Assembly: GCF_058153355.1 (NCBI RefSeq)
Contig: NZ_CM177019.1
DNA: 64,000 nt
Reading direction: 5' to 3' (one strand)
Shown: positions 1 to 64,000 of the stretch, one piece after another
How positions within the stretch are numbered: position 1 is the stretch's first letter
Layout: each line of letters starts with the position of its first letter
The notes under the pieces: generated by a model
What the model was told of the DNA's origin: nothing
The model's database searches: none
The model's input: the letters and a program-made list of their open reading frames with translations, nothing else
Program-made: the position numbers and the translations under genes

Positions 1-84
1 TGTTTACTCCTGATTAGCTATATGTATTTGGCGATGACTGAAATGCCATCGCAGCAAAACGCGTCCATTGAATATAGCCAATAT

Positions 85-1041
85 TTAAACCACCCGATCC
101 AGCCCCAACATGCCGCGAGCCTGAATGAAACAGAGCAGCAACGTTCCCCATAAGGCCATCGTCAGGTAGGGGCTTATCCCGAGAATATTGAAGCCGCTTT
201 CAATAATTTGCAGAAGAAACAGCGCCAGCACCATACCAATTATCCGCCCGCTGCCGCCGTCCGGATTAACCCCGCCAAGTACTGCCGCGAGGATTGACAC
301 CAGCAAGTACGATTCGCCATAAGAGGCCTTAGCCGAGTTGAGTTTCGACATCATCAAAAATGCCGCTACCGCACAAAGCAAGGCGGAAATGACATAAACC
401 CAAATCAGCACCCGACGAGTGTTAATGCCGGAGTAAAGTGTTGCTCGTTCGTTAGAACCAATCAGATAAATGGCTTTACCGAGCGGCGTTTTCTCCAGCA
501 ATACCCACAGTCCCAGTGCCACTGCGGCAAACAACCACATCGGTAGCGGAATACCGAACCATTGCGCATGATTCAACCACAGCACCCATGAGGGATAATT
601 GGCAATGGCGCTACCGCCTGTCACCAGAATATTTACCCCCTTGAGCAACGTCATCATCCCAAGCGTTGCAAGAATTGGCGACACTCGAATACCAGCAATC
701 AATACGCCGTTACATAAACCGATTATCACCGCCGCGCCAGCGCCCGCCAGCAGCGTAGCGACAACCGTAGCAATACCCGGTGGATACTGAGTCGCCACCC
801 ACGCCATCACCAGTGAACAGGCGTTAGCAGTGGCAATAATTGACAAGTTAATGCCACCGCAAAGCATGGTCACCGCCATAGCCAACGCCAGAATGCCCAG
901 CACGGGCATTTGCGAAGCGACGGACTGGAAATTACTTATCGACCAGAAAATCTCCGGCATAGTAATGCTGAAGGCGGCAACAGTTAGCACCAGCAGGCCG
1001 ATCAAGTAAAACTCAACGTTATTACGCCACGATTTTTTCAT
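85..1041 (-). CDS. Sugar ABC transporter permease (CUT2 ribose/AI-2 type, LsrD/YjfF-like)
   Basis: ORF 85..1071 is hydrophobic and multi-spanning. Likely start is the ATG at 1039-1041 (MKKSWRNN...), overlapping the upstream gene's TGA as ATGA (translational coupling). Fourth gene of a binding-protein/ATPase/permease/permease operon. Confidence 0.8.
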   Translation of the reverse strand: MKKSWRNNVEFYLIGLLVLTVAAFSITMPEIFWSISNFQSVASQMPVLGILALAMAVTMLCGGINLSIIATANACSLVMAWVATQYPPGIATVVATLLAGAGAAVIIGLCNGVLIAGIRVSPILATLGMMTLLKGVNILVTGGSAIANYPSWVLWLNHAQWFGIPLPMWLFAAVALGLWVLLEKTPLGKAIYLIGSNERATLYSGINTRRVLIWVYVISALLCAVAAFLMMSKLNSAKASYGESYLLVSILAAVLGGVNPDGGSGRIIGMVLALFLLQIIESGFNILGISPYLTMALWGTLLLCFIQARGMLGLDRVV

Positions 1042-2009
1042 AGCAGACTCCGGTTCTGATGCTGACTCCACGCCGTGGCGCTAATGCTGGCAACGATGAT
1101 GATGCCTGTGATCAATGTTTGCCAGTAAGACGAGACTCCCAATAAATTTAGCCCGTTTTGCATCACAGCCAACAACACCACGCCGAGCAAAGTACCGGTT
1201 AACGTGCCGCGCCCGCCGAGCAAACTAGTGCCGCCAAGCACCACCGCAGCCAGTACTGTCAGCTCATAACCCAGAAGAGAATCGGGGGCGACAGTCATCA
1301 CCGTCCACGACTGCACTACCCCCGCAGCACCAGACATCAATCCCATATAGCCGTAAACGAAAAGTTGCAGTTTCAGCACGCTAAAGCCGATGCGACTGGC
1401 TGATTCACGGTTCCCGCCAAGGGCATAAATTTTGCGCCCTACACTGGTGAAATTCATGATAAACGCTGTCAGCAGCACCACCGTAATCATGGCGATCAGC
1501 GGCAGACCAAGGCCATAGTCATAGCCGTCAACATCGGTGTACTTGAACAACATTACCCCCTGCTCAAACCACGGCGGAAAGTCGTACAGCCACACACCTT
1601 TACTCAACCATAACAGCAGGCCATAGAAAATATTCAGCGTCGAAATGGTGATGATGATAGAAGGCACCCGTAGGCGATTAACCAGTAAGGCGTTTATTAA
1701 GCCAAGTAAAATGCCGATGCCGCCCGCCAGGGCAAACGCGACAGCAAAGTTGCCACCCATTTTTTGCAGCAACAGCACCATGCCGTATTGCGCAATGATG
1801 GTCATTGCTGGAAACGAAATATCAATTCCACCGGAAATTAACACCACAAACAAACCACAGGCGAGAATAGTCAACATGGCATAGTTATTGGCGAGATCGT
1901 ACAAATTACCGAATGTCAGAAACTCGTCGCTGCGCCAGGCAAGGCCAACAAACAGCACTATAATCAGTAATGCCAGCCAGAATTCATGGCGTTTTTTCAG
2001 TTCAGCCAT
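1038..2009 (-). CDS. Sugar ABC transporter permease (CUT2 type, LsrC/RbsC-like)
   Basis: 323-aa hydrophobic ORF, 8-bp overlap with the upstream ATPase gene; typical RbsC-family composition. Confidence 0.8.
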   Translation of the reverse strand: MAELKKRHEFWLALLIIVLFVGLAWRSDEFLTFGNLYDLANNYAMLTILACGLFVVLISGGIDISFPAMTIIAQYGMVLLLQKMGGNFAVAFALAGGIGILLGLINALLVNRLRVPSIIITISTLNIFYGLLLWLSKGVWLYDFPPWFEQGVMLFKYTDVDGYDYGLGLPLIAMITVVLLTAFIMNFTSVGRKIYALGGNRESASRIGFSVLKLQLFVYGYMGLMSGAAGVVQSWTVMTVAPDSLLGYELTVLAAVVLGGTSLLGGRGTLTGTLLGVVLLAVMQNGLNLLGVSSYWQTLITGIIIVASISATAWSQHQNRSLL

Positions 2010-3501
2010 TTACCACCTCCGCAATCCTGGCCTGAGAACTGCTGTCAGGCAGGAAGCTATGGGTGATCTGACCTTTTTGCATTACCAAAATCCGGTGGCT
2101 TTGATACCACGCTTCTTCAATTTCATCGCAGATCATCAATACCGCAATGCCATGAGCCGCCAGATCGCTGATAATGCCGTATATTCCTGCTTTGTTGGCG
2201 ATATCAACACCGACAGTCGGGCTATCGAGAATCAACAGTCGTGGCCCAATCGCCAGCCATTTGGCGATCGATACTCGCTGCGCGTTACCCCCGGAAAGCG
2301 TATTCACCGGGAGATGTGGGTCAGAGACTTTGATGGTCAATGCCTTAATTAGCCTGTCCACCAGGTCACGCACTTTAGCTTCACTCAGAAAGCCGAAGCG
2401 ATCTTTTACCTTGTGAAAAACAGTGCTAATGATGTTGTCTTCAATAGATTGCGCCATCACCAAACCGCGCGACATGCGATCTTCCGAAACATAACCAATA
2501 CCGTGGCGGATGGCGTCCTGGTTACTATGCAGTGTAACCGGCTGACCGTTGATGAGGATCTCACCAGCATCCGGTCGGGTCATACCAAACAGACTCAGAC
2601 ATAATTCCGTGCGCCCCGCACCAAGCAGGCCAACAATCGACACCACTTCGCCCGCTTCCACCCGCAAGTTAATATTTTGATATTCCCCATGACGACTTAA
2701 ATTACGCACCTCCAGCACTGGGTTGCTGGATTTTCCCTGCCACAACTCTCGCACCTGATATTCAAACTCCTGGCCGGTCATCAGGAAACCGAGTTGTTTT
2801 GTGGTCATCTCTGCAGCCGGAAAGGTCCCGACCAGCTCACCATCTTTCAACACTGAAATACGGTCGGAAACTTCCATCACCTCTTCCAGACGATGACTGA
2901 CGAAGACCACGCAGATCCCGCGTTCCCGCAATTGATGCACCACCTGTAATAACCCTTGCACTTCCTGATGGGTCAGCGAAGCGGTTGGTTCATCCATCAC
3001 GATCAACCGTGCGTCCTGCGCCAGTGCACGGCAAATTGCCACCAGCTGACAGCGGGCAATTGAAAGCTCAGAAACGAGCGTATCCAGTGGCAATGTGACG
3101 TTAATACTGGTCATTGCCGCCTGCGCCACCTCACGCAGACGACGTCGGTTAACAAACAGACCGTGGTGATAGTGATTCACGGCGATATTCTCCCAGACAC
3201 TCAGGTTAGGAAATAAAGAGAGGTCCTGATAAATCACCTGAATCCCCTGCGCCACCGAAGCGGCGGGTGTCAGCTTTGACCAGTTTTTCCCACCAAGCGT
3301 AATTTCCGCCCCCTCATCCGGGCGATAAACACCGGACATAATTTTAATCAACGTCGATTTACCACAGCCGTTTTGCCCGGCAAGGCAGTGCACCTCACCC
3401 GACATAAAGTCGAGAGAAACATCGCGCAGCGCTCGCGTGGCATGAAACGTTTTGTTGATATGACGAAGGGAAAGGAAGGTTTCCATAGCATCCCCTGGCA
3501 A
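2002..3501 (-). CDS. Sugar ABC transporter ATP-binding protein with two nucleotide-binding domains (RbsA/LsrA-like)
   Basis: 499 aa with two Walker A motifs (GQNGCGKST and GLLGAGRTE) and LSGG signature. An alternative start at METFLSL (3486) is possible. Confidence 0.85.
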   Translation of the reverse strand: MPGDAMETFLSLRHINKTFHATRALRDVSLDFMSGEVHCLAGQNGCGKSTLIKIMSGVYRPDEGAEITLGGKNWSKLTPAASVAQGIQVIYQDLSLFPNLSVWENIAVNHYHHGLFVNRRRLREVAQAAMTSINVTLPLDTLVSELSIARCQLVAICRALAQDARLIVMDEPTASLTHQEVQGLLQVVHQLRERGICVVFVSHRLEEVMEVSDRISVLKDGELVGTFPAAEMTTKQLGFLMTGQEFEYQVRELWQGKSSNPVLEVRNLSRHGEYQNINLRVEAGEVVSIVGLLGAGRTELCLSLFGMTRPDAGEILINGQPVTLHSNQDAIRHGIGYVSEDRMSRGLVMAQSIEDNIISTVFHKVKDRFGFLSEAKVRDLVDRLIKALTIKVSDPHLPVNTLSGGNAQRVSIAKWLAIGPRLLILDSPTVGVDIANKAGIYGIISDLAAHGIAVLMICDEIEEAWYQSHRILVMQKGQITHSFLPDSSSQARIAEVVNG

Positions 3502-3534
3502 TAAGAATCGGGGCTTTCGCCCCGAAGAAATGGA

Positions 3535-4521
3535 TTAATAAAGTGAGTCAATATTGTCTTTGTTGACCAGTAATACCTTATGGAAACGGATAATTCGCTT
3601 ATCCATATCTACGTCGGCCTTACCGAGATTCTCCATTTCTAATCCAGGTTTGATCTCTTCACCCTTCAGCAACGTGCTGGCGACGGCCGCGAGTGCGTAA
3701 CCTGCAGAGGCCGGATCGTAAGTAATCCCTTCGGTGATATCACCACTTTTAATCAGTGATGCCGCCTGTGAAGGGATCATCATGCCATAGACTGCGACTT
3801 TATTTTTCGCCCGTTTCTCTTTCACCGCACGTCCCGCGCCAATCGGACCGTTTGAACCAAAGGAGACAACCGCTTTCAAGTCAGGATAGGTTTTCATCAG
3901 GTCCAGTGTGGTACGACGTGAGTCATCCACACTCTCGGCAACCGGCATGCGGCGGGTAACTTCATGCATATCCGGGTAATGCTCTTTCTGGTATTTCACC
4001 AGCAAGTCAGCCCATAAGTTATGCTGCGGCACGGTCAAACTACCCACGTAAATCACATAGCCGCCCTTGCCACCCATGCGTTTCGCCATATGTTCAACAT
4101 ATTCAGCGGCAAATTTTTCGTTATCAATGATTTCGATATCCCAGTTAGCACTTGGCTGACCGGGGGATTCGTTGGTCAGAACCACAATTCCGGCATCTCG
4201 CGCTTTTTTGAATACCGGTTCCAGCACGTTGGCATCGTTTGGTACAATTGTAATTGCATTAACCTTACGGGCGATTAAATCCTCAATGATTTTAACCTGT
4301 TGCGGAGCATCAGTACTTGAAGGCCCCACCGGTGACGCATTAACACCAAAGGCTTTACCCGCCTCGACCACACCTTCGCCCATGCGATTAAACCACGGCA
4401 TACCATCGACTTTCGAGATATTCACCACGACTTTTTCCGCTGCCTGGAGCGGCGCAGAAATTAGCGCAGCGCCTAATAACAGCGAAGACACCATATTGAT
4501 AACAAAACGTTTATTCATCAT
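3535..4521 (-). CDS. Periplasmic sugar-binding protein (LsrB/RbsB-like, PBP type I)
   Basis: 328 aa with N-terminal signal peptide (LLLGAALISAPLQAAEK). Resembles LsrB in my recollection, including the C-terminal NKDNID motif. First gene of the operon on the minus strand. Confidence 0.85.
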   Translation of the reverse strand: MMNKRFVINMVSSLLLGAALISAPLQAAEKVVVNISKVDGMPWFNRMGEGVVEAGKAFGVNASPVGPSSTDAPQQVKIIEDLIARKVNAITIVPNDANVLEPVFKKARDAGIVVLTNESPGQPSANWDIEIIDNEKFAAEYVEHMAKRMGGKGGYVIYVGSLTVPQHNLWADLLVKYQKEHYPDMHEVTRRMPVAESVDDSRRTTLDLMKTYPDLKAVVSFGSNGPIGAGRAVKEKRAKNKVAVYGMMIPSQAASLIKSGDITEGITYDPASAGYALAAVASTLLKGEEIKPGLEMENLGKADVDMDKRIIRFHKVLLVNKDNIDSLY

Positions 4522-4772
4522 TTCAGCCTCATTGCAGGGTAGTCAGGAAGTGTTCGCCCAAATTAGCGCGCTGGAGAGAATAAGAATTTTTGAATATTTT
4601 TATGCAGAATAAACAGCCCTATTTCAGGCAGCTATTAAAAATTTGGTTATAAATATGGACAAAACGGGCAGTAACAATAAGTGATGACAATCATCACGTA
4701 AAAAATAGCAAAATAAACAAAATTAGCGATACTTTATGTTTGTGAGCTTATTTCGCGTAGAAAAATAGTTAT

Positions 4773-4898
4773 CTACACAATGTCAATAAGGGCATATTCT
4801 TCAAAGATAACGTCCATTTCGGGTGAATAGCATCCTTCTGCCTGGAAAAAACGACGGTGTTCATTGCGCCAATATTCAAGACTGAGGTCACCTTCACC
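4773..4898 (-). pseudogene. 3' remnant of an ASCH-like small gene split by the IS66-family insertion
   Basis: Removing the IS and one copy of the 8-bp duplication joins 7368..7660 in frame to this segment (..KEGEG-DLSLEYWRNEHRRFFQAEGCYSPEMDVIFEEYALIDIV, stop at 4773-4775), giving about 130 aa. The ASCH assignment itself is tentative. Confidence 0.6.
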
Positions 4899-4973
4899 GT
4901 AAGCGTCTTATCAGGACCGTCTGGCAAATTCCCGATGCTTTGGACAAAGTATCCACCACTAAATTAATAGTGG

Positions 4974-5402
4974 GTGATAAAAATGTCAGATATACAAAAA
5001 AATGCCTCTCCGGGAAGGCCTAAAGGGTGCCTGAATTATCCTCCTGAATTCAAACAACGACTCATAGAAGCATCATTCCAGCCAGGTGTTTCAATTTCCA
5101 GACTGGCCCTGGACAATGGTATTAATGCCAATCTGTTGTTCAAATGGCGTCAGAAATGGCGGCAGGGGAAGATAAAATTGCCATCATCAGAATCAGGCAG
5201 AGAATCTCAGTTAATTCCTGTCACTATTGATGCCCAACTCCCAACTGCTCCGGCTAATGAGCCACTGACCGCAAGACCGTCAGTAACACCGGAAATACAC
5301 AGCATCTCCTGTGAGATTACGTTCAGAAACGGCACCCTTCGGTTGAACGGGGCAGTGAATGAAAATCTGCTGTCCTTGCTTATACAGGAGCTGAGACGGT
5401 GA
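4974..5402 (+). CDS. IS66-family accessory protein TnpA (orf1)
   Basis: 142 aa, helix-turn-helix-like N-terminus; first ORF of the IS66 triad, 4-bp overlap with orf2. Confidence 0.85.
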   Translation: MIKMSDIQKNASPGRPKGCLNYPPEFKQRLIEASFQPGVSISRLALDNGINANLLFKWRQKWRQGKIKLPSSESGRESQLIPVTIDAQLPTAPANEPLTARPSVTPEIHSISCEITFRNGTLRLNGAVNENLLSLLIQELRR

Positions 5403-5746
5403 TATCTCTCCCTGCAGGTTCGCGTATCTGGCTGGTTGCAGGTATCACCGATATGCGAAATGGCTTTAACGGCCTGGCCTCAAAAGTTCAGAACGTCCTG
5501 AAGGATGACCCGTTCTCCGGGCATCTGTTCATCTTCCGCGGACGCCGGGGTGACCAGATAAAAGTGTTGTGGGCTGACAGTGACGGACTGTGCCTCTTCA
5601 CCAGACGCCTGGAGCGGGGCCGCTTCGTCTGGCCGGTCACCCGTGACGGCAAGGTGCACCTTACTCCGGCCCAGTTATCCATGCTTCTTGAGGGCATCGA
5701 CTGGAAACACCCGAAACGAACGGAACGCGCTGGCATCCGCATATAA
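5399..5746 (+). CDS. IS66-family accessory protein TnpB (orf2)
   Basis: 115 aa, conserved IS66 Orf2 sequence (..LFIFRGRRGDQIKVLWADSDGLCLFTRRLERGRF..). Confidence 0.85.
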   Translation: MISLPAGSRIWLVAGITDMRNGFNGLASKVQNVLKDDPFSGHLFIFRGRRGDQIKVLWADSDGLCLFTRRLERGRFVWPVTRDGKVHLTPAQLSMLLEGIDWKHPKRTERAGIRI

Positions 5747-5765
5747 CCCGTTGTAAAGTGAGGAT

Positions 5766-7337
5766 ATGGACACCTCACTTGCTCATGAGAATGCCCGCCT
5801 GCGGGCACTGTTGCAGACGCAACAGGACACCATCCGCCAGATGGCGAAATACAACCGCCTGCTCTCACAGCGGGTGGCGGCTTATGCTTCCGAAATCAAC
5901 CGGCTGAAGGCGCTGGTTGCAAAACTGCAGCGCATGCAGTTCGGTAAAAGCTCAGAAAAACTTCGTGCAAAAACCGAACGGCAGATACAGGAAGCACAGG
6001 AGCGAATCAGCGCTCTTCAGGAAGAAATGGCGGAAACGCTGGGTGAGCAATATGACCCGGTACTGCCATCTCCCCTGCGCCAGTCTTCAGCCCGTAAACC
6101 GTTACCTGCCTCACTTCCCCGTGAAACCCGGGTCATCCGTCCGGAAGAGGAATGCTGCCCGGCCTGTGGTGGCGAACTCAGTTCTCTGGGATGTGATGTG
6201 TCAGAGCAACTGGAGCTTATCAGCAGCGCCTTTAAGGTTATCGAAACACAACGTCCGAAACTGGCCTGTTGCCGGTGCGACCATATCGTGCAGGCTCCGG
6301 TGCCTTCAAAACCCATTGCACGCAGTTATGCCGGAGCGGGGCTTCTGGCCCATGTTGTCGCTGGAAAATATGCAGACCATCTGCCGTTATACCGCCAGTC
6401 AGAAATATACCGTCGTCAGGGCGTGGAGCTGAGCCGTGCCACACTGGGGCGCTGGACAGGTGCTGTTGCTGAACTGCTGGAACCGCTGTATGACATCCTG
6501 CGCCAGTATGTGCTGATGCCCGGTAAAGTCCATGCCGATGATATCCCCGTTCCGGTCCAGGAGCCGGGCAGCGGTAAAACAAGGACTGCCCGGCTGTGGG
6601 TCTACGTTCGTGATGACCGTAACGCCGGTTCGGAAATGCCTCCGGCGGTCTGGTTCGCGTACAGCCCGGACCGGAAAGGTATCCATCCACAGAATCATCT
6701 GGCCGGTTACAGCGGAGTGCTTCAGGCCGATGCTTACGGTGGTTACCGGGCGTTGTACGAATCCGGCAGAATAACGGAAGCCGCATGTATGGCTCATGCC
6801 CGGAGAAAAATCCACGATGTGCATGCAAGAGTGCCCACCGACATCACCACGGAAGCCCTGCAGCGTATCGGTGAACTGTATGCCATCGAGGCAGAGGTCC
6901 GGGGCTGTTCAGCAGAACAGCGTCTGGCGGCAAGAAAAGCCAGAGCCGCGCCACTGATGCAGTCACTGTATGACTGGATACAGCAACAGATGAAAACACT
7001 GTCGCGTCACTCGGACACGGCAAAAGCGTTCGCATACCTGCTGAAACAGTGGGATGCACTGAACGTGTACTGCAGTAATGGCTGGGTGGAAATCGACAAC
7101 AACATCGCAGAGAACGCCTTACGGGGAGTGGCCGTAGGCCGGAAAAACTGGCTCTTCGCGGGTTCTGACAGCGGTGGTGAACATGCTGCGGTGTTGTACT
7201 CGCTGATCGGCACATGCCGTCTGAACAATGTGGAGCCAGAAAAGTGGCTGCGTTACGTCATTGAACATATCCAGGACTGGCCGGCAAACCGGGTACGCGA
7301 TCTGTTGCCCTGGAAAGTTGATCTGAGCTCTCAGTAA
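5766..7337 (+). CDS. IS66-family transposase TnpC (orf3)
   Basis: 523 aa with N-terminal coiled-coil, CxxC...CxxC zinc-finger-like segment and DDE-type core; ends 30 bp before the right IR. Confidence 0.9.
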
Positions 7338-7367
7338 ATATCAATACGGTTCTGGCGAGCCGCTTAC

Positions 7368-7660
7368 CCTTCACCTTCCTTACGGGCAATCTCTTCGGTG
7401 ACATCAGAAAAGCGCAGTAAATGCAGGCCAATAACTCTGATAACACACACAGGCTCACCACGGCTATTTTCTACAATCTTATACTCACCAATCATCGGAA
7501 ATGCTTTGTCTTCAATACATCCTGCCAGCGAACCACAGGAAGCAGTTTTAACACCAGTTGCAATCAACGTTGCGAGGTAATCGGCCAACGCTGCTGAATC
7601 GCCAAAACTACAAAAGGAAGCATGGGGATATTTTTGTGAGATTTTTTCTTTTATGGTCAT
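7368..7660 (-). pseudogene. 5' portion of the IS66-disrupted ASCH-like gene
   Basis: 98-aa ORF whose stop codon (7364-7366) is supplied by the IS terminal repeat; the reading frame continues into 4773..4898 once the IS is removed. Confidence 0.6.
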
Positions 7661-7957
7661 GAGAATATTTTCGCGATTACGGAAAAAAAATCACATCTTA
7701 ATTACTGTTGATAACCATCAGCAAGAGGATCATTGGTTTTTCTATGTTTAATCTTTTTTATCCGAAGCAGGTCACATTTATGGCTTGATAAATACCTTTG
7801 TTAAAACTCACTTTTGTGTATTTCTCTCAAATAATCCCCTGGAAATTATGCCGGGAGATTATAAAGTTCAGGAGCATTCATTAACAAACCATTCCCGCCC
7901 CACTCCCTGGGGCTTAAATCTCTTACTATTCACCGTTGCAGACGTTTCAAATTCGTA

Positions 7958-8168
7958 TCAACCTGCCACACTTCCCCACACCAGTTGCCCTTTATGGAAC
8001 GTTGCGGTACATGGCGAAATACGCGCCACCGCCTCGGCGGAACAGGAGGCGTCCACCAGCACAAAGCTGGCGTCATCCTGCGCTTTTGGCCAAACACGCT
8101 CGCCTTTTTCATTGAGCGGCAATACATCGCCAGTGGCTAAAAACAGCGAGCGGGATAAATTCTGTTCG
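7958..8168 (-). other. yahJ: Out-of-frame C-terminal coding segment of yahJ (displaced by a +1 frameshift)
   Basis: The +1 frame immediately downstream of the yahJ stop encodes 70 aa (NEQNLSRSLFLATGDVLPLNEKGERVWPKAQDDASFVLVDASCSAEAVARISPCTATFHKGQLVWGSVAG) resembling the C-terminal beta-sandwich of amidohydrolases. 390 + 70 = 460 aa matches my recollection of the K-12 YahJ length. Confidence 0.6.
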
Positions 8169-9341
8169 TTAGGGCGAATTATAGAGCTGCGCGTACAGAT
8201 TGGCTTTTTCCAGCATGTCGCCCAGGCCGTAAGGCGACCAGTGGTCGATAACGCTGTCAGTTCCGGTCATCACTTTTACGCCTTTGTCGTGCAACTGTTT
8301 AAGCGGCATATGCAGCGTGCCAATCGGCACCGTCGAGGCGATCGAGATTTGCTGCGCCGCCATCCGGTTCGCCAGTTCATCTACCTGTTGCTCATTGAGC
8401 GTTGCCAGCGCAAAGGCGTGGCTGATAGTCAGTTTGCCTTTTAATTGCGGCGTTTTTTCCACTGTTTCAACCATATAATTGATGGCCGCCACGCCTGCCG
8501 GAGTGGTTTCATGCAGATGAATATCGACGCCTTTGTCGTAGTCCAGCGCAATCTGGAACATGGTGTCGAGGGATTTTTCCATCGCGCCATCGACACTGGT
8601 TGGGTCCAGCCCGCCAACGTAATGCGCGCCTGCCTGCATTGCTTCACGCATCAAGGGTTCCGATTTCGACAGCAGCAAACCGTGCTGCGGGAAGGCGACG
8701 ATTTCACAATCGAAGCCCGCCTGACGTCGCGCCAGCACCGCCTGCAAATTTTGCAGATTTTTCAGGCCGGAAACCGGTTCGATATTGCAGTGACTGCGGG
8801 CAATGGTGGTGCCTTTCGACTGCAATAGTTCGATCAGTTTTTCCGCCCGCTCCTGCGTGTACGGTTGTAACTCCGGCAGCATTTTCTGCTCGAGTTTGAT
8901 CATGTCCTGGATGGTGGTGCCTGCCGGGCGATTGAGCGAGCGCCAAGGCCCGCCGTAAAAGGTTTTGTCGAGATGAATATGCATGTCGCGGGTGGTGGGC
9001 AGCATCAGCTTACCGCCAGCGTCATAGTGCGGCAGCGTGGCGTCCGGATGCTGCTTGTTCTCGCGCAGGGTAACAATTTTGCCGTTCTGAATCTCTACGG
9101 TCTGGCGCGCCGTGCGGGTCTGCACCGCCATGCCATTTTCATAGTCAAAACCGGTTTCCAGCAGCACGTTATCGAGATAGTAATGCGGGTCAGTGATTTT
9201 CATGGTGTTATTCGCGTCGCAGTGGGTGGTGCCAGAGACTGCCGCATGGGCGAGCGGCACAGAAGTACCAAACAGCGCGGCGGCGGTGACCATCTTACCG
9301 CTCTGGCTCAAAAACTCACGACGGCTATTGTTTTCTTTCAT
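8169..9341 (-). CDS. yahJ: Tat-exported metal-dependent amidohydrolase/deaminase YahJ, truncated to 390 aa by a 3' frameshift
   Basis: Twin-arginine signal (SRREFLSQSG...AHA) and amidohydrolase motifs (HIHLDK, DxHLHE, GTDS). Position next to yahI matches K-12 order. The ORF ends early; see the 7958..8168 segment. Confidence 0.8.
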   Translation of the reverse strand: MKENNSRREFLSQSGKMVTAAALFGTSVPLAHAAVSGTTHCDANNTMKITDPHYYLDNVLLETGFDYENGMAVQTRTARQTVEIQNGKIVTLRENKQHPDATLPHYDAGGKLMLPTTRDMHIHLDKTFYGGPWRSLNRPAGTTIQDMIKLEQKMLPELQPYTQERAEKLIELLQSKGTTIARSHCNIEPVSGLKNLQNLQAVLARRQAGFDCEIVAFPQHGLLLSKSEPLMREAMQAGAHYVGGLDPTSVDGAMEKSLDTMFQIALDYDKGVDIHLHETTPAGVAAINYMVETVEKTPQLKGKLTISHAFALATLNEQQVDELANRMAAQQISIASTVPIGTLHMPLKQLHDKGVKVMTGTDSVIDHWSPYGLGDMLEKANLYAQLYNSP

Positions 9342-9350
9342 CTTACGTCC

Positions 9351-10301
9351 TTACGTTTTAATAATATGGGTGCCCGTTTCACCGCGCAGCGCCGCGGGCA
9401 GGCATTCCGGCGTGGTGATAATCACTTCTTTGCCGCCCTGTTCCAGGAACATCAGGCTGGCGATGATTTTTGGCAACATGCTGCCAGGCGGGAAATGCCC
9501 TTCCTGCATATAGCGGGTCATGGTGGCAACATCCACCCGATCGAGCGCCTGCTGCTGCGGTTTGCCAAAATGAATACAGACTTTTTCGACACCAGTGGTG
9601 ATCACCAGAATGTCGGCGTGAATTTCGCGGGCCAGCAGCGCGGTGGAGAGATCTTTGTCGATAACCGCGTCCACGCTTTGGTAATCTCCCGCGTCAGTAC
9701 GCACCACCGGAATTCCGCCACCGCCCGCACCAATCACCACAAACCCTTGTTGGATCAGCGCTTTAATGGCAGGTGCTTCAACAATACGTTTCGGTTCCGG
9801 CGAGGCGACCACGCGGCGATAGCCGCGTCCGGCATCTTCAACAAAACGCCAGTCAGGATTTGCCTTTTGTAATTCGTCACGCTGGCTGTCACTAAAGAAT
9901 GCGCCGATGGGCTTGGTGGGATGAGCAAATCCCGGATCGTTTTTATCCACTTCCACCTGAGTCACCACGGTGACGGCTTTTTTCTCGCCGTGACGCGCCA
10001 GCCGGTTATTCAGCGCCTGCTGGATCAGATAGCCAATGCCGCCTTGCGTATCCGCCACACAGTTCGCCAGCGGCGTTAAGGGCAGCCCTTCGCGCTCGTG
10101 GGCAATCTCCGCACGGCGTAGATCCAGCCCAACCTGCGGCCCGTTGCCGTGGGTCAGCACAATGTCGTAATCGGAAGCCAGCATTTCCAGCACCGTATCG
10201 GCCACGGCTTTCACCGCCTCCGCCTGATGCTCAATCGACTGGCTGGCGTTATCTTTGATAATGCTGTTGCCACCAATGGCAACGACCACAAGTTCTTTCA
10301 T
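9351..10301 (-). CDS. yahI: Carbamate kinase-like protein YahI
   Basis: 316 aa, N-terminal (V/I)xxGGN amino-acid-kinase motif (VVVAIGGNSI), carbamate kinase family; synteny with the yah cluster. Confidence 0.85.
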   Translation of the reverse strand: MKELVVVAIGGNSIIKDNASQSIEHQAEAVKAVADTVLEMLASDYDIVLTHGNGPQVGLDLRRAEIAHEREGLPLTPLANCVADTQGGIGYLIQQALNNRLARHGEKKAVTVVTQVEVDKNDPGFAHPTKPIGAFFSDSQRDELQKANPDWRFVEDAGRGYRRVVASPEPKRIVEAPAIKALIQQGFVVIGAGGGGIPVVRTDAGDYQSVDAVIDKDLSTALLAREIHADILVITTGVEKVCIHFGKPQQQALDRVDVATMTRYMQEGHFPPGSMLPKIIASLMFLEQGGKEVIITTPECLPAALRGETGTHIIKT

Positions 10302-10351
10302 GTTGTTATGTCCGCTACAGAGGGTGATGGGGTTATGACCAACGCCAAATT

Positions 10352-11600
<1,249 letters not shown>

Positions 11601-11630
11601 CATGCCTGCAATCTGGGAAACCGGGGTAGA

Positions 11631-11900
<270 letters not shown>

Positions 11901-11920
11901 GACAACGCGCACTTTGCAGG

Positions 11921-13339
11921 TCAGACGCCGTAACGTTCGCACCAGCCAAGAATGGCTTTTTCGAAGCAGGCGAAGGGTGGATGCACAATGCCCGCGCCAA
12001 TCATGCCGACGCCCGCATCTTTATGGGCAATGGCGGTGTTGATCACCGGCAGAATGCCACTGCTACCCACGCGGGTGATGTCGATTGCCGTCGGCACACC
12101 CATAAAACCGAGCAGCGGAATGGTCACGTTGGGGTTTTCGCCGAGAGTGATTTCGCGCATCTGACGGGAGAAATCGATAGCCTCTTCCACCGTACCGCCC
12201 ACCAGCGCGACGATTGCAGGCGCGGTCGCCATAGCAAATCCACCAATGCCGTAGGTTTCGGTGATGGCGCTGTCGCCGATATCCAGCCCCGAATCTTCCG
12301 GCTTATAACCGGCAAACATCGGGCCGATGACCTGCTGCGCCGGGCCGGTAAACCACTGCCCCGGTAATCCGCTGACTCGCAGGCCGAACTCGACACCGTT
12401 ACGCGCCATGGTGGTCACCACGGTGCTGTATTCAATGCCGTGCGCCGCATCCATCGCTGCTTTACACATTGCCATCCACGTCGGGCCGGAGAAGTAATCG
12501 CTGCTGGCGACAAACTCAAACACTTCGCGCTGTTGCTCGACAGAATAGCCCGCCTGAATAATCCCCGGCGTCAGCGCCTGAATCAGCAGCGTCGTCCCGG
12601 CGTTATTGCGGTTATGGCATTCATCGCCCATATGCAGCGCCTGCGCCAGCATCAAACGCAGATCAATCTCACCGAGAATTTTCATCGCGTCACGCAGCAT
12701 TGGCCCCTGCACATCGCGCATCCAGTTCAGGCGGTCAATCACGCTCTGATCGTTGGCACCCATACGCAAAATCTTCGCCATCTGCTCGCTCATATTGGTG
12801 TAAGCGATGTTGCCGTAGGTTTTGTTTTTCACGATGTGCATAAACATCGAGGCAGAGGTAACACCCGCCATCGAACCCACGCAGTCATGCTCGTGGCAAG
12901 GCGAGAAGGTGATCTCCCCGGAAGCCGCCAGTTCGGCCGCCTCGTCGAGATCTTTCGCCAGCCCTTCGAACACCAGCGCCCCGGTGACCGCGCCTTTCAT
13001 AGCGCCGCACATTTTTTCCCTGGTCACTGGTGGCCCGGCGTGAAGAATGGTTTTCGCCGTCATGCCTGGCACCACGTTAATCGCCTGATCAAAACCAATC
13101 AGCACCGGATGCGACTGGATAATGCGTTCCAGCGCCTGCTGGTTAGCGGCGGCGATTTTGTCTGCCAGCGGCGAATCGGCAATGTTGTCCAGCGCCTGCA
13201 CCACCTGCATATTGCCCTGCCCCGGCGGCGTCCAGTCGAGTTGGGTCACTTCTACATGCTGCTTTTTCAGGTCATCGCTAAACATGGCGATGCCGACGTT
13301 AATAACGTTCAACGGTTGGCTAAACAGTGACGGACTCAT
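11921..13339 (-). CDS. yahG: DUF1116-family protein YahG
   Basis: Long ORF 11921..13360; likely start MSPSLFSQPLNV (472 aa, as I recall for K-12), overlapping the yahF stop by 1 nt. Synteny. Confidence 0.8.
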   Translation of the reverse strand: MSPSLFSQPLNVINVGIAMFSDDLKKQHVEVTQLDWTPPGQGNMQVVQALDNIADSPLADKIAAANQQALERIIQSHPVLIGFDQAINVVPGMTAKTILHAGPPVTREKMCGAMKGAVTGALVFEGLAKDLDEAAELAASGEITFSPCHEHDCVGSMAGVTSASMFMHIVKNKTYGNIAYTNMSEQMAKILRMGANDQSVIDRLNWMRDVQGPMLRDAMKILGEIDLRLMLAQALHMGDECHNRNNAGTTLLIQALTPGIIQAGYSVEQQREVFEFVASSDYFSGPTWMAMCKAAMDAAHGIEYSTVVTTMARNGVEFGLRVSGLPGQWFTGPAQQVIGPMFAGYKPEDSGLDIGDSAITETYGIGGFAMATAPAIVALVGGTVEEAIDFSRQMREITLGENPNVTIPLLGFMGVPTAIDITRVGSSGILPVINTAIAHKDAGVGMIGAGIVHPPFACFEKAILGWCERYGV

Positions 13340-14886
13340 CAGGCTTCCTCCCCTTTGCAAATAAATTCACGCGCCAGCAATCCGGTATTGGTGCTGCTGC
13401 TGGCCAGAATCACCCCGGCATCAAGCAGCATCTGGCTTTGTTGTGCTAACGATGACGTATCGAGATCGGTACCCAGCACATAGGCGAGAATGATCAACTC
13501 GCGGCCTTCGGCGGCAGCGATCGCTTTCGCTTCTTTGATCGCCTCGATGGTGGAACCGACCGGATCTTCATGCGATCCAAATCCGAGCACAAAATCCATC
13601 ACGATCACCGCCACTTCTGGATCGCGCGCCTCTTCGATCAAGCGACTGATGCGGTTGGTGGGGTCAATCATTGGATGCGGCTTGCCGTTGGTGAAGTCGT
13701 CATCACCAAAGTCGAGGAAGGTATGTTTGATGCTGCGGTTGATATCTTGCAGGCGGAATTCAGGATCGGGCTGAATGTTGCTGTAGACATCGCCGTGTTT
13801 TTCCATCACCGCGAACATGGTTTCGTCGCACAGTGTGCCGCCGCAGAACAGGCCACGAATGTATTTCTGCCGCGGTTGCAGACGCGCCCGCACATCCGCA
13901 ATCAACGGCTGGTTCAGGATATGCAGGTCGAGATGTTCTTGTTTCACGCCGGAGAGCATCACCGCTTTCAATGCCGCCTCTTTACTGCCGCGGGCAAACT
14001 GTAGCCCCTGCTCATCCACTGGCGTTTCGCCACGACCGAGGAAGCAGACTACCACCGGCTTGCGGCAGGCACGTGCGCGTTCCAGCACTTTGCGGGCCAC
14101 CGCAGGCGCAGGCGGTTTGGAGATAAGCACAATGATTTCAGTTTGCGGATCGTTTTCCAGCATCCCGATGGCGTCGAGCATCATCAGGCCGCCGATTTTC
14201 TCGCTCAGGTCGCGCCCGCCGGTACCAATCAGTTGCGAAACGCCGCCGCCAAATTCATGAATACGGACGCTCAGTTCCTGGCTACCGGTGCCGGATGCGC
14301 CAACAATACCGATGTTGCCGCGACGCACAGCGTTACCAAAGCAGAGCGCCGCGCCGTTGATAATCGCCGTGCCGCAGTCTGGCCCCATCATCAGCAGCCC
14401 TTTTTCGTGGGCCAGTTGCTTGAGCGCCAGTTCATCTTCAACCGAGACGTTATCGGAAAACAGCATCACGTTAAGATCGTTTTGCAGCGCCTGACGCGCT
14501 TCGCGAGCGGCAAACAGACCGTTGACCGAAATCACTGCCAGGTTACTTTCCGGGATATGCTTTTTGGCGCTGGCAATAGTGGCATAACGCGCCTCGTGCG
14601 AGCCGCTTTGCGCTTTGCTGTTGAACAGTTCTTCAATCTCCACCAGCAACTGCTCGTTGTCTGCGCCCGCTTTGCCGTTGATGACAATCATCAGGTCGCC
14701 GTTTTTCGCCTGCTCCAGCTCCGGCGTCAGCAGCCCTAAATTCTTCAGCACGCCTTTGTTCATTTCGGTCGCCATCGCCACAAATGCCTGCTCGACGCCG
14801 TCGAGTTTATTTGCACGCGTGGAGATAGACATCAGCGAGACAGAATCAAAATAGGTATTCGGTTTAATGACTATTTTAACTGACAT
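13339..14886 (-). CDS. yahF: FdrA-like protein YahF (CoA-binding / succinyl-CoA synthetase-like fold)
   Basis: 515 aa with glycine-rich nucleotide/CoA-binding-like segments (GIVGASGTG, GGVSQLIGTGG); matches K-12 YahF length and position. Confidence 0.8.
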   Translation of the reverse strand: MSVKIVIKPNTYFDSVSLMSISTRANKLDGVEQAFVAMATEMNKGVLKNLGLLTPELEQAKNGDLMIVINGKAGADNEQLLVEIEELFNSKAQSGSHEARYATIASAKKHIPESNLAVISVNGLFAAREARQALQNDLNVMLFSDNVSVEDELALKQLAHEKGLLMMGPDCGTAIINGAALCFGNAVRRGNIGIVGASGTGSQELSVRIHEFGGGVSQLIGTGGRDLSEKIGGLMMLDAIGMLENDPQTEIIVLISKPPAPAVARKVLERARACRKPVVVCFLGRGETPVDEQGLQFARGSKEAALKAVMLSGVKQEHLDLHILNQPLIADVRARLQPRQKYIRGLFCGGTLCDETMFAVMEKHGDVYSNIQPDPEFRLQDINRSIKHTFLDFGDDDFTNGKPHPMIDPTNRISRLIEEARDPEVAVIVMDFVLGFGSHEDPVGSTIEAIKEAKAIAAAEGRELIILAYVLGTDLDTSSLAQQSQMLLDAGVILASSSTNTGLLAREFICKGEEA

Positions 14887-15739
14887 AATTCCCTCCGTAG
14901 GTTTGGCTCAGCGCACAACCATCGGCCATGCCATACAGCATGTCGCAACCGGAACTGGAGCCAATATGTTTAATTTTTTCTATTGCCTGAGTTGCGTTCC
15001 CAGGTATGTCATAAATAATGTTATGAATAAAACGATGAATATTTTCCCGGCAGCGTTGTTGTAATGCGGCTTCCAGCGTTATGGCACTTAATAACGTGGT
15101 ATTATTTCTGCCGCGTTGCAGACCGAGATAAAATTCCTCTTTGTATTTTTCCGCCGGATGCCCGGGAATAAATAAAATAAGCGCCAGACCTGTTAAATAA
15201 TCGTCGGCTGATGGCGTAAGGCCAATCCCTAACCCCATCATATTAGCAATCGCCAAAGCGATATTTTCTTTATCGTTTACGGCCTGAATAACAGCCCGTC
15301 GTTTAATATGTAATTCTTTTTTTAATGCCTGATAGAACGGGTTATCGCCACAATAATTAAACAGGGTTTCATTTTCCCCCAGGTGTTGATGAATAATGTC
15401 GTGCCACTGTTGCCATGCGATAAGGTGAAAATTTTCAGCGGTCATTTGCAAAGCTGGGGACAGCCAACGCTGGCAATGACTCATCTCTATATGAAGATGT
15501 TGACCAACCGTAATACCTTGATCATCAAACTGAACCTTATCACCATGACGGAACAGACCATCAAAGTGAGTGAGTGCCAACCGACAACTGTTTGGCGCAT
15601 TGTCGTACTCTTCACAAAGCAGCGTTAGCAACTGCTGGCGGGCCGGAAGTGCGATATTTACCGCTCTGGCAAAGACCTGTTCAACCTGTCCTTGCCCCCG
15701 CTGCGCCAGAAAATCAGCATCCGCAGTTAGCGCCCACAC
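14876..15739 (-). CDS. yahE: Uncharacterised protein YahE
   Basis: 287 aa; 11-bp overlap with yahF; synteny with the K-12 yahDEFG operon. Confidence 0.75.
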   Translation of the reverse strand: MWALTADADFLAQRGQGQVEQVFARAVNIALPARQQLLTLLCEEYDNAPNSCRLALTHFDGLFRHGDKVQFDDQGITVGQHLHIEMSHCQRWLSPALQMTAENFHLIAWQQWHDIIHQHLGENETLFNYCGDNPFYQALKKELHIKRRAVIQAVNDKENIALAIANMMGLGIGLTPSADDYLTGLALILFIPGHPAEKYKEEFYLGLQRGRNNTTLLSAITLEAALQQRCRENIHRFIHNIIYDIPGNATQAIEKIKHIGSSSGCDMLYGMADGCALSQTYGGNYVS

Positions 15740-15778
15740 ACACCGTCTTTCTGGTGTGTTGATAGCAAGCCTCCCGGT

Positions 15779-16384
15779 TTATGCACCTGCGGCAATCAGT
15801 AACTGCGCAATCTCTTCAAAGCCTCGTTCCCGCGCCAGTTCCAGCGGCGTTTTACCATATTTATCCGTCATGTGCGGGCTGGCACCGTGTTCCAGCAATA
15901 ACTGGACAATCGCCTGCTGTTTTATCCCGCCATCGTTAAGCACAATCGCTTCCAGGAGTGGCGTCCAGCCAACATGGTTGGTCTGGTTAACGTTAATATC
16001 CGTATGCGTCAAAAGCTCTTTCACAATACTTAAATGACCTTTTTCACAGGCAGGCGTCAGGCCGACACCGCCGAAACGGGTTACACAATTAAGGTCTGGT
16101 TTAGCCGGTAAAATAATTCGTAGTAGCGTTAAATCACCGTTCAGGCAGCTAATTAAAAAAGGATTTTAACATATCTGATCTTGCTTATTAATATCCGCTC
16201 CGGCATCAATTAATGCCTGAACGCAAGCATATTGCTGATATAAACTTGCCAGCGTAATTGCCGTTTTCCCCTGACGATCGCTGGTATTAATATCGACACC
16301 CAGCGCAAGGCAGGTTTTTACTTTATCGATATCACCCTGTTGCGCAGCCAATAAATAGTCGGCAGGTAGATTTTTTATAGTCAT
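15779..16384 (-). pseudogene. yahD: Ankyrin-repeat protein gene yahD interrupted by an in-frame TAA (ochre) codon
   Basis: Two same-frame ORFs (16166..16384, 72 aa; 15779..16024, 81 aa) plus the 47 intervening sense codons total 201 codons, my recollection of K-12 YahD length. Single in-frame stop at 16166-16168 (..KQDQIC*NPFLISCLNGDLTLL..). Ankyrin motifs on both sides. Confidence 0.7.
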
Positions 16385-16642
16385 TCACATTCCCCTGGTT
16401 TTTGTGGCTGTTTTTCGATGAATTGAGAATAGCAACGATAATCTGATAAAAGAACCCGCTTAAATTTAATTCGCCGTATTTCGCCTTTTTGTTGAATGAT
16501 GTTCAACAATCTTTTCGCAGTGTGCGGTAGTGCAATATTTGTTTCTTTGACCCGATACCCTTTCACTCAATCAGGTTTTATTTCTCTATAGTCTGCACAT
16601 GTAAGAGTAGCTTTCGTCAATGTCTAACCAGAGGGGAACAAG

Positions 16643-17140
16643 ATGAACGGACTCACGGCAACGGGTGTCACCGTCGGTATTTGTGCAGGGCTTTGGCAGT
16701 TAGTGTCTTCACATGTTGGGCTTTCTCAGGGATGGGAATTATTAGGAACCATTGGCTTTGTCGCCTTTTGCAGTTTTTATGCCGCAGGCGGCGGTAAATC
16801 GGGGTTTATCAGAAGCCTGGCGGTTAATTATTCCGGGATGGTGTGGGCGTTTTTCGCCGCGCTGGCTGCCGGTTGGCTGGCCTCGGTGAGTGGGATTTCC
16901 GGCTTCTGGGCGAGCGTGATTATGACTGTACCCTTCTCGGCGGTGGTGGTCTGGCAAGGACGTTTCGGTTTACTGTCTTTTATTCCCGGAGGCTTTCTCG
17001 GCATGACGCTGTTTTTTGCCAGCGGGATGAACTGGACGGTGACATTACTGGGTTTTCTGGCGGGTAACTGCATGGGAATAATTTCAGAATATGGCGGACA
17101 AAAATTAAGCGAAGCGACGACTAAACGCGACGGGTATTAA
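16643..17140 (+). CDS. yahC: Inner-membrane protein YahC
   Basis: 165 aa, four predicted hydrophobic helices; divergent from yahD; synteny. Confidence 0.8.
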   Translation: MNGLTATGVTVGICAGLWQLVSSHVGLSQGWELLGTIGFVAFCSFYAAGGGKSGFIRSLAVNYSGMVWAFFAALAAGWLASVSGISGFWASVIMTVPFSAVVVWQGRFGLLSFIPGGFLGMTLFFASGMNWTVTLLGFLAGNCMGIISEYGGQKLSEATTKRDGY

Positions 17141-17231
17141 AAGTTATTCAAAAATGATTATCTATCTTTAACCGATACCTCTACAGTCATAGCTGGAGAA
17201 ATTCATAGTAGATAATGGCGGGAATGGTTTA

Positions 17232-18164
17232 ATGAACTCAATTTTTACCGAAGAGAATCTGTTGGCATTTACTACCGCTGCGCGTTTTAGCAGCTTCAGT
17301 AAAGCGGCAGACGAGTTGGGTTTAACCACTTCCGCCATTAGCTACACCATCAAGCGAATGGAAACGGGGCTGGATGTGGTGCTGTTCACCCGTAACACCC
17401 GCAGTATTGAGTTAACCGAGTCCGGGCGTTATTTTTTCCGCAAAGCTACCGACCTGCTGAATGATTTTCACGCCATCAAACGCAGCATCGATACTATTTC
17501 GCAGGGCATAGAAGCGCGTGTGCGTATTTGTATTAATCAGCTGCTTTATACGCCCAAACACACCGCACGCTTATTACAGGTACTGAAAAAGCAATTTCCA
17601 ACCTGCCAGATTACCGTCACCACCGAAGTGTATAATGGCGTCTGGGATGCGATTATTAATAATCAGGCGAATATCGCTATCGGCGCACCCGACACGCTGC
17701 TGGACGGCGGCGGCATTGATTACACGGAGATTGGCGCGATTCGCTGGGCTTTTGCTATCGCCCCGGATCACCCGTTAGCCTTCGTGCCGGAACCCATCGC
17801 CGAAAGCCAACTGCGTCTCTATCCTAATATCATGGTGGAAGACACCGCGCATACGATTAATAAAAAAGTGGGCTGGTTGCTGCATGGGCAGGAGTCGATT
17901 CTGGTGCCAGATTTCAACACCAAATGTCAGTGCCAGATTTTAGGCGAAGGAATTGGTTTTTTGCCGGATTACATGGTCCGTGAGGCGATGGCGCAATCCC
18001 TGCTGGTTACCCGACAAATCCATAATCCGCGCCAGGATTCACGCATGTTACTGGCGACCCAGCACTCTGCCACCGGTCAGGTGACGCAGTGGATTAAAAA
18101 ACAATTTTCGCCAAATGGCATATTAACGGGGATCTATCAGGATTTACTGCATCGGGAGAATTAA
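17232..18164 (+). CDS. yahB: LysR-family transcriptional regulator YahB
   Basis: 310 aa; N-terminal LysR HTH (FTTAARFSSFSKAADELGLTTSAISYTIKRME). Confidence 0.85.
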   Translation: MNSIFTEENLLAFTTAARFSSFSKAADELGLTTSAISYTIKRMETGLDVVLFTRNTRSIELTESGRYFFRKATDLLNDFHAIKRSIDTISQGIEARVRICINQLLYTPKHTARLLQVLKKQFPTCQITVTTEVYNGVWDAIINNQANIAIGAPDTLLDGGGIDYTEIGAIRWAFAIAPDHPLAFVPEPIAESQLRLYPNIMVEDTAHTINKKVGWLLHGQESILVPDFNTKCQCQILGEGIGFLPDYMVREAMAQSLLVTRQIHNPRQDSRMLLATQHSATGQVTQWIKKQFSPNGILTGIYQDLLHREN

Positions 18165-18205
18165 TCGCTGCCAACCTCCCGATGCGCTGTGAATAGCGGT
18201 TTACA

Positions 18206-19294
18206 TCAACCACCTGCTTTCATTACCCATTCAGAGATAAATTTATTACCCGGTACTGGCGGAGAGTACAAATAGCCCTGCAAAAAGTGAACGCCTTTGC
18301 CGATCATTAAATCCGCCTGCTCCTGGGTTTCTACCCCTTCCGCCACGATACTCAGACCAGGCTTACGCGCCAGTTCGACAATATTGTCCACAATATGACC
18401 GGAAATTTCGTCGACACTCGCCATTTGCACAAACGACTTGTCAATTTTAATAAAATCGACCGGAAACGCCTGCAAATAACGATAGGTCGCATAACCCGTA
18501 CCAAAGTCATCCAGCGCAAAGGTAATGTTGTGCTGATGAAGGCTGTCAAATATCGCTCTGGCTTCTGGCGTTACCGGAATGGGGTTGCGTTCCGTTAGCT
18601 CAAGAACCAGCTTGATTTTATCGTTACCTAATTTCTTGACCAGGTTCAGACACTCTTTTTCAAATCCTGCGGCCAAAAAACATCCTGCCGAGACGTTGAT
18701 GCCAATATGGAAATTATCCGGCAGCAAATGTTTTACTGGCATCAGAATATCCGCAGTCTGTTTCATCAGCTGGCGAGTCATTATGACAATAAGACCGGAT
18801 GACTCCGCCAGAGGAATAAACTGATCCGGTGGGATAATTCCCGTTTGCGGATGTTCCCAGCGGACAAGCACTTCACAGCCCGTCAGTACCCCTGTCTGCG
18901 CGCAGAAAACGGGCTGGATCCACGGTTTGAATTCGTGATTTTCCAACGCCAGACTGATGGCTTCAGGCGTGACGATATGGTGATAGTGATTATCATTAAT
19001 ATATTTGTGACTATTATTACCCGTGGCGGATATGATCTCCGGATTGTACTGAAAGAAAATATCCCGCCAGAAAGTAATATCGCTCTGAATCCCCAGTTTC
19101 TCAAAGAGCTGTTTCTTTTGATGTGAAATGGTCTTTGCACTGCGATTTCTGTACTGTGATATTTCTGTTACAGACATTCCCTGCATCAGCAGCTTGAGTA
19201 GCAGTCGTTCTTTCTCGGATACGCTACCAGGCAATGACAAATGAACCGTTGTACCGAACTCTTGCAGAAAAACACGAAAATCACATGAATTCAT
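18206..19294 (-). CDS. pdeL: c-di-GMP phosphodiesterase PdeL (YahA): LuxR-type HTH plus EAL domain
   Basis: N-terminal LuxR HTH (LLKLLMQGMSVTEISQYRNRSAKTISHQKKQLFEKLG), C-terminal EAL-domain motifs (ELTE, DDFGTGY). Start could be 19300 or 19294. Confidence 0.85.
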   Translation of the reverse strand: MNSCDFRVFLQEFGTTVHLSLPGSVSEKERLLLKLLMQGMSVTEISQYRNRSAKTISHQKKQLFEKLGIQSDITFWRDIFFQYNPEIISATGNNSHKYINDNHYHHIVTPEAISLALENHEFKPWIQPVFCAQTGVLTGCEVLVRWEHPQTGIIPPDQFIPLAESSGLIVIMTRQLMKQTADILMPVKHLLPDNFHIGINVSAGCFLAAGFEKECLNLVKKLGNDKIKLVLELTERNPIPVTPEARAIFDSLHQHNITFALDDFGTGYATYRYLQAFPVDFIKIDKSFVQMASVDEISGHIVDNIVELARKPGLSIVAEGVETQEQADLMIGKGVHFLQGYLYSPPVPGNKFISEWVMKAGG

Positions 19295-20124
19295 GAACAC
19301 ACCTTTTATCTTTTATCGCTGTTCAGTATGAGTGATTACCTGTGGATTCCTGAGCACACATAAGGGGTAACCATAAACATTAGCGATGCCATACGTATAA
19401 CATCCCACATCACTATCAAGAAGATTATCTTTACCTCTGATGCTCGCTCAAAAACAGTTACGCTAAATACCTTAAAAAGGTAATCACAAGTCAAACTCAG
19501 GAGATAATCACGCAAGAATGCAATATTAAAATTCAGATACTCATTTTTGGTAATAAAGAAGTAGTTGGACTATTTCGATATTTATAATTTCCCACTACGT
19601 ATTGACGCCCATTCATGAGTAAAGGCGCATTATATGAATTTAACAATCCAGATCAACTGAAAATACCTCAACCTCATAAACACATAGCGTCAACATTCAA
19701 TGACATAATGAGTAAAGATGTTGGTTATGCATACACGTCATTACTCTATGCCAATCCCTTAACAACCTGCTTTTTAAGACTGAATCCATTCAGCAATAGA
19801 TAGCCAACATTATAACAATGACAATAAAAACAATATTTAAAACAATCAATAAAATATCAGGCACAGACAATTAAACCTTAAACAACAAACAGTTACATTG
19901 ATTTTAGTTGATTTGCGCTACGCGTTCCCCATGAATAAAGCGTCATTTCAAATTAGCACCAATATTTACATTAAATAAGACTAAGCTTATTGAACATTCA
20001 CAACAGTCCAAACGTAGTGTTTGGGCTTCAATAGTTCTTTTCTTTTTTATTATCTGTTGCCTGGCAATCATCAATCGATACTAAGGGCTTAACTGTACAG
20101 ATATAACGTATCAAGAGGTAAGAG

Positions 20125-20156
20125 AAACCGCGCCATATGCAGACATGGCGCGGTTT
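20125..20156 (-). terminator. Hairpin downstream of betT (putative terminator)
   Basis: 12-bp perfect stem aaaccgcgccat / atggcgcggttt with 8-nt loop, 14 bp beyond the betT stop; the following tract on the minus strand is only moderately T-rich. Confidence 0.45.
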
Positions 20157-20169
20157 TATGCAAAAATAA

Positions 20170-22203
20170 TCACACGTCCGGGAACATTACGCTATTACCC
20201 GGCGCTTCACGATGGAGATGGATAAAGTTCAGGTGCCGCTCGTACTGATCGAGAATATCGGTGATCACCTGCTCTTTGCTGTAGTCCATCAGGTCGTTGC
20301 CCTGGCTGCCTTCTAACAGGAAGGTTTCCAGCCGGTAGTAGGTCGATTTACCGCTACGTGCGCGGTAGGTAAAGCCCGGCACCGAATATTGCTGCGGCCA
20401 AATCTGATAGACAAAGTTTTGCTCTTCGCCCATATGCACCAACAAATCCAGATGCCCCAACTGTTGTCCCTCTTCCGGCGGCAGGCTTTTTAGCTCCACG
20501 TACGCACCGCGCAGTCGCAGTTCCTGCGCCACTTCTTCCATTGCCGGATAACAGACGGTTTCCATCATCTGTTTGGTGTAACGCGTTCCTGGGTAGTTCA
20601 TCAGGCGCGAGAGACGCTTTTTCCAGCTCAGGCGATCCTGAAGCCCCAGCGGTCGCGGCGCGGTATCACGGTTGGCACTTTCACGGCGGTAATCTTCTAC
20701 CTTCAGAGATTTATACAATCCCGCCATCACGAAGAAAATCACAAAGCTGAACGGTAGCCCCATGATTACCGTGGTGTTTTGCAGCGCGGATATCCCGTTG
20801 GTCATCAGCATACCGAGCGTCAGCAGACCAATGGCAACCGACCAGAAGACACGCAGCCAGCCCGGCGCGTCGCTGTTGATATCTTTAAGCTGCGAGGTGA
20901 AATTCCCCAGCACCAGCGCGCCGGAGTCCGCCGAGGTCACATAAAACAGCAGGCCAGTAATGGTGGCGACGGAGGCGCTAAAGGTAAACGCCGGATACTG
21001 CGCCAGCAGGCTGTAGAAGCCGCGCTCCGGATGGACCATCGCTTCCTCGGCAAATGCCGCGCCGCCGTGGATGATTTCATACAGCGCGCTATTGCCGAAT
21101 ACCGAGAGCCATAACAGCGTGAAGGTAAACGGAATAATCAACGTGCCCAGCACGAACTGGCGAATGGTGCGCCCACGCGAGATACGCGCCAGGAACAGGC
21201 CGACAAACGGCGACCAGGCTACCCACCATGCCCAGAAAAAGAGCGTCCAGTTATTCATCCACTCAACCGGGCGGTCAAAGGCGAAACTGTTGAGCGTCAT
21301 GCCCATAAAGCGGTTAACGTAATCGCCAACGTTCAGCACCAGCGCATTAAGCAGGAACGAGGTGTCGCCCATAAACAGCACGAACAGGATCAACCCCAGC
21401 GCCAGCGCAACGTTGAGTTCCGATAACACGCGAATGCCCTTATCGACACCGGAGGTGACAGAGATCGTTGCGATGATCACCGACAAGGCGATCAGTGCCG
21501 CTTTCGCCGCCATCGAATCGGGAATATCAAACAGTACGCTCAAGCCATAGTTAAGCTGCACCACACCGATACCGAGCGTAGTGGCAATACCGAAGATGGT
21601 GCCGATTACCGCTGCAATATCCACTGAATGACCAATCGGCCCGTTAATCCGTTTACCGAAGATCGGGTACAGCGCCGAGCGGATGGTGAGCGGCAAATTA
21701 TAACGATAGCTAAAGTATCCGAGCGCCATGCCCATCAGCGCATACATCGACCAGCCGGTTAAGCCGTAGTGAAACAGCGTCCAGACCATCGCCTGACGCG
21801 CGGCCTCAATCGTCTGACCCGCGCCTTCCGGCGGCTGCATATACTGCGTGACCGGCTCAGCAACGGAGAAGAACATCAGATCGATACCAATCCCGGCGGC
21901 GAACAGCATCGCCGCCCAGCTCAGTAAACTGAACTCTGGCTTAGACTGCTCAGGCCCAAGTTTCACCGAACCAAAGCGCGAACAGGCAATGCAGACCACA
22001 AAGACAATATAGAGCGTTGCCGCTAACAGATAGTACCAACCAAAAGTTTTAGAAACCCAGTCCAGCGTGCGGCCAATCCACAGAGCCGAGAAGTCGCGAA
22101 ACAGGATCGTTGTCAGGGAAAACAACAAAATCAGTCCGGCGGAAGTATAAAACACCACCGGATTGATTTTGTCCTTTTCCCTGCTGTGCGAAAGGTCTGT
22201 CAT
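20170..22203 (-). CDS. betT: Choline transporter BetT (BCCT family)
   Basis: 677 aa, 12 hydrophobic segments, BCCT-family composition; divergent from betIBA. Confidence 0.9.
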   Translation of the reverse strand: MTDLSHSREKDKINPVVFYTSAGLILLFSLTTILFRDFSALWIGRTLDWVSKTFGWYYLLAATLYIVFVVCIACSRFGSVKLGPEQSKPEFSLLSWAAMLFAAGIGIDLMFFSVAEPVTQYMQPPEGAGQTIEAARQAMVWTLFHYGLTGWSMYALMGMALGYFSYRYNLPLTIRSALYPIFGKRINGPIGHSVDIAAVIGTIFGIATTLGIGVVQLNYGLSVLFDIPDSMAAKAALIALSVIIATISVTSGVDKGIRVLSELNVALALGLILFVLFMGDTSFLLNALVLNVGDYVNRFMGMTLNSFAFDRPVEWMNNWTLFFWAWWVAWSPFVGLFLARISRGRTIRQFVLGTLIIPFTFTLLWLSVFGNSALYEIIHGGAAFAEEAMVHPERGFYSLLAQYPAFTFSASVATITGLLFYVTSADSGALVLGNFTSQLKDINSDAPGWLRVFWSVAIGLLTLGMLMTNGISALQNTTVIMGLPFSFVIFFVMAGLYKSLKVEDYRRESANRDTAPRPLGLQDRLSWKKRLSRLMNYPGTRYTKQMMETVCYPAMEEVAQELRLRGAYVELKSLPPEEGQQLGHLDLLVHMGEEQNFVYQIWPQQYSVPGFTYRARSGKSTYYRLETFLLEGSQGNDLMDYSKEQVITDILDQYERHLNFIHLHREAPGNSVMFPDV

Positions 22204-22266
22204 CCAGTATCCCCACTGTTATTGTTACCATTTAAAATCAAATTAGTAACAATTAAGACACATTTT

Positions 22267-22288
22267 ATATTGAACGTCCAATCAATAA
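22267..22288. promoter_or_regulatory. Putative BetI operator palindrome in the betT-betI divergent promoter region
   Basis: TATATTGAACGTCCAATCAATA: ends TATTGA...TCAATA are reverse complements; lies between the divergent betT and betI starts. Confidence 0.55.
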
Positions 22289-22331
22289 CGGCTTTAATAG
22301 ATTAACAACGCTGATGAATGGAGTGGCAAAA

Positions 22332-22919
22332 ATGCCCAAATTGGGGATGCAGTCGATCCGGCGCAGACAACTGATCGACGCCACGCTGGAAGCAATAAAT
22401 GAAGTAGGTATGCACGATGCGACGATCGCGCAGATCGCCCGCCGGGCGGGCGTTTCCACCGGGATCATTAGCCACTATTTCAAAGACAAAAATGGTCTGC
22501 TGGAAGCAACCATGCGTGATATCACCAGCCAGCTGCGTGACGCGGTCTTGAACCGCTTACACGCGCTACCGGATGGCAGCCCTGAGCAGCGATTACAGGC
22601 GATTGTTGACGGAAATTTCGATGAGACTCAGGTCAGTAATGCTGCGATGAAAGCCTGGCTGGCGTTTTGGGCCAGCAGTATGCATCAGCCGATGCTTTAC
22701 CGTTTGCAGCAGGTGAGCAGCCGCCGCTTGTTGTCGAATCTGGTGAGCGAATTTCACCGCGAGTTACCGCGCAAAGAGGCACAGGAGGCAGGTTATGGCC
22801 TGGCCGCGCTGATTGACGGTTTATGGCTGCGCGCGGCATTGAGCGGTAAACCGCTGGATAAACCTCTCGCACACTCGCTCACCCGCCACTTTATCACTCA
22901 GCATTTACCCACCGATTAA
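22332..22919 (+). CDS. betI: TetR-family repressor BetI
   Basis: Start at MPKLGMQS gives 195 aa; TetR-type HTH ([21 protein letters not shown]). Confidence 0.9.
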
Positions 22920-22932
22920 CCGAGGAGACGTG

Positions 22933-24405
22933 ATGTCCCGAATGGCAGAACAGCAGCTTTATATACATGGTGGTTATACCTCCGCCACCAGCGGTCGCAC
23001 CTTCGAGACCATTAACCCGGCCAACGGTAACGTGCTGGCGACCGTGCAGGCCGCCGGGCGTGAGGATGTCGATCGCGCCGTGAAGAGCGCCCAGCAGGGG
23101 CAAAAAATCTGGGCGGCGATGACCGCCATGGAACGCTCGCGCATTCTGCGTCGGGCCGTTGATATTCTGCGCGAACGCAATGACGAACTCGCTAAACTGG
23201 AAACCCTCGACACCGGGAAGGCGTATTCAGAAACCTCAACCGTCGATATCGTTACCGGCGCGGACGTACTGGAGTACTACGCCGGGCTGATCCCGGCGCT
23301 GGAAGGCAGCCAGATCCCGCTACGCGAGACGTCGTTTGTTTATACCCGCAGTGAACCGCTGGGCGTGGTCGCCGGAATTGGCGCATGGAACTACCCGATT
23401 CAGATTGCTTTGTGGAAATCCGCTCCGGCACTGGCCGCAGGCAACGCGATGATATTCAAACCGAGCGAAGTTACCCCGCTTACCGCGTTAAAGCTGGCTG
23501 AAATCTACAGCGAAGCGGGCCTGCCGGACGGCGTATTTAACGTGTTGCCGGGCGTAGGTGCGGAAACCGGGCAGTATCTGACCGAGCATCCGGGCATCGC
23601 CAAAGTGTCGTTTACCGGCGGCGTCGCCAGCGGCAAAAAGGTGATGGCTAACGCGGCGGCCTCTTCCCTGAAAGAGGTGACCATGGAGCTGGGCGGTAAA
23701 TCGCCGCTGATCGTTTTCGACGATGCAGACCTCGATCTCGCTGCCGATATCGCCATGATGGCGAACTTCTTTAGCTCCGGTCAGGTGTGTACCAATGGCA
23801 CCCGCGTGTTTATTCCGGCGAAATGCAAAGCCGCGTTTGAGCAGAAAATACTGGCGCGCGTTGAACGCATTCGCGCGGGCGACGTTTTCGATCCGCAAAC
23901 CAACTTTGGCCCGCTGGTCAGCTTCCCGCATCGCGATAATGTGCTGCGCTATATCGCCAAAGGCAAAGAGGAAGGTGCACGCGTGCTCTGCGGCGGCGAT
24001 GTGCTGAAGGGTGATGGCTTCGATAACGGCGCATGGGTTGCTCCGACCGTGTTCACCGATTGCCGCGACGAAATGACTATCGTGCGCGAAGAGATCTTCG
24101 GCCCGGTGATGTCGCTCCTCACGTATGAGTCTGAAGACGAAGTGATTCGCCGCGCCAATGATACCGACTACGGTCTGGCGGCGGGTATCGTCACGGCGGA
24201 TCTGAACCGCGCGCATCGCGTCATTCATCAGCTGGAAGCCGGCATTTGCTGGATCAACACCTGGGGAGAATCCCCGGCGGAGATGCCCGTTGGCGGTTAC
24301 AAACACTCCGGCATTGGCCGCGAGAACGGCGTGATGACGCTCCAGAGTTATACCCAGGTGAAGTCCATCCAGGTTGAGATGGCTAAATTCCAGTCCATAT
24401 TCTAA
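22933..24405 (+). CDS. betB: Betaine-aldehyde dehydrogenase BetB
   Basis: 490 aa; aldehyde dehydrogenase family including catalytic-Cys region [13 protein letters not shown] and ELGGKSP. Confidence 0.9.
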
Positions 24406-24418
24406 CCAGGAGGTTTAT

Positions 24419-26107
24419 TTGCAATTTGACTACATCATTATTGGCGCCGGCTCTGCCGGCAACGTCCTCGCGACACGTCTGACTGAAGATCCGAACACTA
24501 CCGTGCTGCTGCTTGAAGCGGGCGGCCCGGACTATCGCTTTGACTTCCGTACCCAAATGCCCGCTGCGCTGGCGTTCCCGCTACAGGGTAAACGCTACAA
24601 CTGGGCGTATGAGACCGAGCCGGAACCGTTTATGAACAACCGTCGCATGGAGTGCGGACGCGGTAAGGGGCTTGGTGGATCATCACTGATCAACGGCATG
24701 TGTTACATCCGTGGTAACGCACTGGATCTCGATAACTGGGCGAAAGAACCCGGTCTGGAGAACTGGAGCTACCTCGACTGCCTGCCCTACTACCGCAAGG
24801 CCGAGACGCGCGATGTGGGCGAGAACGACTACCACGGCGGTGATGGCCCGGTAAGCGTGACCACCTCAAAACCGGGTGTCAATCCGCTGTTTGAAGCGAT
24901 GATTGAAGCGGGCGTGCAGGCGGGCTACCCGCGCACGGACGATCTCAACGGCTATCAGCAGGAAGGTTTCGGCCCGATGGACCGCACCGTCACGCCACAG
25001 GGCCGTCGCGCCAGCACCGCGAGGGGTTATCTCGATCAGGCCAAATCGCGCCCGAACCTGACGATTCGTACTCACGCTATGACCGATCACATCATTTTTG
25101 ACGGCAAACGCGCGGTGGGCGTCGAGTGGCTGGAAGGCGACAGCACCATTCCGACCCGCGCGGCGGCGAATAAAGAAGTGCTGTTATGTGCAGGCGCGAT
25201 TGCTTCACCGCAGATCCTGCAACGCTCCGGCGTCGGCAACGCTGGACTGCTGGCGGAGTTTGATATTCCGCTGGTGCATGAATTACCTGGCGTCGGCGAA
25301 AATCTTCAGGATCACCTGGAGATGTATCTGCAATATGAGTGCAAAGAACCGGTTTCCCTCTACCCTGCCCTGCAGTGGTGGAACCAGCCGAAAATCGGCG
25401 CGGAGTGGCTGTTTGGCGGCACCGGCGTGGGTGCCAGCAACCACTTTGAAGCAGGCGGATTTATTCGCAGCCGTGAGGAATTTGCGTGGCCGAATATTCA
25501 GTACCATTTCCTGCCAGTGGCGATTAACTATAACGGCTCGAATGCGGTGAAAGAGCACGGCTTCCAGTGCCATGTCGGATCGATGCGCTCGCCAAGCCGT
25601 GGGCATGTGCGGATTAAATCCCGCGACCCGCACCAGCATCCGGCGATTCTGTTTAACTACATGTCGCACGAGCAGGACTGGCAGGAGTTCCGCGACGCGA
25701 TTCACATCACCCGCGAGATCATGCATCAACCCGCGCTGGATCAATACCGTGGCCGCGAAATCAGCCCTGGTGTCGAATACCAGACGGATGAGCAGCTCGA
25801 TGAGTTCGTGCGTAACCACGCCGAAACCGCGTTTCATCCGTGCGGTACCTGCAAAATGGGTTATGACGAGATGGCAGTGGTTGACGCCGAAGGCCACGTA
25901 CACGGGCTGGAAGGCCTGCGCGTGGTGGATGCGTCAATTATGCCGCAAATTATCACCGGCAATTTGAACGCCACGACGATTATGATTGGCGAGAAAATAG
26001 CGGATATGATTCGCGGGCAAGAAGCGTTGCCGAGGAGTCTGGCGGCGTATTTTGTGGCGAATGGGATGCCAGTAAGAGCGAAAAAACTGAATCGCGATTT
26101 GAACTAA
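24419..26107 (+). CDS. betA: Choline dehydrogenase BetA (GMC oxidoreductase)
   Basis: N-terminal FAD-binding GxGxxG ([12 protein letters not shown]). Apparent TTG start at 24419 (ORF track extends to 24374); exact start uncertain. Confidence 0.85.
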
Positions 26108-27215
26108 CGCAGGAACTTATAAGCTTGAGAGTTACCGTTCTACGATGAGGACCGAATCCTTATATAAAAACATAGGTAACTCTCATGCTTCATATCCGCA
26201 GTCCCGCCATCAAACTTTAAGCCGATTCGCTCAATCTGGCGGATGATGGTGCTATGGATACACTGATAAACCACAAGTGTAATGCCACTCAGCTTAAGAA
26301 TCACGCAACCAGTGCTCCTGGCCAGGGTTACTTGTTCTTTCCCACTCCCGGTTAGCAGTGGTCAGCGATCAACTGCGTAAGCCGGGCGTATTTATCCCAA
26401 AGCGTGGAGTAATATCAGGTCTACGCTAAAAAACTCAATTTATTCGGTTATCATGCACGCAAAGGGGGCTTGTGGCGAGTATAAAAATAAGTCAGACCCA
26501 AAAACTACGTGGAGCTTTAAACACGGTTCGTATAATTTATTAGCAGCGATTTATTTCTACCCTTCTTTAATCAGTCATCATGATTAAATATTTTTTATCA
26601 CAAGATTATCGCTTCTCTAACATTTTATTTTTTATTTATTATCAATTGATAAGAAAAAATTGTTAGTACGTTTTTGCAAAAAATTAAAAGTGTTGGAATA
26701 CACTTAAACAAATGAACAAAAACCAAACAAACTGAGATTTGCAATCAGAAAAAATTATTCAAGAGAACATCTCTAATTTATTGGTAGCGTCCATGAACGA
26801 TGATTTCCTCACAACCAAAAAGTAAAGAAAATCTTATGATAAGATATATTTGTAAATTAGTATTATTAACGTCAAAGATCTTTTCTTTTCTGCACCCTTA
26901 CTTTGCAACGCATAAAAAACAAATAAAATCAATAATATATGCAGAAAAAGTTATTTTACGTAAAAATAACATTAAATAAATCAAGACTATTGAACATCAC
27001 TAAAACATTAGACGTAATACACATTCACCCCCGCTCCTTGACTCAGGGTTTTAATATTTTTTGTTTCACATCATTGTAGAAAAAATCGCGCATTAAAAAT
27101 GAGTTGTAGAAAAACCGCACAATAAATATTTCATATTTTATCTATTGCGTAGAACTACTATTCAAAAAATCTTATTAATGAGATAATGAAATTACATCGA
27201 TAACGTTCTGATTGC

Positions 27216-27248
27216 AGGCACACTTATCTGGGTGTGCCTCTTTTTTTT
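27216..27248 (+). terminator. Intrinsic-terminator-like hairpin plus T-run about 20 bp upstream of the recombinase start codon
   Basis: aggcacac-ttatctgg-gtgtgcct followed by c and eight T (27241-27248); plus-strand orientation, ending 20 nt before the ATG at 27269. Confidence 0.5.
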
Positions 27249-27268
27249 ACAACTGTACACGGTGGCGT

Positions 27269-27889
27269 ATGACGAGAAAATATCTCACACAGGATGAAGT
27301 CTACAGGCTGATGGATGCAGCCCAGAGCATGTCCTTTCCTGAAAGAAATCGCTGTCTAATTATGATGGCTTTCATTCACGGTTTTAGGGCCAGTGAACTT
27401 CTTGATTTACATTTATCCGATATTGATGCATCAGGAAAACAACTTAATATTCGGCGTATTAAAAATGGTTTCTCGACAACACATCCTCTTCTTCCTGATG
27501 AATATAATTTGATCAAGTTGTGGCTTAAGCAGAGGAAGTTAATTGAAAATGGAGTTGAAGGAGACAGGCTTTTTCTCTCCCGGAAACGCCGCCCTATCAG
27601 CAGACAACATTTTTTTTCGATCATTCGTGAGGCAGGAAGACGTGCAGGATTAGCTGTAAAAGCACATCCTCATATGTTACGTCATGCCTGTGGATTTGCT
27701 CTGGCTGACAATGGTGTCGATACCCGACTACTTCAGGATTATCTGGGTCATCGAAATATTCAGCATACTGTCAGATACACAGCCAGTAATGCTGCTCGAT
27801 TTAAAGGGGTGTGGAAAAAAAGCCTCGTTAAAACAGTACCTTCTGATTCAAAATGTCAGATTCCTACGTTTGCCTCAATTCTTCCATAA
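27269..27889 (+). CDS. ipuA: FimB/FimE-family tyrosine site-specific recombinase (IpuA-like)
   Basis: 206 aa from MTRKYLT; aligns along its length with FimE as I recall it (CLIMMAFIHGFRASELLDLH, HPHMLRHACGFALA, catalytic Tyr region GHRNIQHTVRYTASNA). The last 15 codons lie inside the adjacent inverted-repeat switch. Confidence 0.8.
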   Translation: MTRKYLTQDEVYRLMDAAQSMSFPERNRCLIMMAFIHGFRASELLDLHLSDIDASGKQLNIRRIKNGFSTTHPLLPDEYNLIKLWLKQRKLIENGVEGDRLFLSRKRRPISRQHFFSIIREAGRRAGLAVKAHPHMLRHACGFALADNGVDTRLLQDYLGHRNIQHTVRYTASNAARFKGVWKKSLVKTVPSDSKCQIPTFASILP

Positions 27890-28121
27890 AAAAACAGCCC
27901 ATTCAATTAAATAAAACACATAACATGTTGATATTTCTCGCTAAAGTAAAATAACCCCATGATTTGAAATGATTAACCATAAAGGTCATACCAGTGGTTA
28001 ACTTTCACCCACTCTGTTAAATAACACAAAATTAAAAACAATAAAAGTAATAAAAATTAGATTTATATTCCAAGAAAATTAAATATTCAGGTAATTAAAC
28101 CAAACCTGACATTTTGAATCA
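27844..28121. promoter_or_regulatory. Invertible DNA switch (ipuS-like) bounded by 16-bp perfect inverted repeats
   Basis: tgattcaaaatgtcag at 27844-27859 and its exact reverse complement ctgacattttgaatca at 28106-28121, enclosing about 246 bp of AT-rich DNA between a fim-type recombinase gene and a LuxR-type regulator gene. Confidence 0.7.
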
Positions 28122-28160
28122 AAATGTCAGGTTTTGTAGCAATGGCGTGGACGAGTCTGA

Positions 28161-28955
28161 ATGAAGAAGCCTCTGGTTATTATCAGTGCCTGTCAGTTCA
28201 CCAGGCTGGCACTGGAGTCTCTCATCCCAACGGACAGGTATCTCGTGCGGGTGTACAGCAACGTCACTACAGAGGTTGAATTCGTTTTAAAGACCTCCTG
28301 TGGCTACCTGTTAGCTGATATCCCTTCGCTTCCTTCAGGGGAGTTGGTTCTTCTGGCTTGTCTTGTCCGCTTGCGGAGTGATGCCGGGCAATGGCAGGTC
28401 TGCCTGACCGGTGACTCCAACTGGTTCGATAATGCTCCTGTTGCAAGTCTGTACTACGGCTTCCCACGCATAAGCACCCTGCTGACAGCGAGTCGTTATC
28501 AGAATCAAATTATCCGCTGGTTACTACGTCCTTTGCCCGGCGATATGAGCGATTTCTGGCTCCTGACTGCACGGGAGTTGAGCGTGCTTAAGATTCTGAT
28601 GCAGGGCATGAGTTTCAGTGAGATTGCCCGTTATGAACAACGCAGTTCAAAGACCCTGCATGCGATTGCCACACGGGCATTAATGAAACTTGGACTGGGA
28701 ACTCTGAGCGATTTCAGGCTGCTCTATACGGGATGCGGTGACAGCAGAGTGAAACGGAATATACGGCTACATGCAAGATATGTCGGACAACATTCCGCTC
28801 ATCGACTCACTCAGTATGTGCAGAACATGGTATCCGGAATTCTTTATCCAGAGAAAGTTGCCGTTGGTGAATCAATAAATTCTGACGCCATATCCGGAAA
28901 AGTACTTTCCGGACTAAGAAAAAATATGCCTAAAAAAAGACCAGGTTTGTTATGA
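28161..28955 (+). CDS. ipuR: LuxR-family transcriptional regulator (IpuR-like)
   Basis: 264 aa with C-terminal LuxR HTH (LTARELSVLKILMQGMSFSEIARYEQRSSKTLHAIATRALMKLGL); immediately downstream of the switch. Confidence 0.7.
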   Translation: MKKPLVIISACQFTRLALESLIPTDRYLVRVYSNVTTEVEFVLKTSCGYLLADIPSLPSGELVLLACLVRLRSDAGQWQVCLTGDSNWFDNAPVASLYYGFPRISTLLTASRYQNQIIRWLLRPLPGDMSDFWLLTARELSVLKILMQGMSFSEIARYEQRSSKTLHAIATRALMKLGLGTLSDFRLLYTGCGDSRVKRNIRLHARYVGQHSAHRLTQYVQNMVSGILYPEKVAVGESINSDAISGKVLSGLRKNMPKKRPGLL

Positions 28956-29108
28956 CACAGCAGCGTTGTTACTACCCCCCACTGCGGCGCATACGGACTC
29001 GCTACAGTGTAGGAGCCAAAATATTTCTACTGCTCTGGGCTGCAGGATTGGGAGGCACGCTGTACAGCCTGTACAGCGTGCTGGCGTACTGACATCTGTG
29101 AGGGAAGG

Positions 29109-29870
29109 ATGCGTTTCGTTCTTTTCTGTCCCTCAGGAATTGTACCAGCGCAGTTCGCAGCTCTATCAACCGGTTCTGTCGGCAATGTTACCTGCATTGG
29201 AACAGAAGAGGAGTTACGCAATAAATTGCGGCACAGGCCACAGAGTGTCGTGATATCGGCAGGGCGACCTGCCGAATGCGCTGAAATGTGGTTCCGATTT
29301 TATCGGGATCACTCATTCGTGGTGGTGTTGTGCGTCGCGCCCTTTTTTCTGCCACCGGATGTGAGTATTTCTGGCGTTCTCAAAAACCTGAGGTTACTGA
29401 AACCAGGAATGTCAGTAGAGCATGTCATCAGTATTGCAAATGCCTCTGGTGGGTTTTCAGGGCTGAAACATGCAGAAATTTTGCCAGTTATGGACAGTTA
29501 CTCTGTCTTTATGAAAGAGGTGAATAACCGCACAAAGACAATCGTCATGTCAGAACGCTTCCCGGAAAAGCAAAAGAAGGTGTTGTCGTTGCTTCTTGCC
29601 GGACACAGCTGGGAATACAGTGCGCAGTTTCTCAAAACGGGGATAAGACAGATATGGCTTGCCGAGCAGTCGCTAAAAAAGCGTTGGGGAATACCGGACA
29701 GCATGTCATTGCGGGAAGCCCTGCTGCTGAGCAGCAATAAATTTCACGGTGATGGAAATGCATTGGAAGAAACGAATGCCATGACATTGCGTGAAAACGG
29801 AAATACCAACAGGTATTCCGTGGTGGTAAATGCAGGGACGCAGGCTTTATCTCTGCATAAATATAAATAA
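29109..29870 (+). CDS. Putative second regulator with a degenerate LuxR-like C-terminal HTH
   Basis: 253-aa ORF; segment EKQKKVLSLLLAGHSWEYSAQFLKTGIRQIWLAEQSLKKRWG resembles a LuxR-type HTH; true start codon uncertain. Confidence 0.5.
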   Translation: MRFVLFCPSGIVPAQFAALSTGSVGNVTCIGTEEELRNKLRHRPQSVVISAGRPAECAEMWFRFYRDHSFVVVLCVAPFFLPPDVSISGVLKNLRLLKPGMSVEHVISIANASGGFSGLKHAEILPVMDSYSVFMKEVNNRTKTIVMSERFPEKQKKVLSLLLAGHSWEYSAQFLKTGIRQIWLAEQSLKKRWGIPDSMSLREALLLSSNKFHGDGNALEETNAMTLRENGNTNRYSVVVNAGTQALSLHKYK

Positions 29871-29911
29871 GTGGGAAATTGAAATTAGTTACCAGAATGG
29901 AGAATTTCTTC

Positions 29912-32209
29912 ATGAAAAACAGTAAGGCATTTTACCGCAGCGCATTAGCGACAGCTATTGTTATGGCTCTTTCTGCACCAGCATTCGCTGCTGATAACGC
30001 GGTATCAACTACACCGGTTAAGTTGGATAAAAATAAGACGATTCTGGATCAAGATGTTGTTATTAACGGTGATAACAAGATTACAGCCGTAACAATTGAA
30101 ACGTCAAATTCAGATAAAGATCTTAATGTTACTTTTGGCGGTCACGATATTACCGCCGCATCAACGGTAGACCAAGGTTTCGTTGAAGGTGTAAAAGTTA
30201 GCGGTGACAAAAATGTTGTGATTAATGCTACAGGCTCCACCATCACAGCTCAAGGCGAAGGCACCTATGTCCGGACTGCAATGGTCATTTCTTCTACTGG
30301 CGATGTTGTTGTTAATGGCGGTAATTTCGTTGCAAAAAATGAAAAAGGTAGTGCGACAGGGATATCTCTGGAAGGGGCCACGGGAAATAATGTCACGCTC
30401 AATGGCACAACCATAAACGCTCAAGGTAATAAGAGTTCCAGCAACGGCTCTACGGCAATTTTTGCTCAAAAGGGTAGCGTATCGAATGGTTTTAACGGTG
30501 ATGCAACCGACAACATTACCCTTGCTGGCTCAAACATTATTAATGGTCGGATTGAAACAATAGTTACTGCCGGGAATAAGACGGGAATTCATACAGTCAA
30601 CCTGAATATTAAGGATGGCTCAGTAATTGGGGCGGCTAATAATAAACAAACAATTTATGCCTCTGCTTCGGCACAAGGCGCAGGTTCAGCAACGCAAAAT
30701 TTAAATTTGTCTGTTGCTGATTCAACCATCTACTCTGATGTCCTGGCCCTTTCTGCAAGCGAGAATTCAGCCGGTACCACAACAAATGTAAATATGAACG
30801 TTGCCCGCTCTTACTGGGAAGGTAATGCTTATACGCTCAATAGCGGCGATAAAGCGGGTAGTGATCTGGATATAAATCTTTCCGATAGTTCAGTCTGGAA
30901 AGGCAAAGTTTCAGGGGCAGGAGATGCCAACGTATCTCTGCAAAACGGGTCTGTCTGGAATGTTACGGGTTCCTCAACTGTTGATGCTCTGGCAGTAAAA
31001 GACAGTACGGTTAATATCACTAAGGCTACAGTCAATACTGGCACGTTTGCTTCTCAAAACGGCACTCTGATTGTTGATGCCTCTTCTGAAAACACTCTGG
31101 ATATCAGCGGTAAAGCGAGCGGTGACTTGCGTGTTTACAGTGCGGGTTCATTGGATCTTATCAATGAACAAACGGCATTTATTTCTACCGGCAAAGACAG
31201 CACTCTAAAAGCCACAGGCACAACGGAAGGTGGTCTGTATCAATATGACCTGACACAGGGAGCTGATGGTAACTTTTATTTCGTAAAAAACACGCATAAA
31301 GCATCCAACGCCAGCTCCGTGATTCAGGCAATGGCAGCTGCTCCGGCTAACGTCGCTAATCTGCAGGCTGACACGCTCTCCGCCCGTCAGGATGCTGTCC
31401 GTCTGAGCGAAAATGACGAGGGTGGCGTATGGATTCAGTACTTTGGCGGTAAACAGAAACATACCACCGCAGGAAATGCATCCTATGACCTGGATGTAAA
31501 CGGTGTAATGCTGGGTGGTGATACCCGCTTCATGACTGAAGATGGTAGCTGGCTGGCCGGTGTGGCGATGTCTTCTGCGAAAGGTGACATGACCACCATG
31601 CAGAGCAAAGGTGACACTGAAGGTTACAGCTTCCACGCTTACCTGAGCCGCCAGTATAACAACGGTATCTTCATTGATACTGCTGCACAGTTTGGTCATT
31701 ACAGCAACACGGCAGATGTTCGCCTGATGAATGGTGGCGGTACCATCAAAGCTGACTTTAACACCAATGGTTTCGGTGCGATGGTTAAAGGTGGTTACAC
31801 CTGGGAAGACGGTAATGGCCTGTTTATTCAGCCATATGCCAAACTGTCTGCTCTGACTCTGGAAGGTGTGGATTATCAGCTCAACGGCGTGGACGTTCAT
31901 TCTGACAGCTATAACTCTGTGCTGGGTGAGGCCGGTACGCGCGTGGGTTATGACTTCGCTGTGGGCAACGCGACCGTTAAACCTTATTTAAATCTGGCCG
32001 CACTGAACGAATTCTCTGATGGCAACAAAGTCCGTCTGAGTGATGAGTCTGTCAATGCCAGCATTGACGGTGCAGCATTCCGCGTGGGTGCAGGTGTACA
32101 GGCTGATATCACCAAAAACATGGGAGCATATGCAAGCCTTGACTACACCAAAGGTGACGACATTGAGAACCCGCTACAGGGTGTAGTTGGTATCAATGTG
32201 ACCTGGTAA
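29912..32209 (+). CDS. upaE: Autotransporter adhesin (type Va secretion; UpaE-like)
   Basis: Signal peptide (MKNSKAFYRSALATAIVMALSAPAFAADN), Thr/Ser/Asn-rich repetitive passenger, C-terminal beta-barrel translocator ending ..GVVGINVTW. The symbol is assigned from locus context. Confidence 0.7.
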   Translation: MKNSKAFYRSALATAIVMALSAPAFAADNAVSTTPVKLDKNKTILDQDVVINGDNKITAVTIETSNSDKDLNVTFGGHDITAASTVDQGFVEGVKVSGDKNVVINATGSTITAQGEGTYVRTAMVISSTGDVVVNGGNFVAKNEKGSATGISLEGATGNNVTLNGTTINAQGNKSSSNGSTAIFAQKGSVSNGFNGDATDNITLAGSNIINGRIETIVTAGNKTGIHTVNLNIKDGSVIGAANNKQTIYASASAQGAGSATQNLNLSVADSTIYSDVLALSASENSAGTTTNVNMNVARSYWEGNAYTLNSGDKAGSDLDINLSDSSVWKGKVSGAGDANVSLQNGSVWNVTGSSTVDALAVKDSTVNITKATVNTGTFASQNGTLIVDASSENTLDISGKASGDLRVYSAGSLDLINEQTAFISTGKDSTLKATGTTEGGLYQYDLTQGADGNFYFVKNTHKASNASSVIQAMAAAPANVANLQADTLSARQDAVRLSENDEGGVWIQYFGGKQKHTTAGNASYDLDVNGVMLGGDTRFMTEDGSWLAGVAMSSAKGDMTTMQSKGDTEGYSFHAYLSRQYNNGIFIDTAAQFGHYSNTADVRLMNGGGTIKADFNTNGFGAMVKGGYTWEDGNGLFIQPYAKLSALTLEGVDYQLNGVDVHSDSYNSVLGEAGTRVGYDFAVGNATVKPYLNLAALNEFSDGNKVRLSDESVNASIDGAAFRVGAGVQADITKNMGAYASLDYTKGDDIENPLQGVVGINVTW

Positions 32210-32247
32210 GAATAAAGCAGTCGGTTCCCCTGTCGACTGTTATACCC

Positions 32248-32276
32248 CCTGCAGGCAGCAGTATGCTGCCTGCAGG
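32248..32276 (+). terminator. Strong hairpin downstream of the autotransporter gene
   Basis: 12-bp perfect stem cctgcaggcagc / gctgcctgcagg with a 5-nt loop, 39 bp after the stop; no clear T-run. Confidence 0.4.
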
Positions 32277-32392
32277 CTATAAATATCCAGTATTCATGAT
32301 GCTGGCTTTTTGCTGATATTTACCCTGAACATTCCTGATACAGACTATTAATACAACCTTATCTGCGACAGATTTCATTTTCTGGATATATT

Positions 32393-33061
32393 ATGAATGA
32401 ACAAATCAAACAGGATATCGATCTGATTGAGATTTTATTTTATCTGAAGAAAAAGATTCGTGTTATCCTTTTTATTATAGCTATCTGTATGGCAATGGTG
32501 CTGTTGTTTCTGTATATCAATAAAGATAATATAAAAGTGAGTTACAGCCTAAAAATAAACCAGACAACACCAGGCATACTTGTTAGCTGTGATAGCAATA
32601 ATAACTTTGCCTGTCAGACCACAATGACTGAAGATGTTATTCAGCGAATTACTACATTTTTTCACACCAGCCCAGATGTCAAGAACAGAGAAATAAAGCT
32701 GGAATGGTCAGGAGATAAGAGAGATTTACCAACTGCTGAAGCAGAAATATCTCGCGTGCAGGCGTCTATTATCAAATGCTATGCGTCAGAATATCATAAT
32801 GGCAGGCAAGTTCTCGATGAGATACAAACACCTTCAGCAATTAACAGTGAGCTTTATACAAAAATGATATACCTGACCAGGAACTGGTCATTGTATCCGA
32901 ACGGTGATGGCTGTGTAACCATAAGCTCACCGGAAATAAAAAGTAAATATCCTGCTGCCATTTGCCTGATTCTGGGATTTTTTCTAAGCATTGTGATTTC
33001 TGTAATGTTTTGCCTTGTCAAAAAAATGGTAGATGAATACAAACAAAACTCTGGGCAGTAA
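32393..33061 (+). CDS. ykgH: Membrane protein YkgH
   Basis: 222 aa with N- and C-terminal transmembrane helices; position between the island and ykgG matches K-12 order. Confidence 0.75.
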   Translation: MNEQIKQDIDLIEILFYLKKKIRVILFIIAICMAMVLLFLYINKDNIKVSYSLKINQTTPGILVSCDSNNNFACQTTMTEDVIQRITTFFHTSPDVKNREIKLEWSGDKRDLPTAEAEISRVQASIIKCYASEYHNGRQVLDEIQTPSAINSELYTKMIYLTRNWSLYPNGDGCVTISSPEIKSKYPAAICLILGFFLSIVISVMFCLVKKMVDEYKQNSGQ

Positions 33062-33301
33062 TAAACAGCATTCTGATAGAGAGTGCCTGTATAAAGCTGA
33101 AGTGACAATGACCGGGAAGGGAGCCCGTCTTCAGGAATGGATGCCTGTCTTTTTCACTGTAAATATCCTGGCATTATTAATGTCAGGATATTTACAGAAG
33201 AGCAGCATAACCATGACGGAACGGGGTTAAGTCAGGTTGTCCTTAACGCTATTCACAACCTCGTACCGCCTTCAAGTTTATGTCCAGACTTCATATCTCT
33301 C

Positions 33302-33997
33302 TCAGCAATCCTCAATAATCAGATACACCGCTTTCACCGGACCATGAACCCCGACGACTTTGATAAGCTCAATGTCCGCCGTTGAACTAGGACCACTGAT
33401 GATGTTAATACATGACGGCATTCGTTCACCGGCCTGCGCTTTCTGATGCAATTTTTCTGCGAGTTGCGCTACACGCGGCAGGATTGTGCTTTTACGCAGG
33501 ATAAAAAGAGAAGATTCCGGGAGCAGGCTCAATGAACGCCCGCGCCCGGCGGCGGAAAAAAGAACCACGCCACCCGATTCGGTTAAACCATATTCAGCAT
33601 ATACGACGCCCACTTTAGCCTGCTCTGCTTGTGATATGTTCTCAATACCTTTCGCCGGATCCCAAACAACGGCATTGCATTCCTGCTGCAAACGTTCGCT
33701 AATCCCCAATTCCTCCAGCCTCGTGTCACCGCTAATCACGACCGACTGCTCTCCCAGCTCTTTACACAGACATATTGCAGCTTCTGCGGCCTGCGCCTCG
33801 CTGGTCAGTTCACAGCGCGTCAACATAACATCGCTGGCAAACTGGATAAACGCGTCACAGCGCTGCTGTTGGTTAAGTTCGGTAAGCCGCTCGTTAGCAT
33901 AGTTGTTAAGCGGCGCATCTTCTGCTTGCGGTTCAAGTCGCTGCGGGCGACCCAGTGCCTGAGCAACGTTATTCAAAAATTCGCTCCGATTATCCAT
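33302..33997 (-). CDS. ykgG: LutC-family protein YkgG
   Basis: Start at MDNRSEFLNNV gives 231 aa; the ORF track extends upstream to 34150 but that would overlap ykgF. Confidence 0.8.
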   Translation of the reverse strand: MDNRSEFLNNVAQALGRPQRLEPQAEDAPLNNYANERLTELNQQQRCDAFIQFASDVMLTRCELTSEAQAAEAAICLCKELGEQSVVISGDTRLEELGISERLQQECNAVVWDPAKGIENISQAEQAKVGVVYAEYGLTESGGVVLFSAAGRGRSLSLLPESSLFILRKSTILPRVAQLAEKLHQKAQAGERMPSCINIISGPSSTADIELIKVVGVHGPVKAVYLIIEDC

Positions 33998-35417
33998 TCT
34001 TTTTCTCCTGCGCCTGATGTTTCTTAAACCAACTACGGAAACTCTCTCCGTCGGCTTCAGGAAGATCGCGTGCTTCCATCCAGTCGCTAATCGCGCCAAA
34101 TTTGAGTGGTGTTTTGCCGCCATTGATAAACCAGCTTGCCGCATGAGCACCAGCCATCATCCCGACTTTCCACAATCCTGGATGACTATTGGCATAAGCG
34201 AACATTTTTATCGCCCGTTGCTCTGCTTTTGCGGTGATCCCTTTTTCAGCCATCACCCGACGATGACGCAAAATCAGTTTTGACAGCGGAATACGCACCG
34301 GACACACGCTGTCACAAGCTGTGCATAAAGAGCAGGCGTAGGGTAAATCTTTAAAATCTTTATAGCCGCCAAGTAACGGGGAAATCACCGCACCAATTGG
34401 CCCTGGATAAATAGAGCCATATCCATGACCGCCAATATGGCGATATGCCGGACAAATATTCATACAAGCCCCGCAGCGAATACAGCGCAGCACATCCCGA
34501 AATTCAGAAGCCAGCACCTCAGAACGCCCGTTATCGACAATAACCAGATGAAACTCTTCAGGACCATCAACGTGCCCCGCTTCGCGCGGTCCTGTCAGCC
34601 AGGTGTTGTATCCCGTCAAACGTGCACCAACGGCACTGCGCGCCAGCATGGTGATCAATACATCTACCTCGGCAAACGTGGGGGCAATACGCTCCATTCC
34701 CATCACTGCAATATGCGTTTTAGGCAGCGTGGTACACATTCGCGCATTACCTTCATTGGTCACCAGGCATACCGAACCGGTCTCTGCCACCGCGAAATTA
34801 CAGCCGGTAATACCTATTTCAGCACTGAGGAAATCTTCGCGGATTTTTTGCCGAATGAATAAGGTCATCGCTTCAGGCGTTTCCGGCCCCTCATAACCCA
34901 GACGTTCGTGTAGCACTCGACGGATCTGATGGCGATCTTTATGAATTGCCGGGACCACAACATGAGAGGGCGGATCTTGATCCAGCTGGAGAATGTATTC
35001 ACCCAGATCGGTTTCAATCACCTGAATACCAGCATCCTGCAACACATGATTGACACCAATCTCTTCGGTCACCATCGATTTAGATTTCACCACCTTCCGG
35101 GCATTTTTGCGTTGGGCGACCTGTAAAATGTAGCGGGTGGCGTCTTCTTTAGTTTTTGCAAAATAGACGTGACCGCCGTTTTGCGTCACTTTTTCAGAGA
35201 GCTGGTACAGATAAGCGTCGAGATTACTCAGAACATGATCACGTATCTGGGCGGCCCGGTCGCGCCACTCCTCCCAGTGCCCTAATTCATCGACCATTTT
35301 TTGCCGATTTGCCCCAATACGCTGCTGCGCGTTTGCCACCGCTTTGCGCATGATCGGATCTTCAATTTGCTGACGGATGCGTGTCTTAAAATCTGTATTA
35401 CTGGTTTTGATCGACAT
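33990..35417 (-). CDS. ykgF: LutB-family iron-sulfur protein YkgF
   Basis: 475 aa with two 4Fe-4S ferredoxin-type Cys clusters (CIRCGACMNICPAY, CSLCTACDSVCP). Confidence 0.85.
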   Translation of the reverse strand: MSIKTSNTDFKTRIRQQIEDPIMRKAVANAQQRIGANRQKMVDELGHWEEWRDRAAQIRDHVLSNLDAYLYQLSEKVTQNGGHVYFAKTKEDATRYILQVAQRKNARKVVKSKSMVTEEIGVNHVLQDAGIQVIETDLGEYILQLDQDPPSHVVVPAIHKDRHQIRRVLHERLGYEGPETPEAMTLFIRQKIREDFLSAEIGITGCNFAVAETGSVCLVTNEGNARMCTTLPKTHIAVMGMERIAPTFAEVDVLITMLARSAVGARLTGYNTWLTGPREAGHVDGPEEFHLVIVDNGRSEVLASEFRDVLRCIRCGACMNICPAYRHIGGHGYGSIYPGPIGAVISPLLGGYKDFKDLPYACSLCTACDSVCPVRIPLSKLILRHRRVMAEKGITAKAEQRAIKMFAYANSHPGLWKVGMMAGAHAASWFINGGKTPLKFGAISDWMEARDLPEADGESFRSWFKKHQAQEKKNG

Positions 35418-35427
35418 CTTTATATCC

Positions 35428-36147
35428 TCAGCGGCTCATCAACACTTCAGCAATATGCATCACTTTGACTTTCTGCCCTTCCCGTTGTAATCGCCCACTG
35501 ATGTTCAGCAGGCAACTCACGTCAGCACCAATTAAATACTCAGGGCGGACTTCCATCAGGTGCACAACCTTTTCTTTCACCATCTCGCCGGATATTTCGG
35601 CCATTTTGACCGAGAACGTGCCGCCAAATCCGCAGCAGGTATCCTGTTCAGCAAAGGTCAACAGCTCCAGTCCACGCACATTTTTCAGCAGCGTAAGTGG
35701 CTCGTCCTTCACCCCCAGCTTACGGGCCAGGCTACAAGATGGGTGATACACCGCTCTCCCTTGCAAACTGGCACCTACATCGACTACCCCTAATGTATTA
35801 ACAATAAAAGAGGTGAGATCCTGCATACGCGCGGCAACCTTTTCGGCACGTGATGCCCATTCAGGCTCATCCGCCAGATACGTTGGGTAACTTTTTACGG
35901 CATAGGTACAGGAGCCAGCCGGTGAAATAATGGGATCGTCGTTATCCTCCAGTGCGGCGATCAGATTTTTCATCCCTGGAATCGCTTCTTTGATATAACC
36001 ACTATTGATCGCAGGCTGACCGCAGCATCCCTGTTTCTCCGGGAAATTTACGCGACAGCCGAGTTTTTCCAGTAGCAGCACGGAGTCTCGTGCCATTCTT
36101 GATTTCAGGGCGTCACCAATACAGGTGACAAAGAAATTGACATTCAC
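35428..36147 (-). CDS. ykgE: LutA-family Cys-rich protein YkgE
   Basis: 239 aa with CCG-type cysteine motifs (GCCGQP, TCCGFGG); first gene of ykgEFG. Confidence 0.85.
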   Translation of the reverse strand: MNVNFFVTCIGDALKSRMARDSVLLLEKLGCRVNFPEKQGCCGQPAINSGYIKEAIPGMKNLIAALEDNDDPIISPAGSCTYAVKSYPTYLADEPEWASRAEKVAARMQDLTSFIVNTLGVVDVGASLQGRAVYHPSCSLARKLGVKDEPLTLLKNVRGLELLTFAEQDTCCGFGGTFSVKMAEISGEMVKEKVVHLMEVRPEYLIGADVSCLLNISGRLQREGQKVKVMHIAEVLMSR

Positions 36148-36672
36148 AACTAATACTCCATTACTTCATGCCCATTTATGCCCGATGGTTCCCCCCACCA
36201 GGGGATCAATCATCAATAAATATGGCGTTCTTTTTTAATTGGCTAGCAACATACCACCCCTCATTTGTATGACAAATGATAATCTTTCATCCAAACTTCA
36301 AATGCAATAACTAATTTTATTTCTTTCGGCATCGCTCACATTTTATAGGGAAATCGACGATCATTTTTGGCATAAGAAATCCATTTAAAAAGGCTACATC
36401 CCTTATACCTATTCAGTGCTACTTATTCAGGGGTTATCGAGATATACACTGATGGTGTACAAACAAAATCACCAACAATAATTACGTATCAAGTAATAGT
36501 CTGGATTTTATTTAATTGAAGCAATTTAGTTTGCATTTTTATTTAAAAACTGAGCTAGAGTCCATCAAAAAAATATATAAAGCCCAAAACCACCGTTGGA
36601 AATATAAATAGCTGAAAGGCTCACAACTCCCGGAATGCGGATTATCTTTGCCCTGATTTCTGGCTGTTTTAT

Positions 36673-37527
36673 TCAGGGTGCAAGCTGTCTCACCCTTTCC
36701 CGATATTCTCCCGGAGTACAACCAAACTCGCGGACAAACGCCTTGTGAAAAGATGATTCGCTGGCATAGCCTACTGACTCAGCGATCACCACAACAGGGA
36801 GCATTTCCCGGGAAAACATCTGGGCCGCTATTTGTAGACGCAACTTTGTTAATACAGCCAGCGGCGTGGTTCCGGAAACATCACGGAAAAGCTGGGCAAA
36901 ACTTGCCCGGGACATATGGGCGATGCTGGCCAGCGATTCGACGGTCCAGGCGTGTCCTGGCATTTCCAGCATTTGCTGTATTACCGCACCAAGACGTGGA
37001 TGCAGAAGCAAACTGAGAATGTTTTTCTCAGTATTAACCTGTGCAATCCACTCACGCACCGCGAGGGTAAAGAATGTAGCGCAGATCTGGCTACACAGTG
37101 CATCCACTCCCGGCATTGCCGATTTGGACTCCTGTTGTAAAAACGGGATCGCCTCCCTCAGCCAGTTATATTCCACGCTGTGGTTAACCGGTGCTAAAAA
37201 CAGCGTTTCCGGCAAAGACGTTAAAAAATAACGCGCCGAATGTTGCAGTCGAAGAGTGCCACAGACAATACAGGTCGATTCATTATCGACATGACTCAGG
37301 CGATGAGCTGAATTTTGTGGTAGCAGGACCACATTTCCCGGGCGTAATGTAAAAATCTCCCCCGTCGGCATTTCCAGCTTCGCCGCTCCTTGCGTTAACG
37401 CATGCCAACGAATAACCGATAATTCCCCGGCACCATGTGGAAGCTGCCAGTCACTTCCTAACACGCAATTCTTATCGATCGTTCCTTGTGGAGCGTTAAG
37501 CATCAACAAACGGCTAAGGGCATCCAT
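36673..37527 (-). CDS. rclR: AraC-family regulator RclR (YkgD)
   Basis: 284 aa, C-terminal AraC HTH; divergent from rclA. Confidence 0.8.
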   Translation of the reverse strand: MDALSRLLMLNAPQGTIDKNCVLGSDWQLPHGAGELSVIRWHALTQGAAKLEMPTGEIFTLRPGNVVLLPQNSAHRLSHVDNESTCIVCGTLRLQHSARYFLTSLPETLFLAPVNHSVEYNWLREAIPFLQQESKSAMPGVDALCSQICATFFTLAVREWIAQVNTEKNILSLLLHPRLGAVIQQMLEMPGHAWTVESLASIAHMSRASFAQLFRDVSGTTPLAVLTKLRLQIAAQMFSREMLPVVVIAESVGYASESSFHKAFVREFGCTPGEYRERVRQLAP

Positions 37528-37752
37528 ATCAGACTCCTGAGTGGTTTTTGATTACAAACACCAACAATCTTAGTCAATAATTAATCTAATACCATCAAAT
37601 GGTTAATCATGATTTTTGTTTTGTGATTCTGATTAAGAAAAAGAAAATACCAGACGATAAGACAAAATATCAAGCGTTGTGAAGAAATGTTATTTGCTCT
37701 TTTGCGTCTATAGTCATGATGTCAAATGAACGCGTTTCGACAGGAAATCATC

Positions 37753-39078
37753 ATGAATAAATATCAGGCAGTTATTATTGGTTTTGGCAAGGCTGGAAAA
37801 ACATTAGCCGTCACGCTGGCAAAAGCAGGTTGGCGTGTGGCTCTCATCGAACAATCAAATGCAATGTATGGCGGGACCTGTATTAATATCGGCTGTATCC
37901 CAACCAAAACATTGGTTCATGACGCACAGCAGCACACAGATTTTGTCCGTGCCATACAGCGTAAAAATGAAGTGGTTAATTTTTTACGTAATAAGAATTT
38001 TCATAATCTTGCGGATATGCCCAATATCGACGTGATCGACGGCCAGGCGGAGTTTATCAATAATCATTGCCTGCGTATTCATCGGCCTGAGGGAAATCTG
38101 GATATTCATGGCGAGAAAATTTTTATTAATACCGGTGCGCAAACTGTGGTCCCGCCAATTCCTGGAATTACCACCACACCAGGTGTATATGACAGCACTG
38201 GATTACTTAATCTAAAAGAATTACCAGGGCATTTAGGTATTTTGGGCGGCGGATATATTGGCGTTGAGTTCGCCTCTATGTTCGCTAATTTTGGCAGCAA
38301 AGTAACCATTTTAGAGGCAGCTTCGCTGTTTTTGCCTCGGGAAGATCGGGATATTGCTGATAATATCGCGACGATTTTACGCGATCAGGGCGTCGATATT
38401 ATCCTCAATACCCATGTGGAGCGAATCAGTCACCATGAAAATCAAGTGCAAGTGCATAGCGAGCACGCCCAACTGGCGGTGGATGCACTGTTAATAGCTT
38501 CCGGTCGTCAACCGGCTACCGCTTCGTTACATCCAGAAAATGCAGGTATCGCAGTAAACGAGCGCGGGGCAATTGTCGTTGACAAGCAATTACATACCAC
38601 CGCAGACAATATTTGGGCGATGGGAGATGTTACCGGCGGGCTGCAATTTACTTACATTTCACTGGATGATTACCGCATTGTGCGTGATGAGTTGCTGGGA
38701 GAAGGCAGACGTAGTACTGATGATCGGAAAAATGTGCCTTATTCCGTATTCATGACACCGCCACTGTCCAGGGTTGGTATGACAGAAGAACAAGCCAGAG
38801 AGAGTGGTGCAGATATTCAGGTGGTGACATTGCCTGTAGCTGCAATTCCGCGTGCCAGAGTGATGAATGATACTCGTGGGGTATTAAAAGCGATTGTTGA
38901 TAATAAAACCCAACGTATATTAGGGGCATCACTGCTGTGTGTTGACTCCCACGAGATGATTAATATAGTGAAAATGGTGATGGATGCCGGGCTGCCTTAT
39001 AGCATATTACGCGATCAGATATTTACTCATCCGTCGATGAGCGAATCACTCAATGATCTATTTTCATTAGTCAAATAA
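37753..39078 (+). CDS. rclA: Pyridine nucleotide-disulfide oxidoreductase RclA (YkgC)
   Basis: Start at MNKYQAV gives 441 aa; FAD-binding GFGKAGK and redox-active CINIGC motif. Confidence 0.85.
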   Translation: MNKYQAVIIGFGKAGKTLAVTLAKAGWRVALIEQSNAMYGGTCINIGCIPTKTLVHDAQQHTDFVRAIQRKNEVVNFLRNKNFHNLADMPNIDVIDGQAEFINNHCLRIHRPEGNLDIHGEKIFINTGAQTVVPPIPGITTTPGVYDSTGLLNLKELPGHLGILGGGYIGVEFASMFANFGSKVTILEAASLFLPREDRDIADNIATILRDQGVDIILNTHVERISHHENQVQVHSEHAQLAVDALLIASGRQPATASLHPENAGIAVNERGAIVVDKQLHTTADNIWAMGDVTGGLQFTYISLDDYRIVRDELLGEGRRSTDDRKNVPYSVFMTPPLSRVGMTEEQARESGADIQVVTLPVAAIPRARVMNDTRGVLKAIVDNKTQRILGASLLCVDSHEMINIVKMVMDAGLPYSILRDQIFTHPSMSESLNDLFSLVK

Positions 39079-39186
39079 ACTCAAAATCAGACGCCAGGAC
39101 AAATATTCTGGCGTCTCAGAGAAAAGAATCTTATTAATTCCTTGTTATTATATAACTTCTTAATCACTTCATTGATGGTATTTTAT

Positions 39187-39429
39187 ATGTTTAAAAAACC
39201 TGTTTTATTTGCAACACTATTATCTGGCGTTATGGCATTTTCCACCAATGCAGATGATAAAATAATTCTGAAACATATCAGCGTCTCGTCAGTATCAGCA
39301 TCAGCATCACCGACAGTTCTGGAGGATGCCATTGCTGATATAGCCAGAAAATATAATGCTTCATCCTGGAAAGTCACATCGATGCGAATTGATAATAATT
39401 CAACCGCAACAGCAGTATTGTATAAATAA
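39187..39429 (+). CDS. rclB: Small periplasmic DUF1471-family protein RclB (YkgI)
   Basis: About 80 aa from MFKKPVLFATLLSGVMAFSTNA (signal peptide); start codon choice uncertain within ORF 39142..39429. Confidence 0.7.
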   Translation: MFKKPVLFATLLSGVMAFSTNADDKIILKHISVSSVSASASPTVLEDAIADIARKYNASSWKVTSMRIDNNSTATAVLYK

Positions 39430-39440
39430 GGATGTTCACA

Positions 39441-40034
39441 ATGGAAAAATACCTGCACCTGTTAAGTCGGGGAGATAAAATTGGCCTGACATTGATTCGT
39501 CTGAGTATTGCGATTGTTTTTATGTGGATTGGGTTATTAAAGTTTGTCCCTTACGAGGCAGACAGCATTACACCATTCGTCGCAAACAGTCCACTAATGT
39601 CGTTCTTTTATGAACACCCGGAAGACTATAAACAGTATCTGACTCACGAAGGCGAATACAAACCAGAAGCAAGGGCATGGCAATCGGCCAATAATACCTA
39701 TGGTTTTTCCAACGGTCTTGGCGTCGTGGAGGTGATTATTGCTCTGCTGGTTTTGGCTAATCCTGTCAATCGCTGGTTAGGTTTATTGGGAGGGCTGATG
39801 GCATTTACCACACCGTTGGTAACACTCTCATTTTTAATCACCACCCCGGAGGCATGGGTACCCGCATTGGGTGACGCTCATCATGGTTTCCCTTATTTAT
39901 CTGGTGCTGGTCGCCTGGTATTGAAAGATACTCTGATGCTGGCAGGTGCTGTCATGATAATGGCAGATTCGGCGCGGGATATTCTTAAACAACGCAGTAA
40001 TGAATCCAGTTCAACGTTAAAAACTGAATATTGA
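39441..40034 (+). CDS. rclC: Inner-membrane DUF417 protein RclC (YkgB)
   Basis: About 197 aa from MEKYLHLL; hydrophobic helices; synteny. Confidence 0.8.
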   Translation: MEKYLHLLSRGDKIGLTLIRLSIAIVFMWIGLLKFVPYEADSITPFVANSPLMSFFYEHPEDYKQYLTHEGEYKPEARAWQSANNTYGFSNGLGVVEVIIALLVLANPVNRWLGLLGGLMAFTTPLVTLSFLITTPEAWVPALGDAHHGFPYLSGAGRLVLKDTLMLAGAVMIMADSARDILKQRSNESSSTLKTEY

Positions 40035-40067
40035 TAATCCGAACACTGTCTGTTGTTCACTTTTTCA

Positions 40068-40105
40068 GGCGTCAGGCTCCCTTTCTGATGATGAAGCCTG
40101 ACGCC
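40068..40105. terminator. Hairpin between convergent rclC and an aldo-keto reductase gene
   Basis: 11-bp stem ggcgtcaggct / agcctgacgcc with a 16-nt loop, preceded by a T5 tract; could be REP-like rather than a terminator. Confidence 0.4.
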
Positions 40106-40193
40106 ATATTACCGGAGATATGACAGAGTGAAGATCAATATCACTCCCCTGTTAAAAGATTCTTGTCGTCTCAGGTAAAATAAGTGATTAATA

Positions 40194-41078
40194 TCAATCA
40201 TGTATTTTTACAGCAAGACAACCACGAACAAACTCAGGATTAAAATGTTTTACCGATTCCCCAACATAACCCAAATCAAGCGAACTAATTTGCGCCATTT
40301 CTTTCTCTGTCAGTGAGAAATCCCAAATAGCAAAATTTTCTTCGATACGCTGTTGATGTGTCGATTTCGGAATAACGACCACTCCCCGTTGAATATTCCA
40401 ACGCAGAATGACCTGAGAAATCGATTTTTGATGGGCATCTGCAATACTCTGAAGCAGATTATTTTCAAAGGGTTTATGTCGTCCACCACCTAACGGAGCC
40501 CATGCTTCAGGCTGTACGTTATAATACTTCATGGTTGCCAGCGCCTCTGGTTGGGCAAAATAGGGATGCAACTCGACCTGGTTGACCATCGGTTTAACTC
40601 TTACCGTTTCACAAAAGTTCGCCAGAACATGAGGATAGAAATTGGAAACCCCAATTGCTTTTAATTTGCCCTCTTCATAGGCATCTTCGAGTGCACGCCA
40701 CGCACTGAAATAATCGCGCATAGCCTGGTGCAATAAATAGAGGTCGAAGTATTCCAGTCCCGATTTTTTTAATGATGCTTCAATACCTGCTGCTGCAATA
40801 TCCTGATTCAACATATCCTGCACCCACAATTTAGACGTTATAAATAACTCTTCTCGGGTACATAAACCTTCAGATATGGCTTCACAAACGGCTTCACCGA
40901 CGGCATCTTCATTACCGTATACCGCTGCAGTGTCGATGAGTCGATAACCCGTGCGGATAGCATTCAACACTGACTGTTTGCACACGTCTTTATCGGTAAC
41001 CTGAAAAACACCAAATCCCATCATCGGCATTTTCAGATTGTTACTTAATACGGAAAATTCCACTGTCAGTCCCTCCAT
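40194..41078 (-). CDS. Aldo-keto reductase (DkgA/YtbE-like)
   Basis: 294 aa with AKR motifs (GFGVFQ, IDTAAVYGNE, LWVQD, IGVSNF); paralogous to the AKR at 47103..47954. Confidence 0.85.
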   Translation of the reverse strand: MEGLTVEFSVLSNNLKMPMMGFGVFQVTDKDVCKQSVLNAIRTGYRLIDTAAVYGNEDAVGEAVCEAISEGLCTREELFITSKLWVQDMLNQDIAAAGIEASLKKSGLEYFDLYLLHQAMRDYFSAWRALEDAYEEGKLKAIGVSNFYPHVLANFCETVRVKPMVNQVELHPYFAQPEALATMKYYNVQPEAWAPLGGGRHKPFENNLLQSIADAHQKSISQVILRWNIQRGVVVIPKSTHQQRIEENFAIWDFSLTEKEMAQISSLDLGYVGESVKHFNPEFVRGCLAVKIHD

Positions 41079-41277
41079 TAGGTATGAACAATGAGTCTAC
41101 GTTAAAACGTAACCTCAAATTAGTATGTGGATTTTGATATCACTTATGCAAAAAATTCATTAATAATGTAGGACTGAAACCTCTCTATTTTTGGGGCAAT
41201 GAAGCAGACGCTATCAGTGCTTTTGCCTTGGGACTTGCTGTTTTTGATACACTTAGGGCCCAGGACATAACGAAAAT

Positions 41278-42168
41278 GTGCGATATGACAAAGAATTAAC
41301 GGAGAATGTGATGATCAGGCAGAAGATTCTACAGCAGCTCCTGGAGTGGATTGAGTGCAATCTTGAGCACCCTATTTCAATCGAAGATATCGCACAGAAA
41401 TCTGGCTACAGCAGACGCAACATCCAGCTTCTGTTCCGAAATTTCATGCATGTACCTTTGGGAGAATACATTCGCAAACGAAGGCTTTGTCGCGCCGCCA
41501 TTCTTGTCCGGCTCACCGCGAAATCTATGCTTGATATTGCACTCTCTTTGCATTTTGATTCACAGCAGTCATTCAGCCGCGAATTTAAAAAGTTATTCGG
41601 CTGCTCTCCCCGTGAATACCGCCACCGTGATTATTGGGATCTCGCAAATATCTTCCCTTCTTTTTTAATACGTCAACAGCAAAAGACGGAGTGTAGATTA
41701 GTCAACTTTCCTGAGACGCCTATTTTTGGCAATTCATTTAAATATGATATTGAAGTGTCGAATAAATCACCGGATGAAGAAGTCAAACTGCGACGTCATC
41801 ATTTAGCCAGATGTATGAAGAATTTTAAGACGGATATCTATTTCGTCTCCACGTTCGAACCGTCAACAAAATCGGTCGATTTGCTCACAGTTGAAACTTT
41901 TGCCGGTACGGTATGCAAACAAACCGATTCAGAGATGTCGAAAGAGTGGACAATTAACCGAGGACTGTATGCCTCTTTCCGCTATGAAGGTGAGTGGGAG
42001 CACTACCCTGAATGGGCGCGAAACCTCTATCTGATGGAATTACCTGCCAGGGGGTTAGCCAGAGTGAACGGCAGTGATATTGAGCGATTTTATTACAATG
42101 AAGATTTCGTAGAAAAGGATAGCAATGATGTTGTTTGCGAAATATTTATCCCTGTTCGTCCGGTTTAG
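41278..42168 (+). CDS. ykgA: AraC-family regulator with GyrI-like effector domain (YkgA-like)
   Basis: AraC-type HTH in the N-terminal half (ISIEDIAQKSGYSRRNIQLLFRNF, FKKLFGCSPREYRH) plus C-terminal domain; start may be the internal MIRQKIL. Confidence 0.7.
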   Translation: MRYDKELTENVMIRQKILQQLLEWIECNLEHPISIEDIAQKSGYSRRNIQLLFRNFMHVPLGEYIRKRRLCRAAILVRLTAKSMLDIALSLHFDSQQSFSREFKKLFGCSPREYRHRDYWDLANIFPSFLIRQQQKTECRLVNFPETPIFGNSFKYDIEVSNKSPDEEVKLRRHHLARCMKNFKTDIYFVSTFEPSTKSVDLLTVETFAGTVCKQTDSEMSKEWTINRGLYASFRYEGEWEHYPEWARNLYLMELPARGLARVNGSDIERFYYNEDFVEKDSNDVVCEIFIPVRPV

Positions 42169-42222
42169 TTATCGCTATGTCTAAATGAATTTATAACAAG
42201 ACTACTGTCAGGCAATTCAATA

Positions 42223-42255
42223 AATAATGGCGTTGAAGATGTCAACGCCATTATT
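42223..42255. terminator. Bidirectional terminator hairpin between ykgA and eaeH
   Basis: 14-bp perfect stem aataatggcgttga / tcaacgccattatt with a 5-nt loop, T-rich on both sides; sits between convergent genes. Confidence 0.55.
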
Positions 42256-42288
42256 GTTTATTAGAATGTTACTTTCATACTCTTAATA

Positions 42289-45200
42289 TTATTTCATCGC
42301 CTCCTCGCCCGTTGCCGTATTGGCATCCACCGCGGTAATGGTCACTGGCTTCATTTCGTACCCGCCATAGGTCAGGGCGTTAAATGTGAACGTATAGACA
42401 CCAGGCTTGCTGGTACTAAATGTACGCGTGATTTTTCCGCTCACGAAATGGTCATTTTTCGACGGCAGGAACTGATAATCCTTCTCCGTCACCCCTTCCG
42501 GCGTCTGAATGTCGACCCACATATTCCCGCCAACGGGGTTATTTGCCGACATCAGGGTCACCTCCAGCTTCGCAGTCGATTTCCCATCCGCCACCAGCGA
42601 AGGCACATTAGATGATGCGGTGAGCTGCGCGTTTTTATCATCCGCGACGAATTTAGCTTCGGCGGTTTTCGTTGATACCTGACCGTTGTTCTGACTCACT
42701 TGCGCCGTGAGTGTATATGTCGCCGCAACAGTCGTGGTGGCGGTGAAAATAGCCTGCCCTTGCTCATTCGTTGTCGCAGTGCCATTCGGTTCCAGGTTTA
42801 ACGAAGCCGGGCTGGCGGTCAGCGTCACTTCGCTATCTTTCACCAAATTCTTATTGGCATCAGTCACCGTAACTTTATACGTTTGTTTGGCTTTGCCGTC
42901 CGCCAGTGCATAGTTGCCAATCACCTCAATACTGGAGACGGTTGCGGTAGCCTTATCGGCTACAAACGTTATAGTCTGCGTATTCGAAGGCTGGCTATTC
43001 CCTGCCGATGCCGTGATCTCATACGTTCCGGCAGTCACTGAAACCACCTGCAACTCTGCTTTCCCCTCATCGTTGGCTTTCACCCAGACATTATCGCCAG
43101 TAAGCGGCTTGACACCCCGGGGCAGATTAAATGTCACCAGAGTTCCTGGAACAGGGTTACCGTTTTTATCCTCAACGGTCGCCGTCAGCGTAAAGGCATC
43201 TTTGCCGTTTGCCACTTTTTGAACGGCGGTGTCTACCTGCAGGTTTGCCTGACCGGTGCTGGCATCCGCGTTGAATTTCACCGTGACCGTCTTCTGAGAG
43301 TTTTTCACCGCGGCCGCGATTTCAAGTTCCCCTGCAACGGTTGATATCAACTCAATATCCGCTTTACCTGCCGCATTGGTTGTTACTGTATTCCCCGTCT
43401 TGCTAGTCACACCCTGCGGTAAAGTCAGCGTAACTTCTTGCCCCTGCAACGGGTTACCATAGCTGTCCACGACGGTCAGGGTTACCTGGTTAGCAGACTG
43501 TCCATTTGCCAGTTGGTTATTCACCTTCACCGCCATATCACTGATCACTGCCCGGGAAGCGTCGCCTGCAACATTCAGCACCAATGGCTGAGCAACGGCA
43601 TTTTGGCCGTTCACGCGTGGCATGACAGACAACTGACCTGCAGCCGATCCCAGCGTTAAGGTCGCCACGTAGACCCCATTACCTTTCTCTGTCCAGTTTC
43701 CTGCTGAAGGACGCTCACTCCCCGTGCTGGCGGCACCGCTAAACACGGGTGCATCGAGTTTCAGGTTACTAACAGGGTTGCCATACGCATCCTTCACGGT
43801 GAAGGTAAGTTCCGTCGTCGTTTTAACCGTTGGAGTCTTATTGTCCGCAACAAGCGTAGAGTTCGCTGATGACATCTCCCCGGCGATGACCGTCAACTGC
43901 GCGGCTTCGGTGGCTGCTGGCTGGCCGTTGAAGAGCGGCATGACACGAAGCTCGCCCGTCTTTCCGCCTGTGGTCAACGTAGCAACATAGGAACCGTCAC
44001 CTTTTTCGGTCCAACTGGAAATAGTCGCCCCTTCAGAGGCGGTCCCCGTCAAACTTGCCGACAACGAAAGACCACTGATAGCGTTGCCATGCGCATCTTT
44101 CGCCACCAGCGTCACGGTTGTGCTTTCGCCTGCTTTTACGCGATCTGCGGCTACAGACACTGTCGACTGGCCTGAAGATAACGCATCAGCCACCACGGTT
44201 ACTTTTGCCGCGTTTGCTGCCGCATCCTGTCCATTTAACTTCGGCATAACTTCTAATTCACCCGCCGTAGAGCCGAGAGTAATCTGCGCAGTCCACGTCC
44301 CATCACCATTATTTGTCCAGCCAGATGCCGTAGAACCTGCAGCGGCTGCGCCCGATAATGACGGCGCTTCCGGCGTGAGGCTGGTCACAGGGTTGTCATA
44401 GGCATCTTTTGCCGACCAGATTGCCGTAACTGTACCGCCAACCACCGGTTTATCCGGATTCAGGGCGATGGTCGAATGTGATGCATCAAGCGGCCCGGCG
44501 ACAAATTTCAGCGTTTGTTGTAATGTGCCCAGCTGATACTGCTCGCTGAAGGCACGCACAACAACGTTTCCGGCACGGGTCGAAGAAACCGTGGCGCTGT
44601 AAACCCCGGGTTTTATTTCCGAAATGGCACCAACGGTAACACCATTAGTGTCTTGCGGAACAAGTCGCAGGCGGCTGGCTTCTCCCGTCACCGGATTACC
44701 CTCGGAGTCCACCGCAGTCAGCGTCAGCGTGTAGGCTTGCTGACCATCAGCAACCACGTCACCTGACGGCTCGTTAGCGCTCAGGGGGGAGTTTGCCACA
44801 TCCATCATCGTGGCCCGCAGTTCTGCAGTGACGGTTTTGCTCATGCCATCAACGCTAACAGTAATCGTTGCCTCACCTGACTGCGTTCCGGTCGTAAAGA
44901 CAGACTGGTACACCCCTGCTTCAGTTTCGGTGAACTCACCCAGTGTGGGTTTTGCCTGTGATTTAGTGGCCTTCAGGGTACGAGTCACAATATTTCCAGC
45001 CGGTTTGAAGGATAGTTCAGTCTTGATCTGATCTTTCATGCCCTTGACTGGCTGGCCCGCTGCGTCGCGCAGAGACAGCACCAGCGGCTTTTGCTCATTA
45101 CCGTTAGCAAGCATTTGAATACGGCTCTGACCGTCAAGCGTTAACGCCGTGCGATCGGCGCTCATACCAGCTCCGGTAATAACCACTTCTGTCTGCACTC

Positions 45201-46537
45201 GTTTCGAGGCATTGCCTTTGTTATCGTAGGCAACTGCTGAAATCGCATAATAATTGTCTTTGCCTGGACGGTAAGCCGGGAGCGTTACTTGCCACTGACT
45301 ACCCTGACCGGTAATTTTGCCACCTTCAGCCAGTAATGACGGCGCTTCCCACTGCACATTTTTCAGTCCGTGAGTTGCTTTGCTGACCACAAGCCCCAGG
45401 GGAAACCGTCTGACAGCCCTTGCCTTCAATACGCTCAGGAAGAGCAATACGGATCACTTCTGATTTGCGGTACTCAAGAATGATATTGTTATTACGCTCA
45501 ACCAGGTCATAGCGGCTGCCGGCCAGTACCCGACGCTCGCGAATGCTATCCGTATCGAGTTGTTTCTCCAGAGGTTCGCCAATTCGGTAGTTAACTTCCA
45601 GGCCAAAGCGAGTGTCATTCTCACCACTCTTGCCCTGCTTATGCCCGGCGCTCAGTGTCAGAAGAGGCACTGGCGTATAGGTTACCTCGGCAGAAATAGC
45701 ATGCGGGTCTTTCTGGCGTTTATCTTTGCCAAACAGCCCGACTTCATCGCCATAATACTGCTCATACATCAGGCTTGCGCCAAGCTGCGGCCAGGCGGGT
45801 AAATAGCCCTCAGCACGAATATCCCAGCCATTCGCCGGGCGTTCCTGATAATCCTCAACATCCGGCGATTTTTTCCAGCCAGAAGCCCGGATATAACCAT
45901 TGGCGCTCAGTTTCAAATAATCACGCCAGTATTCCGCACCAACACCAATGCGGGTATGACTACGGGATAAATCATGATCGATAAAAGTATTCACCCCCGC
46001 CATCCAGTCATTTCCTGAAAAATGACGCCAGCCAAAACCAATATTTGACTGAGTACGATCGTCGGTACGATGTATTGCCCCCTGAGTGAACAACATATTT
46101 GTCGGCGTGTCATAAATCGGATAAAGCATTTCCAGCGAAGAGTCCTTCAGCGAGAAATTTTTATCGACATTCAGTTTGACGCGCGCAGTACCGTATTTCC
46201 CGAGCCACTCCTGTATTTCCTGGTTAGCTTTAACTGCGGCCATTCCGGTAATAAAGTTACGTGTCGCATCGCTATCTGGCTGACTGCTTAAAAATGTCCC
46301 GGCATTTGCGGCAAACGACGCGACATTTTTCTCCACATTATTATCAGCAGCTACCGTGGTATTTTCCATGCTCAGCCGTGGCTGAACCGCATGCTGCGCG
46401 CGTGCTGCCATTACTGGGGTAAAGGTGACAGCGAGTGGAAAAAGAACCTGAACAGAGATATTTGCCCACGCCACGCAGCGGGCCAGAACTGAATAACGAA
46501 ATCGTGGTTGTTTATGACCTGTTTTATAACGTGACAT
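42289..46537 (-). pseudogene. eaeH: Intimin/invasin-family adhesin EaeH (FdeC-like) split by a frameshift into two overlapping ORFs
   Basis: ORF 45326..46537 (403 aa: signal, LysM-like region, outer-membrane beta-barrel) and ORF 42289..45447 (1052 aa of Big/Ig-like repeats) overlap by 122 nt in different frames. The overlap contains C4 and G4 runs at 45394-45402. Confidence 0.75.
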
Positions 46538-47087
46538 TGAGATAATTTCCTGATGAACGAATTAACGAACATAGGCAGACACAAATAATGGCGTCTGCTT
46601 GTCAGAAAAACCGGGGATTTCCCGGTTTCCTTTTCCGCAGAAAAGGAAATACCTTTATGTAAGAAAGTACACCGCCACCTAATATATCCAGTGCCTGTAG
46701 CCACTCATCAGGTGGTTGGGCGCGGGATTATATTTTTATTTATGGGTGAAAATTTAGCTTTTTGTGCAAGTCATTAAATAGATACCTAAGTTATATTTCT
46801 TACTCTGCGGACAGTGAATAATTCATTATTCAGAGTGAATAATAATGACCTGCTTTTAATTTACCACGATTGGAAATACGTCGAAGTAGGTATATACGCC
46901 AGGATAAACCGATATATTTTTTATGGATATTCATTTTCCTTCATCGGACTGTAAATTCCGGGGATATCGAACTTGCACGACTAATCTCAACCCTCAAACA
47001 GATTTATGAATTTTGTTCATAACCCCTGACAAATCCTGCCGTCTAATCGAGCTTTTCCCTTTACGTTATGCTTCTCATGAACGATAA

Positions 47088-49963
<2,876 letters not shown>

Positions 49964-50095
49964 TTAACCACATTATTAGTAACAATGATAATCTGGCTGT
50001 ATCGAAAATAATTCTAAACTTTCAGGAGATTTATTATGAATAAACGTATCCTCACGATTGCGCCATTCTTCTTACCGATATTCTGACACACATCA

Positions 50096-51022
50096 TTAAC
50101 TTTCTATTTTTACTCTTTTCTCCACCATAAAATCAATAAAAGCACGAACTTTAGAGGGCATTCTCACCCGTGATGAAACATAAATATAAAATCCAGGAAA
50201 TGAAACAGCCCAATCCTCAAGAATCGGCTGTAACTTGCCCGCATTGATATGTTCAGCGATTGCAAAATCCAGATGTTGAATGATACCCGTTCCATTCAGC
50301 GCCATTCGTATCATGCTTTCGTCATCATTAGAAATATACTTACCTGAAACCTCTATTTCGAACTCTTCATTACCCCCCACAACATTAGAAAACTCCCATG
50401 CAGAGAGTGCACCGCTACTTTTATGCCGCAACCGAAGGCAATTATGGTTACTCAGTTCCTGAGGCGTTTCAGGAATACCGTGTTCTTTTAAATAATCTGG
50501 CGATGCCACAGTAACCAGTTTAATAAGCGGAGAAACAGGAACGGCAGTCATATGCTCATCCAGTCCTTGCTCAAGACGTATGCCCACATCACAGCCGTCC
50601 GCAATAATGTTAGATAAACCGTCATCCATAATGAGTTCTATCTTTGTTTTGGGGTAACGAGTAAGAAACTCGCCAATATGAGGCTCAACAAGCATCCGTG
50701 CTGCAACACGGGAGGAATTTATTCTCAACAGGCCTGTAGGTTCAAGTTGGGTATCACCAACATCTTTCAAAGCATCATCAATTTGCCCCAAAGCCGACAC
50801 CAGCACTTCATACAGACGCTGTCCTTCCTCAGTAAGCGACATATTGCGGGTCGTACGGTATATCAGCTTGGTGTTAAGACGTTCCTCAAGAGATTTTAAA
50901 TTCTGGGACAATGCGGCCCGCGTAATACCCATTTCAGAAGCGGCTCTGGAAAAACTGCCGGCACGAACAATCAGCGCAAACCAGGCAAGAGAAGGCAAAA
51001 TTGAAGGCTCTATTTTCATCAT
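50096..51022 (-). CDS. LysR-family transcriptional regulator
   Basis: Start likely MMKIEPSIL (about 308 aa); LysR HTH (FALIVRAGSFSRAASEMGITRAALSQNLKSLEERL). Divergent from the hydrolase gene. Confidence 0.8.
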   Translation of the reverse strand: MMKIEPSILPSLAWFALIVRAGSFSRAASEMGITRAALSQNLKSLEERLNTKLIYRTTRNMSLTEEGQRLYEVLVSALGQIDDALKDVGDTQLEPTGLLRINSSRVAARMLVEPHIGEFLTRYPKTKIELIMDDGLSNIIADGCDVGIRLEQGLDEHMTAVPVSPLIKLVTVASPDYLKEHGIPETPQELSNHNCLRLRHKSSGALSAWEFSNVVGGNEEFEIEVSGKYISNDDESMIRMALNGTGIIQHLDFAIAEHINAGKLQPILEDWAVSFPGFYIYVSSRVRMPSKVRAFIDFMVEKRVKIES

Positions 51023-51178
51023 TGTAAACCTTAACTTAACACTGTGATAGATATTAGACCATTGATGATAACCAATACAAGTCATACTATTACGCCGTTC
51101 TCGATATGAACACAAATGCCAGTTGCGGATAATAGAAATGATATTTAAATCTGTTTAGGCAAATCCCTGGAGCTTGAA

Positions 51179-52099
51179 ATGAAAACGGTTTCGATAAAAC
51201 ACACTTACTGGGATATAGCTGCTGATATCTATTTCCCTGACGATTTTAATAGTGAAAAAAAGTATCCTGCCATTATCAGTGCCCATCCAATTGGAAGCTG
51301 CAAAGAACAGACATCGGGTAGTGTGTATGGTGCCGCCCTGGCAAAAGCTGGCTTTATCGTCATTGCTTTTGATGCCAGTTTTCAGGGAAGCAGCGGTGGA
51401 GAACCGCGTTATCTGGAAGATCCAACAATGCGAGTAAAAGACTTCAGCATTGTCGTTGATTACCTTACCACCTTACCTTACGTTGATGCCGGGCGTATTG
51501 GTGTACTGGGTATTTGTGGTGGAGGTGGATATGCCATTAATGCCGCAATGACAGAACGTCGGATTAAAGCCATTGGTACTGTCACGGGTGCTAACTACGG
51601 GCGTCTTATGCGTGAGGGATTTACAGCGTTTAATCCTATCGGAGCACTCGAAGCAATGGCGCAACAAAGAACAGACGAAGCTAACGGCGCAAAACTTCGC
51701 GTAGATGATTTGCTCCCTTCTTCTCCGGAAGCAGCTCTTGAAGCGGGATTAACAGAAATAGACCTTTTTGAAGCAACAGAATATTATCGTTCGCCACGAG
51801 GCTGTGCGCCTAATGGGGTAAATCGTTCGCTATTTTCACATCAGACTGTTGCCGTGGGCTGGGATGCTTTTCATCTTGCAGAAGTCCTGTTAACTCAACC
51901 ACTAATGGTTGTAGTGGGCGATAGAGTGGGCGCTTTTGGTGCCTATCGTGACGGCTGCGAAATTATTGGTCGTGCAGCCTCAAAACATAAAGAGTTGGTC
52001 GTGGTTGAAGGTTATTCACATTACGACCTGTATGATAAGCCAGAACCTGTGAAACAGGCGCTCGATAAATTAATTCCTTTTTACAAAACACATTTGTAA
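51179..52099 (+). CDS. Alpha/beta-hydrolase-fold protein (dienelactone hydrolase-like)
   Basis: 306 aa; nucleophile-elbow-like GxCxG (LGICGGGG) consistent with a Cys/Ser hydrolase. Confidence 0.65.
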   Translation: MKTVSIKHTYWDIAADIYFPDDFNSEKKYPAIISAHPIGSCKEQTSGSVYGAALAKAGFIVIAFDASFQGSSGGEPRYLEDPTMRVKDFSIVVDYLTTLPYVDAGRIGVLGICGGGGYAINAAMTERRIKAIGTVTGANYGRLMREGFTAFNPIGALEAMAQQRTDEANGAKLRVDDLLPSSPEAALEAGLTEIDLFEATEYYRSPRGCAPNGVNRSLFSHQTVAVGWDAFHLAEVLLTQPLMVVVGDRVGAFGAYRDGCEIIGRAASKHKELVVVEGYSHYDLYDKPEPVKQALDKLIPFYKTHL

Positions 52100-52107
52100 T
52101 AACCTTG

Positions 52108-52130
52108 CAGGGAGATTCATTATCTCCCTG
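52108..52130 (+). terminator. Hairpin after the hydrolase gene
   Basis: 9-bp stem cagggagat / atctccctg, 5-nt loop, 9 bp after the stop codon, followed by T-rich sequence. Confidence 0.5.
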
Positions 52131-52271
52131 AGATTTATCCTTTATTGACTACACGACAATAATAAAATTACTCAAAAAGAATTCTATTAAAGGAAAAAAG
52201 CATCAAAAAGTAGCAACTCAACTTATTAAGATTATACGCATTAAAATCAGATAAACATTTGAGGTATTGTT

Positions 52272-53414
52272 ATGATAAATAAACACCCATCATTGTTTTC
52301 TCCTTTTATGCTGACAGAAAAAATAAAGCTACGTAATCGTATCGTTATGGCCCCTATGACGACCTGGTCAGCTAATCCTGATGGAACCATCTCTGAGCAA
52401 GAACTCGAATTTTATAAACGTCGCTCACAAAATGTTGGTTTAGTAATAACAGGATGCACCTATGTCACGCCAAGCGGCATTGGGTTTACTCATGAATTTG
52501 CCGCATATGACGACCGTTTCATTAACAGCCTTGAAAAGTTAGCTGCTGCAGCCAAAAGTGGCGGTGCTCCGGCTATTTTGCAGATTTTCCACGCCGGTAA
52601 TAAAGCCATCCCGGAGCTTGTGCCAAATTACGATGTTATTAGTGCCAGCGCATCAAGCGTAAAATCTGGTGACTTTATGAAGAGAGTGGTACAAAGCAGG
52701 GAAATGACTGAAAACGAAATTCAGGAAACCATTAGAGCATTCGGAGATGTCACAAAAAGGGCGATTAAAGCAGGTTTTGATGGCGTTGAACTTCATGGTG
52801 CGCACGGATTCCTTCTGCAGAATTTCTTCTCCCCTCTATTTAACCAGCGTAATGACCGATGGGGAGGAGATCTTGAAGGACGTATGCGCTTCCCGCTGGC
52901 CGTATTACAGGAAGTAAAAAATGTAGTCTATGAATATGCGAAAAAGCCCTTTGCCATCGGTTACAGAATATCTCCTGAAGAATCTGTAACAGGGGGGCTG
53001 CGGATAGAGGATACTTATAAACTCCTTGATCGGCTCATTTCATCCGGTATTTCGTATATACATACCTCGCTGGTCAGTATTAACGATAGCTACCCTGTTG
53101 AGTCGCCAAATGGCCCCCGAACTATTGAATTGATTTTAAATCATATTGCAGGCAGAGTGCCGGTAATCGCCGCAGGTAAAATACGCACACCGTCTCAGGC
53201 TCAAGAAGCAATTTCCGCTGGCCTGCCACTTGTTGCGATCGGTAAAGGGCTGGTGATAAATCCAGAATGGGTGACTTTAGCTGAATCAGGTAGAAGTCAT
53301 GAAATTCAAACAGCCCTTAATCCACAACGCGTTCCTGAATTAACCATTCCGGATAAACTATGGGATCAAATTCAGGCATCGAAAGGAACTGGCTGGTTTC
53401 CGTTAATGGATTAA
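52272..53414 (+). CDS. Old-yellow-enzyme family NADH:flavin oxidoreductase (NemA-like ene-reductase)
   Basis: 380 aa; OYE motifs (VMAPMTT, GFDGVELHGAHGFLLQNFFSP). Confidence 0.8.
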   Translation: MINKHPSLFSPFMLTEKIKLRNRIVMAPMTTWSANPDGTISEQELEFYKRRSQNVGLVITGCTYVTPSGIGFTHEFAAYDDRFINSLEKLAAAAKSGGAPAILQIFHAGNKAIPELVPNYDVISASASSVKSGDFMKRVVQSREMTENEIQETIRAFGDVTKRAIKAGFDGVELHGAHGFLLQNFFSPLFNQRNDRWGGDLEGRMRFPLAVLQEVKNVVYEYAKKPFAIGYRISPEESVTGGLRIEDTYKLLDRLISSGISYIHTSLVSINDSYPVESPNGPRTIELILNHIAGRVPVIAAGKIRTPSQAQEAISAGLPLVAIGKGLVINPEWVTLAESGRSHEIQTALNPQRVPELTIPDKLWDQIQASKGTGWFPLMD

Positions 53415-53885
53415 ATATCTATTACTCTCCCGAGAGTAAAACTATCAAACCAATGAGTAACCGATACAGCCTCGCAAATTCTTTCAGATAATTAACCCGT
53501 CACTGCGGCACGTTCTCTCATAAGGCGTGCCTGCTGTGTAATCCAGTATGTATCCGGCATACTTGACGGTTTAATAGAACTCAATTCCTTTCCCAGGTTA
53601 CCAACAACGATATCTTGTATAACACCCCAGGAGATACGACATTATGATGAGATGAGGTATGCTCCTCAGCGCCAATCAGCGCCAGGGCTGGGCCAGTTTG
53701 AGATCAGACTCATTCCCGGACTGACTTCAGGCGACATATATCAATGACGTTGGGGCAATAAAAGATAGCCGATGTAATACATCTATTCAAATTTGTGATA
53801 CATGTCAAAAAATTGGTTGACCAAACTCGTTATTTATATAAGGGCACTTACGAAGTGCACTCTTTTTTAAAGCGAGGAAGTACCA

Positions 53886-53987
53886 ATGAAAGAGAATAAA
53901 GTACAGCAAATCAGTCATAAACTGATTAATATCGTTGTTTTTGTCGCAATTGTAGAATACGCCTATTTATTTCTCCATTTCTATTAA
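53886..53987 (+). CDS. ykgR: Small membrane protein YkgR (33 aa)
   Basis: Not in the ORF track (below 60 aa). ATG at 53886 preceded by gaggaag; encodes MKENKVQQISHKLINIVVFVAIVEYAYLFLHFY with one hydrophobic helix; position next to ykgM matches K-12. Confidence 0.65.
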   Translation: MKENKVQQISHKLINIVVFVAIVEYAYLFLHFY

Positions 53988-54321
53988 TAACGGCAATAAA
54001 CTGTTCACTTCAGTGATATTTAAAATATGCATCCTCTCCCTTTTTTTTAAGTAATTATTATATCCGTGGGAGAGGAATACACGCTGTCAGGTAATCAATC
54101 AAACTGCGATAAATCATCGGCCAGTAAAGTGGAGATAGCCTCCATTCTCGAAAAATTCATACTCTCAGCGAAACCATCATCAATCACTCATCCAGGCGTT
54201 TATGGGAGCGTCGCCAATGGCTGCTAACAATGCCAGACTTCCCCGTTGCCGAAATTCCACATACCACAAATGGTCACAGGGATTGGGTGTTGAAATGATC
54301 CGGATGAGCATGTATCTTTAC

Positions 54322-54341
54322 GGTTATGTTATAACATAACA
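54322..54341. promoter_or_regulatory. Zur box upstream of ykgM-ykgO
   Basis: Palindrome GGTTATGTTATAACATAACA about 10-30 bp upstream of the ykgM start; matches the Zur operator consensus core TGTTATA.TATAACA. Confidence 0.7.
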
Positions 54342-54351
54342 GGTAAAAATG

Positions 54352-54615
54352 ATGAAACCCAATATCCATCCTGAGTATCGTACTGTGGTGTTCCATGACA
54401 CCAGTGTTGATGAGTACTTTAAAATCGGCTCGACTATCAAAACAGACCGTGAGATTGAGCTGGATGGCGTAACGTATCCGTACGTGACAATTGATGTCTC
54501 TTCGAAATCGCACCCGTTCTATACAGGGAAGCTGAGAACAGTGGCATCAGAAGGAAATGTTGCACGGTTCACCCAACGTTTTGGTCGTTTTGTTAGCACG
54601 AAAAAGGGGGCGTGA
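54352..54615 (+). CDS. ykgM: Zinc-independent ribosomal protein L31 paralog (type B)
   Basis: 87 aa from [13 protein letters not shown]31 family without the CxxC zinc ribbon. Confidence 0.85.
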
Positions 54616-54755
54616 TGAAAGTCCTTAACTCTCTGCGTACCGCAAAAGAACGCCATCCAGACTGTCAGATTGTGAAGCGAAAAGGACGGCTGTATGTGAT
54701 TTGTAAATCTAATCCACGTTTTAAGGCCGTTCAGGGGCGTAAGAAAAAGCGTTGA
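54615..54755 (+). CDS. ykgO: Ribosomal protein L36 paralog (zinc-independent)
   Basis: Not in the ORF track. ATG at 54615 overlaps the ykgM stop; encodes [46 protein letters not shown] (46 aa), L36 family. Confidence 0.8.
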
Positions 54756-54789
54756 TTCATAATTCGCCGGATTAACGATATTTGTCTGA

Positions 54790-55017
54790 TTAATAATCAG
54801 ACCGGATTAATGTTGGTGTATTGATTACACCAACATTAATTTTCCTGGAAATATATTCTTTAAGTTCATTTAAAGCCAACTGCCTGACGTTTCTCTCCGA
54901 ATATTCCATTATATTAATGTTGATTTGTTGACCAACTTCGCCCCTGTATGCTGGTATCAACTCTCTTTTAGACTGAACAAGCCACTCCGCCCCCTCCCTT
55001 TGCGGAGCAGCCTGCAT
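54790..55017 (-). CDS. ykgL: Hypothetical 75-aa protein (YkgL-like); questionable gene
   Basis: 75-aa ORF at the position I recall for K-12 ykgL, but its C-terminal 12 codons are encoded by the perfect palindrome listed above. Confidence 0.35.
   Translation of the reverse strand: MQAAPQREGAEWLVQSKRELIPAYRGEVGQQININIMEYSERNVRQLALNELKEYISRKINVGVINTPTLIRSDY
54806..54843 (+). terminator. Perfect hairpin downstream of ykgM-ykgO
   Basis: 15-bp perfect stem attaatgttggtgta / tacaccaacattaat with a 5-nt loop followed by TTT; a second small palindrome tctgattaataatcaga lies just upstream at 54785-54801. Confidence 0.5.
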
Positions 55018-55772
55018 TTACACTCAAACTGTTAAGATGATAAATGTGGTAAATCTGTTGGTACTAACATAAAAACGTTTACGCCACAGGAACAGCCTGA
55101 TCCACCGGTAACCCCATCGCCGACGTTCGAGTGCCAGTTAGAGTAACGCGCACAGATGACTGCACGCAGTGCCCTGTCAAAGAGGCCATCGTTCCTGTGA
55201 CAGCTGGCAGCCTTCGTTTAACTTCACTTAATTTGGCTCTTGGGGGGCTTACCGAACAGATGACGTAGTCACACCTATTCAATTTTTCACCACTTATTGG
55301 AGTAAACACCCATAACCATTTTGTGCGGCATGTTAATCCATTAAAACACCTTATTGATTGTCAAATATTCTTTAATGATGACCAACAATAGTTTTATGCT
55401 CTATTTATTATCATTAAAACTTGTTTTTTTACTAGTCGAGCACAAAACGCATTAAGACTATTCCTAACACCTCAGGGCAAAGTTCCTGGCTAATATAAAA
55501 TGCAAGTAAGAATTGAACGTTATATTGCCAATAACCTTATGAAACTGAATGTCTTTTTCTTCTTATCAAAAAAGCAATATTTTCATTTTTAGTAAATATT
55601 GACTTAACCATGGAATTCCTTTTCTGTTCACATATTGACACTCATCAGGAAAAAAACATAAATTTAAGCCCAATCGAAAATAATTAAAACTTAATCTCGT
55701 TTAACCTATATTGATATGTGCTACGTATCTTATTTACTTCCGATTTACTAACAACACTGAATGTACCTGTAA

Positions 55773-56384
<612 letters not shown>

Positions 56385-56458
56385 ACTCCAGGCAAGTTAG
56401 TTTTAAAAAATGACTCACAGGGACATCATGTCCTCAATTTAACTCGGGAAGAAAAGCA

Positions 56459-57046
56459 ATGAAAAAAAAGGTTCTGGCAATAGCTCTGGTAACGGTGTTT
56501 ACCGGCATGGGTGTGGCGCAGGCTGCTGACGTAACAGCTCAGGCTGTAGCGACCTGGTCGGCAACAGCCAAAAAAGACACCACCAGTAAACTGGTGGTGA
56601 CGCCACTCGGTAGCCTGGCGTTCCAGTATGCCGAAGGCATTAAAGGTTTTAACTCACAGAAAGGTCTATTTGACGTGGCTATTGAGGGTGACTCAACGGC
56701 TACCGCCTTTAAACTGACCTCACGTCTTATCACCAACACCTTAACCCAGTTGGATACCTCAGGTTCCACACTGAATGTGGGCGTGGATTATAACGGCGCG
56801 GCAGTCGAAAAAACTGGCGATACCGTGATGATCGATACCGCCAACGGCGTACTGGGCGGCAACCTTAGCCCGCTGGCTAACGGCTACAATGCCAGCAATC
56901 GTACCACCGCACAGGATGGTTTCACCTTCTCCATCATCAGCGGTACCACCAATGGTACCACCGCAGTAACCGATTACAGCACTCTACCGGAAGGCATCTG
57001 GAGCGGCGACGTTAGCGTACAGTTCGACGCTACCTGGACCAGTTGA
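56459..57046 (+). CDS. ecpA: E. coli common pilus major subunit EcpA (MatB)
   Basis: 195 aa, signal peptide (..[10 protein letters not shown]), Thr/Gly-rich pilin. Confidence 0.85.
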
Positions 57047-57103
57047 TCTCTTTGATGTACCAGCAGGGGTAGCCCCCCTGCTTTATTCCTGGACGGAATT
57101 GTT

Positions 57104-57772
57104 ATGAAAAAGCACCTTCTGCCTCTCGCTCTGCTGTTTGCCGGAATATCTCCGGCCCAGGCGCTGGATGTCGGCGATATATCATCGTTTATGAACAGTG
57201 ACAGCAGCTCGCTGAGCAAAACAATCAAAAACAGTACCGACAGTGGTCGCCTCATCAATATCCGTCTCGAACGGCTCTCTTCACCGCTTGACGACGGGCA
57301 GGTTATCGCAATGGACAAGCCGGATGAGTTGCTACTCACTCCCGCCAGCTTGCTGCTACCCGCCCAAGCCAGCGAAGTGATCCGCTTCTTCTATAAGGGA
57401 CCAGCAGATGAAAAAGAGCGCTACTACCGCATTGTCTGGTTTGATCAGGCCCTCAGTGATGCGCAGCGCGATAATGCCAACCGCAGCGCTGTAGCCACAG
57501 CTTCCGCCCGCATCGGCACCATTCTGGTCGTCGCCCCCCGCCAGGCGAACTACCGCTTTCAGTACGCCAACGGCTCCCTGACAAATACAGGAAATGCGAC
57601 GCTGCGGATCCTCGCCTACGGCCCCTGCCTGAAAGCCGCCAATGGTAAGGAGTGTAAAGAGAACTACTACCTGATGCCGGGCAAGTCGCGTCGTTTTAAC
57701 CGCGTGGACACGGCGGATAACAAAGGACGGGTTGCACTTTGGCAGGGTGATAAGTTCATTCCCGTGAAATAG
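57104..57772 (+). CDS. ecpB: Pilus chaperone EcpB
   Basis: 222 aa with signal peptide; operon position. Confidence 0.8.
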
Positions 57773-57797
57773 ATAGCTGTGCAGATGGATAACGACA

Positions 57798-60323
57798 ATG
57801 CCTTTACGACGGTTCTCCCCAGGACTGAAAGCCCAGTTTGCCTTCGGCATGGTCTTTTTGTTCGTTCAGCCCGATGCCAGCGCTGCTGACATAAGCGCGC
57901 AGCAAATAGGTGGGGTGATTATTCCGCAGGCCTTCAGTCAGGCGCTTCAGGACGGCATGAGCGTCCCGCTCTATATTCATCTTGCCGGTAGCCAGGGTCG
58001 CCAGGACGATCAGCGAATCGGCAGCGCTTTTATCTGGTTGGATGATGGACAGTTACGCATCCGGAAAATACAGCTGGAAGAGAGTGAAGATAACGCCAGT
58101 GTCAGCGAACAAACTCGACAGCAGCTGATGGCTCTGGCGAACACCCCGTTCAATGAGGCCCTTACCATCCCCCTGACTGACAACGCGCAGTTGGATCTCA
58201 GCTTGCGCCAACTGCTGCTGCAGCTGGTGGTCAAGCGCGAAGCACTGGGCACCGTACTACGCTCACGTAGCGAAGACATCGGGCAATCCAGTGTTAACAC
58301 CCTCAGCAGTAACCTGAGCTATAACTTCGGCATCTATAACAACCAGTTGCGTAACGGCGGGAACAATACATCCAGCTATCTGTCGCTAAATAACGTGACA
58401 GCACTGCGCGAACATCATGTGGTACTCGACGGCTCGCTGTATGGGATCGGTAGCGGTCAACAGGACAGTGAATTATATAAAGCGATGTATGAACGCGATT
58501 TTGCTGGTCACCGATTTGCCGGTGGAATGCTCGACACCTGGAACTTGCAGTCCTTAGGGCCGATGACCGCCATTTCAGCAGGGAAGATTTACGGCCTTTC
58601 CTGGGGAAACCAGGCCAGCTCCACCATCTTCGACAGCAGCCAGTCGGCCACGCCAGTGATCGCCTTTTTACCTGCAGCGGGCGAAGTACATCTCACCCGT
58701 GATGGGCGGTTACTGAGCGTTCAGAACTTCACCATGGGCAATCATGAAGTGGATACCCGGGGTCTACCGTACGGTATTTACGATGTGGAAGTTGAGGTCA
58801 TCGTTAACGGTCGCGTGATTAGCAAACGCACCCAGCGGGTCAATAAGCTGTTTAGCCGGGGGCGCGGCGTCGGTGCGCCACTGGCGTGGCAAATATGGGG
58901 CGGTAACTTTCATATGGATCGCTGGTCGGAAAACGGGAAAAAGACGCGACCAGCTAAAGATAGCTGGCTAGCAGGTGCCTCGAGCTCCGGCTCACTGAGT
59001 ACGCTTAGCTGGGCGGCAACGGGATATGGATACGATAATCAGGCCGTGGGTGAAACCCGTCTGACGCTGCCGCTTGGGGGGGCGATCAACGTTAACCTGC
59101 AAAATATGCTGGCCAGTGACAGCTCATGGAGCAGCATCGGCAGCATCAGCGCCACTCTACCGGGAGGCTTTAGTTCGCTATGGGTTAATCAGGAAAAAAC
59201 CCGCATTGGCAATCAATTGCGACGTAGCGATGCCGACAACCGTGCAATCGGCGGCACACTCAACCTGAACTCACTGTGGTCGAAGCTGGGCACATTCAGC
59301 ATCAGCTACAATGATGACCGCCGTTACAACAGCCATTATTACACGGCAGATTACTATCAAAATGTCTACAGCGGTACCTTTGGTTCGCTTGGCCTGCGAG
59401 CCGGTATTCAGCGCTATAACAACGGCGACAGCAACGCCAATACAGGGAAATATATCGCTCTCGATCTCTCGCTACCACTGGGCAACTGGTTTAGCGCAGG
59501 GATGACTCATCAAAACGGCTACACCATGGCAAACCTGTCAGCACGCAAGCAGTTTGATGAAGGGACCATTCGCACTGTTGGTGCCAATCTGTCACGAGCC
59601 ATCTCCGGCGATACCGGTGATGACAAAACCCTCAGCGGTGGGGCGTATGCACAGTTCGACGCTCGTTACGCCAGCGGAACGCTGAACGTCAATAGCGCGG
59701 CGGACGGCTACGTCAATACCAACTTAACTGCCAATGGCAGCGTTGGCTGGCAGGGTAAAAACATTGCTGCCAGCGGGCGGACTGATGGCAACGCCGGGGT
59801 GATATTCAATACCGGGCTGGAGGACGACGGTCAGCTCAGCGCCAAAATCAACGGACGGATTTTCCCGCTTAACGGCAAGCGTAACTATCTCCCGCTCTCT
59901 CCGTATGGGAGATATGAGGTGGAGTTGCAGAACAGCAAAAACTCACTCGACAGCTACGATATCGTCAGCGGCCGCAAAAGCCATCTGACCCTCTATCCAG
60001 GCAATGTCGCCGTCATTGAGCCAGAGGTGAAGCAGATGGTTACCGTCTCCGGTCGTATCCGTGCAGAAGACGGCACACTGCTGGCTAACGCACGGATTAA
60101 CAACCATATCGGCCGAACCCGAACCGATGAAAACGGCGAGTTTGTCATGGACGTGGATAAGAAATACCCCACTATCGATTTTCGCTACAGTGGCAATAAA
60201 ACCTGCGAAGTGGCACTTGAACTCGACCAGGCGCGCGGTGCCGTCTGGGTCGGTGATGTGGTCTGCAGCGGCCTCTCATCGTGGGCGGCGGTGACGCAGA
60301 CAGGAGAAGAGAATGAGAGTTAA
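57798..60323 (+). CDS. ecpC: Outer-membrane usher EcpC
   Basis: 841 aa with signal peptide, large beta-rich protein; operon position. Confidence 0.85.
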
Positions 60324-61956
60324 CCTACTGATAGCGATCATAATCTTTGCGCTATTCTGGCCAGCAACCGCGCTCAGAGCTGCAGTGAGCAAAACAATCT
60401 GGGCGGATGCACCGGCACGCGAGTTTGTGTTTGTCGAAAACAACTCAGACGACAACTTTTTCGTCACGCCTGGCGGGGCGCTGGATCCGCGCCTGACCGG
60501 TGCCAACCGCTGGACCGGTTTAAAATACAATGGTTCAGGAACCATCTATCAGCAAAGCCTCGGCTACATTGATAACGGTTACAACACCGGCCTTTATACC
60601 AACTGGAAGTTTGATATGTGGCTGGAAAATTCACCAGTTTCATCTCCTTTAACTGGCTTACGCTGCATCAACTGGTACGCAGGGTGTAATATGACCACCA
60701 GTCTTATCCTGCCGCAAACTACCGACGCCAGTGGATTTTATGGCGCGACGGTGACCAGCGGCGGCGCGAAGTGGATGCACGGCATGTTGTCAGACGCATT
60801 TTACCAGTATATGCAACAAATGCCCGTCGGCAGCAGCTTTACAATGACCATCAATACCTGCCAGACCTCAGTGAACTATGACGCCAGCAGCGGCGCGCGT
60901 TGTAAGGATCAGGCCTCCGGAAACTGGTATGTTCGCAATGTCACCCATACAAAAGCAGCAAATCTGCGGTTGATAAATACCCACTCGCTGGCGGAGGTGT
61001 TTATCAACAGCGACGGGGTGCCGACTCTGGGCGAAGGGAACGCCGACTGCCGGACGCAAACCATCGGCAGCCGTTCAGGATTAAGTTGTAAGATGGTTAA
61101 CTATACCCTGCAAACAAACGGGCTCAGCAACACCTCAATCCATATCTTCCCGGCGATCGCCAACTCGTCGTTGGCCTCGGCCGTCGGGGCGTACGATATG
61201 CAGTTCAGTCTGAATGGCAGTTCATGGAAACCGGTGAGCAATACCGCCTATTACTACACCTTCAACGAGATGAAGAGCGCAGACTCGATCTATGTTTTCT
61301 TCTCGAGCAACTTCTTTAAGCAGATGGTGAACCTGGGGATCAGCGATATCAACACCAAAGATCTATTCAACTTTCGCTTTCAGAACACCACATCACCGGA
61401 GTCTGGCTGGTATGAATTTTCTACCTCCAACACGCTGATTATCAAACCCCGTGATTTCAGCATCAGTATTATCTCCGATGAATATACTCAGACACCGTCG
61501 CGAGAGGGATATGTCGGCAGCGGCGAACCGGCACTCGATTTCGGCTATATCGTAACCACCAGCGGTAAAACAGCTGCCGACGAAGTGCTGATCAAGGTGA
61601 CCGGACCCGCGCAGGTGATTGGCGGACGCTCCTATTGTGTCTTCAGCTCCGATGACGGTAAGGCGAAAGTACCATTCCCGGCGATGCTTTCCTTTATTAC
61701 CCGCAACGGAGCTACAAAAACCTACGATGCCGGGTGCGATGATAGCTGGCGGGATATGACCGATGCGCTGTGGCTAACCACACCGTGGACTGATATCTCT
61801 GGCGAAGTGGGGCAGATGGATAAGACCACTGTCAAATTTTCGATTCCAATGGATAACGCCATTTCGCTGCGTACGATAGATGATAACGGCTGGTTTGGCG
61901 AAGTTAGCGCTTCAGGAGAGATTCATGTTCAGGCGACATGGCGTAACATTAACTAA
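60313..61956 (+). CDS. ecpD: Pilus tip adhesin EcpD
   Basis: 547 aa with signal peptide; overlaps ecpC by 11 nt. Confidence 0.8.
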
Positions 61957-62635
61957 GGCCCTGCTGACAGTGGTCTGTATGCTGGCGACACCTTTGACAC
62001 AGGCGATTTCGGTCGGCAATCTGACATTTTCGCTACCGTCCGAGACTGACTTTGTCAGCAAACGTGTAGTGAATAACAACAAAAGCGCGCGGATATACCG
62101 TATTGCCATCAGTGCTATCGATAGCCCGGGCAGCAGTGAATTGCGCACCCGACCGGTGGATGGTGAACTGCTTTTCGCTCCCCGCCAGCTGGCGTTGCAG
62201 GCTGGTGAGAGCGAGTATTTTAAATTTTACTATCATGGTCCACAGGATAACCGCGAGCGCTACTACCGGGTCTCATTTCGCGAGGTCCCCACTCGCAACC
62301 AGACAAGACGCAGCCCAACCGGCGGCGAGGTCAGCACGGAGCCGGTGGTGGTGATGGATACCATTCTGGTAGTACGACCACGTCAGGTTCAGTTTAAATG
62401 GTCCTTCGACCAGGTGACAGGAACGGTAAGTAACACCGGCAACACGTGGTTTAAGCTACTGATTAAACCAGGATGTGATTCGACCGAAGAGGAAGGCGAC
62501 GCCTGGTATCTACGCCCAGGGGACGTGGTTCATCAGCCTGAGCTACGTCAGCCGGGGAATCATTATCTGGTCTATAACGACAAATTCATTAAGATTAGCG
62601 ATTCCTGTCCGGCTAAGCCCCCTTCGGCAGACTAA
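61925..62635 (+). CDS. ecpE: Pilus chaperone EcpE
   Basis: Start at ATG 61925 ([14 protein letters not shown]) gives 236 aa, overlapping the ecpD 3' end; paralog of EcpB. Confidence 0.75.
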
Positions 62636-62948
62636 GACTTATCCATCGGACGAGGGAAGAATTCCACCTCAGAGACTCAAATAATCGTTTAAATGATGTG
62701 GAAGCGATCGTCAATGTCACCTGTAATGATGGGCTTTCTCATATGTACACCATAGTGTTCAGGAGACACGGAAAAGTGCCAGGCAGCCTGCTAACGAGTG
62801 GTTTCTTCACGAATTAGTACGTAAAATCGGTAACGGCTGGAAATCATTCAATACTCACACTATCGAAAGTTCCCCAGCCAACCGCGGTACGTTCTTACAT
62901 ACGATGTACCGCTGTTCTCTTTACGATTTATAGCTGTACTGGTGAATT

Positions 62949-63278
62949 ATGAGCAATCTGAATCCATGCATGACGTGTGGTGCCTGTTGTGCATTTTTCC
63001 GCGTCTCTTTTTACTGGGCCGAAGCCGACGATGCTGGCGGTACCATTCCCGCCAGGCTCACTGAACAAATATCCCCTTTTCACCGATGCATGAGCGGTAC
63101 CAATCAGAAAAACCCCAGATGTATTGCCCTTGCAGGAACACCGGGCAAAAATGCCTGCTGCACGATATATAAAAATCGATCGTCCACGTGCAGAGAATTC
63201 GCCATGTCTGGTGAGAACGGAGAAGTCAATGAGGCTTGCAATCGTGCAAGAGCTAAATACGGGCTAACACCGTTATAA
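62949..63278 (+). CDS. ykgJ: Cys-rich zinc/iron-chelating (YkgJ/CxxCxxCC) family protein
   Basis: 109 aa with [11 protein letters not shown] and CxxxxC motifs; position matches K-12. Confidence 0.8.
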
Positions 63279-63300
63279 AGATGCAATAATTAATTGCACT

Positions 63301-63334
63301 GCCCCGCCAACTGTAATAGCGGGGCTTCATTTTT
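63301..63334 (+). terminator. Intrinsic terminator after ykgJ
   Basis: Stem gccccgc / gcggggc with an 11-nt loop followed by ttcattttt, 23 bp after the stop. Confidence 0.5.
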
Positions 63335-63488
63335 CAGGGACAACAAAAACCGATTCGTCTTCCATTTTCCAGCAACAATGCCTCTTCTTCTGTAGCGTTC
63401 TCCGGATCTACATCATCTTGAAGTAGCGCGATATGATCTCTGGCTTTCTGCATCAGAATATAAAAGCACGTTTTTATCATTCAATGCA

Positions 63489-64000
63489 TTATCTATTTGA
63501 GCCTAAAGGGATCTCAGGGTCTGGCTCATGGGTAATTCTGTTTCGTAAATCTCTGCGAATAATTTCAATAGACCAGAACCAGACTAAATGTCCAAAAATT
63601 TCAGAGACATTCTCATACCACGGAAGATCAAAGAGAGGTGGCGTAAGTCCCATGAGAGGGAATGAAATCATATGAACAAAAAGTTGTGCTAAAGCACCTG
63701 CCAGTAAGCCCTGCCAGAGTTTAATTTTTGGAAATACTTCAGCGACCACACAATAACCGACAGCAAACACTATCGAAAAGATAATGTGCGTAACACCAAC
63801 CCAGTTAAAGACATGCCCGGCAAAGGTATAAACAGCCGCATTGGGATCTGTCAGCCCCAGCCAGTCTCGAAGAAAAATATACGGAGGATTGAGAAAATTA
63901 CGGGAGCAATCAATTTGCCCAGCAGCCCTGATTAATGATTCCGGGCCACACGCTGCATTAAACATATCCACCGGGCTACGTGGCGGCAATGGAACTTCAG
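63489..64000 (-). CDS. yagU: Inner-membrane DUF1440 protein YagU (5' end beyond window)
   Basis: ORF runs to the window edge; hydrophobic helices; the N-terminus appears to lie beyond position 64000. Confidence 0.7.

Follow-up and report, generated by a model that had tools for sequence, protein, structure and literature searches.

A perfect palindrome upstream of the Aau transporter operon of one Escherichia coli strain is very probably a CRP box distorted by a single inserted base

Aau, the accessory L-arabinose uptake system of EHEC, was named by Cottam et al. (Nat Commun 2024; PMC11127945), and the operon, its substrate and its dependence on AraC are already published (PMC11127945, PMC12307932). 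Induction by L-arabinose and an absolute requirement for AraC have been shown experimentally, by others, for the EHEC allele: a Paau reporter carrying ~300 bp of upstream DNA was induced only by L-arabinose, was silent in a ΔaraC background and was restored by araC in trans (PMC11127945). The binding protein AauA has a KD of ~2 µM for D-ribulose versus ~600 µM for L-arabinose, and aau expression is still AraC- and arabinose-dependent (PMC12307932, Nat Commun 2025). CRP is not mentioned, and no DNA site is mapped, in either of these Aau papers (PMC11127945 and PMC12307932). A related CUT2 transporter, the Rbl D-ribulose system of Citrobacter rodentium (ROD_24811-41), is ~60% identical to Aau and has been reported not to be under arabinose- or AraC-type regulation (PMC12307932).

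For the architecture of the promoter, the closest known system is ParaBAD of K-12, which combines a CRP box with two 17-bp direct-repeat half-sites set 4 bp apart (araI1 TAGCATTTTTATCCATA, AGAT, araI2 TAGCGGATCCTACCTGA), a poor -35 and a -10 of the TAnnnT type. The same components are predicted upstream of the Aau operon in the 64,000-nucleotide stretch of DNA analysed here (NCBI RefSeq assembly GCF_058153355.1, contig NZ_CM177019.1; hereafter the window), with the two predicted half-sites, I1 and I2, spaced as araI1 and araI2 are. The -10 is offset from I2 by 21 nt in the Aau promoter of the window versus 20 nt (TACTGT) in ParaBAD, and the centre of the CRP box, counted alike in both, falls at about -90.5 relative to the inferred Aau start versus -91.5. 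The two promoters differ in the distance from the CRP box to I1 (13 nt in ParaBAD, 11 nt in Aau) and in the strength of the half-sites, with the I1 A-box and the I2 B-box both weaker in E. coli Aau; further, neither a divergent araC nor an obvious O2-type looping site was found at Aau. ParaBAD drives catabolic genes, whereas the Aau promoter drives a transporter on the strain-variable O-island 17. Like canonical cAMP-CRP sites (TGTGA-N6-TCACA) of activator-dependent (class III) promoters, the predicted Aau box consists of inverted pentamers around a non-conserved 6-bp spacer, whereas the allele in the window has effectively a 7-bp spacing, or else TCATC as its right half, and so departs from the standard form of a CRP site.

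The window carries a four-gene CUT2 ABC operon (85-4521, minus strand) that, together with a gene for an ASCH-domain protein, makes up an E. coli island bounded by yahK and yahJ and is present in ~2,200-3,200 of 5,426 complete E. coli genomes. This is the Aau operon (Z0415-Z0419, O-island 17), with the ATPase and the two permease frames all intact. It shares its genomic position with the EHEC operon and is 97.6% identical to O157:H7 at the nucleotide level over aauA and the upstream spacer, and the DNA upstream corresponds to the fragment used in the Paau reporter. Unlike the EHEC locus, the window has a 1-bp insertion in the predicted CRP box and an IS66-family element in the neighbouring ASCH gene. 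An assignment of the operon to the Shewanella AraUVWZ type was considered and rejected, as AraUVWZ is YtfQRT-like. The annotation of O157:H7 ECP19-198 (locus L084, 1-152) makes the Aau ATPase gene a pseudogene interrupted by an internal stop, which fits the split Z0416-7 of PMC11127945; yet Aau is reported to be important for EHEC fitness in the gut. The genes and elements around the spacer are as follows.

85-3501, minus strand: remainder of the Aau operon, with a fused double ATPase (2002-3501) and two permeases (1038-2009 and 85-1071)
3535-4521, minus strand: aauA, periplasmic binding protein (Z0415 homologue), with the Shine-Dalgarno sequence GAGG at 4527-4530
4773-4898, minus strand: 3' remnant of an ASCH-domain gene interrupted by the IS element, its 5' part resuming at 7368
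4899-7367, plus strand: IS66-family element of 2,469 bp with three ORFs and terminal repeats beginning GTAAGCG
36679-37008, minus strand, and 41320-41631, plus strand: AraC-family HTH domains, 23-30% identical to AraC over ~110 aa

The spacer upstream of aauA (4522-4772, 251 bp) is exactly the gap from the aauA ATG to the stop codon of the ASCH remnant. Within it, GTGATGACAATCATCAC at 4681-4697 is perfectly palindromic, its two 7-bp arms separated by 3 bp, and lies 160-176 bp upstream of the ATG of the binding-protein gene (4521, minus strand). A first-pass annotation had described a perfect 7-3-7 repeat about 160 bp upstream of this gene, in the regulatory region of the CUT2 operon; the repeat, its distance and its setting are all as described, while its coordinates, given as 4682-4698, are off by one. 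The exact 17-mer occurs once in the window, where its only relative with two mismatches (14678-14694) was dismissed as a second site and attributed to chance because it lies inside the fdrA coding sequence. Perfect inverted repeats as such are common, with 83 in the window (arms of at least 7 bp, spacer of 0-6 bp), and at least one arises in 17% of Markov simulations of the AT-rich spacer, run at 253 bp. Rfam covariance models gave no match at an E-value ≤1 between 4400 and 5000. The elements recognised or predicted in the spacer, all of the predicted ones reading with the operon, are as follows.

4681-4697, no strand: palindrome GTGATGA-CAA-TCATCAC, reading GTGATGA-TTG-TCATCAC on the minus (operon) strand
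4682-4698, minus strand: predicted CRP box with the 1-bp insertion, CGTGA-TGATTG-TCA[T]CA in the window and CGTGATGATTGTCACA (9/10) in the common allele
4654-4670, minus strand: predicted AraC half-site I1, TGCCCGTTTTGTCCATA, with the B-box TCCATA and a weak A-box (TGCC)
4650-4653: gap of 4 bp between I1 and I2, TTTA
4633-4649, minus strand: predicted AraC half-site I2, TAACCAAATTTTTAATA, a direct repeat of I1
4606-4611, minus strand: predicted -10, TATTCT, 21 nt past I2, placed by conservation

Conservation was assessed on 80 related loci from a search of one genome per species, of which ~60, with at least 64% binding-protein identity, were treated as orthologues (from Enterobacterales, Pasteurellaceae, Aeromonas and Vibrio). 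The 17-mer is absent from all 80 loci, the best matches having at least five mismatches. What is conserved at the position of the palindrome, in an alignment of the ~60 orthologous upstream regions, is GTGA-N6-TCnCA. A match of at least 9/10 to TGTGA-N6-TCACA was found in 35 of 60 loci, a ~50-fold excess over the 0.7 expected from shuffles, and a match of at least 8/10 in 56 of 60 (10.5 expected from shuffles). Information content in the 38 unique 16-mers is concentrated in columns 1-5, 12, 13, 15 and 16 (0.9-2.0 bits), with no more than 0.4 bits in the spacer columns; in the boxes of the Aau orthologues G4 and C13 never vary, while position 14 is unconstrained. The half-sites are retained across families despite flanks that cannot be aligned and spacers that have been randomised, as in E. 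coli KE55 (CGTGATGATTGTCACA), Klebsiella (TGTGAAAAAGCTCACG), Franconibacter (TGTGAATCCAGTCACA) and Mannheimia (TGTGATCTAGATCTCA, near-consensus as in the Pasteurellaceae). The distance from the box to the TCCATA motif downstream is likewise fixed, at 22 nt in 38 loci and 23 nt in 15 loci, the shorter distance being that of the Enterobacterales and the longer that of the Pasteurellaceae. On the basis of these patterns, the conserved core is predicted to be a cAMP-CRP site, through which a global regulator would activate the promoter. The same layout was not seen in the Providencia and Vibrio orthologues. In most of the Yersinia loci examined (L023-L036) the left half is CATGA rather than TGTGA (GTTGA in L024), and the right half is TCACA in all but L030.

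A group of loci with 58-60% identity in the substrate-binding protein (SBP; L060-L081, from Citrobacter, Pluralibacter, Cedecea, Pantoea and Serratia) is paralogous to Aau and is probably the Rbl-type D-ribulose group. Unlike Aau, these loci have no CRP-plus-AraC layout beside the SBP gene, and in most of them the best CRP core scores only 6-7/10. A 9/10 CRP-like box is found much farther upstream, at ~-330 to -350, in Pantoea, Serratia and Rahnella.

The perfect symmetry of the palindrome is an accident, specific to this strain, of one inserted base in an otherwise ordinary site. The window was aligned with six other E. coli alleles (KE55, O157:H7, O103:H2, C7 and the loci L002 and L028), the alignments that place the extra base here covering five complete genomes, one draft and one contig. 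The extra base is A4684 on the plus strand, so placed that the operon strand reads TCA[T]CAC in the window versus TCACAC in the common allele; the window alone has TCATCAC, while four of the six others have TCACAC and L002 has TCACGC. An extra base is also seen in O103:H2 and C7 and was considered as a possible instance of the same insertion, which it is not, being a T in an upstream T-run outside the CRP box. Among the aligned E. coli alleles the half-sites are largely retained and the spacer is variable (TGATTG, TGAATG, TAAGAA). The insertion produces perfect 7-bp symmetry because it lengthens the natural 4-bp GTGA/TCAC symmetry, and an extension to seven pairs is possible because the spacer happens to be TGATTG. 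Despite its label, 'MAG: Bacteroidales bacterium', the 4.7-kb L002 contig (SFEK01000152.1) shares 99% identity with aauA and the aau promoter of E. coli; it almost certainly came from E. coli and was binned with a Bacteroidales genome in error.

A query of 70 bp with the site at its middle found no identical sequence among its 1,718 matches in 5,426 complete E. coli genomes, and all 40 of the full-length matches among 41 evenly sampled rows of the 1,718 span 69 bp. An assembly error is an improbable source of the insertion, since a contig of a draft genome (DAXYJU010000023.1 of GCA_043012465.1; locus L086) matches window positions 2035-4896 without a mismatch and carries the insertion as well. 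Among the alleles examined, the insertion is private to the strain of the window and to this identical draft assembly. The match of the draft contig ends at 4896, no more than two bases short of the IS66 junction (4898/4899). GCA_043012465.1 appears to be the same strain as the window or the same clone.

Within the right CRP half-site, the insertion replaces the near-invariant C15 and A16. The ancestral site has the exact 6-bp spacing between pentamers that the window allele lacks, and the orthologues score 8-10/10; in the window allele the right half is either displaced or broken by the inserted base, which lowers the score against TGTGA-N6-TCACA to 7/10 whichever register is used, versus 9/10 for the common allele. 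Two overlapping registers each retain one perfect half-site (and score 7/10), so that some residual binding of CRP is possible.

Downstream of the box, E. coli and at least 50 orthologous loci share a direct repeat of I1, a 4-bp gap and I2 with a periodicity of 21 bp. The consensus of the first element, tAGCatttTTaTCCATA (yAGC-N7-TCCATA), is nearly equal to araI1, and the second 17-bp element follows the pattern TAGC/TAAC-N7-TACCTA/TACATA in the orthologues, its A-box and position kept across genera. A matrix for I1, built only from 32 distinct orthologous sites outside E. coli, ranked window positions 4670-4654 at the top of ~128,000 positions on both strands (15.7 bits). Applied to the araC-araBAD region of K-12, the same matrix placed araI1 first (24.7 bits) and had araO2 and the two araO1 half-sites among its five best positions, all of which we take to be known AraC sites. 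I2 scores only 3.9 bits by the I1 matrix. Its B-box, TTAATA, is weak. The second-best match to the matrix in the window, CGGCATGTTAATCCATT at 55326-55342 (plus strand; 15.5 bits), is probably due to chance. In three of the loci, from Acerihabitans and Enterobacterales MAGs (L018, L019 and L022), a long inverted repeat (TTATCCATATA...TATATGGATAA) spans both half-sites, consisting of the I1 B-box and sequence just past I2; it is absent in E. coli.

A strict sigma-70 scan found no promoter between 4400 and 5000, as expected at an activator-dependent promoter, and the -10 was for this reason placed by conservation. A hexamer of the TAnnnT type stands at an equal offset, ~21 nt past I2, in other genera (TACTGT in Leclercia, TACAGT in Limnobaculum, TAGAGT in Yersinia and TAAGAT in the Pasteurellaceae, as well as TACTCT). 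From this placement, transcription would start near 4599 and produce a leader of ~78 nt.

In several genera the link to AraC is also physical. A gene matching the AraC equivalog NF007860 (355-426 bits, cutoff 208) adjoins the operon in Mannheimia, Limnobaculum and Providencia, and araB also adjoins it in Providencia. In the Pasteurellaceae loci L040, L047 and L051, araC precedes the Aau orthologue (~-1050 to -190 from the SBP start) and a 531-aa FGGY kinase follows it (~+4420 to +6020), an arrangement that suggests a self-contained arabinose/ribulose module with its regulator in cis. In NCBIfam this kinase comes closest to XylB and ribulokinase models but does not reach the cutoff of either. 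The comparative AraC layout is in line with the AraC dependence already published, to which it adds the likely cis-elements. The specific regulator of the promoter is AraC, which experiment has shown to be required (PMC11127945) and which is predicted to act at half-sites (4670-4633) that lie beside the palindrome and not at it.

In E. coli no regulator gene flanks the island. That no local regulator is visible, as first annotated, is correct: araC is absent from the window, which yielded just two distant homologues, both AraC-family HTH domains that presumably belong to other regulators of the AraC/XylS type in the ykg region. None needs to be local, since AraC is encoded at the distant araC locus. 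The IS66 element inserted ~200 bp upstream of the CRP box is complete, its ORFs matching HTH_Tnp_1, TnpB_IS66 and DDE_Tnp_IS66, and lies between the two copies of an 8-bp target duplication (CCTTCACC at 4891-4898 and 7368-7375). The earlier suggestions that a cognate factor was displaced by this element, or lies upstream of the ASCH-like gene, do not hold, as in KE55, a strain without the insertion, the gene beyond ASCH is yahJ. Elsewhere in the window, between the yahI and yahG homologues, an insertion of ~1.57 kb relative to KE55 (10339-11912) encodes a 326-aa IS110-family transposase (ORF 10571-11551).

Taken together, the sequence comparisons indicate that the palindrome is very probably the cAMP-CRP box of a ParaBAD-like Aau promoter, distorted in this strain by the insertion of a single base. 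The CRP box would lie ~90 bp upstream of the inferred start and be followed, 11 nt on, by the tandem AraC half-sites I1 (4670-4654) and I2 (4649-4633), of which I2 would abut a weak -35, with the -10 TATTCT then at 4611-4606. With L-arabinose present, AraC from the distant araC locus would occupy I1 and I2 and recruit RNA polymerase, and CRP would add catabolite control of Paau. The insertion, which turns TCACA into TCATCA, is predicted to weaken CRP binding and to leave the AraC sites intact. It could have done more than this: with the CRP half-site broken and the AraC sites intact, Aau, and with it D-ribulose/L-arabinose uptake, would be freed from catabolite control in this lineage, or the new palindrome might recruit another dimeric regulator, but a functional rewiring of either kind is unlikely.

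A functionless palindrome that arose by chance in an AT-rich spacer, with the GTGA/TCAC conservation reflecting shared ancestry, would be in keeping with the simulated probability of ~0.17 for at least one such repeat and with the growth of the arms from 4 bp to 7 bp through the accident of one inserted base. It is nonetheless decidedly unlikely, given half-sites kept across families whose flanks cannot be aligned and whose spacers are randomised, 35 matching loci against 0.7 in shuffles, and a fixed distance to the AraC sites. Read as a hairpin, the repeat might instead be a rho-independent terminator of the upstream ASCH gene, whose stop codon is 75 nt away, and a terminator scan does flag it on the minus strand (7 pairs, 3-nt loop, tail TTATTGTT). 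However, the stem is weak (-6.4 kcal/mol, 3 G-C pairs) and the tail interrupted, the stem of the common E. coli allele has only 5 pairs (-4.5 kcal/mol), and the spacer varies with no compensating changes; other genera are without an upstream ASCH gene, yet in them the box stays at a fixed distance from the AraC sites, and not from any stop codon upstream. A terminator is very unlikely on these grounds. A resemblance to a Fur-type or other metal-regulator box also exists, in that the centre, ATGAnAATCAT, matches 12 of 19 positions of GATAATGATAATCATTATC, which we take to be the Fur consensus. This resemblance rests on strain-specific bases and on spacer bases that vary among the E. coli alleles, it is not conserved in the orthologues, and a link to iron would not be expected for an AraC-controlled sugar transporter, making a metal-regulator box the least probable of all the readings considered.

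The reading proposed in the first-pass annotation, in which the 7-3-7 palindrome is an operator for a dedicated regulator encoded outside the window or displaced by IS66, draws on a repeat that is perfect, unique in the window and located in the promoter region of the operon, with no regulator gene adjacent. The same annotation named a lack of conservation in orthologous operons as the observation that would count against it, and the palindrome fails that comparison, being missing from the orthologous operons among the 80 related loci and from every other E. coli allele examined, with the CRP core alone conserved. Further, yahJ and not a regulator gene lies beyond ASCH in the strain free of the IS element, in other genera no regulator except AraC is found repeatedly alongside the operon, and AraC alone explains the induction seen in EHEC (PMC11127945). 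What survives of the operator-like site is its overlap with the predicted CRP element; that the 7-3-7 unit itself is the operator of a dedicated factor is highly improbable.

With the operon, its substrate and its AraC dependence already described, what is new here is a base-level map of the Aau promoter, with its inferred CRP, AraC and -10 elements, together with the strain's private CRP-box mutation; neither PMC11127945 nor PMC12307932 contains such a map. The finding carries little weight for basic biology, and it serves as a caution that a perfect palindrome seen in a single strain can be a one-base accident in an ordinary site. The map would provide a testable basis for catabolite control of an EHEC gut-colonisation factor. 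More broadly, Aau appears to be a long-standing member of the CRP/AraC regulon across the Enterobacterales and Pasteurellaceae, physically linked to araC in some genera.

Follow-up and report, generated by a model that had tools for sequence, protein, structure and literature searches.

A complete IS66-family insertion sequence, apparently chimeric relative to ISCro1-type elements, interrupts an ASCH domain gene beside yahJ

Insertion sequences (IS) of the IS66 family carry three open reading frames, tnpA, tnpB and tnpC. The second, tnpB, lies in the -1 frame, and its start overlaps the TGA that ends tnpA; tnpC follows after some 20 bp. The inverted repeats, which are imperfect and about 20-25 bp long, start with GTAAGCG. 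These signature features are reportedly those laid out by Han et al. 2001 (J Bacteriol 183:4296), a work that is also said to treat IS679 of plasmid pB171, and by Gourbeyre, Siguier and Chandler 2010 (Res Microbiol 161:136). Target duplications of 8 bp are usual for the family (PMC3916326). The ASCH proteins studied so far hydrolyze N4-acetylcytidine, either free or in tRNA (PMC6972931; bioRxiv 10.64898/2026.02.27.708502), and in other ASCH proteins the N-terminal G-x-K-T region holds the catalytic lysine (PMC6972931).

The stretch of DNA analyzed here (64,000 nucleotides, referred to as the window) contains a complete IS66-family insertion sequence of 2469 bp (positions 4899..7367, plus strand), which is of the short-TnpA form and apparently chimeric relative to ISCro1-type elements. 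It is flanked by two copies of the 8-mer CCTTCACC at 4891..4898 and 7368..7375 (no strand assigned), both found by direct reading. According to the reading of the sequence and a script, the copies directly abut GTAAGCG (4899-4905) on the left and CGCTTAC (7361-7367) on the right. The terminal inverted repeats are 22 bp long and imperfect, with 17 of the 22 positions matching and the first seven identical; the left one (4899..4920, plus strand) is GTAAGCGTCTTATCAGGACCGT, and the right one (7346..7367, minus strand) reads GTAAGCGGCTCGCCAGAACCGT as its reverse complement.

An empty site was reconstructed by joining positions 4399-4898 to 7376-7875 (1 kb in total) and searched in 5426 complete E. 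coli genomes, a check that had been proposed in the initial annotation. The reconstruction aligned in one piece in 2209 of the 5426 genomes, and the feature under the join in those genomes is annotated as 'ASCH domain-containing protein'. E. coli 2020CK-00188 has the uninterrupted site, ...GAGGTCACCTTCACCTTCCTTACGG..., with one copy of CCTTCACC. Since the empty site of this strain holds a single 8-mer and the reconstruction is continuous in that many genomes, it is directly proven that the flanking 8-mers are a genuine target-site duplication. As CCTTCACC occurs four times on the plus strand of the window and once as the reverse complement, a chance repeat was also considered, in which the two ASCH pieces would be unrelated open reading frames. 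The two flanking copies, however, abut the IS termini exactly (the chance of two independent 8-mers matching at fixed positions is about 4^-8 = 1.5e-5), and the empty site combines one 8-mer with a continuous 136-codon reading frame encoding a full ASCH domain, which makes such a coincidence vanishingly improbable.

Within the IS, three genes are found on the plus strand. The first, tnpA (4983..5402), encodes an accessory protein of 139 aa that has a helix-turn-helix domain and belongs to the short ISRel24 type (PF01527, E = 6.5e-11; NF047595, 88.9 bits with a cut-off of 74). The second, tnpB (5399..5746), encodes a 115-aa IS66 accessory protein (PF05717, E = 7e-40; NF033819, 127.8 bits with a cut-off of 50), and the third, tnpC (5766..7337), a 523-aa DDE transposase (PF13007, PF13005, PF03050 with E = 4.4e-104, and PF13817; NF033517, 479 bits with a cut-off of 180). 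The Pfam domains are HTH_Tnp_1 in TnpA, TnpB_IS66 in TnpB, and LZ_Tnp_IS66, zf-IS66, DDE_Tnp_IS66 and DDE_Tnp_IS66_C in TnpC, and the cut-offs of the NCBIfam equivalog models for the IS66 TnpA (ISRel24 type), TnpB and transposase were all exceeded. By direct reading, the GTG start of tnpB overlaps the TGA stop of tnpA as GTGA (5399-5402), and the spacer between tnpB and tnpC is 19 bp long. The element thus has what defines the family, namely a TnpC with zinc-finger and leucine-zipper regions, a TnpB, a TnpA with a helix-turn-helix, the ends and the 8-bp duplication. These matches for all three reading frames, together with the single 8-mer of the empty site, bear out the initial annotation of an IS66-family element with an 8-bp duplication and GTAAGCG...CGCTTAC ends. 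A search of the 64,000-nt window for further copies of the IS found none.

The interrupted gene lies on the minus strand. Its 5' part is a 98-codon open reading frame (7364..7660) that ends at a TAA (7366..7364) inside the IS terminus (G-TAA-GCG on the minus strand); because this stop codon belongs to the IS terminus, the 98-aa reading frame contains no IS-encoded residues. The orphaned 3' part (4773..4898, minus strand) consists of the last 38 codons and the stop, plus the duplicated 8 bp. When 95 codons (7660..7376) are joined to 41 codons and the stop (4898..4773), the fused reading frame encodes 136 aa, and 131 of these 136 residues are identical to WP_032183414.1 of strain 2020CK-00188, in which the intact gene is annotated with a length of 411 bp. 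From the joined reading frame and the annotated 411-bp gene, the two pieces are in frame, as had been claimed at the outset, but the dimensions given then (about 130 aa, with 32 codons beyond the insertion) have to be corrected to 136 aa and 38 lost codons. A 52-aa open reading frame running out from the left IS end (4769..4927, minus strand) was considered as a fusion to the 3' part of the ASCH gene and rejected, as it is in a different frame.

That the split gene is ASCH-like had likewise been proposed, and it agrees with the intact homologue in thousands of genomes and with the domain content of the reconstruction: the 136-aa protein matches PF04266 (ASCH) over residues 22-133 with 80 bits (cut-off 21.2). 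The NCBIfam models gave no match to this protein. Among PDB entries, the reconstructed protein matched 1T62 (E = 1e-19) and 3S9X (E = 1.5e-17); a single ASCH domain is common to all three, and the motif EGEGDxSLxYW...H..FF (EGEGD-SL-YW-H-FF) is aligned across them. Regarding the YqfB-type N4-acetylcytidine amidohydrolases, they have the ASCH domain and a G-x-K motif near the N-terminus, as does the 136-aa protein, whereas YqfB comprises 103 aa. Compared with the YqfB octapeptide G-x-K-x-x-T-x-R, the motif found here (G-V-K-T-A-S-C-G) keeps the Lys and has Ser in place of Thr and Gly in place of Arg; the sixth motif position is thus Ser here, Thr in YqfB and Glu in TthASCH. A scan of species-representative genomes with the ASCH protein yielded only one Pseudomonas homologue and two remnants.

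The 98-aa fragment keeps the region of the N-terminal G-x-K-T motif and the acidic EGEG stretch. The 38 lost residues sit within the single conserved domain and include D-x-S-L-x-Y-W-x-x-H-x-x-F-F, the stretch that is best conserved relative to 1T62 and 3S9X, and because of this loss the truncated product would be non-functional. For annotation, the 98-aa reading frame and the 3' fragment are best entered as a single IS-interrupted ASCH pseudogene.

To see how widely this insertion is distributed, the left junction was used as a query; none of the complete E. coli genomes covered both of its sides, and the insertion is absent from them. An exact look-up of the 98-aa product yielded two short contigs, one of which is contig L006 of run SRR28786219 (Logan). 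Contig L006, on which the same 98-aa product is called, is 100% identical to window positions 7339-10373 and so extends 29 bp into the IS from its right end; contig L015 of the same run is 100% identical to 535-4927 and extends into the IS from the left, again by 29 bp. In GCA_043012465.1, a contig breaks off at 7370. As the contigs of SRR28786219 reach into both ends of the IS, both junctions are real at the level of a short-read assembly, and only a narrow lineage has the insertion. It is a recent insertion, confined to one lineage.

The gene order in IS-free genomes is yahK, two permeases, ATPase, binding protein, ASCH, yahJ and yahI, and window positions 1-4898 and 7368-10378 are colinear with these genomes. 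According to Pfam and the annotation, the transporter adjoining the insertion is a sugar-type (CUT2-like) ABC system with a periplasmic binding protein, an ATPase with two fused ABC domains and two BPD_transp_2 permeases; among the substrate-specific NCBIfam models, the best ones (RhaS and LsrB) remained far below their cut-offs. The initial annotation had called this operon strain-specific, a term that should be dropped for the neighboring ABC transporter, as at least 80% of window positions 1-4898 is present, with the same gene order, in 2212 of the 5426 complete E. coli genomes (about 41%). The ASCH gene precedes the ABC operon in the same orientation, and the 251 bp between them showed no consensus promoter in simple scans; near the junctions, a search for promoters and terminators yielded nothing beyond what shuffled sequences give. 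A polar effect of the insertion on the ABC operon is possible. The yahJ gene carries a 1-bp frameshift, and an IS621 insertion is found within 4 kb. Since the insertion into the ASCH gene adds to these two lesions, the observations suggest an ongoing decay of the yah region in this lineage.

In K-12, yahK directly follows yahJ, as stated in the initial annotation. The yahJ-yahK spacer of K-12 retains matches to window positions 1-156 and 4751-4820, and because these remnants persist, K-12 must have lost the ABC-ASCH block by deletion. The edges of the K-12 deletion are at 4750/4751, 4820/4821 and 7896/7897, none of them at the IS site.

These edges, and the colinearity of the flanks with IS-free genomes, also speak against the suggestion that the IS may mark a rearrangement boundary relative to K-12. 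Such a boundary could have arisen if the ABC block had been introduced beside yahJ and the IS lay at its border, or if a recombination tract ended at the IS, and the divergence of the window from the nearest genome, 2020CK-00188, has a step of the kind expected, from 0.1-0.5% (positions 1001-4000) to 3-4% (7376-10378), with 7389, a position 14 bp away from the junction, as the best two-segment breakpoint. To the left of the IS, the highest identity to a complete E. coli genome was 99.0%, and to its right 96.4%. The E. coli references, however, differ among themselves in the same manner (0.3-2.5% on the left versus 4-6% on the right), the best breakpoint shifts to 7661 and 7852 when two other references are used, and the divergence already amounts to 0.8-1.4% from about position 4001 onwards, to the left of the IS. 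With a gene order across the site that is identical in IS-free genomes, a boundary at the IS is very unlikely. As the step is seen among the reference genomes too and the breakpoint moves with the reference, it is best taken as a property of the locus and not of the IS. Outside the ABC block, no complete E. coli genome is more than 96.5% identical to the window.

In the explanation preferred here, an intact 2469-bp IS66-family element transposed into codon 98/99 of a 136-codon ASCH gene situated between yahJ and the sugar-type ABC transporter operon. By analogy with what is known of the IS66 family, the DDE transposase TnpC, aided by TnpA and TnpB, would have performed the insertion; a staggered cut and its repair duplicated the 8-bp target CCTTCACC, and the ASCH reading frame now ends at a stop codon that the IS terminus provides. 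We place high confidence in this explanation as a whole, i.e., in a recent IS66-family transposition into the ASCH gene, in one lineage, of an ISCro1-related, module-swapped element, and none of the evidence contradicts the insertion itself. The event is an ordinary inactivation of an accessory gene by a mobile element, which is of a well-known kind. What sets it apart is that, compared with ISCro1-type elements, a module is swapped, and that this form appears to have transposed; the rarity of the form in complete E. coli genomes adds a little to this.

The ISCro1-type comparator was the PGAP-labelled 2704-bp copy of E. coli A34 (NZ_CP028741.1, 2168921-2171624), used as a stand-in for the ISfinder reference. 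Its length is presumably also that of IS679 from plasmid pB171. In a three-way alignment, IS positions 1-501 were 46% identical to the A34 copy, whereas positions 502-2469 were 97.2% identical, and the switch in identity is located exactly at the overlap of the tnpA stop with the tnpB start. The right 1968 bp, comprising tnpB, tnpC and the right end, are the ISCro1-like part. Regarding the proteins, the identity to the ISCro1-type copy was 36% for TnpA (139 versus 216 aa), 98.3% for TnpB and 98.7% for TnpC (516 of 523 residues). The element therefore appears to be a module-swapped relative of the ISCro1 type, in which tnpB, tnpC and the right end are alike and the left end and tnpA are different.

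The element might instead simply be one more copy of an IS66 member already catalogued from E. coli (ISCro1, ISEc8 or IS682), as could be expected from the identity of its TnpC and TnpB to PGAP-labelled ISCro1-family proteins and from the 2483 E. coli records that match parts of the IS at 95-99%. The transposase does agree at the level of at least about 98% of amino acids that is used for identity with ISCro1 (TnpC being compared with the PGAP-labelled copy and not with the ISfinder reference), but a nucleotide identity of about 95% over the full length, with the same ends and the same length, is lacking, given the 46% of the left part and the 2469 versus 2704 bp. The search against complete E. 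coli genomes yielded 97% matches over positions 502-2469 only, to elements annotated as ISCro1 family, and found no complete E. coli genome matching beyond these positions. The first 522 bp of the IS (4899-5420) were matched, at 92-96%, by only a few E. coli records, and in the two that were inspected (2013C-3033 and an ETEC plasmid, there beside cof pilus genes) the left module is a truncated or decayed remnant. Together with the deviating TnpA, these results make an ordinary copy a rather doubtful reading, even though the 2469-bp element may already be named in ISfinder.

Two further occurrences bear on the mobility of the 2469-bp form. In GCA_047897835.1, a 99.8% identical copy of 2469 bp flanked by CACCGGAC is located beside a Peptidase_S6 autotransporter, and in E. 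albertii plasmids (pESA134_1 and relatives) a 95.9% identical copy of 2469 bp flanked by GAATAAGG is located inside a Tn3 transposase gene. Since the three sites carry three different 8-bp duplications, the comparison indicates that the 2469-bp hybrid form moves as a unit. We lean towards a naturally arisen hybrid that is able to transpose: the left end and tnpA of one IS66 lineage would have been joined, precisely where the tnpA stop overlaps the tnpB start, to the tnpB-tnpC-right end part of an ISCro1-type element. If this holds, the TnpA/left-end module of IS66 elements would be exchangeable, and an ISCro1-type TnpC would work with mismatched ends and with a heterologous TnpA that is 36% identical and 77 residues shorter, which would constrain the roles of TnpA and of the ends in the poorly understood IS66 mechanism. 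The clean swap at the tnpA/tnpB junction would be a small experiment of nature, informative about which parts of an IS66 element have to fit one another.

Compared with the IS66 family in general, the 2469-bp element has all the signature features and no differences, and is a canonical member. The copies in the E. albertii plasmids and in GCA_047897835.1 are identical to it in length and ends and have intact open reading frames and 8-bp duplications; their insertion sites differ. The ISCro1-type element of A34 shares with it tnpB, tnpC and the right inverted repeat (with one base different), the overlap of the tnpA stop with the tnpB start, and the length of the target duplication, which is GATTTAAG in A34. 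It differs in its left repeat, GTAACCGTCTCATTTAAACCGT as opposed to GTAAGCGTCTTATCAGGACCGT, in its 216-aa TnpA as opposed to one of the 139-aa ISRel24 type, and in its length, the element described here being 235 bp shorter, with the left 501 bp unrelated at the DNA level.

Three lesions lie within 4 kb of each other in the window: the insertion in the ASCH gene, a 1-bp insertion in yahJ and an IS621 insertion. The yahJ gene (about 7960..9341, minus strand) carries one extra T at window position 8179 relative to three E. coli references, which shifts the frame and leads to a stop after 390 of the 460 codons. The same extra-T sequence is present in a Logan short-read contig (L006, run SRR28786219). 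The third lesion, to the right of yahJ, is a 1.28-kb insertion at 10379-11656, which is absent from E. coli 2020CK-00188. It contains a plus-strand ORF (10571..11551) for a 326-aa protein, to which the genomes that match give the annotation IS110-like IS621 transposase. The insertion is immediately preceded by a REP-like unit, GCCTGATGCGCTACGCTTATCAGGCCT (10351-10378), which is repeated within 93-nt tandem units at 11657-11935.

Outside the ABC transporter block, three stretches of the region 7376-34000 were searched against 5426 complete E. coli genomes. The best identity to any of these genomes was 95.5-96.5% for 7376-10378, 8000-20000 and 22000-34000, and the majority of records matched at 90-95% identity in two of the three stretches (7376-10378 and 22000-34000). 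Either the chromosome is unusually diverse in this region, or the strain is a member of a divergent Escherichia lineage.

On the other side of the ASCH gene, the terminator scan picked up a small perfect hairpin with a poor tail, GTGATGATTGTCATCAC (4681-4697, minus strand), in the spacer preceding the binding-protein gene, approximately 75 bp beyond the stop codon of the ASCH gene; the hairpin may act as a weak terminator or as an operator.

Regarding the short-tnpA IS66-family element that splits the ASCH gene, a decayed copy is found on the ETEC plasmid p16F5M1D101 (NZ_AP019857.1, 17332-18720), where it is cut off by an IS3-family element and adjoins the cof genes (CFA/III type IVb pilus). 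About 12 further plasmids, of about 100 kb each, yielded sequence matches to the left module of the element (left end and TnpA) at similar coordinates.

In K-12 (NC_000913.3), the spacer between yahJ and yahK (342508-342883; L005 6594-6882) has kept two short pieces of the block that comprises the ABC transporter and ASCH genes; these remnants correspond to window positions 1-156 and 4751-4820 and include the final 16 codons of the ASCH gene. The retention of these block remnants in the K-12 spacer shows that K-12 is a deletion derivative, and that the other strains are not insertion derivatives.

Follow-up and report, generated by a model that had tools for sequence, protein, structure and literature searches.

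YahJ of E. coli K-12 (b0324, NP_414858.1) is an uncharacterised, Tat-exported protein of the amidohydrolase family. Its closest relatives of solved structure are AtzC-like proteins (6nbo, 2qt3 and 4cqb) and CodA (1k6w and 4r7w), with E values ranging from 2e-43 to 4e-16. These proteins, including the cytosine deaminase CodA, share with YahJ the HxH, His, His and Asp motifs as well as a C-terminal segment, which aligns with the tail that is lost in the gene copy described here. In contrast, the sequences are only 20–28% identical, and the relatives are cytoplasmic, whereas YahJ carries a Tat signal. Homology places YahJ beside the AtzC-like proteins and CodA, and it does not assign the protein to either of the two functional families.

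Both CCC_UGA and CCC_UAA have been described as +1 shifty stops, and some phages make use of CCC_UAA (PMC3082878). Frameshifting at CCC_UGA is generally ~2% or lower (PMC3082878). The yahJ copy described here resembles the sites of pheL (CCC_UGA), of phages (CCC_UAA) and of prfB (CUU_UGA_C) in that a P-site codon is directly followed by a stop codon and that a +1 shift leads into a long conserved frame. Unlike these programmed shifty stops, the site has no stimulator that we could find, is not conserved, and arose by a recent insertion. The locus is also like the ordinary indel pseudogenes of IS-rich Escherichia and Shigella, i.e. a dispensable accessory gene that is hit by a single-base indel and has IS-disrupted neighbours, and nothing distinguishes it from them.

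The window, i.e. the whole stretch of 64,000 nt that was analysed (contig NZ_CM177019.1 of assembly GCF_058153355.1), contains an orthologue of K-12 yahJ. The region 7958..9341 on the minus strand is collinear with b0324 except for one extra base. The window copy has in common with K-12 YahJ the place after yahI in the order yahEFG-yahI-yahJ, the Tat signal, the stop codon, and, once repaired, 447 of 460 residues. In contrast to K-12 YahJ, it has an extra A after codon 387, ends at 390 aa, and contains an R444C replacement in the untranslated tail. The following features were delineated:

7958..9341, minus strand: the whole yahJ, very probably a pseudogene, from the start codon to the ancestral TGA; collinear with K-12 b0324 and directly 3′ of yahI
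8169..9341, minus strand: 390-aa ORF of the truncated product, from the sequence and the match to NCBIfam NF005312 (model positions 2–339 of 412)
9243..9341, minus strand: Tat signal peptide, residues 1–33, from the sequence and the listing in PMC7549933
8256..8981, minus strand: stretch with all predicted metal-binding or catalytic residues, from the hhalign alignment with CodA and from invariant columns
8179..8180, minus strand: the lesion, an AA dinucleotide in place of the single A of intact alleles, from the gap versus K-12 and the probe matches to intact alleles
8169..8174, minus strand: premature stop in the context CCC_UAA(C), from the sequence; site class in PMC3082878
7958..8170, minus strand: uninterrupted out-of-frame tail, codons 391–460 and the ancestral stop, 69/70 aa identical to K-12

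The 390-aa ORF starts with the ATG at 9341 and terminates with the TAA at 8171..8169, and its C-terminal end is ..EKANLYAQLYNSP (AQLYNSP*). The native sequence extends to residue 387, after which come N-S-P and the stop. The frame one base ahead of this ORF is open from well 5′ of the stop to the TGA at 7960..7958. Translation of the tail in this frame (..IRPNEQNLSRSLFLATGDVLPLNEKGERVWPKAQDDASFVLVDASCSAEAVARISPCTATFHKGQLVWGSVAG; NEQNLSRS...GQLVWGSVAG) yields a sequence that is identical to residues 391–460 of K-12 YahJ at 69 of 70 positions, the sole change being R444C. The gene of K-12 MG1655 (b0324, NC_000913.3 341125..342507) comprises 1383 nt and encodes 460 aa. In silico deletion of one A from the window sequence results in a gene of the same length, 1383 nt for 460 aa, which is 447/460 (97%) identical to K-12 YahJ and ends with the same stop codon. 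This identity and the shared stop after deletion of a single base far exclude a chance match.

The initial annotation of this region had proposed that a +1 frameshift removes the last 70 residues of YahJ, that the 390-aa ORF is followed in the +1 frame by an uninterrupted 70-aa segment, that the sum of both equals the K-12 length of 460 aa, and that the cause is the insertion of a single base. The comparison with K-12 confirms these points, and the alignment to K-12 yahJ has a one-base gap only. We consider it very probable that yahJ in the window is a genuine and evolutionarily recent frameshift pseudogene, which encodes 390 instead of 460 aa.

The site of the insertion had initially been assigned to the C-run at the stop (the plus-strand G-run 8172–8174), and this assignment had to be abandoned. 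An alignment of the 3′ third of the gene contains a sole gap, namely window CTCTATAATTCGCCCTAAC versus K-12 CTCTAT-ATTCGTCCTAAC, which identifies one of the two A's at window positions 8179/8180 (TT on the plus strand) as the additional base. At the lesion, TAT ATT has been turned into TAT AAT T, and Tyr387-Ile-Arg-Pro-Asn-Glu into Tyr387-Asn-Ser-Pro-stop. The lesion is situated 5–8 nt upstream of the C-run 8172–8174. The CCC run itself represents a synonymous CGT/CGC difference, and CGCCCT is found in many intact E. coli alleles. A 71-nt probe spanning the lesion matched 3,256 complete E. coli genomes, and not a single one of these matches was 100%. The highest values, 70/71 over a 70-nt span, were obtained with many strains, among them LF82, SE15, and NRG 857C, and only the extra A differed. 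The gap versus K-12 and the intact CGCCCT alleles thus place the additional A at 8179/8180.

An additional C (G on the plus strand) within the homopolymer 8172–8174 beside the stop would also account for the shift, as removal of one C likewise restores the downstream frame, and homopolymers are indel-prone. However, CGCCCT is already present in a large number of intact E. coli alleles, for which the A is the sole difference from the window, and the gap in the K-12 DNA alignment is at the A. Removal of a C results in YNSPNEQ, whereas removal of an A results in the conserved YIRPNEQ; in an alignment of 53 homologues, Y387 does not vary, and the conservation of both R389 and P390 is at least 90%. 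A C insertion would require a close intact relative reading TATAATTCGCCTAAC, and we rate its probability as practically nil. With an A inserted at 8179/8180, an artefact of C/G homopolymer length is not applicable.

Independent records were available for the extra A at 8179/8180. The exact 390-aa product is present in a public protein collection and stems from Logan assemblies of sequencing runs. Logan contig SRR28786219_320 (3,035 bp) is 100% identical to window 7339..10373, extra A included. Contig DAXYJU010000159.1 (NCBI GCA_043012465.1, 2,980 bp) likewise shows 100% identity, here to window 7370..10349, and carries CTCTATAATTCGCCCTAAC. The extra A is thus common to three assemblies, which were produced by at least two pipelines, and the Logan and NCBI assemblies, which are based on short reads, rule out an artefact of assembly or polishing. 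The record of GCA_043012465.1 includes protein products for yahI and for the ASCH-domain gene and none for yahJ, which would fit a pseudogene flag set by the annotation pipeline.

A sequencing or assembly error in a truly intact gene would be in line with the fact that single-base indels are the commonest kind of assembly error, and with the lack of further decay in the tail. According to an exact look-up, the repaired 460-aa protein is not on record, i.e. this very allele has no known intact twin, which can be read in the same direction. However, the site is an AA dinucleotide and not a long homopolymer, and the Logan and NCBI contigs are both identical to the window over ~3 kb, the extra A included, so that we regard an error as extremely improbable. 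The three assemblies may share an isolate or reads, and the mutation may thus be private to one sequenced culture. A 31-mer across the extra A and a 31-mer with the lineage marker R444C both gave 0 matches in JGI metagenome contigs, and circulation of the allele in these metagenomes is therefore unsupported.

To compare the length of YahJ across species, homologues were scanned using one genome per species. The scan listed at least 80 loci, mostly from other genera, which are 65–98% identical to YahJ. The relatives include Pseudocitrobacter, E. albertii, Citrobacter, Kluyvera, Enterobacter, Xenorhabdus, Serratia, Providencia, Erwinia, Shewanella, Aeromonas, and others; among the matches listed, E. 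albertii is the only representative of the genus Escherichia. Among these matches are 78 complete homologues, all of which reach the conserved FHKGxLVWG end, and their lengths range from 455 to 489 aa when counted from the first in-frame ATG, and from 457 to 469 aa when counted from the aligned start. Homologues that end together with the 390-aa ORF would have argued against a frameshift; none of the at least 80 loci listed ends near residue 390. Furthermore, 31 of the 73 positions that are lost or altered after residue 387 are invariant in the 53-sequence alignment.

The age of the lesion was estimated from window-specific codon changes, which were scored against four intact relatives, i.e. 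K-12, 2017-02-2CC, C4, and E. albertii. The window yahJ has 18 private changes, 15 synonymous and three non-synonymous. Four synonymous changes and one non-synonymous change are located in the tail, which contains no second indel or stop. The excess of synonymous changes (15 vs. 3) and the lack of a second lesion indicate that purifying selection acted on the gene during almost its entire divergence and that the frameshift is recent. The gene is very polymorphic within E. coli, and the copies of K-12 and strain C4 have an identity of 95.9%.

Two side observations concern the sequence of the gene. At codons 443–444 of the repaired gene (8009–8014, minus strand), CCG AGA has been replaced by CCA TGT, i.e. 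by three substitutions within four bases, and the resulting R444C in the untranslated tail affects a residue that is at least 90% conserved. This could reflect early decay or relaxed selection after the frameshift, or it could be a multi-nucleotide polymorphism. Among the matches listed, YahJ of Pseudocitrobacter faecalis and of a Pseudocitrobacter MAG have 98% protein identity and ~93–95% DNA identity to the Escherichia gene, and the values for Citrobacter YahJ are lower than those for Pseudocitrobacter (88–90% protein identity). This pattern suggests that the yah cluster may have moved horizontally between Escherichia and Pseudocitrobacter.

The truncated ORF matches the NCBIfam amidohydrolase model NF005312 with 590.9 bits (cut-off 447) at model positions 2–339 of 412. 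Full-length members of the YahJ group (NF005312/PRK06846) have ~457–469 aa and the FHKGxLVWG end; the 390-aa product falls short of this, and deletion of one base restores it. The predicted metal-binding or catalytic residues, i.e. H121-x-H123, H275, E278, H308, and D362, are invariant and are all encoded upstream of the frameshift. An alignment with hhalign pairs them with EPHIHLD, DVHCDE, SH, and GHDD of E. coli CodA, whose metal-binding or catalytic roles are those seen in the CodA structure. The metal-ligand pattern of the CodA/AtzC branch is thus kept, with HxH (β1), His (β5), His (β6), and Asp (β8).

Several comparisons cover the C-terminal end of the protein. A profile comparison with E. 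coli CodA gave a probability of 99.2% over YahJ residues 78–456, and Pfam Amidohydro_3 covers residues 162–454 of YahJ up to model position 471 of 472. The best solved relative, 6nbo (an AtzC-like N-isopropylammelide isopropylaminohydrolase; E value 2e-43), could be aligned through residue 440. The lost segment aligns with the last ~70 residues of CodA (DASFVLVDA/SANLIILPA and FHKGQLVWG/VRGGKVIAS), and its strands correspond to those that, together with N-terminal strands, form the small β-sandwich domain of this fold. An AlphaFold2 model based on 53 close homologues had a mean pLDDT of 69.9, with low values at residues 361–390 and 433–443, and it was used for the order of secondary structures and for a fold search only. 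The tail is modelled as a helix (392–402), a strand (426–429), a second helix (434–439), and two strands (446–449 and 452–456), and Foldseek retrieved the same families with this model, i.e. AtzC-like proteins and cytosine deaminases. Given the low AlphaFold confidence near the break, we base the structural role assigned to the tail on the homology to CodA and AtzC. This homology of the C-termini supports the proposal of the initial annotation that the lost tail is the amidohydrolase C-terminal β-sandwich, the strands of which are missing from the 390-aa product, with their codons lying out of frame.

The N-terminal end of the protein is unaffected. In residues 1–33 (MKENNSRREFLSQSGKMVTAAALFGTSVPLAHA), SRREFL is followed by a hydrophobic segment and AHA; the 53-sequence alignment shows no variation at R7 and F10 and at least 90% conservation at R8. 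YahJ has been listed as a Tat substrate with this signal and with unknown function (PMC7549933).

Owing to the extra A at 8179/8180, translation would stop at 390 aa and not at 460 aa. The truncated product would keep the Tat signal and every predicted metal ligand of the barrel, and it would lose the helix after β8 and the C-terminal strands that pair with N-terminal strands. A fragment that lacks the last helix and half of the sandwich domain would be expected to misfold. The Tat pathway exports folded proteins only. As export requires folding and the fragment is unlikely to fold, truncated YahJ would be neither exported nor active, and the strain would thus be effectively yahJ-null. A loss of YahJ function, which the initial annotation had also considered probable, is likely, judged from the fold and from the conservation of the lost or altered positions (31 of 73 invariant), with all predicted ligands retained.

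The 390-aa protein might still be a working enzyme with a dispensable tail, as H121, H123, H275, E278, H308, and D362 all precede the shift, and the score of the truncated ORF is above the NCBIfam cut-off. This is unlikely in view of the tail, which is present in all natural homologues among the at least 80 loci listed, has 31 invariant columns, and aligns with part of the core two-domain fold of the CodA/AtzC relatives. In addition, NCBI called no protein on the identical sequence.

A translational restart at a 54-aa ORF with a TTG start codon (7958..8122) was considered and rejected, as a tail of 54 aa made as a separate peptide would be unable to complete the fold; the start site is also unsupported. 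A scan of 7600–8300 for terminators and promoters revealed nothing relevant to the lesion, and an Rfam search gave no match in yahJ.

The premature stop has the context CCC_UAA_C (8174..8168, minus strand), with CCC in the P-site followed by the stop, and a +1 slip at this site enters the K-12 frame at Asn391. Slippage of the Pro peptidyl-tRNA from CCC to CCU would yield some full-length YahJ with I388N and R389S, marked by the junction peptide ..LYNSPNEQNLSR.. (YNSPNEQ), and the gene would be leaky. Both the exact match of the stop context to CCC_UAA plus C and the identity of the +1 frame with the ancestral frame of yahJ are compatible with such slippage. However, neither a Shine-Dalgarno-like nor another stimulator was seen by eye within 40 nt upstream, and the upstream sequence GAAAAAGCCAATCTGTACGCGCAGCTCTATAATTCG, also read by eye, contains no GGAGG-like motif. 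The baseline is ~2% or less even at the weaker UGA stop (PMC3082878). The two-frame arrangement is not conserved, all relatives examined having a single frame, and in the slip product, R389S would alter a residue with at least 90% conservation. The CCC run is older than the insertion, and the shifty-stop context is therefore a coincidence. Taken together, slippage that makes the gene leaky is very unlikely, and the classification of CCC_UAA_C in the window as a programmed +1 site is not supported.

Because the CCC_UAA_C stop leads into the ancestral frame, traces of full-length, Tat-exportable YahJ might still be made. The context may thus permit a trace rescue, for which biological relevance is quite improbable. 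If true, this would illustrate in nature how translational recoding can partly buffer a newly arisen frameshift.

The gene upstream of the yahJ pseudogene, yahI (9351..10301, minus strand), encodes a 316-aa protein of the carbamate-kinase family (NF009007), and yahJ begins 9 nt downstream of it. The order yahI-yahJ is common to the window, K-12, 2017-02-2CC, and C4. The surroundings contain the following features:

4899-7367: IS66-family element of 2,469 bp with inverted ends GTAAGCG.., in the ASCH-domain gene downstream of yahJ
5766..7337: IS66-family transposase ORF, 523 aa
4891-4898 and 7368-7375: 8-bp target-site duplication CCTTCACC of the IS66-family element
7364-7660, minus strand: ASCH stump, 98 aa
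~10379-11650 (ends approximate): IS110-family element in the REP-rich spacer between yahG and yahI
10571..11551, plus strand: IS110 ORF, 326 aa (NCBIfam NF033542, 'IS110 family RNA-guided transposase')
11681-11750 and 11774-11843, plus strand: two Rfam naRNA4 matches (REP-derived nucleoid-associated RNA) in the tandem REP cluster beside the IS110-family element
11921-15739, minus strand: yahG, yahF, and yahE, apparently intact
63321-63516, minus strand: Rfam match to the small RNA IS009 (159 bits), unrelated to yahJ

Removal of the IS66-family element and one copy of the duplication restores the 136-aa ASCH protein of other E. coli. For comparison, the yahG-yahI spacer of K-12 contains only REP elements and 'yahH'. 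The IS110-family element may separate yahI-yahJ from upstream transcription, and short-read contigs break at this element. The frameshift and the two IS insertions a few kb to either side suggest that the yah locus is decaying in this strain.

YahE, YahF, and YahG match Pfam AllH, AllF, and AllG, respectively, and AllFGH were assigned as the subunits of oxamic transcarbamylase in 2024 (PMC11326118). YahE, YahF, YahG, and YahI are paralogues of the oxamic transcarbamylase/carbamate kinase pathway (PMC11326118). With these matches, the carbamate-kinase-like YahI, and the amidohydrolase YahJ, the yah cluster looks like a second, paralogous carbamoyl-transfer pathway.

We also compared the window with the 5,426 complete RefSeq genomes of E. 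coli. The best identities are ~96–97% over 25-kb stretches, which points to a divergent Escherichia lineage as the source, one that lacks a close relative among the complete genomes. The exception is window 1-4898, which contains ABC transporter genes and is 99% identical to strain 2017-02-2CC, possibly a recombinant patch. The assembly GCA_015332025.1 is very close to the window, with 1 SNP in 6 kb of yahEFG; its yahJ was not found by look-ups with three proteins, namely the exact YahI and the ASCH product in its partial and in its reconstructed intact form.

The yahJ of this strain is an ordinary recent pseudogene and does not represent a new biological feature. For annotation, yahJ of this strain is to be recorded as a frameshifted pseudogene with the lesion at 8179/8180 and not in the C-run, and the finding has little importance beyond that. 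Deletion of yahJ in extra-intestinal pathogenic E. coli led to a mild drop in fitness in mice (competitive index 0.70; PMC7549933). As a natural allele that is probably null, yahJ of the window would add a small data point, suggesting that the yah pathway is dispensable in this lineage.

Follow-up and report, generated by a model that had tools for sequence, protein, structure and literature searches.

In this study, we found that yahD is very probably a recent lineage-specific pseudogene in the genome analysed here, inactivated when codon 73, TTA or TCA before, became TAA through a single transversion at its second position. The analysis was performed on a window of 64,000 nt (contig NZ_CM177019.1, assembly GCF_058153355.1), to which all positions refer. 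The yahD locus in this window is composed of the following features:

15779..16384, minus strand: yahD pseudogene, colinear with the gene of the E. coli ankyrin-repeat protein YahD; 201 codon positions, then the terminal stop.
16166..16168, minus strand: premature TAA at yahD codon 73; TTA (Leu) or TCA (Ser) in relatives, TTT or TTC (Phe) in most other Enterobacterales.
16169..16384, minus strand: N-terminal stub of 72 sense codons that is still translatable, covering ankyrin repeats 1–2, with a Pfam Ank match at residues 39–69.
15782..16165, minus strand: untranslated remnant, codons 74–201 with ankyrin repeats 3–6, in frame and without further lesion.
16022..16024, minus strand: GTG at codon 121, the start of a mechanically called 81-aa ORF; a private synonymous change from GTA to GTG.

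Read from 16384 on the minus strand, a single frame runs through 72 sense codons to a TAA and then through another 128 to its terminal TAA; the plus strand reads 'tta' at 16166–16168, which is the in-frame TAA on the yahD strand. The first-pass annotation had described two same-frame fragments separated by one stop, and the ORF list gives both pieces (16166..16384, 72 aa, ATG start; 15779..16024, 81 aa, GTG start) with 47 sense codons between them, so that the sum of 72 + 1 + 47 + 81 = 201 checks out. Ankyrin sequence, also claimed for both sides of the stop, was confirmed there by Pfam matches (Ank_2, Ank_4 and Ank). For the conceptual 201-aa product, Ank_2, Ank_4, Ank, Ank_3 and Ank_5 all scored above their cut-offs, and the 72-aa stub by itself also matched ankyrin families. 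The conceptual product was 95.5–97% identical (protein, residues 1–201) to the E. coli YahD sequences compared, and by these alignments the identity of the frame to YahD is far above chance.

E. coli YahD (K-12 b0318, UniProt P77736) is an ankyrin-repeat protein encoded at the same locus, divergent from yahC-yahB and upstream of yahE-fdrA(yahF)-yahG-yahI-yahJ. The window gene has the same ankyrin Pfam matches and the same 201 codon positions, but its codon 73 is TAA, not TTA or TCA, and only 72 residues are translatable. The host belongs to a divergent Escherichia lineage, and its yahD DNA is accordingly only 94.7–96.4% identical to the yahD genes of E. coli with which it was compared. Ankyrin repeats along the length, about 201 colinear codons and the conserved locus position, by which the YahD family is recognised, were all present; the uninterrupted frame was not, and because of the TAA at codon 73 the locus was filed as a pseudogene of the family and not as a functional member.

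The position of the host was examined in the complete E. coli genomes. The 761-nt region matched yahD/yahE in 5,077 of the 5,426 genomes with an identity of at most 97.0%, and the best E. coli matches reached 94.3–96.0% over 20 kb around yahD and 97.1% over 28–48 kb; no near-identical complete genome was found among these 5,426 (best about 94–97%). Over 6.6 kb, the identity to the window was 96.4% for E. coli 2012C-4502, 95.2% for Escherichia sp. E1V33, 92.6% for E. whittamii and 89.8% for E. albertii. These identities place the host in a divergent E. coli-like lineage, seen here in a few draft assemblies (GCA_015332025.1 and SRR28786219).

The lesion had been read as a nonsense substitution, and this reading, as opposed to an indel, stood after base-for-base alignment to E. 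coli yahD, in which the coding region was without gap; against two E. coli yahD genes, the sole gap in the 761-nt alignment was 1 nt, located ahead of the start codon. When one genome per species was scanned, 80 yahD loci were found among the matches listed, from Escherichia, Kluyvera, Citrobacter, Klebsiella/Raoultella, Enterobacter, Buttiauxella, Serratia, Providencia, Proteus and others. Neither homologues of about 72 aa nor homologues with the same stop, which the first-pass annotation had named as evidence against its reading, were found in these 80 species-representative genomes, where the frames were open with 201 codons (202 in one). With further homologues added to the 80 representatives, all 82 intact genes were uninterrupted (81 with 201 codons, one with 202); codon 73 encoded Phe in 69, Leu in 10, Ala in 2 and Ser in 1, and none of the 82 had a stop at this codon. 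A length of 201 aa was also that of most of the best 120 protein clusters listed in a search of 5.8 billion proteins.

Alignment to relatives, which had been proposed for identifying the ancestral codon at 16166–16168, gave TTA (Leu) or TCA (Ser) by haplotype; the TAA of the window is TTA in E. coli 2012C-4502 and TCA in E. coli 042. TTA was further present in E. coli W150 and 90-9280, E. albertii, E. whittamii, Escherichia sp. E1V33 and Kluyvera, and on this comparison TTA is the deep ancestral state of the codon. TCA was found on an E. coli haplotype family with Ile71 (042 and 7/2), and the window shares Ile71 (ATA). E. coli LR-28 has the CAG-ATA-TGT context of the window, but with TTA at codon 73, and the closest E. 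coli haplotypes (Q70-I71-C72) mostly carry TCA there, with TTA in one. The TAA lies one second-position transversion from TTA or TCA, and the immediate ancestor may have been either one. Synthetic 72-nt queries, identical to the window except for TCA or TTA at codon 73, were run against the 5,426 E. coli genomes and had no exact match among them, the best being two mismatches each; the neighbours were many for the TCA type and a single genome (LR-28) for the TTA type. Likewise, intact versions of the window's yahD protein, in which position 73 was set to L, S, Y or Q, had no exact match in a collection of 15 billion proteins. A k-mer by which codon 73 could be typed in Escherichia assemblies is GATCAGATATGTTNAAATCC.

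Two further observations were made around this codon. Codons 70–73 (16166–16177) form a small hypervariable patch within Escherichia, with the residues HTCL, QICS, QICL, LTCL, HICL, QTSL or KTCL; turn positions like these, opening an ankyrin repeat, are of the kind that contacts ligands in ankyrin proteins. In E. coli LR-28 (NZ_AP027512.1, 217–825), the annotated yahD is 609 nt long, begins with GTG and reads VNDYKNLP... instead of MTIKNLP..., its N-terminus being shifted because of a 1-nt deletion near codon 3.

Ankyrin repeat 2 covers residues 39–69 (Pfam), and C72-L73-N74-P75-F76-L77 aligns with G-x-T-P-L-H of consensus designed ankyrin proteins. By this alignment, codon 73 is the variable 'x' turn residue opening ankyrin repeat 3, which fits the natural L/S/F/A polymorphism. 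The stop falls at the first residues of repeat 3; translation would end after 72 residues, leaving a two-repeat stub that lacks both the C-terminal cap and the other four repeats, and YahD would be lost. In repeat-protein folding, a two-repeat fragment is poorly suited to stability or function, and on this basis the stub is most likely non-functional or unstable. Two structures aligned over nearly all of YahD and are possible structural templates, namely PDB 5d66_A ('Uncharacterized protein', 198 aa, E = 1.6e-41) and PDB 3hra_A ('Ankyrin repeat family protein', 201 aa).

Besides the stop, the private amino-acid changes in the window yahD were C35S and A126T, both at columns variable among homologues. 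The other private changes were synonymous (codons 121, 143 and 154), and those at codons 142 and 177 were also present in one other lineage. The sole strongly conserved column at which the gene departs is 71 (Ile instead of Thr), where some intact E. coli alleles do likewise, and no second lesion was found along the 201 codons. Since the private changes are mostly synonymous or at variable columns and a second lesion is absent, the inactivation appears recent; by this pattern of substitutions, yahD has been under purifying selection through most of the history of the lineage and the stop is recent. Its age is bounded only loosely, because no intact version of the lineage's allele was found in the 15-billion-protein collection.

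The gene yahD is the first of yahD-yahE-fdrA(yahF)-yahG, followed by yahI and yahJ, in the same order as in E. coli. The neighbouring features are:

14876..15739, minus strand: yahE, AllH family, 287 aa, intact, starting 39 nt downstream of the yahD stop.
13339..14886, minus strand: fdrA/yahF, AllF-like, 515 aa, intact.
11921..13339, minus strand: yahG, AllG-like, 472 aa, intact.
~10379–11658: IS621 copy (IS110 family) between yahI and yahG, in a REP cluster; transposase ORF 10571–11551 on the plus strand with DEDD_Tnp_IS110 and Transposase_20 domains.
9351..10301, minus strand: yahI, carbamate kinase family, 316 aa, intact.
7958..9341, minus strand: yahJ, amidohydrolase, the second broken gene of the cluster; +1 frameshift that leaves an ORF of 390 codons, against 460 in E. 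coli.

Of the 80 species-representative loci listed, 79 have an fdrA-like gene after yahD, which indicates that YahD is a conserved part of the cluster. AllF, AllG and AllH are the families of the oxamic transcarbamylase subunits encoded in the allFGH cluster (PMC11326118), and this cluster (fdrA-ylbE-ylbF) occurs with the carbamate kinase gene allK (PMC11326118, PMC9843812). In the same manner, the products of yahE, fdrA and yahG match the AllH, AllF and AllG Pfam families, and yahI, a gene of the carbamate kinase family, follows; Pfam matches and gene order make an allFGH-type pathway the likely context of YahD. The yah cluster is a paralogue of allFGH in which the gene of an ankyrin protein comes first. 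The yah paralogues are not discussed in the allFGH paper (PMC11326118), and a literature search for yahD gave incidental mentions only, with no function reported.

The frameshift in yahJ is caused by an extra A near 8177–8181, the window reading 'CTCTATAATTCG' and E. coli W150 'CTCTAT-ATTCG'; the exact 390-aa truncated product was also found on a Logan contig. The yahD stop and the yahJ frameshift are two independent inactivating point lesions and therefore suggest relaxed selection on the whole pathway, with loss of function of the entire yah cluster under way in this lineage. Since yahE, fdrA, yahG and yahI are intact, however, the whole cluster is not clearly dead. The IS621 transposase is 98.5% identical (protein) to that of the copy in E. 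coli W150, which is inserted at the same site. E. coli E04 has no insertion there, and its REP cluster has one REP unit fewer than that of the window.

Elsewhere in the window, two other genes were found to be disrupted. Downstream of yahJ, an ASCH-domain gene (window ~4776–7660) is split into the fragments 7660..7367 and 4931..4776 by about 2.4 kb with an IS66-family element, of which the ORFs (4974–5402 and 5766–7337) include a 523-aa DDE_Tnp_IS66 transposase and an HTH_Tnp_1 ORF; the distal fragment of the ASCH gene has two stops. The inverse autotransporter adhesin gene fdeC (42292–46537, minus strand; 1417 aa in E. coli HCP5S3_I2) lies in two frames, with an apparent frameshift near 45395–45399, where a C-run reads CCCC instead of CCC and a homopolymer sequencing error is possible.

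The stop may have an effect beyond yahD itself. It would leave 384 nt of mRNA untranslated before yahE, with an intergenic gap of 39 nt, and we infer that this may lower the expression of yahE-fdrA-yahG via Rho-dependent polarity. A different effect would follow if the base that creates the stop also creates a promoter. A sense-strand sigma-70-like match at 16191..16163 consists of TTAATA, 17 nt and TG-n-TAAAAT, in which the mutated A is the −11 A at hexamer position 2, and an antisense match over the same base reads TTAACA-17-TAATAT (both within 16163–16194); intact alleles that share the local context have neither match. Under such a reading, the predicted promoter, if active, would uncouple yahE-fdrA-yahG from the native promoter in the same step that deletes YahD, which would be adaptive rewiring and not decay. 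The number of promoter-like matches in the region was not above the shuffled expectation (2 vs 1.4 ± 1.2), so the matches were treated as coincidence and we consider the rewiring very unlikely.

We regard the yahD stop as an ordinary nonsense pseudogene of a known, uncharacterised gene and not as a new kind of feature. Lineage-specific nonsense pseudogenes are a general phenomenon in Escherichia/Shigella genomes. As in those cases, an accessory gene has acquired a premature stop by a single point mutation, close isolates have the allele in common, other lesions are present in neighbouring genes and IS elements are close by; nothing distinctive separates yahD from them, except that the host is E. 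coli-like and not Shigella.

A split but functional gene, producing the 72-aa two-repeat N-terminal product, an 81-aa C-terminal product from the codon-121 GTG, or both, is very unlikely. Such a split would agree with the ankyrin scores that the 72-aa and C-terminal pieces each retain, with the undamaged downstream part, and with the GTG being private to the window's lineage (codon 121 is GTA in 7 of 7 Escherichia sequences compared, GTT in Kluyvera and GTG in the window only). The change from GTA to GTG is synonymous in the intact frame, however, and the Shine-Dalgarno-like AAAGG is not properly spaced, with its nearest GG 13 nt upstream of the GTG; translation would need to restart 47 codons past the stop, and no other homologue among the 80 species-representative loci listed has a split architecture. 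The absence of decay is explained equally well by a recent mutation. The 81-aa ORF arises from the rule by which ORFs were called, and we do not regard it as a gene.

Read-through or suppression of the stop, with full-length YahD still made, is highly improbable. All 128 codons after the stop are open, as it would require, but the stop is conserved in no relative examined (80 species-representative loci listed), the RNA fold downstream of it is no better than that of shuffled sequence (z = −0.94), and no tRNA gene, hence no suppressor candidate, was found within the window. Programmed read-through or recoding is recognised by a conserved stop and a downstream signal, and neither was found at yahD. 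In E. coli, both release factors read UAA, which is the least leaky of the stop codons.

The allele was also present in other assemblies. A 606-nt yahD identical to that of the window, TAA included, was found in the Logan assembly SRR28786219 and in NCBI GCA_015332025.1, and the exact 72-aa product was recorded on contigs of Logan assemblies. Over 5961 nt, GCA_015332025.1 differs from the window by one base, at window position 13299, which makes it a separate assembly, of a very close relative. There is no product on record for its yahD stretch, which presumably reflects treatment as a pseudogene there. The first-pass annotation had judged a sequencing artefact unlikely, and the recurrence of the allele in independent public assemblies agrees with this. 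An error of sequencing or assembly, with yahD intact in the organism, is scarcely credible as the source of the TAA: the lesion is a single base and two other lesions of the window are 1-nt insertions, the fdeC one in a C-run of the type that some platforms miscall, but the yahD lesion is a substitution and not a homopolymer indel, and its 606-nt sequence recurs in SRR28786219 and in an assembly separable from the window by a SNP elsewhere.

For annotation, yahD should be recorded as a pseudogene here, with no separate genes called for the 72-aa and 81-aa ORFs. The allele is a natural knock-out of YahD, an uncharacterised ankyrin protein whose gene comes first in a conserved AllFGH-like cluster. 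Should a search for the yah substrate be undertaken, the strain could be used as a natural control. Together, the yahD stop and the yahJ frameshift hint that this divergent Escherichia lineage no longer needs the yah pathway.

Follow-up and report, generated by a model that had tools for sequence, protein, structure and literature searches.

The question raised by this locus is why a stem-loop followed by a run of T residues should lie immediately upstream of the start codon of a DNA invertase gene, and what would become of the transcripts that reach it. Within the window, the whole 64 kb stretch of E. coli DNA that was analysed, the gene order is betT/betIBA, a 1.16-kb AT-rich gap, ipbA, the hyxS invertible region, hyxR, hyxA and the autotransporter gene hyxB. 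The gene downstream of the hairpin had been taken for a phase-variation recombinase in the original prediction, an assignment that is borne out by family profile and RefSeq orthologues: the product of ipbA (fimX/hbiF; 27269-27889, + strand) scores 243 bits against NCBIfam NF007370 (tyrosine-type DNA invertase; cutoff 221) and matches PF00589 with E = 4e-48, and in RefSeq the orthologues carry the equivalent names IpbA, FimX and HbiF. The 3' end of the gene is frameshifted in the window, where A7 instead of A8 gives a product of 206 aa instead of 187 aa. Given that NF007370 aligns from residue 3 and that the RefSeq orthologues share the same ATG, the start codon at 27269-27271 is not in doubt. 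The only in-frame start-like codon upstream of it is a TTG at 27212, which lacks a Shine-Dalgarno sequence and is TGG in some strains; it is to this codon, through the hairpin, that the pseudogene calls Sakai ECs_0355 and FDAARGOS_943 extend ipbA. FimX/IpbA inverts hyxS and, in extraintestinal pathogenic E. coli, can also turn on type 1 fimbriae, acting on fimS as an OFF-to-ON recombinase (PMC8777976, PMC6083910). In the literature searched, outside which lie the original reports of Bateman & Seed 2012 and Bryan et al. 2006, no promoter, leader, terminator or transcript ends of fimX are described.

The stem-loop at 27216-27239 (+ strand) reads AGGCACACTT/ATCT/GGGTGTGCCT, or AGGCACACUU/AUCU/GGGUGUGCCU as RNA, and comprises 8 Watson-Crick pairs, 5 of them G-C, together with 2 G.U pairs and a loop of 4 nt. 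It is followed on the same strand by a C at 27240 and by T8 at 27241-27248, and this T-run ends exactly 20 nt upstream of the ipbA ATG. The 20-nt spacer (27249-27268, + strand) consists of ACAACTGTACAC, the Shine-Dalgarno-like GGTGG at 27261-27265 and CGT, and is nearly invariant. A reading of the sequence and a pattern scan indicate that the hairpin, the T8, the distance of 20 nt to the ATG and the intervening GGTGG had all been placed correctly in the original prediction. Folded alone, the hairpin reaches -14.2 kcal/mol against -4.8 +/- 2.0 kcal/mol in shuffles (z = -4.7), with 0 of 200 shuffles equalling it, and the 96-nt context folded around it is not unusual (z = -0.66); the fold signal is that of the hairpin itself and not of its context. 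A stringent terminator scan of both strands, set to 7 or more stem pairs, 4 or more G-C pairs and 7 or more T among 8 positions, left three distinct sites in all 64 kb of the window, the hairpin among them; 100 dinucleotide shuffles averaged 0.3 hits. A general pattern scan picked up the same hairpin and T-run independently. A G+C-rich stem-loop with a U-tract directly 3' of the stem is characteristic of intrinsic terminators, and 27216-27248 shows all the sequence hallmarks of a strong intrinsic (Rho-independent) terminator. This terminator would be unidirectional, because on the opposite strand no T-run follows the stem.

The arrangement is conserved among E. coli copies of the locus. Of 5,426 complete E. 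coli genomes, 1,914 carry the ipbA locus; CFT073, UTI89, Nissle 1917 and ATCC 25922 are ipbA-positive strains. Most copies share ~89-90% identity with the window across 2.1 kb, a divergence that provides some comparative contrast. The hairpin is kept in every one of the E. coli records with the locus (1,890/1,890). A 44-nt query spanning the hairpin was 100% identical in 1,637 of these records and showed 1-2 differences in the other 253, none being below 95%; this query represents the common allele (GGCATAC), from which the window, carrying GGCACAC, differs by one base. In an alignment of four divergent lineages the hairpin lies inside a conserved upstream block of ~200 bp (27062-27268, + strand), which takes in the leader and regulatory region and whose left edge falls at ~27062-27092. 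Variable columns in this alignment make up 6% of the hairpin and its flanks (27152-27268) and 7% of the ipbA coding sequence, and about 55% of 26743-27061. Across 11 aligned strains, the changes within the hairpin are two C-to-T substitutions in the 5' arm opposite G, which keep the pair as U.G, a G-to-A substitution in NC101 that breaks the top pair of the stem, and one change in the loop, and the T-run is always at least 6 and at most 9 T long. Compensatory double changes in the hairpin are absent from these 11 strains, and covariation is neither supported nor contradicted in a comparative set of low power that is essentially one species, the informative sequences all being E. coli or Escherichia sp. 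A metagenome scan added 10 copies of E. coli type, all carrying this hairpin; its 5 other matches were unrelated and due to chance.

Beyond E. coli, the genome scan yielded a single further Escherichia sp. and a Salmonella orthologue that lacks the leader. In the nearest non-Escherichia orthologue, that of S. enterica diarizonae (71% aa identity), the upstream region is unrelated and does not contain the hairpin. That the hairpin might be a shared trait of fimB/fimE-like genes was considered and set aside: among 101 such genes at 79 loci of other species, a stable hairpin and T-run lies within 150 nt upstream in only 3, all of them farther from the start than that of ipbA and one (L046) merely following an upstream ORF, and the 150 nt before each gene of the E. 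coli fim pair (L079) hold no such element. On the sequences compared, the hairpin is specific to Escherichia ipbA and is not a trait of the family.

No gene to which the terminator might belong is apparent upstream of it. The 1.16-kb gap holds no ORF longer than 60 aa and its short ORFs have no Pfam or NCBIfam match; the terminator of a decayed upstream gene was dismissed as an explanation when 26108-27268 had no tblastx or blastn match at 79 related recombinase loci. Among the RefSeq records listed, annotation under the conserved block comprises nothing but the two ipbA pseudogene calls, with no ncRNA. Between betA and ipbA, this strand of the type strain ATCC 11775 has no terminator-like site other than the hairpin; in the window the hairpin is the sole strong one, accompanied by a weak 5-pair site at 27036-27048. 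A repeat element was also rejected, the hairpin block being single-copy in each genome, and Tandem repeat finder returned no tandem repeats in 26900-27300.

In a window-wide scan, the interval from the T-run to the Shine-Dalgarno sequence yielded no credible sigma-70 promoter: TACAAC at 27248-27253, its best candidate, reaches only the 96.9th percentile of window positions and has a C at the critical last position of the -10. The claim that no room remains for a conventional promoter after the terminator is therefore upheld. Upstream of the hairpin, TGaGATAAT at 27179-27187 (+ strand) is a candidate extended -10 promoter at the 99.92th percentile of window positions, invariant in 11/11 aligned strains and the best promoter match within the conserved block in a position-weight scan; under the local background composition it falls outside the top 8 candidates of the gap, which is AT-rich DNA in which such matches are common. 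A further candidate upstream, TTAATA-16-TATAGT in B2-type strains, corresponds to ~27051-27078 of the window, and other hexamer pairs in the gap include GTGGAG-16-TATAAT at 26509 and TTTGCA-16-TAAAAT at 26902. All plausible promoter candidates for ipbA lie upstream of the terminator, and the candidate outcomes are expression of ipbA by read-through, attenuation, or a short transcript that ends at the hairpin. From TGaGATAAT, transcription is predicted to start at ~27194 and, if terminated at the T-run, to yield a leader RNA of ~55 nt (27194-27248, + strand) in which 22 unpaired nt precede the hairpin and a U-tail; use of TTAATA-16-TATAGT in B2 strains would instead give an RNA of ~165 nt.

It is proposed, at a probability of roughly one half, that the hairpin and T-run are a genuine intrinsic terminator in the ipbA leader, acting as an attenuator that caps the recombinase. 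Transcripts of ipbA would start upstream of the hairpin and, given that all plausible promoters lie there, every one of them would have to cross the terminator. Most polymerases would stop at ~27246-27248 and release a short leader RNA, of the predicted ~55 nt if TGaGATAAT sets the start; the read-through fraction alone would carry the GGTGG ribosome-binding site and the ipbA coding sequence, and the recombinase level would be kept low. The terminator would also shield ipbA from transcription out of the bet operon side. As read from the sequence, the promoter and start, termination in vivo and its regulatory consequence are predictions of this proposal, and several points argue for it: the block at 27152-27268 is conserved to the same degree as the coding sequence beside a far more variable stretch, the upstream 1.16 kb contains no gene, pseudogene remnant or family match to which the terminator could belong, and the isrC-flu arrangement of E. 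coli is a precedent for the architecture. Against it, a terminator of such strength would leave very little ipbA mRNA, yet FimX is known to be active; the S. enterica diarizonae orthologue lacks the hairpin, and NC101 carries the pair-breaking change. Small changes in invertase dosage shift switching frequencies, and since invertase dosage sets switching rates, a terminator crossed by all ipbA transcripts would be the main limiter of that dosage, which makes the arrangement of interest for the phase-variation field. If the proposal is correct, the terminator would be a natural point for environmental input on recombinase dosage, and the differences in T-run length between strains (6-9 T) could tune read-through.

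Whether such attenuation would be regulated is a separate matter. The 5-codon mini-ORF atgaaattacatcgataa (+ strand), which encodes MKLHR here and MRLHR in most lineages, had been put forward as a possible control element and placed at 27188-27205; its real position is 27186-27203, 2 nt away, and the role is not supported. It has no usable Shine-Dalgarno sequence, the only upstream signal being a GAG 3 nt before its ATG, its stop codon lies 12 nt before the stem, and the overlap of its ATG with the best -10 hexamer would place it ahead of the predicted transcript start. The mini-ORF is probably not translated, and when it was assessed for leader-peptide features coupled to the terminator, none were found. 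Folding likewise revealed no competing antiterminator structure: keeping the 3' arm unpaired costs 10-12 kcal/mol, and before the 3' arm is made the only competing helix of the 5' arm amounts to -5.2 kcal/mol. Structural support for regulated attenuation is absent in the fold analysis. Given that neither an alternative RNA structure nor a leader peptide is apparent, the attenuation would be either constitutive or relieved by a trans factor, as proposed for the isrC terminator before flu/agn43. A stronger version of the proposal, in which ipbA has a regulated checkpoint where some factor or condition relieves termination, bursts of IpbA/FimX reset hyxS and fimS, and the ~55-nt RNA, then abundant, is itself a trans-acting sRNA that links recombinase control with other genes, is improbable.

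It is possible that the terminator has nothing to do with ipbA transcripts and is an insulator only, stopping transcripts from upstream such as betIBA read-through and spurious starts in a gap that is probably H-NS-bound, with ipbA itself being expressed from a weak promoter that overlaps the terminator. A promoter of this kind would be exemplified by the -10 TACAAC at 27248-27253 with a -35 of TTATCT and a leader of ~10 nt. Such a role would suit the only strong terminator-like site on the strand between betA and ipbA, downstream of a gap rich in promoter-like hexamers, and it would provide the expression that a functional recombinase requires. This is nevertheless rather unlikely, given that the overlapping promoter is unremarkable, at the 96.9th percentile with C as the last base of the -10 and a -35 match of 3/6, that the resulting start would fall at or inside the Shine-Dalgarno sequence, and that nothing would account for the strong conservation of the 60-150 bp that precede the hairpin. 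A further reading is an independent gene for a trans-acting sRNA, a 55-nt (or longer) RNA with its own promoter that would regulate other mRNAs through base pairing and whose place before ipbA would be incidental or secondary. In favour of it are the gene-like conservation of the block, the form of the predicted RNA, typical of enterobacterial base-pairing sRNAs in that a single-stranded 5' part is followed by a terminator and 6-9 U, and a weak similarity to Rfam IS102/IsrC (25.8 bits, E = 0.014-0.12). However, no Rfam family reaches threshold, no ncRNA is annotated under the match among the RefSeq records listed, and no second copy exists in any genome. When the 22-nt 5' part was compared with 69 translation-initiation regions of the window, including those of hyxR, hyxA, hyxB and ipbA, no outstanding complementarity emerged (best z = -1.8). 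Nothing at the ipbA leader appears in the sRNA lists for UTI89 and EHEC, and the text-form supplements of EHEC Hfq cross-linking contain no entry at the matching Sakai coordinates, the latter being a weak negative. In Sakai (NC_002695.2, minus strand) the hairpin occupies 372194-372217, and the RNA 3' end would be expected near 372185. An independent sRNA gene is thus unlikely.

A third view would hold that the element has no role in ipbA and is a relic or neutral passenger, either the terminator of a lost gene or a chance structure, kept as the island is young. The confinement of the hairpin to Escherichia ipbA loci, its lack in the Salmonella orthologue and the finding of a stable hairpin and T-run upstream of just 3/101 related recombinase genes of other species all speak for this view. 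Against it, the hairpin is retained in 1,890/1,890 records while the adjoining 300 bp diverged at about half of the columns, no coding remnant of a lost gene is found upstream, and a chance structure is excluded by the shuffle tests (fold z = -4.7; 3 sites vs 0.3 hits). Neutral carriage is accordingly quite unlikely, and of the readings weighed here the leader attenuator remains the preferred one.

The closest known counterpart to the proposed attenuator is isrC (Rfam IS102, RF00124), which likewise places a terminator before a phase-variable surface-factor gene with a Shine-Dalgarno sequence between terminator and ATG. In the E. coli K-12 sequence, 27 nt separate the end of the isrC terminator from the flu/agn43 ATG, the counterpart at ipbA being 20 nt. 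The terminated short RNA of isrC is detectable as an sRNA, and IsrC is 195 nt long, whereas the predicted ipbA leader is perhaps only ~55 nt. A statement in PMC5389530, citing Wallecha et al. 2014, describes flu expression as controlled by antitermination of IsrC. The likeness is not one of descent: a pairwise alignment revealed no real similarity, and the IS102 match, the only one in a search for a known RNA family for the ipbA leader, was rejected at 25.8 bits against a gathering score of 46. This sub-threshold match involves mainly the terminator part and reflects terminator shape, not homology. An upstream in-frame start codon is said, in work by Wallecha in 2014, to contribute to agn43 expression; ipbA differs here, since its sole in-frame upstream TTG (27212) is without a Shine-Dalgarno sequence and is lost in some strains.

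The trp, his and pyrBI attenuators and the expression platforms of riboswitches resemble ipbA in having an intrinsic terminator between promoter and first codon, but these systems need an antiterminator helix together with a leader peptide or a ligand-binding domain, whereas the ipbA leader has no competitor within 10 kcal/mol and a mini-ORF without leader-peptide features. sRNAs derived from 5' UTRs by premature termination are known from 3'-end mapping in E. coli, with variable action in trans. Like these, the predicted ipbA leader RNA would be a short RNA released at a 5' UTR terminator; it differs in that no target was found for it among the window genes. Among the fim recombinases, of the same invertase family, control operates through a long regulatory region upstream of fimB and through orientation-dependent Rho termination at the 3' end of fimE. 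As would be the case for ipbA, recombinase dosage is there set at the level of transcription or RNA and biases a DNA switch, but the fimE mechanism is Rho-dependent and acts at the 3' end, whereas the ipbA hairpin is intrinsic in type and lies in the 5' leader. Intrinsic terminators in leaders are well known as a class, to which ipbA would be an addition and, in E. coli, a second arrangement of the isrC-flu type.

The hairpin is also abutted by an 11-nt perfect inverted repeat, the arms of which (26740-26750 and 27206-27216) flank 26751-27205. That these arms bound an invertible promoter segment was rejected, as the inverted junction was present in 0/1,889 genomes and the left site is unconserved in other lineages. 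The left arm is contained in a 31-nt sequence, at 26720-26750, that resembles the left repeat of hyxS.

The hairpin upstream of ipbA, which is formed by a stem-loop (27216-27239) followed by a C/T8 tract (27240-27248) and ends 20 nt before the ATG of this phase-variation recombinase gene, is read in two other records as part of the gene itself. In both O157:H7 Sakai (ECs_0355; L084, NC_002695.2 371781-372221) and FDAARGOS_943 (L088), ipbA is annotated as a pseudogene whose start is an in-frame TTG upstream of the hairpin, equivalent to position 27212 of the window, so that the terminator falls within the annotated coding sequence. A natural truncation is found in FDAARGOS_1303 (L089), where ipbA is intact and is preceded at ~140 bp by an IS3-family insertion, equivalent to window position ~27128: everything upstream of this point is gone, while the extended -10 candidate (TGaGATAAT, 27179-27187) and the hairpin are kept. 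Strong hairpins followed by a T-run also precede fimB/fimE-like recombinase genes in Photorhabdus khanii (L057, ~2900-2930; -18.0 kcal/mol, 63 nt upstream of the gene) and in a metagenome-assembled genome (L083, ~2340-2370; -14.9 kcal/mol, 88 nt upstream). No upstream ORF on the same strand terminates near the hairpin and T-run of P. khanii. These two sites may be independent instances of the same arrangement.

In the gap between betA and ipbA, ~55% of the columns in 26743-27061 are variable across four E. coli lineages. To the left of this hypervariable segment the gap is moderately conserved (26445-26740), and to its right lies the conserved ipbA leader block (27062-27268). The first 340 bp after betA (26108-26445) are unlike those of most E. 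coli, with 81-83% identity over the first 258 nt only and no alignment onward to 26445; the ipbA-hyx island thus has a left junction that differs among lineages. A 54-aa minus-strand ORF in this region (26140-26304) gave no match in a family search. Within the conserved block there is an imperfect direct repeat of ~30 bp (27074-27130; TTGTAGAAAAAATCGCGCATTAAAAAT / TTGTAGAAAAACCGCACAATAAATAT, 22/27 matches with one gap), which was not called by Tandem Repeats Finder and could serve as a regulator binding site. The gap also contains a perfect 11-nt inverted repeat (26740-26750 and 27206-27216); its right copy extends precisely to the hairpin base, and the region of its left copy (26720-26750) is similar to the left repeat of hyxS, the invertible switch between ipbA and hyxR. 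This pair was considered as a second invertible element and rejected, given that none of 1,889 genomes showed the inverted junction and that the left site lacks conservation.

The hyxS inverted repeats (27830-27862 and 28103-28135) are 33 nt in length, 82% complementary, share the core TGATTCAAAATGTCAG and are spaced 240 nt apart, the left repeat overlapping the 3' end of ipbA. An A-run within this gene (27815-27821) has 7 A in the window as opposed to 8 A in four other lineages, and the frameshift changes the C-terminal residues and lengthens the ORF to 27889, into the left repeat, giving a product of 206 aa compared with 187 aa for RefSeq orthologues. The frameshift could represent either a genuine homopolymer slip or a sequencing error; the catalytic region is encoded upstream of it. 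Based on split alignments to the window (88% coverage in two pieces for strain FCI1, and a break at 27859-28108 for Escherichia sp. L004), the switch appears to be in the opposite orientation in both strains. The right repeat (28099-28137) is a palindrome with a predicted hairpin of -22.2 kcal/mol followed by UUUUGU, and on the minus strand it is likewise flagged as terminator-like. The hyxR ATG (28161) lies 24 nt downstream of this hairpin and UUUUGU, making it the second hairpin of the locus to be positioned close upstream of a start codon.

Follow-up and report, generated by a model that had tools for sequence, protein, structure and literature searches.

In the 64,000-nt stretch of contig NZ_CM177019.1 analyzed here (RefSeq assembly GCF_058153355.1; hereafter the window), the choline dehydrogenase gene betA (24419-26107, plus strand, 562-aa form; NCBIfam TIGR01810, 1021 bits, SCU-171 RefSeq coordinates) and ykgH (32393-33061, plus strand, from annotation and alignment) were separated by about 6.2 kb, betA stopping at 26107 and ykgH starting at 32393. 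In K-12 the gap is 212 bp, and the MG1655 annotation displays the two genes as neighbors. Because K-12 aligned to the window over 24100-26197 and 32283-34398 only, the extra DNA amounted to 6,085 bp (26198-32282, plus strand), rather than the 26108-32392 first proposed. The first-pass annotation's call of accessory, low-GC island DNA separating betA from ykgH was borne out, and a search for the same genes at that place in K-12 found none of them. The GC content of the insert was 43.8%, against 55.5% in the left flank and 48.8% in the whole window. The ykgH gene, whose homologues were found in Escherichia only, was itself AT-rich (36.5% GC).

The insert carried four genes, all on the plus strand. 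The first, ipbA (also fimX or hbiF; 27269-27889), coded for a Fim-type tyrosine DNA invertase of 206 aa, which matched Pfam Phage_integrase and exceeded the cut-offs of both NCBIfam NF007370 (243.3 bits, cut-off 221) and NF007371 (236.9 bits, cut-off 222). The A-run at 27815-27821 counted seven residues in the window and eight in five aligned reference genomes; this A7 run shifts the frame, so that the product reaches 206 aa and the reading frame crosses the left inverted repeat of the adjacent switch. An identical 206-aa product was called in three other assemblies. As in Fim-type switches, this FimB/FimE-family recombinase gene adjoined an invertible element, hyxS (27844-28130), obtained by inverted-repeat search. 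Its 16-bp core (TGATTCAAAATGTCAG), of the length reported for the hyxS repeats (PMC6083910), was present without mismatch at 27844-27859 (plus) and 28106-28121 (minus), and since a third core lay in direct orientation at 28115-28130, with one mismatch, the right end of hyxS forms a palindrome. The interior of the element had 27.1% GC. A simple consensus scan returned no sigma-70 match in 27860-28105 and no promoter consensus upstream of ipbA; a promoter within hyxS is reported in the literature (PMC3789825, PMC6083910). When the switch was inverted in silico and aligned full-length in one piece, 16 of 1,891 genomes displayed the inverted orientation. In another Escherichia species, hyxS was deleted.

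Downstream of the switch, hyxR (autR; 28161-28955) coded for a LuxR/GerE-type regulator of 264 aa (Pfam GerE, residues 135-181; RefSeq name) and hyxA (autA; 29109-29870) for a protein of 253 aa identified by its RefSeq name. HyxA had no Pfam or NCBIfam family match and no detectable similarity to HyxR; a GerE-like helix-turn-helix was nevertheless predicted and tested for both proteins (PMC4844996). The exact HyxA protein was encoded on 11 contigs of public assemblies, always in the same context. The fourth gene, hyxB (upaB; 29912-32209, ATG at 29912), coded for an autotransporter adhesin of 765 aa with a signal peptide (Pfam Autotransporter, TIGR01414). Its 5' half was 92-97% identical between strains and its 3' half 98-100%, the passenger half being the most variable coding part of the islet. 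The gene load initially listed (a recombinase, a switch, LuxR regulators and an autotransporter) thus stood for the Fim-type tyrosine invertase, the invertible switch, the autotransporter and one LuxR/GerE regulator, HyxR, while the plural was only partly supported, resting for HyxA on the published prediction. Downstream of hyxB, a hairpin with a perfect 13-bp stem (32248-32276, plus strand; RNA fold -28.7 kcal/mol, z = -6.5) was located within the non-K-12 DNA.

Gene content and order (ipbA/fimX, hyxR, hyxA, hyxB/upaB) matched those of PAI-X, as displayed by RefSeq collinearity and domain matches, and the islet occupied the betA-ykgH location expected of PAI-X. The collinear regions of SCU-171 and APEC O2-211, 97% identical to the window across 10.3 kb and in the same gene order, bore the RefSeq labels ipbA ('also known as HbiF and FimX'), hyxR, hyxA and hyxB. 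Together with the K-12 alignment gap, the GC content and the published descriptions (PMC3789825, PMC4844996), these results identified the interval, with a probability of about 0.96, as the Escherichia coli PAI-X, also named UpaB cluster or GI-4, an accessory islet of 6.1 kb and low GC that occupies a fixed betA-ykgH intergenic site. We found nothing contradicting this identification. PAI-X was described as fimX plus hyxRAB, present in 24 of 50 genomes (PMC3789825), and as fimX-hyxS-hyxRAB in the uropathogenic E. coli UTI89, CFT073 and EC958 (Bateman & Seed 2012; Bateman et al. 2013; Phan et al. 2013); its genes were expressed and strongly inducible in one transcriptome (PMC12922286). The UpaB cluster was described as a betA-ykgH insertion of 43.08% GC in which AutA and AutR bind the upaB promoter (PMC4844996). 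The locus is real, but the island call, although correct, carries no novelty, because it points to a previously described pathogenicity islet.

The window shared with PAI-X of UTI89, CFT073 and EC958 the four genes, their order, the site and the 16-bp hyxS cores, and differed from known PAI-X by the ipbA A7 frameshift (206 aa) and by a perfect left ATATCC. Compared with the island-positive Nissle 1917 allele, ipbA, hyxR and hyxA had 97-99% nucleotide identity, while the region upstream of ipbA matched the Nissle and O157 alleles at only about 81% identity and held about 90 bp more. In avian pathogenic E. coli this locus goes by the names UpaB cluster or GI-4 (autA, autR, upaB), with 43.08% GC against 43.8% here; its recombinase was called a 'phage integrase', whereas the family match obtained here was to invertases, with otherwise no difference of substance (PMC4844996).

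The betA side of the interval had been presented as very AT-rich with long A/T tracts over 26108-27215. Mean GC of this stretch was 33.8%, and the description held for 26445-27215 (28.5%) but not for 26198-26444 (47.8%); homopolymer runs of A or T did not exceed 6 nt, while mixed A/T runs extended up to 21 nt. The left-end segment of normal GC (26198-26444), delimited by GC count and allele alignment, included a piece of about 90 bp (about 26358-26444) missing in the Nissle, O157 and 00-3076 alleles, as well as a minus-strand open frame that matched E. coli 'hypothetical protein' entries only and no family in a Pfam search. It was followed by a hypervariable AT-rich spacer (26445-27060) falling into three deep allele groups among strains, in which 26700-27050 was 53-78% identical to Nissle and O157, against 97-99% for the neighboring genes. 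The next block of about 210 bp (27061-27268, plus strand) was 92-98% identical between allele groups that differed by about 20% just upstream, and near-invariant in Escherichia sp. MOD1-EC7003. It held a terminator-like hairpin with a T8 run (27216-27248), 20 nt ahead of the ipbA ATG, and the imperfect 24-bp direct repeat of the first-pass annotation, which did exist but spanned 27074-27127 instead of 27074-27125 (copies 27074-27097 and 27104-27127, with an exact 11-mer in common and, allowing one gap, agreement at 20 of 24 positions). When the AT-rich stretch was shuffled 300 times with dinucleotides preserved, an 11-mer arose in 13 shuffles and the alignment score was attained in 6, so the repeat is modestly above chance. 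Both copies of the motif and the terminator-like hairpin were retained across alleles.

Taken from the allele alignments, these patterns suggest that the AT-rich 1.1 kb on the betA side would be a long ipbA upstream region, its 210 bp nearest ipbA acting as a conserved control region (tandem motif and terminator-like hairpin) and its distal part as a fast-evolving spacer. The ipbA-proximal part is a strongly conserved upstream region and would not be inert acquired DNA. The other reading, that the 1.1 kb is nothing more than foreign DNA silenced by H-NS, without a sequence-specific function, appears unlikely. AT-richness relative to the genome, the one sign pointing to H-NS silencing, was found over 26445-27215 and inside hyxS, the distal part evolves very fast, and neither a conserved ORF nor an above-threshold Rfam match was present in the 1.1 kb. 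This reading does not account for the conservation of the 210 bp amid divergent DNA and in another Escherichia species, nor for the retention of the motif and hairpin, and PAI-X genes are reported as expressed and inducible; H-NS binding is moreover compatible with a regulatory role, and both may coexist.

At the very edge of the betA flank, an inverted repeat (26121-26190, plus strand) was found with arms of 16 nt and one mismatch (26121-26136 and 26175-26190), its 38-nt loop containing an inner hairpin. An 11-bp repeat with a 36-nt spacer had been noted here at 26124-26181; the repeat exists, its perfect 11-mers lying at 26126-26136 and 26175-26185 with a 38-nt spacer. It is not the boundary scar of the island that had been suggested, and a role as attachment site is highly improbable, even though it ends no more than 7 nt away from the actual left junction (26197/26198): both arms, identical, and the inner hairpin were found in K-12 and in the island-free 24A16CRGN010, which makes the repeat a conserved flank lying outside the island. 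The right end had no matching repeat, the hairpin downstream of hyxB being unrelated in sequence, and the position on the betA strand in the betA 3' untranslated region, together with a strong RNA fold (-33.9 kcal/mol, z = -6.7), is consistent with a stem-loop at the 3' end of the bet transcript. The true junction mark is a 6-bp duplication, ATATCC, at 26192-26197 and 32283-32288, located by K-12 alignment: K-12 has a single CATATCCAGT at the junction point where the window has ATATCC at both islet ends. The duplication was seen only in the window's allele group, the left copy being perfect in the window and degenerate in the Nissle and O157 alleles.

Pathogenicity islands of the Hacker type are recognized by deviant GC, an adjacent tRNA gene, a size above 10 kb, and either an integrase of the phage type, IS elements or long direct repeats on both sides. 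The locus had the deviant GC; no tRNA or tmRNA gene was found within the 64-kb window, the insert contained neither a phage-type integrase nor an IS element, its sole recombinase was of the invertase type, and the flanking repeat was merely 6 bp. At 6,085 bp, short of 10 kb, it is more accurately termed an islet. Some part of it was detected in 1,925 of 5,426 complete E. coli genomes, and 1,534 carried 80% or more of it in one place; nearly all genomes had a single copy at one chromosomal site. The exceptions encountered to the single copy and single site were IS-mediated. That the islet is a self-mobile integrative element with IpbA as integrase has scarcely any likelihood: the gene for IpbA, a tyrosine recombinase, does lie close to one island end, but this invertase-type protein of 187-206 aa matches the catalytic domain only, its best families are the FimB/FimE-type invertases, and the 6 bp common to the junctions are unlike the hyxS core, to which the lack of a tRNA gene and the single-site distribution can be added.

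A history of loss is a tentative option, somewhat short of even odds: the islet would be ancestral in E. coli and related Escherichia, the K-12-type empty site would derive from one deletion by illegitimate recombination between ATATCC copies, and the window would have retained the ancestral state. ATATCC lies precisely at both edges of the island, whereas empty sites hold one copy of it, and every island-free genome examined had betA beside ykgH with an identical junction (record spans of 1,208-1,212 bp; junction read directly in K-12 and 24A16CRGN010). Island genes differ by 1-5% between strains, about like neighboring core genes, and in a separate Escherichia species hyxA is 92% identical in amino acids and hyxR/hyxA 94% identical in nucleotides, which makes the island an old one. 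By its flanks, the window has as nearest relative a genome with the empty site. On the other side, a 6-bp duplication is equally an insertion signature, the Nissle and O157 alleles are without the left ATATCC, and the low GC, together with a lack of the islet in every other species representative scanned except one, shows that the DNA was acquired at some point. The islet most likely persists and spreads through vertical descent and homologous recombination of its flanks.

Related systems combine similar parts. With the same layout, ipuA/ipuB-ipuS-ipuR-upaE of CFT073 (PMC6083910) also pairs a Fim-type invertase with an invertible promoter of about 260 bp, a LuxR-type regulator and an autotransporter; the ipuS inverted repeat lies inside the recombinase ORF and inversion alters the C-terminus, just as the A7 ipbA of the window reads through the left repeat. 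Unlike the islet, the ipu module has another locus and other genes, 7-bp repeats and no hyxA counterpart. The Salmonella T1-antigen switch (STM0716 and an invertible promoter; PMC11294581) is reported to have a FimX orthologue of 72% identity, inverted repeats identical in sequence to those of PAI-X and an STM0718 protein 39% identical to HyxA, but it belongs to another genus and controls a polysaccharide gene cluster. The fimB/fimE-fimS system shares the recombinase family (NF007370 and NF007371 above cut-off), promoter inversion and a long AT-rich upstream region of the recombinase; it differs by its 9-bp repeats, its fimbrial operon target and its place in the core genome. The fimB gene is likewise preceded by a long upstream region.

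Gene identities, exact boundaries, the anatomy of hyxS, its natural inversion in other genomes and presence/absence polymorphism were observed here; regulation by HyxR/HyxA and phenotypes are taken from the literature. The ipbA/fimX gene encodes a FimB/FimE-type tyrosine invertase, putatively active despite the 3' frameshift here, that would flip the AT-rich promoter element hyxS, about 260 bp long, at its 16-bp inverted repeats and would also act in trans on fimS. Inversion of hyxS would turn hyxR on or off, and in the published accounts HyxR and HyxA regulate the autotransporter adhesin HyxB/UpaB, encoded downstream, along with many further genes.

The island between betA and ykgH is the published PAI-X and is already known in every essential respect, since the literature describes exactly the same locus. 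In the window, betA ended at 26107 (TIGR01810, 1021 bits) and ykgH started at 32393 (ORF listing and family searches). The DNA between them encoded a Fim-type tyrosine invertase of 206 aa (ipbA, 27269-27889; Pfam Phage_integrase; NF007370, 243 bits vs a cut-off of 221), a GerE/LuxR protein of 264 aa (hyxR, 28161-28955), a 253-aa protein without any family (hyxA, 29109-29870) and an autotransporter of 765 aa (hyxB, 29912-32209). A collinear region (97% identity over 10.3 kb) carried the RefSeq names ipbA ("also known as HbiF and FimX"), hyxR, hyxA and hyxB. PAI-X was described as fimX plus hyxRAB, with upaB as an alias of hyxB, was found in 24 of 50 genomes and was considered exclusive to E. 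coli (PMC3789825). AutA and AutR, the products of hyxA and hyxR, are LuxR/GerE-like regulators binding the upaB promoter (PMC4844996), and the hyxS switch, inverted by FimX between 16-bp inverted repeats, drives hyxR (PMC6083910, PMC6458436). HyxA was rejected as a paralogue of HyxR, as the two shared no significant similarity.

The first-pass annotation had called an AT-rich accessory island here, carrying a recombinase, a switch, LuxR regulators and an autotransporter, and had placed ykgH next to betA in K-12. The gene names and the literature confirmed the island, and in K-12 MG1655 ykgH (b0310) and betA (b0311) were indeed neighbors, separated by 212 bp. The K-12-derived locus aligned with 24100-26197 and 32283-34398 and with nothing in between, so that the same genes were absent from the K-12 interval. 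The alignment also moved the island ends from the 26108 and 32392 first proposed to 26198 and 32282, the extra DNA amounting to 6,085 bp. ATATCC was found at both junctions (26192-26197 and 32283-32288), while K-12 harbored only one CTTCATATCCAGTATTC at the same point. The two empty sites that were read directly (K-12 and 24A16CRGN010) displayed an identical junction, and the island-free hits in the megablast listing spanned just 1,208-1,212 bp. The perfect 6-bp duplication was common to the window and APEC O2-211 and absent from the Nissle 1917 (CAT/CGTGAC) and O157 (CATA/GTGAC) alleles, in which a patch of about 12 nt at the extreme island edge differed. No tRNA gene was found in the 64-kb window, and the island was free of IS elements and of phage-type integrases. 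Among the classical features of pathogenicity islands only the GC content was displayed (43.8% in the island, 55.5% in the left flank, 48.8% in the whole window), and the locus is best called an islet.

The inverted repeat on the betA side proved real and longer than first described, with 16-nt arms (26121-26136 and 26175-26190) carrying one mismatch and separated by 38 nt, and it folded at -33.9 kcal/mol (z = -6.7). Its interpretation as a boundary scar of the island was refuted: the repeat lay wholly within the K-12-alignable part, and a perfect hairpin at the right island end (32248-32276) was unrelated to it in sequence. Since its arms were identical in the island-free K-12 and 24A16CRGN010, the repeat (26121-26190) is a conserved hairpin that belongs to the 3' flank of betA, outside the island.

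The 3' half of betA was unusually polymorphic (82-98% identity among the strains compared), and its C-terminus (26080-26107) occurred in two forms independently of the island: 562 aa in the window, SCU-171, APEC O2-211, O157 and 24A16CRGN010, and 556 aa in K-12 and Nissle, where one base fewer after an A6 run led to an early stop. Starting at 8000 or earlier and including the bet operon and ykgH, mean identity to K-12 was about 94.5% (0.90-0.98 in individual 500-bp windows); beyond about 34000 it climbed to about 98%. The ykgH gene (32393-33061; 36.5% GC), with homologues confined to Escherichia, was truncated in 24A16CRGN010 and a pseudogene in O157, and may itself be old acquired DNA. Its product showed a sub-threshold match to the N-terminus of Wzz chain-length determinants (20.1 bits vs 25.5); any functional connection with the reported influence of hyxA and hyxR on O-antigen chain length would be pure speculation. 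Between ykgH and ykgG, a 41-bp palindrome matching its own reverse complement (33157-33197) was present in all strains compared, and may be a bidirectional terminator between these convergent genes.

In a megablast search of 5,426 complete E. coli genomes, the island interval with its flanks was matched in 5,223 genomes, 1,831 of which covered at least 80% of it at a single place, and the island alone in 1,925 and 1,534 genomes, respectively. HyxA was also searched for in 100,044 species representatives, among which E. coli was presumably represented by the island-free K-12; there was one other carrier, Escherichia sp. MOD1-EC7003 (92% amino-acid identity, on a 2.8-kb contig without junctions), which argues that the island is old in Escherichia. 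Island genes diverged between strains by 1-5%, about as much as the neighboring core genes. Among complete genomes, the one closest to the window in its flanks lacked the island, so presence and absence both occur on similar flank haplotypes. Insertion with target duplication would explain the 6-bp repeat at the junctions, and so, equally, would deletion through microhomology; that the polymorphism arose by deletion rather than insertion is plausible, at somewhat less than even odds. A YkgH homologue search for outgroup junctions returned only E. coli or Escherichia hits, and two divergent ones that were followed up proved to be an ordinary island-positive strain and an assembly riddled with frameshifts.

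Several alleles were degraded or rearranged. The island of O157:H7 FRIK2069 was decayed, with a frameshifted ipbA, an internal stop in hyxR and a hyxB split by a deletion of about 1 kb (window 30994-32030). Two further variants were IS-mediated. In strain 23753, ipbA was truncated by IS1 and the bet operon was missing. In RM14721, a segment bounded by IS66 and IS1 copies held a truncated ipbA, hyxRAB and a ykgH-like gene; an IS3 remnant containing a group II intron and an integrase gene lay nearby, and no bet genes adjoined the segment within the stretch fetched. The window, considered together with Logan SRR31441161 and GCA_015332025.1, belongs to an E. coli lineage poorly represented among complete genomes: none reached 99% identity over the segments tested (at best 97.2% in the left flank and 98.6-98.9% in the right), and a Logan contig was 100% identical over 12.7 kb.

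The region upstream of ipbA showed a patchy composition and conservation. The description of 26108-27215 (33.8% GC) as very AT-rich held for 26445-27215 (28.5%) and failed for 26198-26444 (47.8%), so that the stretch was not uniform. The literature searched contained no ChIP data on the putative H-NS silencing proposed with it; one transcriptome showed expression of PAI-X genes and their strong up-regulation in a lysogen (PMC12922286). The non-coding 26198-27268 was only about 81% identical to Nissle, O157 and 00-3076, against 95-99% for ipbA, hyxR and hyxA, and a pairwise matrix separated three allele groups upstream of ipbA. Sliding comparison with Nissle and O157 displayed an indel of about 90 bp (about 26358-26444), then 80-90% identity at 26463-26670, 53-78% at 26700-27050 and 90-98% at 27115-27268. 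The last 210 bp or so before ipbA were nearly invariant even in MOD1-EC7003 (88.7% overall for 26749-27858), and this conserved block (27061-27268) adjoined a hypervariable AT-rich spacer with three deep allele groups. Both copies of the imperfect 24-bp direct repeat noticed in the first-pass annotation were present in the block (27074-27097 and 27104-27127, 30 bp apart); in 300 shuffles, the exact 11-mer was reached 13 times and the alignment score 6 times. The block also included a terminator-like hairpin (27216-27248) with its T8 run, which ended 20 nt before the ipbA ATG. The AT-rich stretch probably corresponds to a long ipbA upstream region, made of a constrained gene-proximal control block and a fast-evolving distal spacer.

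Other candidates in this region were discarded. Rfam scans of 25800-32700 and 26950-27320 gave sub-threshold hits only, including one to IS102 RNA (25.8 bits; gathering score, 46), for which the terminator hairpin was responsible. A 59-aa ORF (26800-26979) fell in the least conserved part and had no family hit. A minus-strand frame at the left island edge (26190-26357), considered as a possible mobility-gene remnant, had no Pfam hit; tblastn of a plasmid collection and a search of 5.8 billion proteins returned E. coli's own copies only. By a rough count its protein identity was about 59% for 81% DNA identity, hence no visible constraint on the frame.

The 16-bp core of the hyxS switch, TGATTCAAAATGTCAG, was found at three places vs 0.07 expected by chance: 27844-27859 (plus strand, left end), 28106-28121 (minus strand) and, with one mismatch, 28115-28130 (plus strand). 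The two overlapping, opposite cores make the right end of hyxS a palindrome. A version of the switch with its interior (27860-28105; 27.1% GC) flipped computationally from core to core served as a query: 16 of 1,891 island-bearing genomes (among them NZ_CM142796.1 and APEC O18) aligned in one full-length piece at 94.5-98% identity and the others in pieces only. Both orientations thus occur naturally, and the window displays the majority one. In MOD1-EC7003 (contig about 1150-1170; window 27858/28109), the hyxS interior of about 250 bp was missing and the left repeat was joined without interruption to the half of the right-end palindrome that lies in direct orientation, a loss that appears as expected for recombinase-mediated excision between directly repeated cores. 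The window also carried an A7 run in ipbA (27815-27821), instead of A8 in five aligned reference genomes. This frameshift replaced the last 3 IpbA residues by a 22-aa tail that crosses the left hyxS inverted repeat and continues into the invertible element, so the C-terminus would depend on switch orientation, as likewise described for ipuA/ipuS. The identical 206-aa IpbA was called in three other assemblies, which argues against a one-off sequencing error.

These features could be joined in a single tentative reading, to which a probability of about 0.3 was given: 27061-27268 would be an unrecognised control region, combined with palindrome-based deletion of hyxS. A putative regulator would bind the tandem motif upstream of ipbA and transcription would attenuate at the terminator-like hairpin, both jointly setting the invertase level and, through it, how hyxS as well as fimS switch. 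At its palindromic right end, hyxS would provide a directly repeated site, by which the invertase could permanently delete the switch, as seems to have occurred in MOD1-EC7003.

PAI-X has served as a marker of uropathogenic E. coli, and its recognition here is an annotation result rather than a discovery. Base-pair-exact island boundaries are added to what was known, as are evidence that places the flank hairpin outside the island, an invertase upstream region made of a strongly conserved core and a hypervariable spacer, and naturally occurring cases of switch inversion, switch deletion and an invertase frameshift. The conserved block before ipbA and the variants of the switch are minor, testable leads on recombinase dosage and switch stability.

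Follow-up and report, generated by a model that had tools for sequence, protein, structure and literature searches.

Organization of the locus

The window analysed here, the whole 64,000-nucleotide stretch of contig NZ_CM177019.1 (NCBI RefSeq assembly GCF_058153355.1), carries on its plus strand a gene for a tyrosine-type DNA invertase, followed by a short segment enclosed by inverted repeats and by a set of genes that includes a regulator and an autotransporter. The invertase gene, fimX (ipbA/hbiF; 27269..27889), is present as a 206-aa frameshift allele whose open reading frame continues through the left repeat. Its product scores 243 bits against NF007370 (cut-off 221), in a match that ends at residue 186, and 237 bits against NF007371 (cut-off 222), and PF00589 is assigned to every one of its homologues; the initial annotation, made from the letters of this DNA, had placed a FimB/FimE-type recombinase beside a switch, in agreement with these scores, both of which exceed the curated cut-offs. 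Downstream, and likewise on the plus strand, lie hyxR (28161..28955), a LuxR-family regulator under the control of the switch, and hyxA (29109..29870), each called as an open reading frame and named from the RefSeq annotation of its orthologue, followed by hyxB (29912..32209), an autotransporter with a TIGR01414 beta-barrel domain that is the same gene as upaB (PMC3789825).

The left repeat (IRL, TGATTCAAAATGTCAG, 27844..27859) and the right repeat (IRR, 28106..28121) are perfect 16-bp reverse complements separated by an invertible segment of 246 bp (27860..28105), exactly as initially annotated. None of 500 dinucleotide-preserving shuffles of positions 27000-29000 reached a perfect inverted repeat of 16 bp, and 15 bp was reached once. 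IRL is composed of a near-symmetric 7-bp centre, TGATTCA (27844-27850), and an inner arm, AAATGTCAG (27851-27859), while IRR is composed of the inner arm CTGACATTT and the centre TGAATCA. The 33-bp palindrome that had been reported to hold the right repeat is present at 28102..28134, where it is built as 16 + 1 + 16 bp around position 28118, extends to 19 + 1 + 19 at 95% complementarity and would constitute a full two-arm site at the right boundary. A third copy of the repeat, TGAATCAAAATGTCAG, is direct relative to IRL; this copy had also been pointed out, and it does exist with one mismatch to IRL, located precisely at the centre base of the palindrome, but its coordinates are 28115..28130 and not 28116-28131.

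Identity of the switch

Around 1,900 of 20,395 E. coli records match the region, with the matched features annotated as ipbA and hyxR, and the RefSeq name attached to the best E. coli matches is ipbA, "also known as HbiF and FimX". In APEC O2-211, CFT073 and 2012C-4502, the last being the closest genome, the gene order is betT-betI-betB-betA followed by ipbA, hyxR, hyxA, hyxB and ykgH, and the annotation of these colinear loci places the island between betA and ykgH. Over 24 kb the window is approximately 3% distant from every complete E. coli genome (best match 96.9%), and its probable source is a lineage on the margin of the E. coli species.

Three invertible switches are carried by CFT073 (PMC6083910): fimS, which serves type 1 fimbriae and has 9-bp inverted repeats; hyxS, which adjoins fimX and has 16-bp inverted repeats; and ipuS, a 260-bp element with 7-bp inverted repeats located between ipuA and ipuR-upaE. 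The island PAI-X consists of fimX and hyxRAB (PMC3789825), and its switch hyxS, which couples FimX/IpbA/HbiF to hyxR, goes back to Bateman & Seed 2012, whose account is taken here as relayed by PMC6083910, PMC6458436 and PMC3789825. Since both the 16-bp repeats and the gene synteny of the window are those of PAI-X, the element is hyxS rather than ipuS: it is the published invertible promoter switch beside the FimX recombinase, and as a switch it is already known.

The initial annotation had named the ipuA-ipuS-ipuR-upaE system of uropathogenic E. coli in its place. The two systems are indeed alike in design, in that each pairs a Fim-type recombinase and an invertible spacer of about 250 bp with a LuxR-type regulator and an autotransporter, and the recombinase reading frame in the window overlaps one of the repeats just as that of ipuA does. 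However, the repeats here measure 16 bp around 246 bp, against 7 bp around 260 bp in ipuS (PMC6083910), the neighbouring genes are ipbA, hyxR, hyxA and hyxB with a single recombinase gene between the betA and ykgH flanks, the autotransporter is hyxB (upaB) and not upaE (PMC3789825), and the overlap of reading frame and repeat stems from a rare frameshift. Synteny and repeat length refute the ipuS assignment, to which we leave practically no probability. A relative listed as P0109, considered as a route to ipuA, was rejected as belonging to a different locus beside tibC-like genes.

A homopolymer frameshift in fimX

The window carries a run of seven adenines (A7) at 27815..27821, as determined by alignment to APEC O2-211, where the run has eight (A8), as it does in almost all E. 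coli; this run is the source of the 3' extension of the reading frame. In the A8 version fimX encodes 187 aa ending in ..GVWKKKPR* at a TAA stop (27829..27831, +) located 12 bp before the left repeat, a position established from the A8 translation and from the ends of RefSeq coding sequences; in the window this stop is out of frame. Correction of the window protein to A8 yields 187 aa with 98% identity to E. coli clusters. The left repeat forms part of the coding sequence here, reading D-S-K-C-Q within the 206-aa product, because the window has A7 and not A8, and inversion in silico gives this allele the tail ..CQVWFNYLNI. The coding repeat and the exchange of C-terminal tails proposed in the initial annotation therefore hold for the window allele, but not for the A8 allele, in which translation stops before the repeat is reached.

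The exact A7 sequence occurs in 2 of 1,891 records, and RefSeq marks the gene as "frameshifted" in both, so that the tail swap is peculiar to a rare allele: the overlap of reading frame and repeat, together with the C-terminal swap, belongs to a one-base deletion in a rare homopolymer allele or to a sequencing error, and not to the switch. Four relatives of 206 aa (P0013, P0017, P0021 and P0023) were rejected as instances of the same allele, being the products of earlier frameshifts in error-prone assemblies. Within a collection of 15 billion proteins, no exact match was found to the 206-aa window FimX, to its tail-swapped form or to its A8-corrected form. The A7 enzyme may nevertheless still be functional, since its conserved motifs lie upstream of the frameshift, including an HTVRYTA stretch that putatively holds the catalytic tyrosine.

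Inversion and orientation

FimX is reported to invert hyxS and thereby to regulate hyxR (PMC6083910, PMC6458436, PMC3789825). The use of both orientations was examined among 5,426 complete E. coli genomes with a 1,101-bp query, either native or inverted in silico, that had to be covered to at least 80% in one colinear place. The window orientation was found in 1,779 records (of approximately 1,890 with the locus) and the opposite orientation in 16, with the inversion breakpoints falling within the 16-bp repeats, which bears out the annotation of the element as an invertible switch. A direct illustration is provided by APEC O2-211, which has the window orientation: inverted in silico between the repeats, its sequence equals that of GPEC1035 with 0 mismatches in 1,478 positions, and the IpbA and HyxR proteins of the two genomes are the same. 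One lineage of 93% identity, from dogs and humans, accounts for six of the 16 inverted genomes. In the two members of this lineage of six that were fetched, an IS66-family element has removed fimX save for its 3' end, and in all six fimX is annotated merely as a "DNA recombinase" remnant; disruption of fimX in this manner would lock the switch, and the confinement of these genomes to a single lineage fits a locked state.

In the mechanism established in the literature, with which the genomes examined are consistent, FimX (IpbA/HbiF), the adjacent tyrosine recombinase, recombines the two 16-bp repeats, and inversion of the 246-bp segment points a promoter at hyxR-hyxA-hyxB or, in the other orientation, back at the 3' end of fimX. 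A strict promoter scan of the element in both orientations found none. Under a relaxed scan the best promoter-like site was TTGAAT-17-(TG)AAGAAT on the minus strand (27906-27878), a weak match of 9 points that is put forward as a candidate. This candidate faces fimX in the window orientation, while after inversion it would face hyxR and end approximately 70 bp upstream of the ATG. Because the candidate promoter faces fimX, the window orientation, which is also that of the CFT073 reference and of the 1,779 records, is probably the hyxR-OFF state.

Architecture of the recombination sites

The sites of hyxS were compared with those of a paralogous island present in some E. coli, which encodes a FimX-like protein 80% identical, and with those of the Salmonella T1-antigen switch, whose recombinase (STM0716) is 71% identical. 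The left site of hyxS would read CAGTACCTTC, TGATTCA, AAATGTCAG and its right site CTGACATTT, TGAATCA, AAATGTCAG, the left outer arm being located at 27834..27843. The corresponding sites are cagttcattc-TGGTTCA-aaatgtcag (left) and ctgacattt-TGAACCA-ttatgtcag (right) in the paralogue, and ccgtacgttc-TGATTCA-aaaagttaa (left) and tttaccttt-TGAATCA-tattgttaa (right) in Salmonella T1. In all three systems the right outer arm copies the motif of the inner arm, and the arm motif shifts in step between systems, being TGTCAG in hyxS and the 80% paralogue and GTTAA in Salmonella T1. The left outer arm differs from the other three arms, yet GTWCNTTC is conserved within it in all three systems. The asymmetric boundary described in the initial annotation is thus real and conserved across the three systems, but the left boundary is not one-armed as had been supposed, since CAGTACCTTC is a divergent but conserved arm.

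We infer that each boundary is a tyrosine-recombinase core site in which two arms would surround the 7-bp centre, the cleavage positions and a 7-bp overlap being assumed; the symmetry of the centre, together with the two types of deletion junction described below, points to an overlap of this length. The pattern is that expected for four putative recombinase-binding arms, three alike and one divergent.

The palindrome may also be read chiefly as a regulatory signal, either as an operator recognized by HyxR or another dimeric protein of LuxR type, as a bidirectional terminator, or as a 5'-UTR hairpin insulating hyxR. It is positioned 27 bp ahead of the hyxR start, and its ends, ACCTG...CAGGT, recall a lux box. 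Folded as RNA it forms a hairpin of about -20 kcal/mol from either strand (z-scores -5.5 and -6.2), which is retained in both orientations of the element (-20 kcal/mol in the window orientation and -19 when inverted) and absent from deleted alleles, and its minus strand was scored as terminator-like. Against this reading, the outer arm varies together with the repeat arms, TGTCAG in E. coli as opposed to GTTAA in Salmonella, which fits one protein binding all of them, and the ACC/GGT extension is conserved neither in the 93% lineage nor in the paralogue. We therefore regard a chiefly regulatory palindrome as unlikely, while noting that the roles of regulatory signal and recombinase site are mutually compatible. 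A scan for the palindrome with a 25-bp query across one genome per species returned 0 matches.

A recurrent 271-bp deletion

The third copy had been suggested initially to permit deletion of the switch through its direct pairing with IRL, and this is borne out by public genomes. A query joining the left flank and left repeat to the sequence after the third copy was matched by many genomes as a single 141-bp piece. With a strict 52-bp junction query (E <= 1e-12), 88 of the 5,426 complete E. coli genomes were found to carry a precise deletion of 271 bp between the left repeat, in which its left breakpoint falls, and the third copy, which is its right end point, and in every case the junction was matched in a single piece. 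Deleted alleles make up approximately 5% (88 of about 1,890) of genomes carrying the locus, and in them the distance between the end of ipbA and the start of hyxR is 58 bp, against 329 bp otherwise. The deleted form is commoner among assemblies than the inverted orientation (88 against 16), as expected if the event is irreversible. It further occurs in one metagenome contig and in Escherichia sp. MOD1-EC7003, a separate species representative whose FimX is 96% identical and which, in a protein-based scan of one genome per species, was the single locus recovered and already deleted.

Two junction types were distinguished, differing in the centre base. The T-type, CTTCTGATTCAAAATGTCAGG, accounts for 19 of the 88 genomes, 18 of them exact and one with an unrelated SNP, and the A-type, CTTCTGAATCAAAATGTCAGG, for the other 69, all exact. 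Among ten deleted loci fetched and aligned with MAFFT, at least seven flank haplotypes were present, 0.3-3% apart, with the T-type found in five of the flank haplotypes and the A-type in about four. Deletion of the 271 bp in silico from APEC O2-211 yields the sequence of APEC E12049 and of 13P477T with 0 mismatches in 2,000 positions, and the same operation on CFT073 yields that of clone D i14 with 1 SNP and a 1-bp indel in 5.8 kb. The deletion is real, precise and recurrent. An assembly artefact was rejected as its origin, given that the 88 genomes come from many laboratories and technologies and include clone D i2/i14 and clonal poultry sets, alongside the metagenome contig. Many of the deleted strains come from poultry.

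A reversed polarity, in which the element-free state would be ancestral and the 271-bp segment inserted later, finds a point in its favour in the separate Escherichia species representative, which has only the empty form. However, in each of two haplotypes the flanks of alleles with and without the element are identical across 2 to 5.8 kb, the switch is likewise present in the Salmonella and paralogous systems, and the element diverges together with its flanks, all of which make an ancestral empty state very improbable.

Origin of the deletion

The 7-bp centre is symmetric save for its middle base, and because of this symmetry the right site could be aligned with the left one directly as well as in inverted orientation. 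Antiparallel alignment of the sites would lead to inversion, while parallel alignment would lead to excision of 271 bp, leaving one hybrid site whose centre base is mispaired. Resolution of that base to T or to A, by replication or by repair, would match the two junction types. Both junction bases are each found in several haplotypes, a pattern that a mispaired centre resolved either way would give. On this mechanism deletion should occur far less readily in the paralogue, where three positions of the centre differ between the two senses.

The principal rival is an origin that involves no recombinase, namely RecA-independent replication slippage between the direct 16-bp copies, perhaps aided by the hairpin, followed by mismatch repair that fixes the centre base. 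The copies agree at 15 of 16 positions and lie just 271 bp apart, the palindrome folds strongly, and slippage with mismatch repair could yield the same two junctions. Slippage-type events in such spacers are shown by a 41-bp indel with 9-bp direct-repeat flanks in the paralogous switch, and a whole-genome search for rearrangements under FimX over-expression recorded a signal at hyxS, with no deletion mentioned for that locus (PMC6458436). Set against this, perfect homology covers 12 bp on the right side of the mismatch but only 3 bp on its left, and the A-type junction, which requires either exchange inside the 3 bp TGA or repair, is nonetheless the one found in 69 of 88 genomes and about four haplotypes; moreover, the end points of the deletion coincide exactly with a conserved two-arm site of recombinase type. 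Slippage is accordingly a serious candidate, which we hold at somewhat less than an even chance, and that FimX rather than slippage makes the deletion appears to us, from junction sequences and site layout, to be an evenly balanced proposition. Data from Salmonella could bear on this choice: the finding of ACGTTCTGAWTCATATTGTTAAATC in Salmonella genome collections would favour the recombinase mechanism, because the direct copy of the T1 switch is poor. The equivalent deletion at the T1 switch was seen 0 times in a metagenome scan and in 0 of 6 places, counts that have no usable denominator and are hence uninformative.

If excision by FimX is taken as the working model, hyxS would have a built-in irreversible exit, in which the recombinase occasionally pairs the two sites directly and excises its own switch, giving rise to recurrent, lineage-fixed switchless alleles with hyxRAB directly behind fimX; we consider this broader proposal tentative, at slightly under even odds. 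The deletion removes both the candidate promoter and the hairpin of -20 kcal/mol, and places hyxR 58 bp behind fimX, where it presumably relies on read-through.

For the explanation as a whole, comprising hyxS of PAI-X, its inversion by FimX, the site layout, a deletion in the direct sense and a tail swap limited to the A7 allele, we estimate a probability of about 0.88.

Implications

The gene controlled by this switch has been linked to several traits relevant to host interaction, with hyxR affecting tolerance of nitrosative stress, survival in macrophages, O-antigen chain length and serum resistance (PMC3789825), and an inversion at hyxR was found in clones that were transiently resistant to phage (PMC12361893). 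Roughly one in 20 loci has permanently lost the switch through one precise recurring event, which leaves many strains with a single, fixed regulatory state. Studies of PAI-X typing or expression should consequently treat each of the two orientations and the deleted form as a state of its own. If FimX does make the deletion, hyxS would represent a natural tyrosine-recombinase switch whose near-symmetric crossover region both flips and excises, and a single centre base would offer a simple handle on how recombinases of the Fim type choose the alignment of their sites, the recognition of dissimilar repeats by these enzymes having been called an open question (PMC6458436). The excision, the junction types and the four-arm layout are extensions of the known hyxS system rather than a new system in themselves, and are moderately interesting for phase variation. 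In the literature covered, which comprised papers other than the first descriptions of hyxS (Bateman & Seed 2012; Bateman et al. 2013), we found no report of recurrent precise excision, of the two junction types or of the conserved four-arm layout.

Comparison with known systems

With the published hyxS switch the window shares its locus, gene order, 16-bp inverted repeats and recombinase family. The element of CFT073 has the same orientation and shows 18 differences across the 246 bp, and the window allele is set apart by a divergence of approximately 3% and by the A7 frameshift that carries fimX over the left repeat. The resemblance to ipuS with its recombinases IpuA/IpuB (PMC6083910), here compared by published description, extends to a Fim-type recombinase, to the invertible promoter of roughly 250 bp at its side, and to the LuxR-type regulator and autotransporter expressed from that promoter. 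In ipuS the distal repeat lies within the recombinase reading frame, such that inversion changes the C-terminus, whereas the overlap at hyxS is found solely in the rare frameshift allele; ipuS also differs in its 7-bp repeats, its length of 260 bp, its genes and its chromosomal site.

The four-arm pattern of hyxS has a counterpart in the non-identical half-sites that PMC6458436 reports for fimS. Inversion of fimS by FimB/FimE is likewise inversion of a promoter by a tyrosine recombinase, and AAATGT-like flanks also adjoin its repeats; unlike hyxS, however, fimS has 9-bp repeats, a clearly asymmetric core (TTGGGGCCA) and a length of 314 bp, and is without a direct third copy. The layout of hyxS recurs in the Salmonella T1-antigen switch (STM0716; PMC11294581), whose recombinase is 71% identical; its sites have the same centre (TGATTCA / TGAATCA), with two arms at the right boundary and GTACGTTC as the outer arm on the left. 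It is distinguished from hyxS by an arm motif of GTTAA instead of TGTCAG, by a direct copy that matches at only 12 of 16 positions, and by its control of a polysaccharide cluster.

A more general parallel is provided by Cre/lox and Flp/FRT: in tyrosine recombinases the relative orientation of two sites is set by nothing but the asymmetry of the overlap region, and lox or FRT sites with symmetric spacers permit both inversion and excision. The hyxS sites differ from such symmetric spacers in that one centre base is still asymmetric, so that excision would leave a mispaired base, and excision at hyxS appears to be much rarer than inversion.

Deletion of the switch and decay of PAI-X

Loss of the invertible promoter switch hyxS from the fimX-hyxR spacer was found at comparison loci both within and outside E. 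coli. In Escherichia sp. MOD1-EC7003 (locus L016, 1100-1200), the representative of a separate species, the switch has already been deleted, leaving a junction of the A-type (named for its centre base), and the leftover site has been altered further (TGTCAT, GTTTAG). The PAI-X island of FDAARGOS_943 (L005, 3102-5700) has likewise lost the switch and is decaying: its fimX recombinase gene is frameshifted, hyxR carries an IS2 insertion, and a truncated hyxA adjoins an IS600 remnant. The same junction is present in FDAARGOS_944. PAI-X may also be decaying in the O157:H7 lineage, despite the retention of the repeats there; in one O157:H7 genome, SS TX 313-1 (L032), the annotation marks ipbA (fimX) as incomplete with a frameshift, and hyxR contains an internal stop, while the remaining O157:H7 matches have no annotated feature beneath them.

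Loss of fimX in a divergent lineage and the ends of the palindrome

In an E. coli group with 93% identity, sampled mostly from dogs, fimX has been replaced, except for its last ~110 bp, by an IS66-family element, ISEc8 (2018-10-2CC, L003, 1-1570; RM14721, L004, 1-1570). With hyxS lying opposite to its orientation in the window in all six genomes of this lineage (6/6), these look like naturally locked strains.

The 33-bp palindrome that holds the right repeat of hyxS has termini, ACCTG...CAGGT (window 28103-28133), that resemble those of a lux-box operator; a LuxR-family gene lies 27 bp downstream. This likeness may be coincidental, since the ACC/GGT extension is conserved neither in the 93% lineage nor in the paralogous system considered below.

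Origin and further features of the window

Among 5,426 complete E. coli genomes, the best match across 24 kb (window 14000-38000) reached only 96.9% identity, with gene order fully conserved; the window probably derives not from typical E. coli but from a divergent lineage of Escherichia. The very A+T-rich betA-fimX spacer (26108-27268) spans 1.16 kb, far more than a fimX promoter needs, and contains no convincing ORF; TTGTAGAAAAA occurs in it as two exact copies, 30 bp apart, at 27074 and 27104. Rfam matches above gathering score comprised two adjacent plus-strand copies of naRNA4 (CssrE) at 11681-11843 and one minus-strand IS009 RNA at 63321-63516.

A second PAI-X-like island

Another PAI-X-like island was identified on E. 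coli contigs ABZGDB010000033.1 (L019, 3073-3325) and DANNPP010000026.1 (L020, 3073-3366), encoding a FimX-like recombinase of 80% identity and an autotransporter as well as two further proteins, 242 and 248 aa long. The island possesses its own switch, with 23-nt repeats of 91% complementarity and the centre TGGTTCA. Within this switch the contigs are distinguished by a 41-bp indel, which includes a small palindrome and has 9-bp direct repeats on either side. Whereas PAI-X adjoins betA, this island is neighboured by acetolactate decarboxylase and TPP-enzyme genes.
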